Shown here: piece after piece, positions 1 through 41,824 of the stretch | Numbering within the stretch: position 1 is the first letter of the stretch | How the letters are laid out: every line of letters begins with the position of its first letter | Assembly (NCBI GenBank): GCA_028281965.1 | Contig: JANQIY010000400.1 | Location: forward strand, 1 to 41,824 | Length of the DNA: 41,824 nt | Reading direction: 5' to 3' | Source: Candidatus Gastranaerophilales bacterium | Lineage (GTDB): Bacteria > Cyanobacteriota > Vampirovibrionia > Gastranaerophilales > UBA9971 | The notes under the pieces: model-generated | Seen by the model: the letters and a program-made list of their open reading frames with translations, nothing else | Database searches by the model: none | What the model was told of the DNA's origin: nothing | Made by a program: the position numbers and the translations under genes

Positions 1-254
1 TAACCCCATTATGACTATTATAAAATAACTTTAGGGGTTTTAAAAAATATAAAACTTCCTATTTTATATAACAATTTATAAAAATGTAGGGAAGCAAGCG
101 CACAAACCCTCATTGCAGGCTGCGCTTGAGGACTATCAACACAGTTTGAAAAATTCAGAAAATTAACCGGTCTATAACTGGTTTTTAGCTAACCCGCCAC
201 CGGGGTTATTTAATTCCGATTACGAATTGCATATATTCAAGATTTGCCAAAAAA

Positions 255-578
255 CTAAAGGTATTTTTCAATGGTTGAAACAAGGTTCTGCTTTTGCATA
301 AGACCTACCAGCCTTTCAACAGCTTCACCTTTATTGAATATAAGAATACTCGGAATACCGCTTATACTGTATTCCTGGGCAGTGCGTATATTTTCGTCCG
401 TGTTAAGCTTTAAAACCTTAATTTTGCCTTTGTATTCCTCAGCTATTTCATCAATAATAGGAGAGATTTTCCTGCAAGGACCGCACCATGGCGCCCAGAA
501 GTCAACCAGCACAGGAACTTCCGCCTGTTTGACCTCCTGTTCAAAGCTTGCATCGTCTACTTTTATTGCATCAGACAT
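255..578 (-). CDS. trxA: Thioredoxin
   Basis: VLVDFWAPWCGPC active site. Start moved to ATG 578 (MSDAIK), preceded by AAGGAG; 107 aa. Confidence 0.95.
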   Translation of the reverse strand: MSDAIKVDDASFEQEVKQAEVPVLVDFWAPWCGPCRKISPIIDEIAEEYKGKIKVLKLNTDENIRTAQEYSISGIPSILIFNKGEAVERLVGLMQKQNLVSTIEKYL

Positions 579-676
579 TTTTTTCTCCTTAAAGTACAAA
601 AATGTTCGGGATTTACTATAGTATTATAAAATAATATAATACTATGACAAGTTAAAACCATTATAACCTCAAAAAA

Positions 677-1813
677 ATGAACGAAATTATTACAAAAGCA
701 AAAAAATTTCATCTGGGCATACTCGACAGGTATTTACTAAAACAGCTTCTGGAGACGTTTTTTCCCGGAATAGTCGTTTTTACCTCGCTGGTTTTCGCCT
801 CAGACCAGTTTTTATACCTTGTTAAGCAAATTTCCAATTACGGAATCCCTTTTAAAGTTGCATTTCTTGCTGTTCTTTTGCAAATGCCTTATATTATAGT
901 TTTTACAATACCCATGGCAATTTTGCTCGCTACAATCCTTACCTTTAACCGCTTTAACACCAACAACGAAATTACTATAATGAGGGCATGCGGGATAAAC
1001 TTGAGAAGACTTGCGCTTCCTGTTTTGATTTTTAGCTTTGCAGCAGCGATCAGCAGCTTTTTTATAAACGAGTTTGTTGTTCCGGCAGCAAATACCCAGG
1101 CAAGAAACCTTATGTTATGGGCTATAATGCAAAAAAACCTTCCTGATTCCAAAACAAACTTTTCATTTAAGGAGTTTGACGTTAACAAACAGCTGAAAAG
1201 ACTGTTTTATATAAATAAATATGAAAATAAAAACATAGAAGGCGTAACCGTGCTGGATTTGTCTCGCAAAGAGATGATACAGGTTATGCAGGCAAAGCGG
1301 GCCGAGGCTATGCCTGATAAGTGGAAGTTCTATGATGCTGTAAACTATACGATTTCCCGCAACGGAAAAATAATGAATACGGCAGTTTTCAAAGAATCCT
1401 CAATGAACACTGTTTTTAACCTTAATAAACTGAAAAAACTGCACAAAGCCGGGGAGCTAAACTTTTTCGAGCTGGCAAAATACATAAACAGTATAGAAAA
1501 AGAGGAAAAAGACAACCCTGAGCTTGCGGAACTTAGAATAAGGCTTTATGAAAAGATTTCACTGCCTGCAACGTGTTTTTTAATCTCCATTATAGGGATT
1601 CCTCTTGCTATTACACCTCCCAGAGCCAGGTTTAACAGGGGATTATTATTTAGCATACTTATAATATTCCTTTATTACATATTGAGAGCTGTATCAACAT
1701 CCCTTGGCGAGGCTCAAATATTGACTCCCCTGCTTGCCGCGTGGTCTCCAAACATAATTATACTTATTTCCGGTTGCCTGCTTTTTTATCAAAAAGAGTT
1801 TCTTGTAAGGTAA
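677..1813 (+). CDS. LptF/LptG (YjgP/YjgQ) family LPS export permease
   Basis: ILDRYL N-terminus, three TMs, NEITIMRACGI motif, soluble middle domain, three C-terminal TMs ending LAAWSPNII. Confidence 0.9.
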   Translation: MNEIITKAKKFHLGILDRYLLKQLLETFFPGIVVFTSLVFASDQFLYLVKQISNYGIPFKVAFLAVLLQMPYIIVFTIPMAILLATILTFNRFNTNNEITIMRACGINLRRLALPVLIFSFAAAISSFFINEFVVPAANTQARNLMLWAIMQKNLPDSKTNFSFKEFDVNKQLKRLFYINKYENKNIEGVTVLDLSRKEMIQVMQAKRAEAMPDKWKFYDAVNYTISRNGKIMNTAVFKESSMNTVFNLNKLKKLHKAGELNFFELAKYINSIEKEEKDNPELAELRIRLYEKISLPATCFLISIIGIPLAITPPRARFNRGLLFSILIIFLYYILRAVSTSLGEAQILTPLLAAWSPNIIILISGCLLFYQKEFLVR

Positions 1814-1915
1814 AATACAATTTCAATGAAAAGTATTTCCCCTTGTTTTAAATCCCTAAAATATCTGGTATAGTTTATAATAATTATGTAAAAATAAGAT
1901 TTTTATGGAAACATT

Positions 1916-2584
1916 ATGCAAGCAGTACCCAAAAATGTATTTAAATTTTTAATACAGGAAATTATAAGCCTGCCGGTATGGATAAAACAGATTATTTACC
2001 TTGAATTAAGGCAGCAACTTGAGTCTTCTGAGATGAAGAGTTATTTCAGGTCAACTTCAAAAGATAATTGTTTTCAGCTTTATATACCCAGGCTAACATA
2101 TGCGGGCAAAAAAGAAATTGAAAAAAGGACAGGTAATTATAAAGAGGGAGTTTATAGCTTACTGGAAGGCGCTTTTCAGGAATTAAGCATTATTGAAATA
2201 GCTGTCTCAAATAACTGGAGCTTTTATGAGTGTTCAAAAACATTTCTTGAAGCAGTTGACAATGAAGTTATCATCAACCCGACTTCACCTGTTATAAGAG
2301 GAACAGTCCTTTATATGGCAGGAAGAATAAGACTTGGCGAATACTTTGTTAAAATCGGCAAAATTAATATGGAACAACTTGATGAAGCGCTTAGAAACCA
2401 GAAATACATTGAAGATTCCATTGGAGACAGGCCGGGATTGGCAGATATTTTAATAGACCTTGAGTTTTTAACAAAAGAAGATACCGAAGGTATACTATTT
2501 TTGAAAAAAGACTCTGAAAGCGTATACAAGCCTACTTTGACAGAAGATAACGAGTTATTTGCAAAAATAGAAGCGGGAAATTAG
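1916..2584 (+). CDS. Hypothetical protein with a C-terminal MshEN-like motif
   Basis: RLGEYFVKIGKINMEQLDEALRNQ resembles the RLGxxLxxxGxIxxxxLxxxLxxQ MshEN repeat; the second repeat is degenerate. Confidence 0.55.
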   Translation: MQAVPKNVFKFLIQEIISLPVWIKQIIYLELRQQLESSEMKSYFRSTSKDNCFQLYIPRLTYAGKKEIEKRTGNYKEGVYSLLEGAFQELSIIEIAVSNNWSFYECSKTFLEAVDNEVIINPTSPVIRGTVLYMAGRIRLGEYFVKIGKINMEQLDEALRNQKYIEDSIGDRPGLADILIDLEFLTKEDTEGILFLKKDSESVYKPTLTEDNELFAKIEAGN

Positions 2585-2590
2585 GTTTTT

Positions 2591-3580
2591 ATGCAGCCCG
2601 AACCTCTTGTAATGACCGAGCGGGGAAACTTTCCGGAAAAGCTTCATTACGGGTTTATTCAGCTTATTAATGAAAATTCTGAAATTATCCTGAAAATCGG
2701 AGAGGGTGAAAAAACTCCTTTTCCTTTCCGATCAGGGGCAAAACCTTTGCAGGCAACGGCAGTTATTGACTCCCGGGCTTATGAATACTTTAATTTCACT
2801 GACAAAGAACTTGCAATCATCTGCGCCTCGCATGCGGGTACTTCTGTTCATATTGAAAAAGTTGCCGGGATTTTAAAAAAAATTGGGCTGGCCGGGGAAA
2901 ACTTACAGTGTGGAGCTCATATGCCCCTGGATGCCTCGGAAAAAGAAAATTTTATAAAACATGATGCACAGCCCAATGCTTTTCATAATAACTGTTCGGG
3001 AAAACATGCCGGCATGCTTGCTGTTTGCGTTAAAAATAACTGGGATGTTTCTGATTATCTTAATATTAGCCACCCTCTCCAGGAAATGATAATGCAAAAT
3101 ATCAAGGACTTGTGCAAGCTTGAAAAACTTCCTGAAACTGCGCTGGATGGATGTTCCGCACCCGTTCCCGTGATGCCTCATCACAATATGGGCGTCGGTT
3201 TTTTAAACCTGTTATTAAACCCCAAATACAGCCCGTTAAAAAATGCTATAGCCCAAAACCCATATATAATAGGGGGAAATAACAGACTGGACAGTGAAAT
3301 AATCGCGGCTTCCGGAGGGAAACTTATAGCAAAAGTAGCTGCAGAAGGGGTATGCATCGTGGCAAATCTCGAGCTCCGGCAGGTTTTAGTGGTTAAAATA
3401 ATTGATGCCGATTCCAAAGCACGTTCGATAGTCACAATTGATTCCCTCATAAAACTTGGCTGGTTAGGGAAAAAACAGGTTCAGTTGTCTGAAAAACTTG
3501 ATAATTTATATAAAAAACAGATTACAAACTGGAAAAAGCAGGTCGTAGGCGAGATAAAAACTCTTTTTATGAATTATTAA
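2591..3580 (+). CDS. L-asparaginase II family (Rhizobium-type, class 3)
   Basis: RSGAKPLQA, CASHAG, NNCSGKHAGML and DGCSAP motifs. Confidence 0.9.
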   Translation: MQPEPLVMTERGNFPEKLHYGFIQLINENSEIILKIGEGEKTPFPFRSGAKPLQATAVIDSRAYEYFNFTDKELAIICASHAGTSVHIEKVAGILKKIGLAGENLQCGAHMPLDASEKENFIKHDAQPNAFHNNCSGKHAGMLAVCVKNNWDVSDYLNISHPLQEMIMQNIKDLCKLEKLPETALDGCSAPVPVMPHHNMGVGFLNLLLNPKYSPLKNAIAQNPYIIGGNNRLDSEIIAASGGKLIAKVAAEGVCIVANLELRQVLVVKIIDADSKARSIVTIDSLIKLGWLGKKQVQLSEKLDNLYKKQITNWKKQVVGEIKTLFMNY

Positions 3581-3734
3581 AAAAACGGTAGTTAACCCCA
3601 ATCTCTAATTAGCCAAAAGCCAGGATATGACTATGCAATTAGCAACTCGAGTAGAATCGAGTTAGTTAAGTGAAATAAAAAGCCTTTATAGTTGAGATTA
3701 ACAAGTTTGAATATGTAGAGGTGATTTTGAAAAG

Positions 3735-3780
3735 TGGTGCGCCTGGCGGGATTCGAACCCACGACCTACGGCTTCGGAGA
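3735..3780 (-). repeat. att site: displaced 3' half of tRNA-Arg(CCG) including CCA (outer boundary of element A)
   Basis: 3738-3780 is identical to 37050-37092 (43 bp); on the minus strand it ends ...CCAGGCGCACCA. Confidence 0.95.
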
Positions 3781-3910
3781 TAGAATTAACGTTTTTTAGT
3801 GCATTTATCACGCCTAGTAAATTTTAGTTAAAATTCTTTGTTTATAAGGCTTTTCAGGCTTAACTATTTGCTTGTCTTTTGTTTGAATTTTCAGCTTGTT
3901 TCAGAATTTT

Positions 3911-3931
3911 TGAAACAAAATTGAAACAAAA
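3911..3931 (+). promoter_or_regulatory. Putative integrase arm-type sites (TGAAACAAAA x2)
   Basis: Tandem 10-mer with 11-bp period about 130 bp inside the att, the same geometry as the element B arm repeats. Confidence 0.45.
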
Positions 3932-4045
3932 AACAACTTTTTATATTTCTACAATATGTATGCGCTAAGAAAAAATTTATAATCTATATGTTGATTTTAT
4001 CACGTTGAATCGATTTTTTATAATTTAGATCAATTCTTAAAAAAC

Positions 4046-4122
4046 TGAGACCAACCAGAGGCTCCCTGTTAAAAGTTACGGAATACATATATATAAACTA
4101 ATATGCAAAATTAAAACCTTTT
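4046..4122 (+). repeat. 77-bp direct repeat, copy 1
   Basis: TGAGACCAACCAGA...AATTAAAACCTTTT; 68/77 identical to 5498-5574 by manual alignment. Confidence 0.9.
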
Positions 4123-4175
4123 ACTCCTGTACACTAGGCTGTTTGAATAAAATTTTTAAATTACCTAACAAAAAA

Positions 4176-5360
4176 TCAGGTAAGAAATTCAAGATAATTT
4201 TTTCTGTCGATTTTTTTAACTGTGGCATTTTCATAGTTATCAATAAATGATTTTGGAACTTTAAATTTTGCATTTTCATTCCATTTAAATTCATAGCCAT
4301 CAAGCTGTCCTGAATGTTCTTCGATATAATCAACTTCCTTGCCTGCATAAGTCCGCCAGAAATAAGAATTTACTAAGTTTTTATTTATTGAATTGTATTT
4401 TACTCTTTCAATAATACAAAAGTTTTCCCATAAAGCACCTGTATCCATCCTTATATCAAGAGGATTATAATTTTGTATAAGACTGTTTCTTATACCAAGG
4501 TCATAAAAATAAACTTTAATTTTTTTATTCAGCTCTTTTCGCGGGTTTCTGCTAAAAGACCATAAAATGTGAATTATAAAGCTTTCCTGTAACAGGTATA
4601 AATAATTGTCTATGGTATGAACGCTTACGCCTACAAGGTTTGAAAGTTCATTAATAGATACTTCATTGCCTACCTGTAAAGCCAACGCCTTAAGCAACTT
4701 TAGAATAATATCAGTTCTTTTCAGATTTTCTATTTCAAAAATATCTCTGTAAAGATAGCTGCTTGATACCTCATCAAGTTTATTTTGGGCTTCTGCTTCT
4801 GATTTTTCGTATAAAAGAGTAATAACTTCAGGATACGAACCGAACCTTAACAAATTTTCTAGAGTTGCGGGAGAAAACATATCATAATTTTTGCTTATTT
4901 CCTGAACAGAAGCCGGATAAAGCCTGAAAACCTTTGTTCTTCCTGTCATTGGCTCTTTTAGCTTGTTTCCCAAATCAAAACTGGATGAACCAGTTGCTAT
5001 AATTTGATATTCAGGATAAGTGTCAACTATAATTTTCAGGGTAAGCCCAATATCTCTTATCTTTTGGGCTTCATCAAGGATTATGATTTCTGAATTACCC
5101 AAAAAAGATTTAAGTTTAATATGGTCTGTTGTTTCAAGATTTTCCTTGTTTGAAATAAGTTCACAGTTTATATAACGAGCTTTTTCGGGATATTTATTCA
5201 GGATATTTTTTACAAGCGTGGTTTTACCAACTTGTCTTGCACCATAGATTATAATTGCGTTTCTTTTTGGGACAGGATGTTTAGTATAATTTTCAGCCTC
5301 CTGAATAATCTGATCTTCTACCTGTTTTTGAACAAGCCTGTTTATCATAACTTTCACCAT
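4176..5360 (-). CDS. AAA+ ATPase (AAA_14 + DUF4143 type)
   Basis: Walker A GARQVGKT, Walker B ILDEAQ, ATGSSS, KVYFYDLG, C-terminal EVDY...YEFK. Alternative start at 5348. Confidence 0.9.
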   Translation of the reverse strand: MVKVMINRLVQKQVEDQIIQEAENYTKHPVPKRNAIIIYGARQVGKTTLVKNILNKYPEKARYINCELISNKENLETTDHIKLKSFLGNSEIIILDEAQKIRDIGLTLKIIVDTYPEYQIIATGSSSFDLGNKLKEPMTGRTKVFRLYPASVQEISKNYDMFSPATLENLLRFGSYPEVITLLYEKSEAEAQNKLDEVSSSYLYRDIFEIENLKRTDIILKLLKALALQVGNEVSINELSNLVGVSVHTIDNYLYLLQESFIIHILWSFSRNPRKELNKKIKVYFYDLGIRNSLIQNYNPLDIRMDTGALWENFCIIERVKYNSINKNLVNSYFWRTYAGKEVDYIEEHSGQLDGYEFKWNENAKFKVPKSFIDNYENATVKKIDRKNYLEFLT

Positions 5361-5497
5361 TTTTATAAAAATTAACTTTGTACTTCAAATTTTAACACAA
5401 TTTTTTGAAGTAGAAAATAGTTTTTATTAGTTATTTCAAATTAAGTATTTTATAGAATGCTTTAGCATTAATACACTTAATTTATTTTTCTGTTTTT

Positions 5498-5574
5498 TGA
5501 GACCAACCAGAAACTCTCTGTTAAAAGTTATGGAACGCTTATATATAAACTAATATACAAAATTAAAACTTTTT
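5498..5574 (+). repeat. 77-bp direct repeat, copy 2
   Basis: Matches 4046-4122; the two copies bracket the ATPase gene. Confidence 0.9.
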
Positions 5575-5664
5575 GTAATTTGTAATTCAGAAAAATAAAC
5601 TTTTAGTGATTATTTACATGTTTTTTGTAAAATAAGTTTACGTCAAGTGTTTAAAGGAAATTTT

Positions 5665-6561
5665 ATGAGTGGAAGAACAATAAAACTCTTTATTATGGGA
5701 GATAAATACAAAAATCTTAAATCTGCTGAGTTAAGTAATTGGACAGGTAAAGCTTTTATTGGTGAAAGAAAGCATGTCCAAACTATTCAATCAGTTGAAG
5801 AATTACAAGCTCCCGGAATTTATTTTTTATTATCAACAAACGAAGAAACCAATCAGACTATTTTGTATATTGGCGAAGCTGATGAAGCAGCATCACGACT
5901 CAAGCAGCATCATAAAAAAGATTGGTGGGATAAATTTGTTGTTTTTACAAGCAAAGATTCTAATTTAACCAAAGCACATGTAAGATATTTAGAAAAAGAG
6001 TTCTATGAAGTTGCTAAGACAAATTTTACAACTATTGAATTAAAAAATGGCTCAACACCAACAGGCTCAAACTTGCCTGAATGTGATAAAGCTGATATGT
6101 CAGTCTTTAAAGACAACTTGATTTTTATTATGGATAACTTAGGTGTTATTAATTTTGCTCAACTTAATCAAGAAGAAAAAGCTTTAACAAAAGAAGAAAA
6201 AATATTTTATTTAAACCTTACTAAAGATAGAAAAGATAAAGACGGTAATTTCTTGGGCGCAAAACTTGTTATTACTGATAATGGATATAAATTGCTTCAA
6301 GGATCTTTTGTTGAAGCAACTCCTAGAGAAAGTTTTAAAACTCATAATTATTTTAAATTAAGACAAAAGCTTGAAAAAGAATTATTTACTACAAGCGAAG
6401 TGAAAGGAGCTTTAATCACAATAAAAGACATTCCTTTTACTTCACCGTCAGCAGCAGCTGCAATAGTTAAAAACAGAGCAATTAATGGCAAAGATGCCTG
6501 GAAATTAGAAGATGGAATCACAATAGATGAATATGAATCAGAGATTAATTTTAATGAATAA
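5665..6561 (+). CDS. GIY-YIG nuclease family protein with a DUF4357-like C-terminus
   Basis: PGIYFLL...LYIGEA...RLKQH...KDWW and C-terminal FTSPSAAAAIV...NG...WK. ATG 5665 follows AAGGA. Confidence 0.85.
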   Translation: MSGRTIKLFIMGDKYKNLKSAELSNWTGKAFIGERKHVQTIQSVEELQAPGIYFLLSTNEETNQTILYIGEADEAASRLKQHHKKDWWDKFVVFTSKDSNLTKAHVRYLEKEFYEVAKTNFTTIELKNGSTPTGSNLPECDKADMSVFKDNLIFIMDNLGVINFAQLNQEEKALTKEEKIFYLNLTKDRKDKDGNFLGAKLVITDNGYKLLQGSFVEATPRESFKTHNYFKLRQKLEKELFTTSEVKGALITIKDIPFTSPSAAAAIVKNRAINGKDAWKLEDGITIDEYESEINFNE

Positions 6562-6639
6562 TTTTATTTGAATTAATTAAAAACTTGTTTATAATAAAAA
6601 AGAGGCGCAAGCTGATTAAAGAACTATAAAATTATCTTT

Positions 6640-6675
6640 TGAAAAAGTACTATTAGCACAAGTAGTACTTTTTCA
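6640..6675. terminator. Bidirectional terminator-like hairpin
   Basis: TGAAAAAGTACTA-N10-TAGTACTTTTTCA, a perfect 13-bp inverted repeat between convergent genes. Confidence 0.6.
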
Positions 6676-6688
6676 TTTATTATGACAA

Positions 6689-8512
6689 TCATAATAAATG
6701 CTCCTCCTTTCTTAAAGTTTTTTCAATATAAAGTTCTGGATTTTGTAAAAAAACTTGCGCCTCATTAATTTTTTCTATATTCTCCAGAACCTGTTTAGCT
6801 ATTTCTTCTTGTTTCTCTGGTGGCGGTAAATAAATATCAAATTCAATAAGATCTTTTTCCTTTAACAAAAACTGTACTGTACCAGTCATAAATTTTCTTA
6901 CTTGACTTAAAAATAATTCGGAGCGCAGGTAATACCATAAATAAATAGGATTTATATTTCCTTTAGGTCGTAATACTTTAAAACCGTTTGAACAAATACT
7001 TCCATCTAGTTCTTCTGTAATATATGCTGAAACATGCGATTTTTCACCTAAATGACCTGAAACAGCTGTTATTACATCTCCTTTTTTTACTTCATAATAA
7101 GCCCTCCTGGGAGCTTCTTGGCTCAGTATTTTTTTTGGTTCTGTTACCTGCCCTGTTAATTTATTAACACTTGAAAGATCTATATAATTTATTTCCAAGT
7201 TTTCATTAAAAAGTTTATCGGATTTATTTTTAACTATTTCAGCTACTTCTCTTAATTTGTCTGTATGTTCTAAATCTGAAATTTCAGAAACTGCTTTAGC
7301 ATAATAGTTGTAAGAAAAATTTTCTGTTTTAATTAATGAAATTGGTACATCAAAACTATTTTTCTCTAAGTTTTCAATATCAAAATTAGTTTCATTTTCA
7401 AATTCGGAAAAAGTAATTGAGTAATCTATAATTTTTTCATTTTGAGAAGGTTTTTTTAATATGAAAACACTTGTTTTAACAGCAGCAAAAGGACGGAAAA
7501 CACCTAAAGGTAAAGAGATTATCCTTTCAATTTTGTAATTATTTTTAATCCAATATCTTACATATTCAAAATTTGTATTAAATAATATTCCTTCAGGTAA
7601 AATGATAGCAATTCGCCCGCCCTCTTTAAGATATTTTCTACTTTTTTCTAAAACTAAAGATTCATATGTAACTGTTTTTCTTAACTTGCCTGTATTAAAC
7701 CAGTTTTCATCGTTATCTTTTTTCCAGATATAAGCTAATTCTAAGGATTCGTAATCACTTTTATTATTCAATCTCGAATTAAAAGGAGGATTTGTTGCTA
7801 TGCAATCATATTCTGAAAATCTTTTTTCTTCTTGCATGTATTCATTATTTAATTTTGCTGATTCACCCAATAAAAAAACTTCAAAAGTTCTAATTAAATG
7901 GTTTAAGTCCGTATTTTCTTCATTTCCAAATATGTTTTCCGCTAAAAAATTTTTAATATATTCTTCATCAATCTTTTTATTTTTCTTTAGAACTTTATAT
8001 TTTTTTTCGAAAGCAGCTAATAAAAATTCGCCAGACTTTGCGGAAGGGTCAATAATTTTATCATCTAATTTAGGATTTGAAATATCTATTAGAAGTTCAC
8101 ATAATTCAAAGGGAGTTTTAATATAATTAAAAAATCGACTATCATCTGATTTTAGTAATTGTTTTATTAAGACAAATTTATCTTCCATTTTGAGATGTCT
8201 TATTTTTATATGCTTCATCGTATCAATTATAAATGCGAGTTGGCTCTCAGATAAGTTTTTGAATATATTTTTTGAAAAAAACAAAACTTCTCTAAAATGA
8301 ATTAAGTCTGATGTCGATTGAAGTTCAATGAAAATATCCCTAAAATCACTATTATTAATAAAGTATTTATTATTAAAGATTTTCTCATCTAATTCTTTAT
8401 AAATAAGCAAAGAGAAAATAGCTAAACTATCCATAGGACTTCGCATAATGCTAAAAGAATGATTTTTGATTTTTTCAACAGCTGTTATTACTTCTTGAAT
8501 GTTTTTGTTCAT
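6689..8512 (-). CDS. N6-MTase (HsdM-like) fused to a single HsdS-type TRD; SAM-binding motif degenerate
   Basis: KTP...IIDPSAKSGEFL, ATNPPF, GGRIAIILPEGILF, ISLPLGVF; C-terminal TRD (PRRA...VKKGDVI...CSNGF...LPPPEKQEEIA). Start moved to ATG 8512 after AAAGGA. Confidence 0.8.
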   Translation of the reverse strand: MNKNIQEVITAVEKIKNHSFSIMRSPMDSLAIFSLLIYKELDEKIFNNKYFINNSDFRDIFIELQSTSDLIHFREVLFFSKNIFKNLSESQLAFIIDTMKHIKIRHLKMEDKFVLIKQLLKSDDSRFFNYIKTPFELCELLIDISNPKLDDKIIDPSAKSGEFLLAAFEKKYKVLKKNKKIDEEYIKNFLAENIFGNEENTDLNHLIRTFEVFLLGESAKLNNEYMQEEKRFSEYDCIATNPPFNSRLNNKSDYESLELAYIWKKDNDENWFNTGKLRKTVTYESLVLEKSRKYLKEGGRIAIILPEGILFNTNFEYVRYWIKNNYKIERIISLPLGVFRPFAAVKTSVFILKKPSQNEKIIDYSITFSEFENETNFDIENLEKNSFDVPISLIKTENFSYNYYAKAVSEISDLEHTDKLREVAEIVKNKSDKLFNENLEINYIDLSSVNKLTGQVTEPKKILSQEAPRRAYYEVKKGDVITAVSGHLGEKSHVSAYITEELDGSICSNGFKVLRPKGNINPIYLWYYLRSELFLSQVRKFMTGTVQFLLKEKDLIEFDIYLPPPEKQEEIAKQVLENIEKINEAQVFLQNPELYIEKTLRKEEHLL

Positions 8513-8531
8513 AAGAGCTTTCCTTTTTGTT

Positions 8532-8609
8532 TCACACACGGTGTGTGATTCTATACATTTTATTTTAGCAGATGTTTTTCTTTTGTCAAGCTTTACACGT
8601 CGTGTGTGA
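8532..8609. promoter_or_regulatory. Sigma70 promoter of the M-S gene flanked by two operator-like palindromes
   Basis: Minus-strand TTGACA (8589-8584)-16-TAAAAT (8567-8562) with extended TG; TCACACAC-G-GTGTGTGA at 8532-8548 and TTACACGT-C-GTGTGTGA at 8593-8609. Confidence 0.65.
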
Positions 8610-8683
8610 AAAATTAGTTTGTTGGCAAAACTCTTTGTACTATAATCAAACTTAATTAATCCGCATAAAAAGAGGAATACATT

Positions 8684-10222
8684 ATGATAACAGGTGATAT
8701 AAAATCCAAGGTTGATAGGCTGTGGGATACATTTTGGAGTGGTGGAATAGCTAGTTCTCTTACTGTGATTGAGCAGATGTCTTATCTGTTATTTATAAAA
8801 AGACTTGATGAATTACATACAGCACGGGAAAATAAGGCGAACAAGTTTAATAAACCTATTGAAAACCATATATTTACACCTGAACAGAATCATCTTCGCT
8901 GGTCAGTGTTTAAAGACTATGATGCTGAAAAAATGCACAGCACTGTAATGAATGAGGTTTTTCCTTTTATAAAAAATCTTGATAATAAAGAAGACAATCC
9001 TGAAAACGATGAAGAAAATTCTGATAACAAAGAACAAAAACCTGTTAATAAGGATGTTTCCTCTTTCACAAGGTATATGAAAGATGCGATATTCATGATT
9101 CAAACACCTGCACTGCTTGTTGATGTTGTGGAACAAATTAGTGATATTCCTATGGCTGACAGGGATACAAAAGGTGATTTATATGAATATATGCTTAACA
9201 AGTTAAGTCAAGAAGGACGTAACGGGCAGTTTAGAACACCTAAGCATATTATAGAAATGATGGTTAAACTAACCAAACCGCAGCCTAAAGACGTGATTTG
9301 CGACCCTGCATGCGGCACGGCAGGTTTTCTGGTTGCGGCGAGTGAATATTTAAGAGAAACCTATCCTGAAATTGAGATTAACGAACAAGCAAAAGAACAT
9401 TTTAATAAAGGGATGTTCCACGGGTATGATTTTGACTACTCTATGCTGCGAATATCTGCTATGAATATGATGCTGCACGGTATAGATCATCCTGATATTA
9501 ATTACAGGGATTCTTTGCACGAAGATTATGCTTTTGCAGAGGAAGAATGCACGCTTGTGCTGGCAAATCCGCCCTTTAAAGGGTCGATAAACAAATCCTC
9601 TATAGCGAAAAACCTGTCCGGTGAAGTTAAGACGTCTAAAACAGAGCTTTTATTCCCGATTTTGATGCTAAGGCTCTTAAAAGCAGGCGGAAGATGCGCG
9701 GTGATTATTCCTGACGGTGTACTTTTTGGAGCTTCTAATGCTCATAAGAAAGTACGGGAAACTCTTGTAGAAAACCATAAACTCGAAGCTGTTATCTCTA
9801 TGCCTTCAGGTGTGTTTAAGCCTTATGCGGGAGTATCAACAGGAATTTTGATATTTACAAAAACGAACTCGGGCGGTACTGATAAGGTCTGGTTCTATGA
9901 CATGCAGGCAGACGGTTTCAGCCTTGATGATAAGAGAATAGAGCTGGATACGGACAAGCACGAATGCAATAACATACCTGATATACTTGAGCGTTGGGAC
10001 AATTTGGAGGCTGAAGAATCAAGGCAGAGGACAGACCAGTCTTTCTTTGTGCCGAAAGATGAAATTGAAGAAAATGGCTATGACCTGAGTATAAACAGGT
10101 ATAAGGAAATAGTTTACGAAGAAGTCGAGTACGACCCGCCAAAACAGATTCTTGAAGAAGTGGGCGAATTTGAGAAAGAAATTCAGCAGGGCATTAAAGA
10201 CCTCGAGGCAATGCTGGCATGA
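8684..10222 (+). CDS. hsdM: Type I RM methyltransferase subunit
   Basis: GQFRTP, DPACGTAGFL, LANPPF, IPDGVLF; GAGG RBS; TATAAT at 8641. Confidence 0.95.
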   Translation: MITGDIKSKVDRLWDTFWSGGIASSLTVIEQMSYLLFIKRLDELHTARENKANKFNKPIENHIFTPEQNHLRWSVFKDYDAEKMHSTVMNEVFPFIKNLDNKEDNPENDEENSDNKEQKPVNKDVSSFTRYMKDAIFMIQTPALLVDVVEQISDIPMADRDTKGDLYEYMLNKLSQEGRNGQFRTPKHIIEMMVKLTKPQPKDVICDPACGTAGFLVAASEYLRETYPEIEINEQAKEHFNKGMFHGYDFDYSMLRISAMNMMLHGIDHPDINYRDSLHEDYAFAEEECTLVLANPPFKGSINKSSIAKNLSGEVKTSKTELLFPILMLRLLKAGGRCAVIIPDGVLFGASNAHKKVRETLVENHKLEAVISMPSGVFKPYAGVSTGILIFTKTNSGGTDKVWFYDMQADGFSLDDKRIELDTDKHECNNIPDILERWDNLEAEESRQRTDQSFFVPKDEIEENGYDLSINRYKEIVYEEVEYDPPKQILEEVGEFEKEIQQGIKDLEAMLA

Positions 10223-11460
10223 AATGGAATATAGTTAGACTAGGTGATATCTGTGATGTCAGGGATGGGACGCATGATACTCCTAAATACGTTGATAAAG
10301 GTGTACCGTTTATTACCTCAAAGAATCTATCAACTGAAGGTCTTAATTTTACTGAAGTTAACTGTATTAGCTATGAAGATCATATATTTTTCAGTAAAAG
10401 ATCAAAGGTAGAAAACGGGGACATTCTATTTGGAATGATTGGAACTGTTGGCAATCCTGTAATAGTAAATACCGATTTTGAATTTTCAATTAAAAATGTA
10501 GCTCTTTTAAAATTAGCTAATAATGAAAATTTAAATAACAGGTATCTTTTACATTTAGTTAAATCAGATCTGATTAATAGACAATTTAAAAAATTAAAAA
10601 GAGGTGGAGTTCAATCTTTTGTAGCGTTAGGCTCCATAAGAAATTTACAAATCTCACTCCCTCCGCTTGAAACCCAGAAACAAATTGCTGCTGTGCTGGA
10701 TAAAGCAGACGAACTCCGCCAAAAACGCAAACAAGCCAACGCCAAGTTGGATGAGTTTTTGCAGTCGGTTTTTCTCGATATGTTCGGCGATCCTATAATG
10801 AATGAAAAACAATGGGAAGTAAAAAAATTAAAAGAATTATCAAAAGGGATAATGAGTGGAAACACTCCAAAGGGTGGAAGTCAAGTTTATGTTTCTTGCG
10901 GAATTGAATTTTACAGAAGTCAAAATGTATGGAACAACAGGATTGAAAAAAAAGATATAGCATATATTGATGAAGAAACTCACAAAAAAATGAAAAGAAG
11001 TAGTTTGAAACATAACGATATATTGATTACTAAAACAGGCAGAATAAATACTGAAAACAGTAGTTTAGGCAGATCTGCTTTATATGAGGGTGAAGATGAT
11101 AAAGCAAATATTAATGGACACGTTTATTTTGTTAGACTAAAAGAAGGTATAAATCATAAATTTGTCCTTACTATATTAACTTCAAAAGAATACAGAGAAT
11201 ATATCAGACGTGTTTGCGTTGGAGGAATTGATAAAAGACAATTAAATAAAGAACATATAGAAGATTTCCCTATAATATGTCCACCAATAGAGCTTCAAAA
11301 CAAATTCGCTCAAATAATCCAAAAAGTCGAACAACAAAAAGTTAAAAACGAAACCTCAGCCCAAAAACTTGATGACCTCTTCAACGCCCTGCTTCAACGC
11401 GCCTTTAAAGGCGAGCTAGAATTCAACGAAAAGGCTTTTGAAAAAGCTTGCGCTGTATAG
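10219..11460 (+). CDS. hsdS: Type I RM specificity subunit
   Basis: Two TRDs separated by PPLETQKQIA and PPIELQNKFA helices; ATGA overlap with hsdM. Confidence 0.95.
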   Translation: MKWNIVRLGDICDVRDGTHDTPKYVDKGVPFITSKNLSTEGLNFTEVNCISYEDHIFFSKRSKVENGDILFGMIGTVGNPVIVNTDFEFSIKNVALLKLANNENLNNRYLLHLVKSDLINRQFKKLKRGGVQSFVALGSIRNLQISLPPLETQKQIAAVLDKADELRQKRKQANAKLDEFLQSVFLDMFGDPIMNEKQWEVKKLKELSKGIMSGNTPKGGSQVYVSCGIEFYRSQNVWNNRIEKKDIAYIDEETHKKMKRSSLKHNDILITKTGRINTENSSLGRSALYEGEDDKANINGHVYFVRLKEGINHKFVLTILTSKEYREYIRRVCVGGIDKRQLNKEHIEDFPIICPPIELQNKFAQIIQKVEQQKVKNETSAQKLDDLFNALLQRAFKGELEFNEKAFEKACAV

Positions 11461-11517
11461 AATCAAGTATTTCATGATAAAATAAAGCTTATTTTTGTAG
11501 GATATACGCAAATTAAG

Positions 11518-14500
11518 ATGTCAAACTTTGAGTTCCTAAAAGAAGAATTTGATTTTCTATACGATCTGGCAAACAAAGCTGAAAAGACGGTTTATGTTGC
11601 GCCGGAAGCTTCCTGCGTACTTTCCAGAAAAACTATGGAAAATGCCGTTAAATGGCTCTACAAAAACGATTCTTATTTAAAACTGCCTTATGATACAAAA
11701 CTGGTTTCTTTAATTCACGAACAGACTTTCAGGGATAACCTTGATCCAAAGCTATTCAATAAACTTAAAATCATCCAAAAAGTCGGCAATATCGCTGCTC
11801 ATAGCCTTAAAAAAGTTACTGAAATGGATTCGCTCAACGTCTTAAAAGAGCTGTTCCACTTTCTATATTGGGTTTATAGGTATTATTCTACTCAAACACC
11901 TGAAAGAGGATTAAGTTTCAACCTTGAGCTTGTTGTAAGTCCTGAAAAACAGACTGATGAGCTTAAAAAAGCCGCTAAAATCCTTGAAGAAAAAGAACAG
12001 GAACTACTTGAAAAAGAAAAACTCTTAAAGGAAGCAGAAGAACGTCTCATACAAATTCAGGCAGCTAAAGAGCAGAATAAACAGGTTCCTGATAACTATG
12101 ATTACAATGAAACTCAGACAAGAGAATACTTTATTGATGTCCTGCTAAAAGAAGCTGGTTGGAATATAAACGAACCCGGCGTTTGCGAATACGAAGTTGA
12201 AGGAATGCCTAACGATTCAGGTATAGGCTTTGTGGATTACGTTCTTTGGGGTGATAACGGTCTTCCTCTTGCAGTAGTTGAGGCTAAAAGAACAAGAAAA
12301 GACGCTAAAGTAGGCAAGCAACAGGCGAAGCTTTATGCAGATTGCCTCCAAAAGAAGTTTAATCAACGCCCAATAATATTCTATACAAACGGCTACGAGC
12401 ATTTTATCTGGGATGACCTGAATTATCCACCAAGACAAGTTCAAGGGTTCTATAAAAAAGATGAATTACAGCTTTTAATAAATAGGCGTAAATCAAAACT
12501 GGACTTAAAAACAGTTCCTATAAAACACGAAATATCAGGCAGACCTTACCAATTAGAAGCAATTAAGCGTGTTTGCGAAGATTTTGAAGATAAAAAAAGA
12601 AAAGCACTTCTTGTCATGGCAACAGGTACAGGCAAAACAAGAACTGTAATCTCGTTAGTAGATGTTCTGCAAAGAGCAAATTTGGTCAAAAGAGTTTTGT
12701 TTTTAGCAGACAGAAATGCGCTCTTACATCAGGCAAAAAATGCCTTCAGTCAGCATTTGCCGCATTCAAACCCTATAGACATCACAGAAGACAAGGAAGG
12801 AATGACCAGCAGGGTTGTGTTATCAACTTATAACACGATGATGAACATGATTGATTCTGTAAAATCCGAAAACAGAATCTTTGGAGCCGGACATTTTGAC
12901 CTGATTGTTGTCGATGAGGCACACAGGTCAGTTTATAAGAAATACAAAGCCATCTTTGACTATTTTGACAGCTTAATGATAGGTCTAACCGCCACGCCTC
13001 GAGATGAAGTTGATAAAAATACCTATGAATTATTTGAATTAGAGGATGGAGTTCCTACTTATTACTACGAGCTTGATCAAGCTGTCACTCAAGGATATTT
13101 GGTTCCGTTAAAATCTTACAGCGTACCGTTAAAGTTTCAGCGTGAAGGTATAAAATATGATGAGCTTTCAGAAGAAGAAAAAGAAGAATACGAAGTTCTT
13201 TTTTATGATGAAGAAACAGGACAGGTTCCTGAAGAAATAGATTCATCTGCTGTTAATAAGTGGCTATTCAATGAAGATACCGTTGATAAGGTGCTTGAGC
13301 ACGTAATGCGAAACGGCATTAAAGTTGAAGGCGGAGATAAGCTAGGCAAAACTATAATATTTGCAAAAAATCACGATCACGCCGAGTTTATACAAGAAAG
13401 ATTTGATAAAAATTATCCAAAACTAAAAGGTTCTTTTGCCCGAGTAATAGATAATTATGCTACTTATGCACAGTCATTAATTGATGACTTCTCCATAAAA
13501 ACAAAAGAACCAACTATCGCTATATCAGTTGATATGCTTGATACAGGAATAGACGTGCCAGAAGTAGTTAATCTGGTTTTCTTTAAAATAGTCAGGTCTA
13601 AAACCAAATTTCACCAGATGATAGGTAGAGGAACACGTTTATGTCCTGATTTGTTTGCTCCCGGACAGAATAAAGAATGTTTTTATATCTTTGATTTTTG
13701 TATGAATTTTGAATTCTTCAATCTAAACCCTAAAGGAGTAGAAAGCAAGCTTCAAATGCCATTAAGCCAAAAGATATTTATTAAAAGGCTTGAGCTGGCA
13801 CAAAACATAAAAAATAAGGAAGAACAGCTAAAACTCTTGTCAGGTAAGTTAAAAGATGTCCTTCATAATGAAGTTAAAAATATGAATCTGGATAATTTCA
13901 TTGTAAGACAACACAGAAGAGAAGTAGAGAAGTATTCTAATAGAGCTATTTGGGAAAATTTAAACCCTGAAGAGATTTTAGAACTTTATAAAAAGCTTTC
14001 AGGTTTACCTTCAGAAACACCTAGAGAAGACGAGCTTGCTAAACGTTTTGATCTTATGATTTTAAACATGCAGCTTGGAACTCTTGATAATTACAAATAT
14101 TTTGATTATTACCAGAAAAAGATGAAAGAAATAGCTGGACAACTCGAAGATAAGAAAAGTATTCCTGCGGTAAAAGCTCAATTAGAGCTTATTCTTGATA
14201 TGCAGGAGGGTGAATTCTGGGAGTTCATAACTATCCCTATGCTTGAAGAAATCAGGATTAAAATAAGAGATTTAATTCAGTTTTTAGATAAGTCTGATAA
14301 GAAAGTTGTTTATAGTGATTTTGAAGATGAAATAGGCGAACCATCAGAAATAGTAGCAGGAAGATATGAATCAGCAGATGATTTAGCTCAATACAGAAAG
14401 AAAGTAGAGCATTATCTTAAAGAATACAAGGATCAGGTAGCTATTCATAAACTAAGATTCAATAAACCTATTACACCTACTGATATAAGAGAATTGGAGA

Positions 14501-14862
14501 GAATTCTTTTTGAATCAGGAGAGTTAGGAAGCAGAGAAATTTTTGAGAAAGCCTATGGAGAACAAGATAGCCTAGGTTTATTTATTCGAAAAATGGTTGG
14601 ATTGGACAGAAAAACAGTTGAAATATTATTCTCTGATTATTTAAAAGATTCTTTATTTACAGCTAATCAAATATCCTTCATTACAACAATAATTGACCAT
14701 TTAACCCAAAAAGGAATAATGCAGCCTGATTCTTTATATGATCCACCATTTACGAACTTCCACTTTGGAGGCATAAAAGGAGTCTTTAATGACAATAGGG
14801 TTGATGACATCATTAACATAATAAAAAACATTAATGATAATGCAAAAGAACAAACTCTTTAA
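11518..14862 (+). CDS. hsdR: Type I RM restriction subunit (EcoAI/EcoEI-like, DUF4145-like N-terminus)
   Basis: VDYVL...VVEAKR nuclease motif, ATGTGKT, DEAH, LTATP, MLDTGIDVP, QMIGRGTR. Confidence 0.95.
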   Translation: MSNFEFLKEEFDFLYDLANKAEKTVYVAPEASCVLSRKTMENAVKWLYKNDSYLKLPYDTKLVSLIHEQTFRDNLDPKLFNKLKIIQKVGNIAAHSLKKVTEMDSLNVLKELFHFLYWVYRYYSTQTPERGLSFNLELVVSPEKQTDELKKAAKILEEKEQELLEKEKLLKEAEERLIQIQAAKEQNKQVPDNYDYNETQTREYFIDVLLKEAGWNINEPGVCEYEVEGMPNDSGIGFVDYVLWGDNGLPLAVVEAKRTRKDAKVGKQQAKLYADCLQKKFNQRPIIFYTNGYEHFIWDDLNYPPRQVQGFYKKDELQLLINRRKSKLDLKTVPIKHEISGRPYQLEAIKRVCEDFEDKKRKALLVMATGTGKTRTVISLVDVLQRANLVKRVLFLADRNALLHQAKNAFSQHLPHSNPIDITEDKEGMTSRVVLSTYNTMMNMIDSVKSENRIFGAGHFDLIVVDEAHRSVYKKYKAIFDYFDSLMIGLTATPRDEVDKNTYELFELEDGVPTYYYELDQAVTQGYLVPLKSYSVPLKFQREGIKYDELSEEEKEEYEVLFYDEETGQVPEEIDSSAVNKWLFNEDTVDKVLEHVMRNGIKVEGGDKLGKTIIFAKNHDHAEFIQERFDKNYPKLKGSFARVIDNYATYAQSLIDDFSIKTKEPTIAISVDMLDTGIDVPEVVNLVFFKIVRSKTKFHQMIGRGTRLCPDLFAPGQNKECFYIFDFCMNFEFFNLNPKGVESKLQMPLSQKIFIKRLELAQNIKNKEEQLKLLSGKLKDVLHNEVKNMNLDNFIVRQHRREVEKYSNRAIWENLNPEEILELYKKLSGLPSETPREDELAKRFDLMILNMQLGTLDNYKYFDYYQKKMKEIAGQLEDKKSIPAVKAQLELILDMQEGEFWEFITIPMLEEIRIKIRDLIQFLDKSDKKVVYSDFEDEIGEPSEIVAGRYESADDLAQYRKKVEHYLKEYKDQVAIHKLRFNKPITPTDIRELERILFESGELGSREIFEKAYGEQDSLGLFIRKMVGLDRKTVEILFSDYLKDSLFTANQISFITTIIDHLTQKGIMQPDSLYDPPFTNFHFGGIKGVFNDNRVDDIINIIKNINDNAKEQTL

Positions 14863-15460
14863 TTATTCTCATTCTTTTTTAGCCAGTTGTTCAGGTTTGC
14901 TGGTGTTGTGTTGTACCTGTTTACTATGAACTTTTGTGTCGAACCATTCGCAAGCAGTGCTTCAATTTCAGGTTTAAATTGGTCAAGCTTAGATTTGCCC
15001 TTGCCTTTTGGTCTGCCAAGCTTTACACCTTGTTCTTTTCTCGCTTTTAATGATTCTTTTGTTCTTGATGAAATCAGATCTCTTTCAATTTCAGCTGCCA
15101 TAGAAAAAGCCATCGCAATAATTTTACTCTGTATGGTATTGTCTAAATTCCAGTTACCCTTAACAGAATAAATATTAATATTCTTTTGTGTGGCTATAGA
15201 AAGGATCTCCATGCACTCAAGCATTGACCTGCCAAGTCGTGAAAGTTCACTAACGATAATATTGTCATTTTCTTCAGATTCTTCAAGAACTTCAGCTATT
15301 TTTCGTTTTTTCCATGAAATTTTGCCTGATATTTTTTCTTCAACAAAAAAGACCTTTCCAAGGTCTTTATCATTCGCTAGTTTTAATATTTCTGCCTTAT
15401 TCTTTTCTATAAATCCTGTTCGACTGTTGAAACTCTTAAATATGCAGTTGTTCTTGCCAT
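14859..15460 (-). pseudogene. Serine resolvase/invertase frameshifted by a 2-bp insertion
   Basis: ATG 15460 after GAGG gives MARTTAYLRVSTVEQDL*. Removing TA at 15408-15409 joins it to EKNKAEIL...SELSRLGRS...AEIERDLISSRT...LGRPKG. Confidence 0.85.
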
Positions 15461-15518
15461 AAAAACACCTCAATTAAATAAAAACCAATGAATTATACTT
15501 TTAAAATAACTATTATTA

Positions 15519-16523
15519 TTGAATAATAAACCGTTTTCATTTAATCGTACATATATTAAAAACCAAGATATAACTTTTAATGAAGCAGCAGAAAGATATA
15601 TAAAATATCATGCTGAATTGCACTGCAAGAAAAGTACTTATAACAACTATAAAGGCTACTTGAAGAACCATTTAAAGGACTCTCTGGGCAGGAAAAAGTT
15701 AAACAGTATAAAACCTTTAGACATCAGTAGATTAATGCACGAAAAAGTTAATCAAGGCTTATCAAATCAGACGGTAAACCATATAATAAAGTTTATCGGC
15801 GCTGTTTTCCAAAAAATGATTGATGATGAAATTCTTTTCAGAAACCCTGCTACTAAGGTCAAGAAGTTAAAGCAAAACCGGAAAAAGTTTAAAATACTCG
15901 AAACTGAACAGGTTAAGCTTGCATTAGATACAGCCGAAGAATATTTTCCTGATTTTTACCCCCTTTTATTTACCGCAATTTTTACAGGCATGAGACAGGG
16001 AGAGCTGTTTGCCTTAACTTGGAATAAAATAGACTGGTTTAACAAAAGGATATTAATCGATTCAAACTATACGCTGGGCCACCTGACAACCCCAAAAAGC
16101 AACAGAAACCGCCATGTTGATATGTCCAATGAGCTTGCCAAAGTACTCAAGGAGTGGAAATTAAAATGTCCATGCAGCGATAAGGAGCTTGTTTTCCCCA
16201 ATAAAGAGGGAAAATACCTCGATCCAAACAATATGAATAAACGCCAGTTCCAGCCCCTACTGAGGAAGGCCAAAATTAAAACCATCAGGTTCCACGATTT
16301 GAGGCACACTTACGCTTCTCTGCTGATAGCAAGCAATATTCCGATAAAATACATTCAATCCCAGATGGGACATGCTTCTATCCAAATGACAATGGATACT
16401 TACGGTCATATCCTGCCGGAGGTTAACCAGCAAGGAGTTAATGCGCTGGATAATTTGCTCCATTTAAACAAAAAGGCAGAAAACACTGAATTAGGTTATA
16501 ATCAAAAGCATGCTTGCAATTGA
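15519..16523 (+). CDS. Tyrosine integrase, probably lacking its N-terminal arm-binding domain
   Basis: TGMRQGE, TPKS, FHDLRHTYAS, QMGH, YGH catalytic set present; TTG start with no RBS, and homology appears to begin at TYIKNQDITF. Confidence 0.8.
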   Translation: MNNKPFSFNRTYIKNQDITFNEAAERYIKYHAELHCKKSTYNNYKGYLKNHLKDSLGRKKLNSIKPLDISRLMHEKVNQGLSNQTVNHIIKFIGAVFQKMIDDEILFRNPATKVKKLKQNRKKFKILETEQVKLALDTAEEYFPDFYPLLFTAIFTGMRQGELFALTWNKIDWFNKRILIDSNYTLGHLTTPKSNRNRHVDMSNELAKVLKEWKLKCPCSDKELVFPNKEGKYLDPNNMNKRQFQPLLRKAKIKTIRFHDLRHTYASLLIASNIPIKYIQSQMGHASIQMTMDTYGHILPEVNQQGVNALDNLLHLNKKAENTELGYNQKHACN

Positions 16524-17391
16524 TGAACTAAACAAAATTAAAAAGGCCAGTATAGTAGCCTTGGTCTCAGACGAATATTTAATGGACAAATTAGTCCTGA
16601 AAGGCGGGACATGCCTTGAATTTGCATATAAACTACACCATAGAGCTTCTAAAGATATTGATTTCTCCATAGAGGATGAATTTTCACCTGTAGCGTTAAA
16701 GGAATTAAGCGAAAAAATAAGGCTTCAGTTCCTGAAACAGTTCAGCTTGATAAACTATCACGCTTTTGATGTTGAAATAAGAAACAAGCCTGTCAAATTG
16801 CCGGACAATATAAAAATGTCAGGATATGAACTTATGTTCAAACTTATACCGTCAGCACTGTATAACGAAATTGGTGACAATATTGAGGCTCTTAGAAACA
16901 GGGCTGTTCCTCTTGGTGATGGAGATAAGAAAGCCTTTATAATTGAGATTAGTAAATTTGAATATGTGAAAAATAGGGAATTAAAAGAGATAGAAGGACA
17001 TAAACTATACGTTTACTCGCCGTTATTAATCATTTGCGAAAAGCTCAGGGCTCTCTGCCAGAAGATGAAAGAATACAGGGGAAAAGCGGAGGATGTTGAC
17101 TTGCCAAGGGCAAGGGATTTTTATGATATTTATGTCGTGAACGAAAACCTTGTGAACGTTGATTTTAAAGACGTTAATAACAGGGAAGTGTTGAGGCAGG
17201 TGTTCCAGGCAAAAGATGTTAACCTGAACCTCTTAACCCTCCTGAAGGATAAACGTAAAATTCACGAGGATGACTTTAGAAGCGTTTTACAGGCTGATCT
17301 CAGGCAAAAAGGGAGGCCGGAGATATTTGATTACTATTTTGAGTACACATTAAATCTGATAGCCGATTTAGAAGAATTCTGGGTAAAATAG
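16510..17391 (+). CDS. AbiEii/AbiGii-family nucleotidyltransferase toxin
   Basis: LVLKGGTCL...HRASKDIDF, EKLRA and RARDFYD motifs. Confidence 0.85.
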   Translation: MLAIDELNKIKKASIVALVSDEYLMDKLVLKGGTCLEFAYKLHHRASKDIDFSIEDEFSPVALKELSEKIRLQFLKQFSLINYHAFDVEIRNKPVKLPDNIKMSGYELMFKLIPSALYNEIGDNIEALRNRAVPLGDGDKKAFIIEISKFEYVKNRELKEIEGHKLYVYSPLLIICEKLRALCQKMKEYRGKAEDVDLPRARDFYDIYVVNENLVNVDFKDVNNREVLRQVFQAKDVNLNLLTLLKDKRKIHEDDFRSVLQADLRQKGRPEIFDYYFEYTLNLIADLEEFWVK

Positions 17392-18267
17392 TCTCCAGCG
17401 TTCATCAAACTTTCTCTCATCAGCCCTGAGTTCTCTCTGGACAAAGAATTTATACTGGATTCCCATTCCCTCAAAGAGTTTCAGGTCTTTTTCAGGATAT
17501 CCGGCCTTGTCCATAAAAAAACCGATACACTGATGAAATGGATAAATATAATCTAGTTTTTGCAGCATATCCCTCAGCTTTTCAGGGCTGAATTTACCCT
17601 TCGCCTTTTTATAGACATTTAAAACCTCGTAAGTGCCACCGCAATAATGTGGGCTGACTGTTATATCAATTAAAGTCCTCTCAATATTGGTTAGCCTTAA
17701 CTTTTGCCCGTTAATTTCCTTACTGATGATTCCTAAAGCATTACTATACTTGGAACTCAAAAGATTAACTGTATATATTCCATACACTACAAGATTTGAG
17801 CTTATTCTGGGTGGCAGATACATTGCCTTATCAATTTCCTTTTGCTCAAGAACTTTTTTAGGAGTGCTTTTTAAGGGCTTTGACTTTTCGAGGTTAACAA
17901 AAATAGTCTTAGGGATATTATTAGTTAAATTATGCAGGTGCACTGCTGTATAATGGCTTAAAAAAACCTCCGAATTGATACTCAGAGCAAGCTCATAAAT
18001 ATTCGGTTCACTTAGGAAGTATCTGGTATATTTTTTAGCAGAGAAATCCAGTGTCACTTTCTTTTTAAAAACACCCTGTTCTTTTAAGAAAGCCTCAAAG
18101 GTCTTAAATGTAGTATTTTGGTAGATATATTTATTGTTAATACATAAATTGTGTGTTTTTCTTAACTCACTTATTTTATAAAAATTAGAATCTTCACTTT
18201 CAAGGCATCCTAGGATGTTATCAGTGTTTTTAGACATTTTTTCTTTGAGTGCATTTTTGGTAGCCAT
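17368..18267 (-). CDS. AbiEi-like antitoxin / transcriptional regulator
   Basis: FLSHYTAVHLHNLT and LRLTNIERTLIDI are typical of AbiEi C-terminal domains. Start moved to ATG 18267 after GAGG. Confidence 0.75.
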   Translation of the reverse strand: MATKNALKEKMSKNTDNILGCLESEDSNFYKISELRKTHNLCINNKYIYQNTTFKTFEAFLKEQGVFKKKVTLDFSAKKYTRYFLSEPNIYELALSINSEVFLSHYTAVHLHNLTNNIPKTIFVNLEKSKPLKSTPKKVLEQKEIDKAMYLPPRISSNLVVYGIYTVNLLSSKYSNALGIISKEINGQKLRLTNIERTLIDITVSPHYCGGTYEVLNVYKKAKGKFSPEKLRDMLQKLDYIYPFHQCIGFFMDKAGYPEKDLKLFEGMGIQYKFFVQRELRADERKFDERWRLFYPEFF

Positions 18268-18275
18268 CTTTGCCT

Positions 18276-18377
18276 CAATTGGTATCATGCATGATACCAA
18301 TTGTATCATATAAATTTCTAAAATTCAATACTGAACATTTTGTTACTAAAACGAGTAACGTGTACGTTACTCGTTTT
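18276..18377. promoter_or_regulatory. Two inverted repeats upstream of the antitoxin (putative operators)
   Basis: Perfect 28-bp palindrome CAATTGGTATCATGCATGATACCAATTG (18276-18303) and AAAACGAGTAACGT-GT-ACGTTACTCGTTTT (18348-18377). Confidence 0.7.
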
Positions 18378-18495
18378 GCATTATAACATATTTTTAATAA
18401 CATATTTTTACAGCCATTTTAAAGCTCTGTATTTGTTGAGTATTTTAAGGGCTTTAAAATTTCATGGCACAAAATTGAGGGGTAGTTTTGAAAAG

Positions 18496-18542
18496 TGGTG
18501 CGCCTGGCGGGATTCGAACCCACGACCTACGGCTTCGGAGAC
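18496..18542 (-). repeat. att site: tRNA-Arg 3' copy with CCA at the junction of elements A and B
   Basis: 18499-18542 is identical to 37050-37093 (44 bp); it also shares the flank TTTTGAAAAG with the 3735 copy. Confidence 0.95.
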
Positions 18543-18658
18543 ATACGGACGCCAAAATTTATACGAAATCTTATGCAAGAACATGCAGTATTTCCTTGCT
18601 TTTTAGCTTTCATTAAATTATTATTTTATATAATTTCGTACTAATTCCTATGATTTTG

Positions 18659-18680
18659 TGCAGCAAAAATGCAGCAAAAA
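18659..18680 (+). promoter_or_regulatory. Integrase arm-type repeats, left end (TGCAGCAAAAA x2)
   Basis: 11-bp period tandem; the same motif occurs at 37003-37023. Confidence 0.7.
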
Positions 18681-18716
18681 ATTTTATAAATTTAAGGATT
18701 TTTATTGAGGTGCTTT

Positions 18717-19910
18717 ATGGCTTGGATTGAAGAAAGAAAAAAGAAAAACGGTAAAACTACCTACACTGCTACAGTGAGGTTAAAAGTTAGGAAGCAGCTT
18801 GTTACTAAAGTAGCTACGTTTGACAGCATAAGACGAGCTAAAGAATGGGTACAGGAAATTGAATATGAAATAAAAAAAGGTAAATATTCCAAAAATGCCG
18901 ACCTTGATAAATATACCGTTGCCGATATGATTGACAGATATTTAGAGGATGTTGTTCCTGGTAAATATGATAAAAAAAGAGATGTTGATGGAGTTAAGAG
19001 GCATTTAGGCTACTGGCGTGAAAAAATAGGGCAATTCCTTTTAATGGATACAACATCTGCCCTTATTATCAGGTATAGGGATAAATTAAAAAAAGAGCCT
19101 TATGTAAAATTTAAGAGAACCTCTGGAAAAAGTAAGCCGGAAACACCGGAAGAAAGAAAAGCACGGGAAAGAGAGCGTAGTAACGGCACTGTAAATAGAT
19201 ATGTTGGTTCATTATCGAGTGTTTTTACTTATGCTATTTCGTGGGGCTGGATAGAAGAAAATCCAGTATCAAAAGTTAAAAAACTAAAAGAACCACGGGG
19301 TAGGGTGCGTTTTTTAAGTGATGAAGAGCATAAAGCACTATTAGAAGCCTGTAAGGTAGATGATACTCCACAGGATAAAGATAAAAAAGAAAAAATGGTA
19401 ACCAACCCTAATTTGTATATAGTTGTTGTTATTGCTTTAACTACAGGCGCAAGATTTTCAGAGATAATGAATTTAAAATGGGATGATGTTGACTTTAACA
19501 GGAAATTATTTTATTTTCTGGAAACCAAAAACAAAGAACGCCGTTCAGTTCCTATATCTCAACATGCTTATGACCTTCTACAGGAGCATAAAAAGGTTAG
19601 AAGAATTAATACTAAACTTGTTTTTCCAGGAATACAAGGAAATAAACCTTTGGAATTAAAAAGGCAGTGGGAAAACGCTGTTGAAATAGCTGGACTTGAA
19701 GATTTCCGTTTTCACGATTTACGGCATACGGCAGCCAGCTATTTAGCAATGAACGGGGCTTCTTTACTCGAAATAGCCCATATTTTAGGACACAGAACTC
19801 TTGAGATGACTAAACGTTATAGCCATTTAACAGACCAGCACACGGCAGAAATCCTTGAGCGCATTAACGAAGTTCAATTTAACAAAAAAGAGGAGGCAAA
19901 AGCTCAATGA
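18717..19910 (+). CDS. int: Tyrosine integrase, full length
   Basis: N-terminal arm-binding-like beta region, TGARFSE, ETKN, FHDLRHTAAS, LGH, RYSH. ATG 18717 follows GAGG. Confidence 0.95.
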   Translation: MAWIEERKKKNGKTTYTATVRLKVRKQLVTKVATFDSIRRAKEWVQEIEYEIKKGKYSKNADLDKYTVADMIDRYLEDVVPGKYDKKRDVDGVKRHLGYWREKIGQFLLMDTTSALIIRYRDKLKKEPYVKFKRTSGKSKPETPEERKARERERSNGTVNRYVGSLSSVFTYAISWGWIEENPVSKVKKLKEPRGRVRFLSDEEHKALLEACKVDDTPQDKDKKEKMVTNPNLYIVVVIALTTGARFSEIMNLKWDDVDFNRKLFYFLETKNKERRSVPISQHAYDLLQEHKKVRRINTKLVFPGIQGNKPLELKRQWENAVEIAGLEDFRFHDLRHTAASYLAMNGASLLEIAHILGHRTLEMTKRYSHLTDQHTAEILERINEVQFNKKEEAKAQ

Positions 19911-20929
19911 ATAATGAATTAGTTTTTTATAAATCGCCGGATGGTTCTGTAAGTATAGAGGTTTTGTATGCTGATGAAAATGTATGGCTTACTCAAAAGA
20001 AAATGGCGGAATTATTTGATACAACTCCACAAAACATAACCTTACACTTAAAAAATATTTATAAAGAAAAAGAGCTGACTCAGGAATCAACTTGTAAGGA
20101 TTTCTTACAAGTTCAAAAAGAAGGCGTAAGGGAGGTTTCAAGGAATTTAACTTTTTATTCACTTGAGGCAATAATTGCTGTGGGTTATCGTGTAAGCTCT
20201 GATAGAGGTACACAGTTTAGACAATGGGCTACTACAATCTTACAAAAGTATATACACAAAGGCTTTGCTGTTGATAAAGACCGCTTTAAATATGGTTCTA
20301 AGTTCAGTACAAAGTTTTTTGATGAATTACTGGAAGAAATCCGGGATATTCGCAGTAGTGAAAGAATGGCATATCAAAAGATTACAGATATTTACGCCAC
20401 TTCTATTGATTATTCCCCAAAAACAGATACATCAAAAACATTCTTTGCAACGGTTCAAAATAAGCTACACTTTGCTATCACAGGAAAAACAGCAGCAGAA
20501 ATTGTATCAGAAAGAGCGGATAGCAATAAAGCAAATATGGGCTTAACTTCGTGGAGAAAAGGCCCAGAAGGTAAAATAATGCCGAGCGATGTTACTATTG
20601 CTAAAAATTATCTAGAAAAAACAGAGTTAGACCACCTAAATAGAATTGTATCAATGTACTTGGATTATGCTGAAATGCAGGCAATAAGGCAAAAGCCTAT
20701 GTATATGAAAGACTGGACGGAAAAATTAAATGCCTTCTTGAAGTTTAGTGAATATGAAATTCTAACAAATGCGGGAAAAATCAGCCAAGAAGTTGCCAAG
20801 AATCTAGCTATGAAAGAATATGAAGAATTTAAAAAGATTCAAGATAAAAATTATGTGTCTGATTTTGATTTAGAAGTGCAGGAACTTAAAAAACTTGCTG
20901 ATGCTAATAAACCAGATAATAAAAGCTGA
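19907..20929 (+). CDS. RhuM-family protein
   Basis: WLTQKKMAELF, IIAVGYRV, TQFRQWAT, FDELLEEIRDIRSSER, VQNKLH, IAKNYL; ATGA overlap with int. Confidence 0.9.
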   Translation: MNNELVFYKSPDGSVSIEVLYADENVWLTQKKMAELFDTTPQNITLHLKNIYKEKELTQESTCKDFLQVQKEGVREVSRNLTFYSLEAIIAVGYRVSSDRGTQFRQWATTILQKYIHKGFAVDKDRFKYGSKFSTKFFDELLEEIRDIRSSERMAYQKITDIYATSIDYSPKTDTSKTFFATVQNKLHFAITGKTAAEIVSERADSNKANMGLTSWRKGPEGKIMPSDVTIAKNYLEKTELDHLNRIVSMYLDYAEMQAIRQKPMYMKDWTEKLNAFLKFSEYEILTNAGKISQEVAKNLAMKEYEEFKKIQDKNYVSDFDLEVQELKKLADANKPDNKS

Positions 20930-21009
20930 TATAATAAAATAATCCCCGAAGCTTGGCGGCGCAGGGATTATGTGTAAGTTTATATTTAACTATGGGAATA
21001 GTGTAACAC

Positions 21010-22242
21010 ATGCAAATAGAAATATGGCGACCATATTTAATCAAAATTATAAAAGACATTGGTTTTTTCAAAGATAATTTTGAAAACAGTTTAAGTGGAA
21101 CCGAAACCAGCTTTAAAAAACAGGATGATTTTAATAAATTAATAAAACACTTAGAGGCTTTATTTCAAAGGTTTTACTGTATATCCTCTGGGGTAGAAAT
21201 AAAGTATCAAGAAGGAAAGCCTTTTTTAATTAATCAAAATCATGAAATTATTAAATCTCAGGAAGTTTTTGCAAAATATTTGAAAGAATCTATAAAAAGA
21301 AAAGGTCTTTTATATTTAAGAAGAGAAGATTTATTAAAATTTGACGAAACATATAAACTTATTGAAGAAAAATTAATTAGATTCAATTTGACTACTTTCC
21401 AAGAAGAACAATCACATCTAATTACACTATACAAAAGAGAAAGAGATTATAATAAGTGTATATTAGCCTTTCTCTGTAAAGATATTACCCAATTAGAAGG
21501 TATTTTAATAAATGATGAAAAAAATGGGATTGACAAGAATACCTTTATTGATGAACTTGTTAATGAATTAAATAAATTATCACATCATTGTAAAATCTGG
21601 ATTATTACAGATCATATAAAGAATTTGTTAGCTTATCCTTGTAATTTATCAGAAGAACCTTCTCAAAATTTAGCTATCCGCTACCATAATAGTCTAATTG
21701 GCTTTTGGCATATTGAACAAGAAATAAACAAAAGATCATTGTTTACAGAAATAATTTCTACTACAGAAAAGCCTGTTGATGAATTTAAAGATAAAGAAAA
21801 TAATGAAAACTCACCAGAGGTTATTAATAAATTAAATGAAATATTAGAACGTGTTGAGGGTATTGAAGCACAGGGAAAATTAAAACAAGAAACAACGCAG
21901 AAATCAGTGGGAGAAATAAAGCATAATTATACTTTCGAAAAATGCATAGAAGGAAAAATGAAAGGGAAAGTGCGTGTATTTTATAAGGGCAGAGAAAAAG
22001 GGGATTTGCCAGGCCCGATAAGACAAAAAGTATTTGAGTATTTGCTTAATAACAGCAACAACAAAAATGCTATATCTCTCAGAAATATAAAAAAAGCTTG
22101 CGGAGTAAAAAGTGAAAATGCTTTAAAAAATACATATATAGGCGAAATTAATACCATGCTTAGGATGGTTCATGGTAATGAAAAAACATATATAACTCTT
22201 GACCAAAAAAATAAAATATTTTGCCACAATATCCCATTATAA
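21010..22242 (+). CDS. Hypothetical protein with a possible C-terminal winged-helix domain
   Basis: 410-aa ORF; the C-terminal QKVFEYLL...ISLRNIKKACG...YIGEINTML pattern is wHTH-like. Confidence 0.55.
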   Translation: MQIEIWRPYLIKIIKDIGFFKDNFENSLSGTETSFKKQDDFNKLIKHLEALFQRFYCISSGVEIKYQEGKPFLINQNHEIIKSQEVFAKYLKESIKRKGLLYLRREDLLKFDETYKLIEEKLIRFNLTTFQEEQSHLITLYKRERDYNKCILAFLCKDITQLEGILINDEKNGIDKNTFIDELVNELNKLSHHCKIWIITDHIKNLLAYPCNLSEEPSQNLAIRYHNSLIGFWHIEQEINKRSLFTEIISTTEKPVDEFKDKENNENSPEVINKLNEILERVEGIEAQGKLKQETTQKSVGEIKHNYTFEKCIEGKMKGKVRVFYKGREKGDLPGPIRQKVFEYLLNNSNNKNAISLRNIKKACGVKSENALKNTYIGEINTMLRMVHGNEKTYITLDQKNKIFCHNIPL

Positions 22243-22486
22243 CTATCAGTGAGTTATCTTGCAAATGCTTTTTGATAGATAGGCTAATGCTTTCAGGGCT
22301 TTAAAATTTAAAAAACACCAAAATCTAGTGTGCTATTTTTTTATTTTTGTTTTTCAAAATAGCTATATGCTTTGCTGTGTAAAATTATACCCCCTTACAA
22401 TGTCTCACCAGTCACTCACTGCGACTGTTTTGCACTAAATATAAGGGATAATTGGCATAGGTACTAAGATAGGAGATACAGCACTG

Positions 22487-22693
22487 ATGACAACTAACTA
22501 CAAACAAGGACACCGTACCATTAAGCAAATGATTGAAGAACATCATTACGCTGGTGGAGAAGGTGGATTGCGCAGATTAATTGAGGACAACAAGTATGGT
22601 ATAGGTGTTTGCGTTCGCCGTGTAGGAAAACGCATAATGGTTGACCTGGAAAAGTACTATAACTGGCTGGAATCAATTAATGAGAGTGCATAA
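22487..22693 (+). CDS. Excisionase/AlpA-like small DNA-binding protein
   Basis: 68 aa, AGGAG RBS, RRVGKRIMVDLEKYYNWL wing motif; first gene of the replication operon. Confidence 0.65.
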   Translation: MTTNYKQGHRTIKQMIEEHHYAGGEGGLRRLIEDNKYGIGVCVRRVGKRIMVDLEKYYNWLESINESA

Positions 22694-22699
22694 GCCAGC

Positions 22700-23161
22700 A
22701 TGATGGACGGATGGATAAAACTATATCGCCAAATACTTAAATGGGAGTGGTATTCAGATGTAAATGTATGTAGACTGTTTATCCATTTACTATTAACCGC
22801 CAATCATAAAGCAAATAAATGGCGGGGCATAGCTATCGAAAAAGGGCAAAAGCTAACCAGCTTGAAGCATTTGGCGGAAGAAACAGGCTTAAGCGTTCAG
22901 CAGGTTAGAACTTCCATTTTAAAGCTAAAATCAACAAACGAAATAACACACCGTACAACACGCCAATATTCAATCATATCAATAGTTAAATGGGATGATT
23001 ACCAATCTGAGCAACACACAAGAAAACAAACGGGTAACAAACGAGTAACAACTAACAAGAATGATAAAAATGATAAGAAAAATTATCAACCTAAAGAGTT
23101 ATTAGAAAAAGACTCAAACGCCGAATTGGATGAAATATTAAAGCGGGAGGGTGTGAAATAG
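22700..23161 (+). CDS. Phage replication initiator (replisome-organiser-like N-terminal wHTH)
   Basis: GWIKLYRQI...FIHLLLTANH...GQKLTSLKHLAEETGLS; contains internal iteron-like repeats. Confidence 0.75.
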   Translation: MMDGWIKLYRQILKWEWYSDVNVCRLFIHLLLTANHKANKWRGIAIEKGQKLTSLKHLAEETGLSVQQVRTSILKLKSTNEITHRTTRQYSIISIVKWDDYQSEQHTRKQTGNKRVTTNKNDKNDKKNYQPKELLEKDSNAELDEILKREGVK

Positions 23162-23931
23162 TGGCTATTTACTGCATACACGACCATGACCCGGAACTAA
23201 AAAAGCGTGGAGCTTTTGAAATACAAAAAAGTGAAATTAGACAATACAACCAGCAAGGATACGGAATTTTTCACACTGCTAATGAGTTTAACGGACGCAG
23301 GAAAGCGGAGAATCTCGTAAAAATAAACTACTGGCTAGCTGATATTGACGAAGGGGATAAGTTCAATGAGCAAATAGACAGAATAATGAGCTTGCCATTA
23401 ATACCAACCATATTAATTGAAACAAAGAAAGGCTTTCATTGTTACTGGAAGGCAGAAAACGCAACGCTGGAAAACTATAAAGAGATTGAAAAAGGCTTAA
23501 TCCAGAGACTTAAAGCAGATAAGGCATGTACTGATGTATGCAGGCTTTTAAGATATCCAGGCACATATCATATGAAAGACCCCCAAAATCCCTTTAAAGT
23601 TGAGCTTATTATGAACAATAAAAAAAGCTATTCAGAAGAAAAAATGCTCTGTGCGTACCAGCTTCCAAAACCAAAATTAAAACCCTTGAAGTATAACGGG
23701 GAAAAGAAAGATTTTTTAGATGAATCAAAGTGGGAGAGGTTTTTCAATGTTTCACAAGTTGGAGAGGGTAACAGAAATTCAACACTGGTACGCTATACAT
23801 TTTGGATGAAAGACCAGCAGCTTAATAATAGCCAAATTGAGTATATTATCAATGGCTTAAATCAAAAAATTGCCAAGCCGTTGTCTCAGCAGGAAGTAGA
23901 CCAGTTATTGAGGACGAAAGGTGTATATTAA
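23161..23931 (+). CDS. AEP/RepB-type DNA primase with a PriCT-like C-terminus
   Basis: ADID, ETKKGFHCYW, DVCRLLRYPG, EGNRN, PLSQQEV motifs. Confidence 0.8.
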   Translation: MAIYCIHDHDPELKKRGAFEIQKSEIRQYNQQGYGIFHTANEFNGRRKAENLVKINYWLADIDEGDKFNEQIDRIMSLPLIPTILIETKKGFHCYWKAENATLENYKEIEKGLIQRLKADKACTDVCRLLRYPGTYHMKDPQNPFKVELIMNNKKSYSEEKMLCAYQLPKPKLKPLKYNGEKKDFLDESKWERFFNVSQVGEGNRNSTLVRYTFWMKDQQLNNSQIEYIINGLNQKIAKPLSQQEVDQLLRTKGVY

Positions 23932-24821
23932 TGCTTAAAAAATATATGGAAGCTAACAAAAAAGTCGGTGTTTTCGGGGTTAAGTACCTTGATGACAAAT
24001 TAAGAGGCATTCTTCTTGGGGATTTAATCTTGATAGGAGCAAGAAGCGGGGCAGGAAAATCTACAATAGCAAATTATATTGCCGCAATAAACCGAGATAA
24101 AGGACACAAAGTTTCTTTGTTTTCACTAGAAAACTTTGAGGGGGATTGTTTCATTGAAAAAGCCTATTACAAATATATGCAGGAAACACAAGATTACAGC
24201 CTTAATTTGCGGGATTTTGCAAGCGGTTCAGTACAGTTTGATATGCTGGCTTTCCAAAAGGCAGAAGAGTACGCAAAAAAATGTTTTGAGGGGATAAATA
24301 TTATAAACAGGCGAGCAAATTATAACATTGAGGATTTAAAAAATGACATTATCAGGGAAGCAGAGGTAAATGAAAGCAAATTAATAATTTTAGACCACCT
24401 GGATTATGTTTCAAAATATGGCAACGAAAGCGATAACCTGCACACTAATGAATTAATGCGTACCATCAGGGATGTTCAGGACGCTTTTAAGGTTGCGGTT
24501 ATTGCGATATCTCATTTAAGAAAAAGTTTAACTCTTAAAGAAGCCCCTGTAATTCCCTCTATGGAGGAGTTTATCGGCTCAAGTAACAAATATAAAGAGG
24601 CTACGGCTGTTATTATGCTTGCACCTGATGATGAATGCAATATGACTAATGATGATAAAACCAAAAGGGGGACATGGTGCTGTATTCGCAAGTTAAGAAT
24701 GGGCGGAATAGACAACAGAGCCGCTAAACTATGGTTCGACACTATCACAGGGCAATATTTAAACAGTTATAACTTATACAAAGTTAATTATTCAGGCACT
24801 AAAACAGAGCGATTACTATGA
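23931..24821 (+). CDS. DnaB-like (SF4) helicase, C-terminal domain
   Basis: LILIGARSGAGKS, FSLE, IILDHL, ISHLRK, GSS motifs. Confidence 0.85.
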   Translation: MLKKYMEANKKVGVFGVKYLDDKLRGILLGDLILIGARSGAGKSTIANYIAAINRDKGHKVSLFSLENFEGDCFIEKAYYKYMQETQDYSLNLRDFASGSVQFDMLAFQKAEEYAKKCFEGINIINRRANYNIEDLKNDIIREAEVNESKLIILDHLDYVSKYGNESDNLHTNELMRTIRDVQDAFKVAVIAISHLRKSLTLKEAPVIPSMEEFIGSSNKYKEATAVIMLAPDDECNMTNDDKTKRGTWCCIRKLRMGGIDNRAAKLWFDTITGQYLNSYNLYKVNYSGTKTERLL

Positions 24822-24879
24822 AAAATTGGCTTAAAACTTGAAAAACTTAGAATTATTTAGAAATAGAAGAGGTAAAAAG

Positions 24880-25305
24880 ATGCTGAATACAAAACAAAGG
24901 AAGTTTATACCGGAATATCTAAAGACAGGATGTATAAGGACAACCTGCGATAAGCTGGGTATTCACGAAACAACTTACTTTAAATGGCGTGAAAATCAAG
25001 AATTCATTGCAGAGCTTAAAAAGCAGCTTGATGAGTTATATAATTCTTCTCTTAATGAATTAAAAATGATTTCATCAGAGGCAATAATAGTTCTTAAAGG
25101 GCTTTTAAACAGCGATATTGAAGTAATTAAGCTCAGGGCAGCCAGCACAATTCTTGATAATCTTCATAAATTTTCAGAAAAAAAGGAATTTAATTTATCA
25201 GTAGTAACAAAAAACAATAATACCAACGTAAATACAGATGTAAAGGAGTTTTCAGATGAAGAACTTGAAGAATTTATCGAAAATCTCGGCTATAAACGTG
25301 TTTAA
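24880..25305 (+). CDS. Terminase small subunit-like HTH protein
   Basis: LNTKQRKF...CDKLGIHETTYFKW HTH, KLRAASTIL, SDEEL tail; lies directly before terL. ATG 24880 follows GAGG. Confidence 0.65.
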   Translation: MLNTKQRKFIPEYLKTGCIRTTCDKLGIHETTYFKWRENQEFIAELKKQLDELYNSSLNELKMISSEAIIVLKGLLNSDIEVIKLRAASTILDNLHKFSEKKEFNLSVVTKNNNTNVNTDVKEFSDEELEEFIENLGYKRV

Positions 25306-26740
25306 TGAACTTTCTATAAGATATGCAAGAAAGAACCTGATTGATTTTACCAGAAAAACATTTAAACATTATGTTCCTAACTGGCATCATTATTTAATAG
25401 CTGACAGGTTGGAACTAGTTGAGAAAAGGGAAATAACACGATTAATAATTTCCATGCCTCCCCGTTATGGCAAATCTGAGCTGGCTTCTGTCCGGTTTCC
25501 GGCATGGTATCTAGGGAAAAGACCTCTTGAAAGTATCATTGCAGCGTCTTATTCTTCAAAATTAGCTGAAGATTTTGGGAAAAATGCAAGAAATACTGTT
25601 AATAGTGATGAATATAAGGAAATATTCAATATTACATTATCAGGCGATTCAGCAGCAAAGCAGAAGTGGACAGTTATAAGTGAAGAAAAATATATAACAG
25701 GTGAGTACTTTGGTACTGGAGTAGGAGGAGCAGCAACGGGAAAAGGAGCAAATTTATTATTAATAGACGACCCTGTTAAAAACAGGCAAGATGTGCAATC
25801 AGAAATATTAAGGGAAAATGTTTGGGACTGGTATACTTCAACGGCTTATACAAGGCTTGAAAAAGACGGTGTAATTGTACTTATAATGACCCGTTGGCAT
25901 GAAGATGACCTTGCAGGGCGTTTGATTAACGGACAGTCAGAATATTCTGATAAATGGGAAGTTTTGAACCTTCCTGCTATAGCTGAAGAAAACGAAGTTT
26001 TTGAGATTTATAATAAACATTACATTGAAAAGCTGGGGACTAATATTTTAACCAGAAAAGAAGGCGAACCTCTCTGGGCAGCAAAATTTAACATTGATAA
26101 TTTGATAAAAACTAGGATTGCAGTAGGGTCTTATGACTGGAACTCTCTTTATCAGCAAAATCCTTTATCTGCTGAAGGAAATATATTTAAGCGTGAATGG
26201 TTTAAATTCTATAAAGAACCACCTCCAAATTTACATACTATAACTCAATCCTGGGATTGTGCTTTTAAAGATAATAAGGATTCTGATTATGTAGTAGGTC
26301 AGGTGTGGGGCAAGTCAGGAATAGATTGCTATTTGTTAGACCAGGTAAGAGGCAAAATGAATATTATTGCTACTATGCAGGCAATAAGAAATTTATCAGC
26401 AAAATATCCTAATACAACAGCGACATTAATTGAAGATAAAGCAAACGGAACAGCAGTAATAGAGATGCTTAAAAGCGAGCTTACAGGAATTATTCCGGTA
26501 GAACCCGAAGGCGGTAAGATTGTAAGAGCGCAAGCAGCAGCACCTTTATTAGAGGCTGGAAATATTTATTTGCCAGACCCTGCAATAGCCCCCTGGATAA
26601 ATGATTTTATCTTTGAATGCTGCGGTTTTCCTAACACCAAAAATGATGATCAGGTTGATGCAATGACACAAGCTCTTGCAAGAATAGGCAAAAAAGTTTT
26701 TATTATGGAAAATCCTGAAAATTTTATAATTGGACTTTAA
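25256..26740 (+). CDS. terL: Terminase large subunit
   Basis: MPPRYGKS, LLIDDP, MTRWHEDDL, YQQNP; nuclease-domain SWD, IEDKANG, DDQVDA all intact. Confidence 0.92.
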   Translation: MKNLKNLSKISAINVFNELSIRYARKNLIDFTRKTFKHYVPNWHHYLIADRLELVEKREITRLIISMPPRYGKSELASVRFPAWYLGKRPLESIIAASYSSKLAEDFGKNARNTVNSDEYKEIFNITLSGDSAAKQKWTVISEEKYITGEYFGTGVGGAATGKGANLLLIDDPVKNRQDVQSEILRENVWDWYTSTAYTRLEKDGVIVLIMTRWHEDDLAGRLINGQSEYSDKWEVLNLPAIAEENEVFEIYNKHYIEKLGTNILTRKEGEPLWAAKFNIDNLIKTRIAVGSYDWNSLYQQNPLSAEGNIFKREWFKFYKEPPPNLHTITQSWDCAFKDNKDSDYVVGQVWGKSGIDCYLLDQVRGKMNIIATMQAIRNLSAKYPNTTATLIEDKANGTAVIEMLKSELTGIIPVEPEGGKIVRAQAAAPLLEAGNIYLPDPAIAPWINDFIFECCGFPNTKNDDQVDAMTQALARIGKKVFIMENPENFIIGL

Positions 26741-26827
26741 TCAATATAATATTTTGTTTAAAAAAAATTTTTATTCTTTCTATACAAATATTGACAGTTA
26801 AGCTCGATTAAAATCTTTAAAGTTTTA

Positions 26828-27172
26828 CTATAATTCCTTAAAGATACTTTTAATATCTTCTTTTTTAATAATTTCAATTAATTTTGTAACAAGCTCTGTC
26901 TCTTTAGCATCAAGCTCAAATTGCTGTTTTAATAACTTTTTTGAAGAAGAGGGGCTGGTTTTTGCTAGTATTTCTTCATCATCATCAAAAAAGTACAGTG
27001 GATTGACTTTATACTCTTTAACTAACTGAATTAATATTTCAAATTTAACTGTATGCTTTTCCTTCTCCCATTCTCTCAAGGTTTTAGGGGTAATGCCAAG
27101 TTTTTCAGCAAACTCAATTTGCTTAAATCCAAGTGTTTCTCTTATCTTAATTAGCTTTTCACCAATTGCCAT
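26828..27172 (-). CDS. XRE/Cro-CI family HTH regulator
   Basis: IGEKLIKIRETLGFKQIEFAEKLGITPKTLREWE. Confidence 0.9.
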   Translation of the reverse strand: MAIGEKLIKIRETLGFKQIEFAEKLGITPKTLREWEKEKHTVKFEILIQLVKEYKVNPLYFFDDDEEILAKTSPSSSKKLLKQQFELDAKETELVTKLIEIIKKEDIKSIFKEL

Positions 27173-27214
27173 AGTATACTCACTTAATGATTAGGTAGAA
27201 CCTGTTCTTTTTTC

Positions 27215-27243
27215 TTGACAATAGGTAATTTATGACTTATTAT
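27215..27243 (+). promoter_or_regulatory. Sigma70 promoter divergent from the XRE gene
   Basis: TTGACA-17-TATTAT. Confidence 0.6.
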
Positions 27244-27275
27244 GATTTTGTCTAAATAATAGGATTATCCTATTG

Positions 27276-27320
27276 CCAAGAGGGTTGGTCTGTTCGCATT
27301 ATCAACCCTTTTGGTTTCTT
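27276..27320 (+). terminator. Terminator/attenuator-like hairpin
   Basis: CCAAGAGGGTTGGT-loop-ATCAACCCTTTTGG followed by TTTCTT. Confidence 0.55.
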
Positions 27321-27412
27321 AACTATTTGGATTATAAAACAGAAATTACCTGTTTAGCAAATCATTTTGTTAAAACGGGGTAATTAGTGTACTTACAAAA
27401 TAAAAAACAAGC

Positions 27413-27787
27413 ATGAGATTTAGTTTTTTTATTCTAATTTTTACTTGCTTTATCCTTGTATTTATAAACATTTCTAACTTTCGAGGAGAAAGAGAATACC
27501 CAGATAAAAAAACTCTTTTGAGAGCTAAGAGTTGGCTTAAAAATTATCATGCAAAAAGAAAGCATGAACAATTTAAACCCGACCAGTATCAAATTGACTA
27601 TAACACATTGATAGTCACAAAATTTGTTGATGAAATTGAAGCTAGGAATATCAGAAAGCAAAAAAGAATCTTACAAATAAAACAAGCAACTTTATCATGC
27701 CCTGCAAATTATGAAGAAATTTGGTCTTTTGTTCATCCGAGAGATGTTTTAATTATGCTTTATGATAAGCAAGATGAGATAATATGA
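27413..27787 (+). CDS. Hypothetical protein
   Basis: 124-aa ORF downstream of the divergent promoter; hydrophobic N-terminus; no recognised motif. Confidence 0.45.
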   Translation: MRFSFFILIFTCFILVFINISNFRGEREYPDKKTLLRAKSWLKNYHAKRKHEQFKPDQYQIDYNTLIVTKFVDEIEARNIRKQKRILQIKQATLSCPANYEEIWSFVHPRDVLIMLYDKQDEII

Positions 27788-27999
27788 AATACTATCATAT
27801 AAATGGACAAAAAATGGGTTTGAATGGTGTTTTATAAATATTAATTTTTGCAAAAGTTTAACAAGAAAAAAATGTAACACTAGTAAACATAGTCTAGCCC
27901 TAATTCTCAAGAATCGTTTAATCAGAGGAATTGTTACATTATAATTTAGATTGTATAATTGACTTGACTTTATAGTACATTTTCTGCGGGTGGTAAGTA

Positions 28000-30900
28000 A
28001 TGAGTGAAGAATTAATACAAAGAGACCTTATAAAGAATCCTGATAAAATTGGCAAGTGGGATTTTTATAATATTGGCTCTACCTCAATAAAAGCCCTTAA
28101 AGAAAACGGAATTATAAGAAATGTAGATTACGGTAATGAAGAAAAAAAGAAAGTTGATGCTTTAATTGTTAATAATAAAGAAGTTATTGCAGTTATTGAG
28201 TATAAAAAACCTAGTGAATTTAAAACAAAGGCACAAAAAAACAAAGCTATTCAGCAAGAGTTAGAGGCAACCAGAAAGCTTTGTTCTAGTATTATGATAG
28301 CTACTGATACAAAGGACACAGTATGGGTAAATACATTAACTGGCAATATAATTAAAGATGAAAGTGGAAAAGAGTTAAAAGAACCTTTTGAGCCTACAAA
28401 TGAAAAGCTTTCAGAGTTAATTGAAAAAATAAGATATTCAATTAATGAAAAAAATGATCTTATTAAGCCTAAAAAATTAGTTAATCCAACTGATCTGGCA
28501 AAACAAATTTGGCAGGACATTTGGTCTGTTAGTGGAGCAACTCCTGAAAACTGCCTATATACATTTGTGGAATTATTTATTTTTAAATATTTAAGTGATT
28601 TGGGCGTTTTGAAAGGCATTCATAATTTTGATGTTTTAATTGATAGTTTTGATTCAAATACTACAGAAGAGGTTTTAGAAAATTATGCAACTACAATTCG
28701 TCCTAAAATTAAAAGTCTTTTCCCTGAAAACCTGCTTGATAAAACAACAATTATAAATGGCACAATTTTTGTAAGTAAAGACCAAAAGGCAGTAAAAGGA
28801 TACAGTACTGTTTTTAAAAAAGTACTATTAAAATTCAAAGATTATGGCAAATTAGAACATATTGATTATGATTTTAAAAGTCAACTATTTGAAAGCTTTT
28901 TGAAAGAAAGTATTAGTAAGAAAAACTGGGGACAGTTTTTTACACCATTAAAGGTAATACGAGCTATTAATCAAATGGCTAAGGACGATATAAGAGAAGG
29001 AATTAAGATTTGCGATCCTGCATGCGGAGTGGGCAAATTTTTACTTGAACCAATAAAAACTAAGCTTGATAGATTTTATGAAATAAATAAAAAATCTATT
29101 AAACCTAAAATCACTATACATGGTTTTGATAAAGGTTTTGATAAAGATGAGCAAAAAACAATAATATTGGCAAAAGCAAATATGCTAATTTATTTCTCTG
29201 ATTTAATAAAAGATAATTTAAACCTAACAAAAGACTTTGCCAAGCTATTTAATGAAAGTTTTGTCTTAAAAACAAATTCAATACTAGGAACTCTTTCTGA
29301 GCCTGTAGAAAATGAGTATGATTTAATTTTAACTAATCCTCCCTATGTTACTAGTGGTAGTAGCAACTTAAAAGAAGAAATTAAAAAAGATGGAGAATTG
29401 GAAAATTATTACAAAATAAATGCAATGGGTGTTGAAGGTTTATTTATGGAGTGGATAATTAAAGCTCTAAAGCCTGGTGGGAAAGCATTTGTTGTAACGC
29501 CTGATGGAATATTCAACAGGCAAAACGATAAAAATTTACGACAATATATTACTGATGAATGCTTTATTGATGGAATTGTTTCCTTACCTTTAAATACATT
29601 TTTTACAACTAACAAGAAGACATATATTCTTTGTTTAACGAAAAAAAATGATAAAAAACAAATACAACAAGAACCAGTATTCACCTATTTAGTAAGTGAA
29701 CTAGGAGAAAGTAGAGATGTTTACCGTTTTGATATAGAACAAGATGATTTAAAAGAAGCGGTTACCCTTTATTCCTTCTTTAAAGGCAATAAAGAGAATT
29801 TTAGTAAAATTAATAAAGATGAAAGATGTAAAATTCTTCCATTTGACTTTTTTAAAGACAATTTAGAAAACAGTTGGATTATTGATAAATGCTGGACAGA
29901 AGAAGAACGAATAAAGTTAGGGTTTATAGAAAAGAAAGAAAAAGTCAATTTGTTAGAATTTTCAATAATTATAAGAGATATAGCTAATAATATAAATGAA
30001 TTCCAAGAAGAAATTAAGGAATTAACAGAAAAAAAAAATTCTGAAATAAAAAGTAAAAAATTTCAATTAAAAGAACTTTTTTCAATTGAAAGAGGGTTTT
30101 CTAAATATACTAAAAAATATGGAAATACAAATAATGGTGAATATCCAGTATATTCAGCATCGAACAATGCTCCCTTAACTTATATTAATACATATGATTA
30201 TGATGGAGAGTATTTAACTTGGGCAACAAATGGATTTGCTGGATATATTAAATTTATAGAAGGAAAATTTTCTATCAATGCAGATAGAGGATTATTAAAA
30301 CAAAGATTTAAGAATATAAACCCTTTATATGTAAAGTACATTTTAGAACCAAAATTAAGGTTAATAGCAAAAGGTCGGAAAGGAGAAAAAGGAGAAGACG
30401 AGTTTACAAAAGTATATCCTTCTATGATTGAAGATATTGAAATTAATATCCCAATAGCAGAAAATCGTGATTTTGATATATCTAAACAAAATGAAATTGT
30501 TGGAAAAATAATTTTTATAGAAGATTTGAAGCGAAAAATATGTGAATACAAAAAGCAGATTAAAGCTTTAAATATAACTATAAAAGAGAATTATTTATTT
30601 AAGGAAGTCAAAATTAGTACTATTTTTATTTTTCCTGCAATAAAGGGGCTTACTAAAACTTTTATAGAAAAAAATAAAGGAGATATTCCTGTATATGGAG
30701 GTAGTCAAGAGGAAATTCCTATTGGTTATATTAAGGATAATTTAAAAAATATTAAATACTTTGAAAATTGTTTAGCTTGGAACAGAGAAGGGTCTGTTGG
30801 CTATGTTTTTTGGCATAGACATAAATTTACGACAAATGACCATCATAGACCTTTAATGTTAAAACCTGAATTGAAAAATATAATAAACTTAGACTATATG

Positions 30901-31131
30901 CAAAATGCTATACAAGATGTGTTGATGCAACAGGGATTTAGATGGAGCAAAACAGCTAGCAAGGAAAAAGTGGAAAAACTTACTGTCAAAATACCAATTA
31001 ATTACAAAAATGAATTTGATATTGATGCACAAAATGAAATAGCAGAAAAACATAAAAAAATTGAACAACTTAAACAAAATATTACTGAAGAATTAGACAA
31101 AATTTCATCTGTAGAAATTAACTTTGACTAG
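28000..31131 (+). CDS. Single-chain R-M-S restriction-modification enzyme with two TRDs (type IIB/IIG-like)
   Basis: VDAL...IEYKK nuclease motif, GQFFTP, DPACGVGKFL, NPPY, then two TRDs (GEYPVYSA; GDIPVYGG), each ending in a QNEI helix. Confidence 0.85.
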   Translation: MSEELIQRDLIKNPDKIGKWDFYNIGSTSIKALKENGIIRNVDYGNEEKKKVDALIVNNKEVIAVIEYKKPSEFKTKAQKNKAIQQELEATRKLCSSIMIATDTKDTVWVNTLTGNIIKDESGKELKEPFEPTNEKLSELIEKIRYSINEKNDLIKPKKLVNPTDLAKQIWQDIWSVSGATPENCLYTFVELFIFKYLSDLGVLKGIHNFDVLIDSFDSNTTEEVLENYATTIRPKIKSLFPENLLDKTTIINGTIFVSKDQKAVKGYSTVFKKVLLKFKDYGKLEHIDYDFKSQLFESFLKESISKKNWGQFFTPLKVIRAINQMAKDDIREGIKICDPACGVGKFLLEPIKTKLDRFYEINKKSIKPKITIHGFDKGFDKDEQKTIILAKANMLIYFSDLIKDNLNLTKDFAKLFNESFVLKTNSILGTLSEPVENEYDLILTNPPYVTSGSSNLKEEIKKDGELENYYKINAMGVEGLFMEWIIKALKPGGKAFVVTPDGIFNRQNDKNLRQYITDECFIDGIVSLPLNTFFTTNKKTYILCLTKKNDKKQIQQEPVFTYLVSELGESRDVYRFDIEQDDLKEAVTLYSFFKGNKENFSKINKDERCKILPFDFFKDNLENSWIIDKCWTEEERIKLGFIEKKEKVNLLEFSIIIRDIANNINEFQEEIKELTEKKNSEIKSKKFQLKELFSIERGFSKYTKKYGNTNNGEYPVYSASNNAPLTYINTYDYDGEYLTWATNGFAGYIKFIEGKFSINADRGLLKQRFKNINPLYVKYILEPKLRLIAKGRKGEKGEDEFTKVYPSMIEDIEINIPIAENRDFDISKQNEIVGKIIFIEDLKRKICEYKKQIKALNITIKENYLFKEVKISTIFIFPAIKGLTKTFIEKNKGDIPVYGGSQEEIPIGYIKDNLKNIKYFENCLAWNREGSVGYVFWHRHKFTTNDHHRPLMLKPELKNIINLDYMQNAIQDVLMQQGFRWSKTASKEKVEKLTVKIPINYKNEFDIDAQNEIAEKHKKIEQLKQNITEELDKISSVEINFD

Positions 31132-31171
31132 CTTTAGTTCAGATTAGTTATAGATATTAATATGTAAAAGT

Positions 31172-32287
31172 TTAGACATTATCTACTTCCAAGGGTTTAA
31201 GAATATAATTACTTTTGTTAATGGGATCAAGCTCATCTGCACACATTAATGCCCACTGTGTCCACTCTTTTAACTCTTCTTGGGAATTTTCTATTTTGCC
31301 GGCCTTTGCGGATTCCTCAATGGCCTTAACATAACTTCTGATGTTATGGGATTCAATCCAATCACTTGCTTGTTGACACAAATCATCTTTTCTTTGCTGC
31401 TCTCTTCTGCGCAATTCTTCAATGCGAGCCTGTCGTTGTCTTTCTTCGCGTTCTTTTTGTCTTTCAAGTTCCCGTTGCCTATGCCACTCTTCTCTTTCAA
31501 GCCTTTGTTTCTTATCATGCCAAAGTCTTCTTGCTATATAGATAAGGATTTTATTTAACATGTTTTCCAAAGAGGTTTCTTCACTTTCAACAAATGTCCT
31601 CACGTTGTCATATGCTCGATTATGCCGTACATATATTGCTAAATAGTTAGTCTGCTCCCCCAGCATCATGTGTTTTTGGTTATCTGAAAGCCATAAATCT
31701 TTATTTTGCCGGTCTTCCCAGGTAATTTCTTTTTTATATATCCTGTAATGCCTATTAATGGATAGAGAAACAGTGTCCTCAGTACCTACATGCACTGACT
31801 GAACATCGCCCTGGTTAAGATTAAGAACAAAGCCTCTTGCTTCAAGTGCCTCTAACAAAACACTAAATATTTTCCTGGCTCGCCTATCAACTTTAATTTT
31901 TTGCGCTCTGTCATTTTTATTCCAGACTTCAACAAAAGGATGAGGTTTTTTATAATTCTCAGGAATTACAATTTTATTCTCTTCAAGTTTCTCTCTCTTT
32001 ATGAACTCTTTCAATTCATCAGGCAAAACATTTGAGTCCTTCTTATCACGAGGGGCTAATATTGCCATTTCTTCGTTATGTGATTCAAAGCTTAATAATT
32101 CTGGGATTATTAATTTATGGCCGGCCTTAATTTTTGCCCAATGACCAATATCTGGCAATGGTATCTCATATTTCACACATAATTTACTAAGTCCTCTATC
32201 AGAAATTCCATAATCTTTTGCGATATGGGAAATAGGCTTTTCCCACACCAATTTATATAATTCTTTTCTTGTTAAAGATTTTGTCAT
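31172..32287 (-). CDS. Conserved hypothetical protein of mobile elements (N-terminal HTH-like domain, C-terminal coiled coil)
   Basis: LTRKELYKLVWEKPISHIAKDYGISDRGLSKLC...IPLP..GHWAK; R/E-rich helix; ends WAL..ADELDP. Confidence 0.7.
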   Translation of the reverse strand: MTKSLTRKELYKLVWEKPISHIAKDYGISDRGLSKLCVKYEIPLPDIGHWAKIKAGHKLIIPELLSFESHNEEMAILAPRDKKDSNVLPDELKEFIKREKLEENKIVIPENYKKPHPFVEVWNKNDRAQKIKVDRRARKIFSVLLEALEARGFVLNLNQGDVQSVHVGTEDTVSLSINRHYRIYKKEITWEDRQNKDLWLSDNQKHMMLGEQTNYLAIYVRHNRAYDNVRTFVESEETSLENMLNKILIYIARRLWHDKKQRLEREEWHRQRELERQKEREERQRQARIEELRRREQQRKDDLCQQASDWIESHNIRSYVKAIEESAKAGKIENSQEELKEWTQWALMCADELDPINKSNYILKPLEVDNV

Positions 32288-32376
32288 TTTTTTATCTCAA
32301 CTACTATGAAGAAAAGTGGCTTTCAGTTTATCTTTGATTTATAAATTGTATTGATTAAAAGAAAAGAAATCAAGAA

Positions 32377-33168
32377 ATGAAACTTAGAATAATAGCAGAT
32401 ATCCATGCTGATATAAACGCAAAAAAGAACTACCAGTTTGACTTTGGTGATGATTTTGTCGTGGCTTGTGGCGATATCTCAGGCGGTAGGTTTACTACTG
32501 AAGCCTGGATAACGACCAATATTAAAAATGGAGTGTTTGTTGAAGGAAATCACCTTGGATACGAGCGAATTACTTATGATGCAGGAGATACCAAGCAAAA
32601 CTCAATCAGGTATTTAAAAAACAAATTCAAAAATGGAAACGTCCGCTTTTTAGAAAATAGCATATATATTGTTGAAGATATTGTGTTTGTTGGATGTGCA
32701 TTATATTCTGACTTTGCTTTATTTGGAGATTCTGTTTATTGCTCCAGGCTAGCTTTAACTTCGATAAATGACTTTAGATATGTAAAGGTTAAAGATAAAG
32801 ATATAATCAGAACATTAATTCCTTTAGATACCATTAAATGGCATAAAAGAAGTGTTAATTTTATAAACAAAGCTTGTAAATCATATCCTGATAAAAAAAT
32901 TGTAGTAGTAACTCACTATGCTCCAAGTATAGACTGTATTAGCGATGAATACAAAGAAGATATGCTCAGTGCGGCCTTTGCCAGTAATCTGGAATGGGTG
33001 ATGAAAGAAAATGACAATTTAGTTTTATGGTGTCACGGTCATACCCATAGCGATGTGGATTTTATGAAGTATGGAACAAAAGTTGTTTGTTGCCCTTGGG
33101 GGTATTTTAATGAAAATAATAAAGACGTTTTAAGCTATGGTGTAATAGTTGATACTGATGAATTGTAG
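32377..33168 (+). CDS. Calcineurin-like metallophosphoesterase
   Basis: DIH, GD, GNH, THYAP and HGHTH motifs. Confidence 0.9.
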   Translation: MKLRIIADIHADINAKKNYQFDFGDDFVVACGDISGGRFTTEAWITTNIKNGVFVEGNHLGYERITYDAGDTKQNSIRYLKNKFKNGNVRFLENSIYIVEDIVFVGCALYSDFALFGDSVYCSRLALTSINDFRYVKVKDKDIIRTLIPLDTIKWHKRSVNFINKACKSYPDKKIVVVTHYAPSIDCISDEYKEDMLSAAFASNLEWVMKENDNLVLWCHGHTHSDVDFMKYGTKVVCCPWGYFNENNKDVLSYGVIVDTDEL

Positions 33169-33187
33169 TCAAAAGTGTTTTAAATTT

Positions 33188-34393
33188 TTAACTGCGTTGC
33201 TGTAATTGGAGAAATTCGGCTTTTAATCTTGTAGCAATCTCTTCATTTTGATCTAGCAATAATATTTTGTTTGGACAGTGTATATTTTCATTTTCTTCAC
33301 CTTCACGTTGGCTATTATCAAAATAAATATAATCTGAATAAATGTCATAATTTTCGTTCTTTAAAATTTTTTGAACATAATATTCAAATGAATCTATTAT
33401 GTTGTAGAAAAAACAAAGCTGGTTATGATTTCCGTTTTGCTCAATTCCATGAGCATCAATTTCTCTTATAGTTTTTTCACGATCAGAAGTTTGAGAACTA
33501 TTAGTAAATACATGTATGTCCGTTAAATCATCTGGATTGTAATAAAGCCAATCACAATGGGGTTGAAGTATAAAATATCTCTGTTTATCACAAATAAATA
33601 AACTTTCTGTCTGCAAGATTGTTGTGTGGTATTTGTATCTTATATTTGTTTCATAAGAATTTCCTATCGAGTGTGCAAATCGATAATGTGCATGTTCAGG
33701 AGGGTCAGAATAATCCCTCATGTTTTCAGGACTATAATATTCTATAGTAAATTCAGGAAATGGTTCATAATGCCATATATTTATATAATTATCATCTGAA
33801 TTACTTGTATATTTCCAGTTTTTATAATCTTTAGCATATAGGTTCAACCGCTCTTTTGGTGAAAGAGTTAGCCCAAATCGTTCCCTCCACATATCCGCAA
33901 TTTGATTTTCAGATGCAGATTCGTTTATTGGAGTATTTACAGAACCATTTCTAGTGTATATTACTCCAGCTCTAACTATTTTTTCTTTTTTAGTAGATTT
34001 TTGTCCTTTTTCTTTTTCTTCTTCTTTTTCTTTGTGTTTTTTTGGCTTATCTTTCAATAAAAAATAGGGACGATAATTTGATTGCTTAATTATGATGATA
34101 TCAATTTCATTTCCTGATAAATTTGCTGTTTCTAATTGAATATTGGGGACTCTATTAAATCCAGCAGTAGACAATATATTATGAAAATCATCTTTGCTTT
34201 TACGATTAATTGAAATATCACCAAATTCCTTGGTTTTTTCATCATAACCAATAACTAAATACCTATCAGATTTTGTATCTGAATTAGCCAGACATAGAAT
34301 ATCTAAAATCAAATTTGCAGTATCATCATGCCATTGTTTTTTAAAATCAAGACAATCACTTTCAGGCTGCTCTATAACTTTCTTCCATTGCAT
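33188..34393 (-). CDS. Schlafen/AlbA_2 domain protein
   Basis: ESDCLDFK...DILCLANS...YLVIGYDE...IYTRNGSVN; C-terminal half unrecognised. Confidence 0.8.
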   Translation of the reverse strand: MQWKKVIEQPESDCLDFKKQWHDDTANLILDILCLANSDTKSDRYLVIGYDEKTKEFGDISINRKSKDDFHNILSTAGFNRVPNIQLETANLSGNEIDIIIIKQSNYRPYFLLKDKPKKHKEKEEEKEKGQKSTKKEKIVRAGVIYTRNGSVNTPINESASENQIADMWRERFGLTLSPKERLNLYAKDYKNWKYTSNSDDNYINIWHYEPFPEFTIEYYSPENMRDYSDPPEHAHYRFAHSIGNSYETNIRYKYHTTILQTESLFICDKQRYFILQPHCDWLYYNPDDLTDIHVFTNSSQTSDREKTIREIDAHGIEQNGNHNQLCFFYNIIDSFEYYVQKILKNENYDIYSDYIYFDNSQREGEENENIHCPNKILLLDQNEEIATRLKAEFLQLQQRS

Positions 34394-34418
34394 ATGTTAA
34401 TGTTTTCCTTTTACTTTG

Positions 34419-36866
34419 TTATTTGCCTAAACAGCATTTTTTATATTTATTTCCACTGCCGCAGGGACAAGGATCATTCCTTCCAATTGTTCCAACGTTT
34501 TTCATGTGCGCTTTCAGTCTTATATCTTTAAGATATTTTTTTGTTTTTATAATTTCGTCAAGTTTTTATTCAGGAATATCTTCGCTAAAGTAACATTTAG
34601 AATTCATACCATAAAGTAAGTTGTTTTTATCATATTTTAAAAATAAAGCAATTGACTCAGAATAATCAGATATAAGCATATTTGCATATATATAGTTTTC
34701 AATTTCGTTTGAATTTACGTAGTTAATCTGATCTTGAATACAAAACATTGTCAAGCAAGTTCCACCATAATGGATGATTGGCATCAAATATTTACTTTCA
34801 GCCTGCCTGACCAAGGCGCCTTCTAGTTTAGAGTGCAGTTCACTACGTTCATCACCCCCTAAGTCTAGCAATAAAGAAGCTAGTTTGCTTTTTTGCTGGA
34901 TATCTAATAGTTTAATAATTTCTTCTAGACGAGAAGGAGTGTTTTGTTTCGGTTTTATAGCTTTTTGAGGATTTGCAAGCAAATAATGATGATAGGTATC
35001 AAACTTTTCACTATAGGCATTTAGCATAACGCTTTCTCTGTCAAATTGTTCATAATAATTCACATAGCAGTTATGTTCTATATAAGCACCTAAATGATCT
35101 AGCTCATCATTAAAATGTATATTACTAGAAGCTGCTTGTTTTCTTTTTTCTAAAAAGTGCAAAAATTTTGATGGAGAGTCAAATATATTTGAATATATCC
35201 TTAAATCATCTAAAGACACTGACCATATAGGGTACTTGGGTGTTTCAATGTTTAAATCTTTTAATATTGATGGTTTTGCAGAAAAAGCAGTAAAATTATC
35301 TAAAGTAAAACAACATATTATTGTTTCTCTAAAGTCAGATATATTAATCTTTTTAATAAAATTATGGTTTTTATCAAATAACTCCAATTCTCCATTTTTT
35401 TCCAAATTTTCCAGTAATCTTTGTCCTTGCTTTGCCGGCTTTGAAATAAGATTTTTAAGAGAACTTTTAAAGGCAAAAAAGTCTGTTGTTGGTGGGGTAT
35501 AGGTGAATGAACCTCCTTTAACTTCAAGAATAATAAGAAAATCATCATATATAATTAATCCGTCATTTTCACACCAGTTGTGCCTATTAGAACCTTCTAA
35601 TTGACATTTTGTAAAAACATTAGGAATTGCTTCTGCGTCAGGTAATAATTTGCGAAATAAATTAATTGCAATTTTTTCTGATTGTTTTTGCTGTATCTCA
35701 TTCCAATTTTCTTTATAATCAGAAGCTAGCTTAAAAATCAGCCTTTGGATGATTCTGTAAAGATCATCAAACAAGCTATGTTGATCAAAACAATAATAAT
35801 TTCCATTTATTTTTAAAAAAGGCTTTTGGTTTATTGGTAATAATTTTAATGGCCAACCTGCATATTCATCACCCTCTGCAAAAAATTCAGCATCTTCACC
35901 AGGAGCCAAGGAAAGTTCATTTAAAAGCTCCTCAGAAAACCCTGTTATTTTTTGAACATTAAATAAATCGTAGTAATAGAGTCTGGAATACAAGTCTTTT
36001 AATTTTGTCTTTTCTTCATCATTCCATAAAAGATTTGGTATATTTTCATCATCAGAATCTTTTGCCTTTCCAGACTCAATTAACTTATCAAGTCTACTTT
36101 GTGAAATATCTGATATTTTTTTATGCTCATCCATTGCATCAGCAAAACCACAAACCAGAGAGTCTCCAAGCCTTCCAATTCTATCTATAAAGTCTTCTAT
36201 TGTTATCCCAAATAAATTTTTAAAAATTTCATTATGAGGAAGTAAAAGGTCTTTTAAATGCTGAATTTCATATACATAATATCTGTTCCCTGTTACCAGT
36301 GCCCAATTCATCTGAGCTAATACAAAAATATTATCCTCTTTTTTATCATAATTGGGATCAGTTTTTTCTAGATAACAACTTTTTGCTAAATGAAAGGTAA
36401 CATTTAAAATTGTATAGAGTTCCTTAATTTCATTAAAAAGTTCATCCCATTTTTCTTGACTAATTTCTGGTTTATTATCCGAATTAATCTTTGTTGAAAC
36501 AATAATGCTTTGAACATAATCAACCATTCTACAGGATAAGTTGTCATCATGTGAAAATTGGGTAGGTGAAGTTTTACCAATGGATGCAGTGGCATAACAA
36601 AAATATCCTCTATGCAACAAACTCAATGGATTATAATTACTAATAATTTCACGAATTCTAGCAATTCTTAAATTAATATCCTTACAAATTTCCAGGAAAT
36701 CTCCTGCAAGCTTTTCTTTTAAGTATTCAAAGCCATATGGTGTTAGATTATTTCTAACTTCCACAGCATTGCCATACCTAGCAAATGTATAAGCTCCATT
36801 CTGAACAATTTCATTAGGTTTTATTTTTAATTTTTTATTTCGTTTATTGCTGCTTTTTTTACCCAT
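34419..36866 (-). pseudogene. NERD-like nuclease + SEC-C motif protein interrupted by one in-frame TAA
   Basis: 766-aa ORF with ENDGLIIYDDFLIILEVK...QGQR; after TAA 34568-34566 the same frame continues 48 codons to [22 protein letters not shown]. Confidence 0.8.
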
Positions 36867-37002
36867 AATATAATTTTCAATAAATCATGAACCTGTATAA
36901 ATATAAACAGAATGTTTACATTTGTTTAAATTAAATAGTAAGCTTTTTCTGTTGAATTTATAAATTATTTCGTATCATTTTTTATAGTTTCGTACAAATT
37001 TA

Positions 37003-37023
37003 TGCAGCAAACGTGCAGCAAAA
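37003..37023 (+). promoter_or_regulatory. Integrase arm-type repeats, right end (TGCAGCAAA x2)
   Basis: TGCAGCAAAcgTGCAGCAAAA, 11-bp period, matching 18659-18680. Confidence 0.7.
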
Positions 37024-37049
37024 TGAATATACAGCTCCTGAAAAGTCAA

Positions 37050-37123
37050 TGCGCCTGGCGGGATTCGAACCCACGACCTACGGCTTCGGAGACCGTCACT
37101 CTATCCAGCTGAGCTACAGGCGC
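37050..37123 (-). tRNA. tRNA-Arg(CCG), CCA not encoded
   Basis: GCGCCTG acceptor stem, D arm GCTC/GAGT, anticodon arm ACGGT-CTCCGAA-GCCGT, T arm GTGGG-TTCGAAT-CCCGC; 74 nt. Confidence 0.97.
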
Positions 37124-37263
37124 ATGACTTATTACTATTGAGTTTTAGCGATTTGTACTTTTATGTAAATTGTTTCTGTTTCTAATTTGTTTTTTTGGGT
37201 GTTAAAAATTGTCGCATTAAAATCCATTATAAATTAATCAAAGTTCTGTTTTAAGAAAAAATG

Positions 37264-38910
37264 CTAAATTTCTAAAATTTCTTTTTCCAGATTTTCCAGC
37301 GAAATGTGGTTGAACCTTTCCGGTGGTTTTGCAAATATATCCAGGCTTTCTATTTCACCTTGATACTCAGAAACTATTTTTTGCCTGAAAGCCTCTGACA
37401 ATTCCAGATGGTAATATTGCACAAGGTGTTTTACAAACCTGTGAATAGTCTTTGTCCTTGAATCCTGAAGCTCGTTTATTTGATTTGCTATGATTTCTAC
37501 TTTATAAGAATTGGTAAAGTTAGGCTCCAGTATGTTTAAATCCACAGCCATTGATTCCTCTATGGCAATTTGCTCATCAGGTTCGGAAATATCGAGCTTT
37601 TCATCAAGAATATCAATTATTTCAAAGCAAATTTTATAAATGCAATCTATGCTTACCTCCTGGCACTCGTACTTTTTAATTATCTCGCTTAAAGCCCTGA
37701 TTGTTTCAATTTTTTCTTTATATTCCAGAAATATATAATTTTCATTTATGGAAATATCTTTTTGGGAAATATTTGCTTTTGAGAGTTTGCTGTTATAGAT
37801 ATTTTTCAGTCTTGCAAGCAGGGCTTTAAGACGTTTATTTTTCTGGTTGATTTCTTCAAATAATTTTTTTGCAGGCTCTTCACGCATAATTTTTTTGTAT
37901 TTATAAGAAGTTTTAAGCTCGTTTAAGATGTCATTAAGATAAACGCTTTTAAGTCCTACCGTTGAGAATTCTATGCGGTTAAAATGAGAATTTATCAGGT
38001 ACAGCAGTTCTCTTGCCTTGTTGTTCCTCAGTCTTCTAATCAGCTTAAAATCGGAAATTTTTGCCTCATACTCCCTGAATAGCTTTTCAAGGTTTTTTTC
38101 CGTAACGAATTCAGGATGAAGAGTGAGGATTTTGCGGTTTAAAACAAGTTCTATTGTAAGGTTTAAAAGCGCAATGATATCCTCGTTGCGAAGATAGACC
38201 TCTTCTTCATTATCCTCGTTTGCAGCTGCAATAAGCCTTGATAAAAAGCCATGAGGCCTTTCAATACCGAATTTTGTATTTTTCACGTTACCCTTAAACC
38301 TTTCTTTCAGGGTATGGGCAAGCGATGGGAAATTGGTTTCTATATTACGAATTGACTTATCCAGTAAGTGCTCGGTTCTTTTATATTCCTTCTGTAATTG
38401 ATTAGAGAATCCTTGTTTTCGGTAGAATTCAATATTTTCAATAGCTTCGGCCAGGTCTCTTTGCCTGGTGCAAAGAAATACCGCATGCTGAACCATTGTA
38501 ATATCTGAAGTTGAACTGCCCAGTACATACCATGCTGCCATCATATCCTGCTGGTTTTCAGGAAGGGAAAGGATATGGTATTCCTTACAAAAGTATATAT
38601 AAGCAAGTAGGCGGTCTATAACAAAATGCATTTCATACTTAAATTCCATTAATTTGGGGTTAATAGCGGCATTTTTTACCGTCTGGAACGCAATGGCGAA
38701 TAACCCCGCAAAAACCGTATAGAGCCCAAAATAAATAATTGTTTTTATAGACGTAAATTGGCCGTAGCCGATATAATAAGCTGTGTAAACAGCTATAAAA
38801 GTGACAGGGCCGGCAGTCCAGGCCAGGTTTATAACATGCCAGTACCACTGTTCGTTTTTAAATTCCCGCTTTATATTGTATATTAGCCTGTCTAAGTGAT
38901 TATTTTTCAT
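37264..38910 (-). CDS. Hypothetical protein with two N-terminal TM helices
   Basis: 548-aa ORF; hydrophobic segments near residues 25-75, helical soluble remainder. Confidence 0.7.
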   Translation of the reverse strand: MKNNHLDRLIYNIKREFKNEQWYWHVINLAWTAGPVTFIAVYTAYYIGYGQFTSIKTIIYFGLYTVFAGLFAIAFQTVKNAAINPKLMEFKYEMHFVIDRLLAYIYFCKEYHILSLPENQQDMMAAWYVLGSSTSDITMVQHAVFLCTRQRDLAEAIENIEFYRKQGFSNQLQKEYKRTEHLLDKSIRNIETNFPSLAHTLKERFKGNVKNTKFGIERPHGFLSRLIAAANEDNEEEVYLRNEDIIALLNLTIELVLNRKILTLHPEFVTEKNLEKLFREYEAKISDFKLIRRLRNNKARELLYLINSHFNRIEFSTVGLKSVYLNDILNELKTSYKYKKIMREEPAKKLFEEINQKNKRLKALLARLKNIYNSKLSKANISQKDISINENYIFLEYKEKIETIRALSEIIKKYECQEVSIDCIYKICFEIIDILDEKLDISEPDEQIAIEESMAVDLNILEPNFTNSYKVEIIANQINELQDSRTKTIHRFVKHLVQYYHLELSEAFRQKIVSEYQGEIESLDIFAKPPERFNHISLENLEKEILEI

Positions 38911-39280
38911 TTATTGTCGCTAAATAGATGGTTCCGGCAATTCTTTTCAATATTATAATATTAATTCAACAAAAAAATATAAGTATCCGTTTTTTCAATG
39001 CTTTTATTACGTTTTAAAAACTTTTTTTAATAACTGTTTTTTTAGGCTATTAAAGGCCTGCAATAATTACAATAGTTCTTTGGGGCAATATTTGCCGAAA
39101 TCTTTATTTGACGAAAATCTAAATTTATATCATTATTTAGGAAGAGAAAATACTTATTTAAGTATATAAATTGTTACTTCTTAAAATTAAATATTAAAAA
39201 ATTAATTGAGCAGCTAACAAAAAAAATTTATTTAAGTATTTTAGGTTAGCTTATTTTTTTTATGAAAAGAGAATTTTAAA

Positions 39281-39589
39281 ATGTACGATCAAGACTTTCA
39301 GGACAAGAACCTTCAATGTGTGGAGTGCTCAGCGACATTTCCTTTCAGCGCTGATGACCAGGAATTTTACGCCCAAAAGGGTTATTCAGACCCCAAAAGA
39401 TGTCCTACTTGCAGGGCAAACAGGAAAAACAATAACCAGAGAGGCGGAGGCCGAGGTGGTTTTGGCAGAGGAAGCAAACCTCAATTTGAAGTAGTTTGTA
39501 GCGCTTGTGGCTGTGAAACAACTGTTCCTTTTGAACCTAAGAGTGATAGACCGGTTTACTGCTCTGACTGCTACAGAAACAACCATTAA
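39281..39589 (+). CDS. Zinc-ribbon / CxxC-x17-CxxC domain protein
   Basis: CVEC...EFY..KG...PKRCPTCR, RGG-rich linker, CSACG..TTVPFEP...PVYCSDCY. Confidence 0.9.
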   Translation: MYDQDFQDKNLQCVECSATFPFSADDQEFYAQKGYSDPKRCPTCRANRKNNNQRGGGRGGFGRGSKPQFEVVCSACGCETTVPFEPKSDRPVYCSDCYRNNH

Positions 39590-39600
39590 GGAAATTTGAC

Positions 39601-39717
39601 TTGGCTAAAAACAATCAAAAAAAGGAAAAAGCTGAACGTAACAAGGCTTATGCACGTAAGTACAGGAAAAGAACCACCGGGAAATTTGGAAGAAGAACCG
39701 GAAATAACAATAGTTAA
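39601..39717 (+). CDS. Small basic protein (38 aa), absent from the ORF track
   Basis: AAGGA-8nt-TTG start; MAKNNQKKEKAERNKAYARKYRKRTTGKFGRRTGNNNS*. Confidence 0.65.
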   Translation: MAKNNQKKEKAERNKAYARKYRKRTTGKFGRRTGNNNS

Positions 39718-39774
39718 ACTTTTTGTATTTATAAGTTGTATTTATAAGTTTTTTATTAAAGCTTTGATAAAAAA

Positions 39775-39840
39775 TAGACACAAATATAAATCTACTTTAT
39801 TATATTGTATGACTGAGCTGTAAAATATAACTCAGTCATA
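39775..39840 (+). promoter_or_regulatory. Promoter with a downstream inverted repeat
   Basis: TAGACA-17-TATTAT (39775-39803), then TATGACTGAG-N13-CTCAGTCATA (39808-39840). Confidence 0.5.
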
Positions 39841-39876
39841 AACTTAAAAAGGGTCAAAAAAAAGGGTCAAAAATAG

Positions 39877-40965
39877 ATGAACGAAAATTTATTTAAACTC
39901 CCGGAACTTAAACTAGCCCCGGGCCTACCATTTATAAAGCCTATAATTCAGGGAGGAATGGCAATAAAGATCAGTACGGCAAAATTAGCGGCAGCCATCG
40001 CAAACTGCGGAGGTGTCGGAATAATTGCCGCTACGGGTTTAACAAAAGAAGAACTGCAGCAGCAAATCCGTGAAGCCAGAGAGTTACAGCTTAACAAAAG
40101 CGGGTTAATCGGTATTAATATAATGTTTGCCGCAAGTGATTTTAACATGCTTGCTAAAACAGCTATGGAAGAAGGAATTGACCTGGTTATATTCGGGGCC
40201 GGATTTTCAAGGGATATCTTTTCCCTTGGGGAAGAGACAAATACCCCGATAATACCAATTGTTAGCTCCCCAAAGCTTGCTACAATTTCAAGGAAACTGG
40301 GCGCAAGCTCAATTATACTTGAAAGCGGAGAAGCAGGAGGGCACTTAGGCACATCGCAAGAGACAAAGAACCTTGTAAGAGAAGTTAAAGCCGCAATGGA
40401 CATTGAAGAAGCAAAAGATAACAAACATGTCCCGATCATAGCAGCAGGAGGCGCAGTCAGCGGGTTTGACCTGGCAGAACTCTTCAAACTGGGCGCTGAT
40501 GGTTTTCAGCTGGGTACACGCTTTGTCCTCAGCAAAGAATGCGAGGTTTCCGAAACGTTTAAACAAATGTATTTAAACGTTAAAGAATCAGAAGTAGTAA
40601 AAATCCTTAGTCCGGTTGGCCTGCAGGCCAGGGCAATTTTGAACGACTTTACTCAAAAAGTTCTTCAAGGAACTGTTGAAAAGCCTAACGGTTGCGATAA
40701 CTGCCTTAAAAGATGCTCAAGGACTTTCTGCATAAAAAGGGCGCTTAAGGCTGCTGAAAGCGGAAATATTAAGGATGGCCTGGTTTTTGTAGGAAAAAAC
40801 GTGTGTAAGATAAAGGAAATTCTTTCAGTTAACGAAATTTTCAATAACCTTGAAAAAGAATTCCAGCTTGCTTTTTCCAAAGTAACCTTAAACCAGCCAA
40901 CCTTAACAAGACAGTCTGCAGAGCAGGATTTTATTGAGCCCTTGCCTGCCAGAAGTAAATTTTAG
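39877..40965 (+). CDS. Nitronate monooxygenase / FabK-FabX family flavoprotein
   Basis: PIIQGGM, EAGGHLG, IIAAGG, QLGTRF, and a CxxCxxxC...FCI Cys cluster (Fe-S-like). Confidence 0.88.
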   Translation: MNENLFKLPELKLAPGLPFIKPIIQGGMAIKISTAKLAAAIANCGGVGIIAATGLTKEELQQQIREARELQLNKSGLIGINIMFAASDFNMLAKTAMEEGIDLVIFGAGFSRDIFSLGEETNTPIIPIVSSPKLATISRKLGASSIILESGEAGGHLGTSQETKNLVREVKAAMDIEEAKDNKHVPIIAAGGAVSGFDLAELFKLGADGFQLGTRFVLSKECEVSETFKQMYLNVKESEVVKILSPVGLQARAILNDFTQKVLQGTVEKPNGCDNCLKRCSRTFCIKRALKAAESGNIKDGLVFVGKNVCKIKEILSVNEIFNNLEKEFQLAFSKVTLNQPTLTRQSAEQDFIEPLPARSKF

Positions 40966-41656
40966 CATTATCAATCCCGCGATCTTCACCAAGGGTTATG
41001 CCACCTTCAATGTCCTGGGCTTCGCCAAATTCTTCTTCTACTTCAAGCGCTGCCCTGCATACCTTTTCCAGCAAAGGTTGCCATTGGTCAATATCTTCTA
41101 TTAAGGGGTCATTTACAGGTTCAGGTTCAATAATATTAAAGTTTTCATCCAGGGTAATTTTACGCCCTTTTCTTTCCAGGCTCTCAATTTCAATATTTTT
41201 TGCTGTTTTGTCATACTTGATGATATAAGGGTCGGTTGGCTTTTTATCAGGTGATTTTTCAGAATTCATCTCAATTAAGATCTTGCTGTTGTCGTTGCTT
41301 TCCGGGTCGTTTGTATAGATGGTAAACCTGTAGTCAGCATCTACAAAATCCTGGATAATAACTGTGGGTTTAATCAGGTCATGGTTAATATTATGTTTTT
41401 TCCTGCTGCAATAAGCTTCGTAGTTCCACTTTGATGCCCATACCTGACTGATTTTAGCGAGTAAATTGCTGTCATCACGGCATAAATAAGAGTCATACAG
41501 ACCTGCTGCTGAAAAACCTTTTGCATCCTCGCCATTAAAAGACGAACGCACCATGACTTTATTTCCTAAATTTTGGCTTTTTTTAAAGTCGATTATTTCC
41601 CGCTTAATTTCATCAGGAAATTTAAGTCGAGCAAAAAATAACCCTTTTAATAGCAT
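40931..41656 (-). CDS. Stand-alone PEP/pyruvate-binding (PPDK-N-like) domain protein, possibly truncated
   Basis: VRSSFNGED..GFSAAGLYDS, VWASKWN, QDIEG, QAR; no phospho-His domain visible. Confidence 0.7.
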   Translation of the reverse strand: MLLKGLFFARLKFPDEIKREIIDFKKSQNLGNKVMVRSSFNGEDAKGFSAAGLYDSYLCRDDSNLLAKISQVWASKWNYEAYCSRKKHNINHDLIKPTVIIQDFVDADYRFTIYTNDPESNDNSKILIEMNSEKSPDKKPTDPYIIKYDKTAKNIEIESLERKGRKITLDENFNIIEPEPVNDPLIEDIDQWQPLLEKVCRAALEVEEEFGEAQDIEGGITLGEDRGIDNAKIYFWQARAQ

Positions 41657-41794
41657 TAAAGGATTATATACGTCCTGAGCTGAATTAATTTCCTCGATTT
41701 GTTGTCTAACTTCGCCTGCTAACCCGCTTATTCCCCTACAAAATTAAATATGGTATAATTTAATTTTGAAATTAACAAAAGGGGAATAAATTTA

Positions 41795-41824
41795 ATGCTG
41801 GAAAAAGCCATATCAAAGTTTTAT
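41795..41824 (+). CDS. Start of a CDS running off the window
   Basis: AGGGGA RBS then ATG, MLEKAISKFY...; TGGTATAAT upstream. Confidence 0.4.
   Translation, partial: MLEKAISKFY

Follow-up and report, generated by a model that had tools for sequence, protein, structure and literature searches.

A tRNA-Arg island of a Gastranaerophilales bacterium with a complete terminase, defence cargo and no recognised virion genes: a possible PICI-type satellite

SaPI-type PICIs encode TerS only, and cf-PICIs encode TerS and TerL along with portal and capsid. Proteobacterial PICIs have a co-directional operon layout from int to alpA, while P4-type satellites are recognised by Sid/Psu/Delta-like proteins and an alpha primase-helicase, and we know of no terminase encoded by P4. 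In the descriptions on which we draw, satellites follow three modes, redirecting the helper terminase (TerS, Rpp, cos mimicry), rebuilding both capsid and terminase (cf-PICI, MiniFlayer), or possessing no terminase, and the satellites with TerL in these descriptions always possess portal and capsid as well. The PICI core, in the parts of de Sousa et al. (2023) used here, consists of int, accessory genes, a small regulator, primase/replication genes and terS, followed by further accessory genes. The cf-PICI definition, as excerpted, has 11 core components, including capsid, protease, portal, head-tail adaptor and connector, with variants of 9-11 accepted. The Streptomyces satellites MiniFlayer and MulchRoom are described, in the excerpts drawn on, as encoding both terminase subunits, portal, major capsid protein, scaffold and adaptor, without key replication genes.

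The island described here, island B, is found in Candidatus Gastranaerophilales bacterium (GCA_028281965.1), contig JANQIY010000400.1, of which positions 1-41,824 of the forward strand, the whole stretch analysed, are referred to as the window. The island occupies positions 18499-37093, with 18,551 bp between the start points of exact 44-bp direct repeats. The attR core (37050-37093) represents the 3' 44 nt of a tRNA-Arg(CCG) gene (37049-37124, reverse strand), and the attL core (18499-18542) is a partial copy of this 3' end. The core is present in three places genome-wide, all on this contig; the third copy, at 3738-3780, matches in 43 of 44 bases, so that, of two islands in tandem, island B is the one nearer the tRNA gene. 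Both island B and its upstream neighbour, island A, are dense in known and candidate defence genes. Beside the cores, inside the element, TGCAGCAAA occurs as two tandem pairs (18659-18678; 37003-37022), the only four occurrences in the window (shuffled sequence gave a mean of 0.7 matches and reached four in one of 100 shuffles), making up arm-type repeats in the P' arm (TGCAGCAAAAA twice, 18659-18680, forward) and the P arm (TGCAGCAAA twice, 37003-37022, forward). An earlier note on this DNA, made from the letters alone, had reported both att ends and arm repeats and a fully delimited element of 18.55 kb. The exact cores and the repeat pairs in both arms bear this out, as to size and ends, but the span it gave, 18496-27172, takes in just the left half, the true end being at 37093. 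No excised circle or empty-site junction was seen in the assembled contigs of one sequencing run that contains the island.

The gene order is int, RhuM, a 410-aa orphan, a xis-like gene, DnaD-like, primase, DnaB-like, TerS, TerL, a convergent XRE gene and cargo. The integrase (18705-19910, forward) is a tyrosine integrase of 401 aa, intact as the earlier note had it, with a match to the full Phage_integrase profile (PF00589, 6e-31; phrog_1, 2.7e-74). It is followed by a cargo gene for a RhuM-family protein (19907-20929, forward; PF13310, 2.9e-109), the candidate defence gene PDC-S05 (PADLOC, 6.5e-148), and by the orphan, possibly a regulator (21010-22242, forward), which matched only itself among 5.8e9 proteins and nothing in Pfam, PHROG, NCBIfam or PADLOC. 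The largest intergenic gap, of 244 bp (22243-22486, forward), is the presumed promoter or regulatory region of the operon that follows. That operon starts with an excisionase/AlpA-like DNA-binding protein of 68 aa (22487-22693, forward) with no Pfam match, whose weak match to excisionase family phrog_9668 (4.8e-5) makes it a candidate for a PICI regulation module (an alpA, merR or stl homologue). The primase-replicase module typical of PICIs is represented by a DnaD-like replication initiator/helicase loader of 153 aa (22700-23161, forward; phrog_2514, 7.5e-30), with a tandem repeat inside its gene (AACAAACGAGT, 2.5 copies, 23025-23051) that is possibly an iteron, by a primase of 256 aa (23161-23931, forward; several PHROG primase families, weak RepB_primase and PriCT_1 matches), and by a DnaB-like helicase of 296 aa that consists of the C-terminal ATPase domain only (23931-24821, forward; PF03796, DnaB_C, 3.7e-21).

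The packaging genes come next, the small terminase expected of a PICI and the pair expected of a cf-PICI. TerS has 155 aa (24838-25305, forward; PF13022, 2.8e-11) and matches four terS families (phrog_24579, phrog_2538, phrog_7344 and phrog_4102, the best at 9e-10). TerL is intact, with 494 aa (25256-26740, forward; PF03237 and PF17289, Terminase_6N and Terminase_6C; phrog_38, 8.5e-132), and retains P-loop, Walker B and TRW motifs as well as three acidic motifs of the nuclease. Successive genes from xis to terL are separated by 6 nt, a 1-nt overlap, a 1-nt overlap, 16 nt and a 50-nt overlap, in agreement with the tight xis-initiator-primase-helicase-terS-terL operon proposed earlier, as each junction either overlaps or spans at most 16 nt. 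Retention of the ATPase and nuclease motifs, and an XRE gene directly after terL, had likewise been read correctly: an XRE-family regulator (26828-27172, reverse; PF01381, 5.6e-11) converges with terL and diverges from the cargo promoter.

The cargo half opens with a promoter-like site at 27215-27243 (11/12 matches), then a palindrome, and a 124-aa protein with a hydrophobic N-terminus, read directly, of no family in Pfam or PHROGs (27413-27787, forward). A single-chain restriction-modification enzyme (28000-31131, forward; PF02384, 7e-35; PF01420, 1e-15; weak PF04313; PADLOC MTase_I/Specificity_I) combines a nuclease-like N-terminus with an N6 methylase and two specificity domains. A 371-aa conserved hypothetical protein (31172-32287, reverse) has 25 homologues, some on chromosomal contigs of up to 3.1 Mb. 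Further along are a metallophosphoesterase (32377-33168, forward; PF00149, 2.4e-7; phrog_1649, 1.5e-39), a Schlafen/AlbA_2-domain protein, the candidate defence gene PDC-S50 (33188-34393, reverse; PF04326, 3.4e-6; PADLOC, 1.3e-63), and a 766-aa protein whose alignment reveals a PD-(D/E)xK-like D/E/K motif (34566-36866, reverse). This last protein belongs to a family of 2052 representative proteins (E<=1e-3) without a Pfam model, whose members end in a SEC-C motif that is missing from the island copy, and PDB matches are to the SEC-C tail only.

Island B resembles PICIs, as delineated in the parts of de Sousa et al. (2023) consulted, in its size class, in its integration bounded by tRNA and att, with an integrase at one end and site-specific att repeats, in its core gene order and in possessing no structural or lysis genes; the same-strand run of genes from int to the AlpA-like protein recalls the proteobacterial type. 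Its defence cargo occupies both PICI accessory positions, after int and after the packaging genes, and its int-to-terL span is 8.0 kb, versus a median PICI core of 9.5 kb in the same source. However, PICIs are defined by carrying no other phage structural or packaging genes, while island B possesses an intact TerL at 25256-26740, a marker of cfPICIs under the PICI definition (de Sousa et al., 2023, in the parts used). With cf-PICIs it shares integration, int, a putative regulator, primase, TerS and TerL, but capsid, protease, portal, adaptor and connector are all missing. MiniFlayer and MulchRoom also possess both terminase subunits, but the rest of their gene content is the opposite, capsid being kept and replication lost. 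A P4-like satellite was considered and rejected, as none of the 16 ORFs has a Pfam or PHROG match annotated as a Sid/Psu/Delta-like protein or alpha primase-helicase.

Searches for what is missing gave consistent results. Among the 16 ORFs, Pfam and PHROGs detected no head, tail, connector or lysis family, none of the five cf-PICI proteins (major capsid protein, prohead protease, portal, head-tail adaptor, connector) and no gene for capsid morphogenesis of the kind frequent, if not universal, in PICIs, the model of the 410-aa orphan (AF2, pLDDT 38) being uninformative in this respect. When 23 proteins of the TerL relatives, drawn from TerS and the head module, served as tblastn queries, nothing was detected in the window (best E 0.04) or the genome. 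Thus, the view that no portal or capsid remnant is visible holds for both the profile searches and tblastn. The 371-aa ORF had been a candidate for an HK97 capsid or portal, and this was ruled out by its AF2 model (pLDDT 85), with a helical N-terminus, a beta domain and an 89-residue helix, and by a fold search of the PDB with no match below E 0.1; exclusion of capsid and portal folds, suggested in the earlier note, therefore succeeds for this ORF but not, given its low-confidence model, for the orphan. Neither a capsid-size redirection gene nor a recognisable master repressor was found in the island.

We tentatively regard island B as a "hitcher", a phage satellite of the PICI type in which a complete terminase has been retained, an explanation that we favour while placing it somewhat below an even probability. 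This reading draws on the att cores, arm repeats, full-length integrase and PICI-like gene order, and also on the lack of decay, the constrained TerL, a candidate helper in the genome and the recurrence of portal-less TerS/TerL modules, as detailed below. It is weakened by the singleton status of the island, by the phage-like TerL loci and the phage contexts of the primase and helicase relatives, and by the lack of a visible circle or empty site, the weak Xis/AlpA match (4.8e-5) and the lack of a capsid-size redirection gene. If island B is such a satellite, induction of the xis-to-terL operon by a helper phage would lead to excision, with Int and the Xis/AlpA-like protein of 68 aa acting at the 44-bp core and at the TGCAGCAAA sites in the arms, and the island's own replicon would produce concatemers. 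The island TerS would then recognise a pac or cos site on the island, and TerL would cut the DNA, dock on the portal of helper-made procapsids and fill them, with tails and lysis supplied by the helper. In a capsid of about 40 kb there would be room for about two island copies, and occupied procapsids would also mean interference with the helper.

As to the candidate helper, another contig of the same genome (C289) contains a prophage with TerS, TerL, portal, protease, scaffold, major head protein, adaptor and major tail protein, its TerL and portal belonging to other families, a point against the satellite reading. As to recurrence, in all 25 further genomes of the order that were sampled and bear a TerL, TerS/TerL belong to another kind of compact module that includes a serine recombinase, with no portal found beside it in any of them. 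Modules of this kind are marked by a large serine recombinase and DUF2924, a ParB-methylase, a DUF5681 TerS and defence-type cargo. These modules resemble island B in being compact and integrative, with a recombinase, both terminase subunits and defence-type cargo, and in having no portal or capsid found alongside, thus supporting the general idea of capsid-less terminase islands. They differ in employing a serine recombinase rather than a tyrosine integrase, another TerS family and a ParB-methylase, and in having no primase/helicase replicon; conversely, neither large serine recombinase with DUF2924 nor ParB-methylase fusion nor DUF5681 TerS-like protein is recognised in island B by Pfam or PHROGs. 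In the tree their TerLs group apart, as a clade of their own (SH-aLRT 100), and they are 32-38% identical to the island TerL. Judged by sequence comparison, island B is of an origin independent of these islands, and not a member of the group. At one metagenome locus (L058), a SIR2 and NB-ARC protein is encoded directly upstream of the ParB-methylase/TerS/TerL module.

A lesser but still serious possibility is that island B is the remnant of a defective prophage at tRNA-Arg that has lost the genes from portal to lysis and those between helicase and terS and has gained defence genes, with TerS and TerL being left-overs of no present role, or that it is at most a young "proto-hitcher", a status discussed for defective prophages in the part of PMC11389934 used here. 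Every left-half part is indeed phage-derived and morphogenesis genes are missing. The six nearest TerL loci with genomic context are phage-like, with TerLs of 37-51% identity (no TerL among 5.8 billion proteins comes closer than 52% identity), and all six have at least one head-morphogenesis family among the tested ORFs after terL, as deletion origin predicts, with a portal family match in four, one just below the Pfam cutoff. The overlap of terS and terL is common to all six, and is thus normal for the family, and the arrangement stops exactly at the usual terL/portal boundary. The primase is 61% identical to that of a 42-kb phage contig (L077) and the helicase is 75% identical to that of the same contig and 59% to that of a second relative (G121), both relatives being in full phage or prophage contexts (primase/helicase identities 46-75%). 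The lower G+C of the cargo half (0.26-0.30 vs 0.34-0.36) is expected of later acquisition, and uniqueness would suit a one-off product of decay. The same architecture was recovered neither via TerL, from genome contigs, IMG/VR, metagenome contigs, 5.8e9 proteins, 11 other genomes of the family or 400 other genomes of the order, nor via the helicase (IMG/VR and the same 400 genomes) or the primase (IMG/VR), so that island B is a singleton in all collections searched.

On the other hand, signs of a defective prophage (morphogenesis or lysis remnants, pseudogenes, degraded int or att) were not found in the island: none of the 16 ORFs is broken, the coding fraction is 0.916 with no gap above 244 bp, leaving no fragments or spare non-coding DNA, the operon is streamlined, int is intact and the att cores are identical in 44/44 positions. 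In both relatives of the replication module the helicase is followed by other genes, with no collinearity with the island across the helicase-terS junction, so that prophage origin would need at least two clean deletions, each ending between genes and by chance leaving one tight operon. Pfam and PHROGs also reveal no divergent switch of the repressor/cro type to the left of the replication genes. TerL keeps 88 of the 93 columns (94.6%) that do not vary among six phage relatives (82-100% for the relatives themselves), with a tree branch of 0.64 compared to 0.51-0.76 for its neighbours. No sign of relaxed selection on terL, named in the earlier note as evidence against its proposal, is thus seen in conserved columns or branch length, and TerL, from these sequence measures, appears constrained despite being at least 48% divergent from every one of the 5.8e9 proteins. 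Further counter-evidence named there, closest relatives that are full prophages, does formally exist, but at 37-51% identity they are too distant to show a simple deletion. As far as gene layout goes, a satellite of the PICI type with TerL added is a better fit than a prophage in decay.

It is unlikely that island B is essentially a defence island whose TerS/TerL act mainly against phages, by occupying or jamming procapsids, by cutting concatemers, as a decoy, or by triggering immunity that senses terminases. Its terminase does neighbour restriction-modification, RhuM, Schlafen-like and nuclease genes, next to a defence-rich island A, and the SIR2 and NB-ARC protein of the metagenome locus is just upstream of a comparable terminase. 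Satellite interference with helper packaging (PMC11417361) and recognition of TerL by Avs immune sensors (PMC13601566) are both described in the portions of these sources used. However, the terminase genes are co-operonic with excision and replication genes and not with the defence cargo, which ties them to the element's own life cycle, and no terminase-based defence system is among the matching PADLOC models; nor are interference and self-transfer mutually exclusive. Slightly less likely still is transfer by non-phage routes (vesicles, transformation, or mobilisation with the tandem neighbour), with terminase-like genes serving, for example, to process replication products: three direct-order att copies would let the integrase move island A, B or both, and helper dependence is only predicted, but TerL keeps packaging ATPase and nuclease motifs and has a cognate TerS, our literature search gave no non-packaging role for this TerL family, and neither relaxase nor conjugation gene is recognised in island B by Pfam or PHROGs.

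In conclusion, of the distinct satellite class with its own packaging motor proposed earlier, the anatomy stands (an element of satellite size with defined ends, both terminase subunits and no genes for virion parts), while the class is not established, no second element of this architecture having been found in any collection searched. Should the satellite reading be wrong, the locus still offers a clean case of islands rich in defence genes arrayed in tandem at a tRNA gene. It is a rather doubtful proposition that capsid-less, terminase-complete satellites are a general unrecognised strategy of at least two origins (tyrosine-integrase/DnaB-replicon and serine-recombinase/ParB-methylase) and of major importance as carriers of defence genes among uncultured lineages. 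If so, the satellite's own TerS/TerL motor would dock on the helper portal, and the helper would give only procapsids, tails and lysis, while detection tools in which TerL is scored as evidence for a phage or cfPICI would class islands of this kind among degraded prophages. A motor-only satellite would imply that a foreign TerL is able to engage the helper portal, and this would bear on the specificity of terminase-portal recognition and on which phages mobilise which islands.

Island B, the flagged mobile element (18499-37093), is inserted in the tRNA-Arg(CCG) gene (37049-37124, minus strand), the sole tRNA found by ARAGORN in the window, which represents an entire 41.8-kb contig of a 2.65-Mb genome assembled in 405 contigs. 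A tentative pointer to the host phylum is that the nearest Atlas cluster for LptF/G has most of its members in Cyanobacteriota. The 44 nt at the 3' end of this gene are repeated exactly at 18499-18542, 18,551 bp apart, and a tandem pair of TGCAGCAAA adjoins each att core on the inside of the island, with four copies in total in the window (shuffled sequences contain 0.7 copies on average, and four were reached in one of 100 shuffles). As an exact core repeat and a pair of arm repeats are present at both ends, island B is fully delimited, just as the earlier note proposed, and the TGCAGCAAA pairs would act as P and P' arm sites around the core once the element is circularised. A third copy of the core, at 3738-3780, is identical in 43 of 44 bases and is preceded by the same few bases; the stretch of 3.78-18.5 kb is therefore another island, of older date (island A), and the two form a tandem array in which island B is closer to the tRNA gene. 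Island A (3738-18498), bounded by the third att copy on one side and island B on the other, encodes AAA_14/DUF4143 (PDC-S01) and GIY-YIG/DUF4357 (PDC-S14) proteins, a methylase-specificity fusion, a type I restriction-modification (RM) system (hsdM, hsdS, hsdR), AbiEii/AbiEi, and an Mpi-like serine invertase adjoining a XerC/D-like tyrosine recombinase. At its left end, island A bears tandem repeats of another sequence, TTGAAACAAAA. No integrase is found beside its att site, and the integrase of island B could mobilise it in cis.

No supported attP or attB joint was recognized among the assembled contigs, as distinct from raw reads, of three sequencing runs (X1-X3), island B being present only in X1, which is labelled as a coral metagenome and is probably where this DNA comes from, and depth in these contigs is flat, at about 90, across island B and its left flank. 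Candidate joints were rejected, having sides of just 20-26 nt or originating from tRNA genes of other organisms, and a loose end at 18486 is an effect of the third att copy, not a junction. In the congeners G005 and G006 and in the related genome G008, the island-flanking genes are positioned on other contigs or without an adjoining tRNA-Arg, and an empty site was not seen.

The left part of island B encodes a tyrosine integrase, a RhuM protein and a 410-aa orphan, followed by a 244-bp gap, the widest in the island, and by a packed replication-packaging run of genes for a 68-aa excisionase-like protein, a DnaD-like loader, a primase, a DnaB-like helicase, TerS and TerL, separated by 6 nt, a 1-nt overlap, a 1-nt overlap, 16 nt and a 50-nt overlap, respectively. 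The tight operon from the excisionase-like gene to terL and the intact int previously described are thus both upheld, all spacers being overlaps or 16 nt at most. The XRE gene is convergent with terL, also as claimed, and behind it, in divergent orientation, a strong promoter-like site and a palindrome lead into the cargo. Of the sigma-70-like sites in the island this is the best (TTGACA-17-TATTAT); it lies upstream of the 124-aa gene and the RM gene and is followed by the palindrome AATAGGAT/TATCCTATT (27215-27266 for site and palindrome together), an arrangement suggestive of a controller-type switch that governs the RM cargo. The cargo comprises genes for a small membrane-like protein, a 1043-aa single-chain RM enzyme, a 371-aa conserved hypothetical protein, a metallophosphoesterase, a Schlafen/AlbA_2 protein (PADLOC candidate PDC-S50) and a 766-aa protein. 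Two repeats were also observed in the island. One, AACAAACGAGT, is present in 2.5 tandem copies at 23025-23051, within the 3' part of the DnaD-like gene, and may be an iteron or a replication origin. The other, of 50-65 bp (34422-34486, between the Schlafen-like and the 766-aa genes), has copies 83-86% identical on contigs C355, C202 and C378 of the same genome, is also matched by contigs of the other two runs (X2 and X3), and is a short dispersed repeat.

None of the 16 open reading frames (ORFs) of island B matches a head, connector, tail or lysis family, in agreement with the claimed absence of any portal or capsid remnant, and with a coding fraction of 91.6% and gaps of at most 244 bp there is no room for hidden remnants. 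As to the ORFs of less obvious function, the 371-aa protein (31172-32287) defines a small conserved family with an invariant W/C/P/W pattern at the N-terminus, with 25 homologues, some on chromosomal contigs of up to 3.1 Mb. Its model (pLDDT 85) consists of a helical N-terminus, a beta domain and an 89-residue helix, and in a Foldseek search of PDB no match falls below an E of 0.1 and none with a capsid or portal scores meaningfully; the family profile likewise has no match in PDB, and thus the possibility raised earlier, of a capsid or portal fold in this ORF, finds no support. The 766-aa protein (34566-36866) belongs to a family of 2052 representative proteins (E<=1e-3), usually of about 810 aa and not covered by a Pfam model, which share a nearly invariant, PD-(D/E)xK-like D/E/K motif. 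Homologues possess a C-terminal SEC-C zinc motif, to which matches of the family profile in PDB are confined and which is missing from the island B copy; this is not a virion protein. In the 124-aa protein, the N-terminus is hydrophobic. The 410-aa protein, for which no homologue was found among 5.8 billion proteins, is the sole ORF of island B for which a structural role may formally be considered: its single-sequence AF2 model is mostly helical (pLDDT 38), a weak hint against an HK97 fold, and its Atlas matches score 0.85, under the usable threshold of Atlas.

TerL itself is encoded in a single frame of 494 aa with both Terminase_6 domains, and the conserved blocks PPRxGKS, LLIDDP, TRWHEDDL, SWDCAFK, EDKANG and NDDQVDA are all present, which we take to represent Walker A, Walker B, the coupling motif and the acidic residues of the nuclease. 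The predicted retention of ATPase and nuclease motifs is thus corroborated, and the alignment profile matches solved large terminases over the P-loop/Walker B region (8dgc_E, 4bij_A). Of the 93 columns invariant among the six nearest relatives having genomic context, 88 (94.6%) are retained, compared to 82-100% by the same leave-one-out measure for the relatives themselves, and the terminal branch is of ordinary length (0.64 versus 0.51-0.76 for its neighbours, in a quick IQ-TREE tree of 47 sequences, from which loci L098, with no full ORF, and L111 were left out). Judged by these measures, no sign of relaxed selection is apparent in terL.

The nearest TerL homologue in any collection searched is 52% identical, found among 5.8 billion proteins, and identities reach up to 50% in GTDB genome contigs, 48% in IMG/VR, 47.5% in GenBank phages, 47% in JGI metagenome contigs, and 41% both in 11 other genomes of the family and in 400 other genomes of the order. 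In each of the six closest TerL loci for which flanks are available, a gene of 123-197 aa upstream overlaps terL, as in island B, and terL is followed by head genes, with at least one head family in all six: portal Pfam families in four (one just under the cutoff), MuF in four, and scaffold, protease or capsid in four. The head-module proteins of these relatives matched neither the window, where the lowest E is 0.04, nor the genome. The replication module has two relatives. One is located in a 42-kb IMG/VR phage contig (primase 61% and helicase 75% identical), which also encodes tail fibres, an endolysin and another TerL, the other in a prophage-like region of a single genome among the 400 sampled from the order, and in neither case is the helicase gene followed by terS; a search of IMG/VR with the primase returned no match. 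Island B has therefore been built from phage modules of different lineages. The same gene synteny, sought in related genomes as the earlier note suggested, did not turn up, and no second element of this architecture is known from our searches.

Among described satellites, PICIs (phage-inducible chromosomal islands; de Sousa 2023, PMC10085698) and tycheposons (preprint 10.1101/2020.12.28.424599) carry TerS or a capsid gene, VEIMEs encode "terminase small subunit homologs" and "motor-like ATPases" (Eppley 2022, PMC9618062), and in capsid-forming PICIs (cf-PICIs; de Sousa 2023, PMC10085698) and Streptomyces satellites (deCarvalho 2023, PMC10690885) TerL is accompanied by portal and capsid, all according to the accessible text of these sources, whereas the TerL of island B is accompanied by neither. 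The open-access text of this literature, including an EPIP preprint (PMC12822802), a hitcher review (PMC11389934) and Fallon 2023 (PMC10299305), describes no integrative satellite that has both TerS and TerL and lacks capsid genes, while supplementary tables may list such variants.

We tentatively favour, at slightly less than an even chance, the reading of island B as a functional satellite, for the following reasons. Its gene order and both accessory-gene positions are those of PICIs, as presented in de Sousa et al. 2023 (PMC10085698), with TerL added; the genes for excision, replication and packaging form one compact operon, so that origin from a prophage would require two gene-exact deletions; nothing is broken, the att cores being identical and int intact; TerL remained fully conserved; and the same genome contains a prophage whose head and tail module is complete and which could supply particles. 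This prophage, a candidate helper, encodes (contig C289, approximately 26.9-36.3 kb; locus L078, 2972-12281) TerS, TerL (phrog_979), an uncharacterised 504-aa protein, portal (phrog_113), protease, scaffold, major head protein, adaptor and major tail protein, and by BLASTN it has no DNA in common with island B. A prophage remnant is a possible, somewhat less likely alternative: all the left-half genes are phage-derived, the packaging module ends exactly at the usual start of the portal gene, G+C is lower in the cargo half, and island B is unique. Whether the closest relatives are full prophages, which the earlier note named as a refutation, has a divided answer, as head genes do follow terL in all six nearest loci, but at TerL identities of 37-51% these are too remote to demonstrate a simple deletion. 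A mainly defensive role of the terminase appears improbable, and transfer by other routes is the least probable account. The observation on island B is confirmed and extended; the distinct satellite class originally proposed is a plausible, partly supported interpretation of a single element.

Candidate islands of another type, with a terminase and no capsid gene found beside it, are present in the same order. Of the 400 other genomes sampled, 25 possess a TerL match at E<=1e-60, all in a different compact module, of a ParB_N-methylase fusion, a DUF5681 protein and TerL, with DUF2924 and a large serine recombinase just downstream or divergently upstream (loci L084 and L086, on contigs C16 and C44 of genome G011, and L088-L111, from 24 genomes of the order). 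The methylase and/or DUF5681 are encoded in 21 of the 24 fetched loci and the recombinase in 18, the remainder being cut by contig ends, and in G011, which belongs to the same family as the window, the module is present twice, flanked by housekeeping genes. Eight portal and four capsid queries matched none of the 24 loci, over about 8 kb per side, the absence of virion genes over the whole element pertaining to the two G011 copies, and 49 neighbouring ORFs from 15 loci include no head, connector or tail PHROG, while a true phage locus run alongside (L087) produced portal, major head and head-closure matches. Cargo beside this module includes RtcB and XRE, helicase-exonuclease and HNH genes. 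In phage WO, as described in PMC10299305, ParB-methylase, terminase, gpW and portal genes adjoin attL and DUF2924 adjoins the recombinase, and thus the ParB-methylase/TerL module is likewise phage-derived. In a metagenome contig (L058, 5036-15380), a SIR2 and NB-ARC (STAND-type) protein is encoded directly upstream of a ParB-methylase/TerS/TerL module, which is followed by a convergent ORF, an RHS-like protein, a tyrosine integrase and DUF3489; this neighbourhood deserves mention since Avs sensors detect terminases (PMC13601566). The TerLs of the modules found in the order form one clade (SH-aLRT 100) without the TerL of island B, which is not a member of this serine-recombinase family despite the common trait of a capsid-less terminase. 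Overall, capsid-less islands carrying a terminase seem to recur, which raises the prior for the satellite reading, and island B may plausibly be viewed as a PICI-like island that has kept both terminase subunits.
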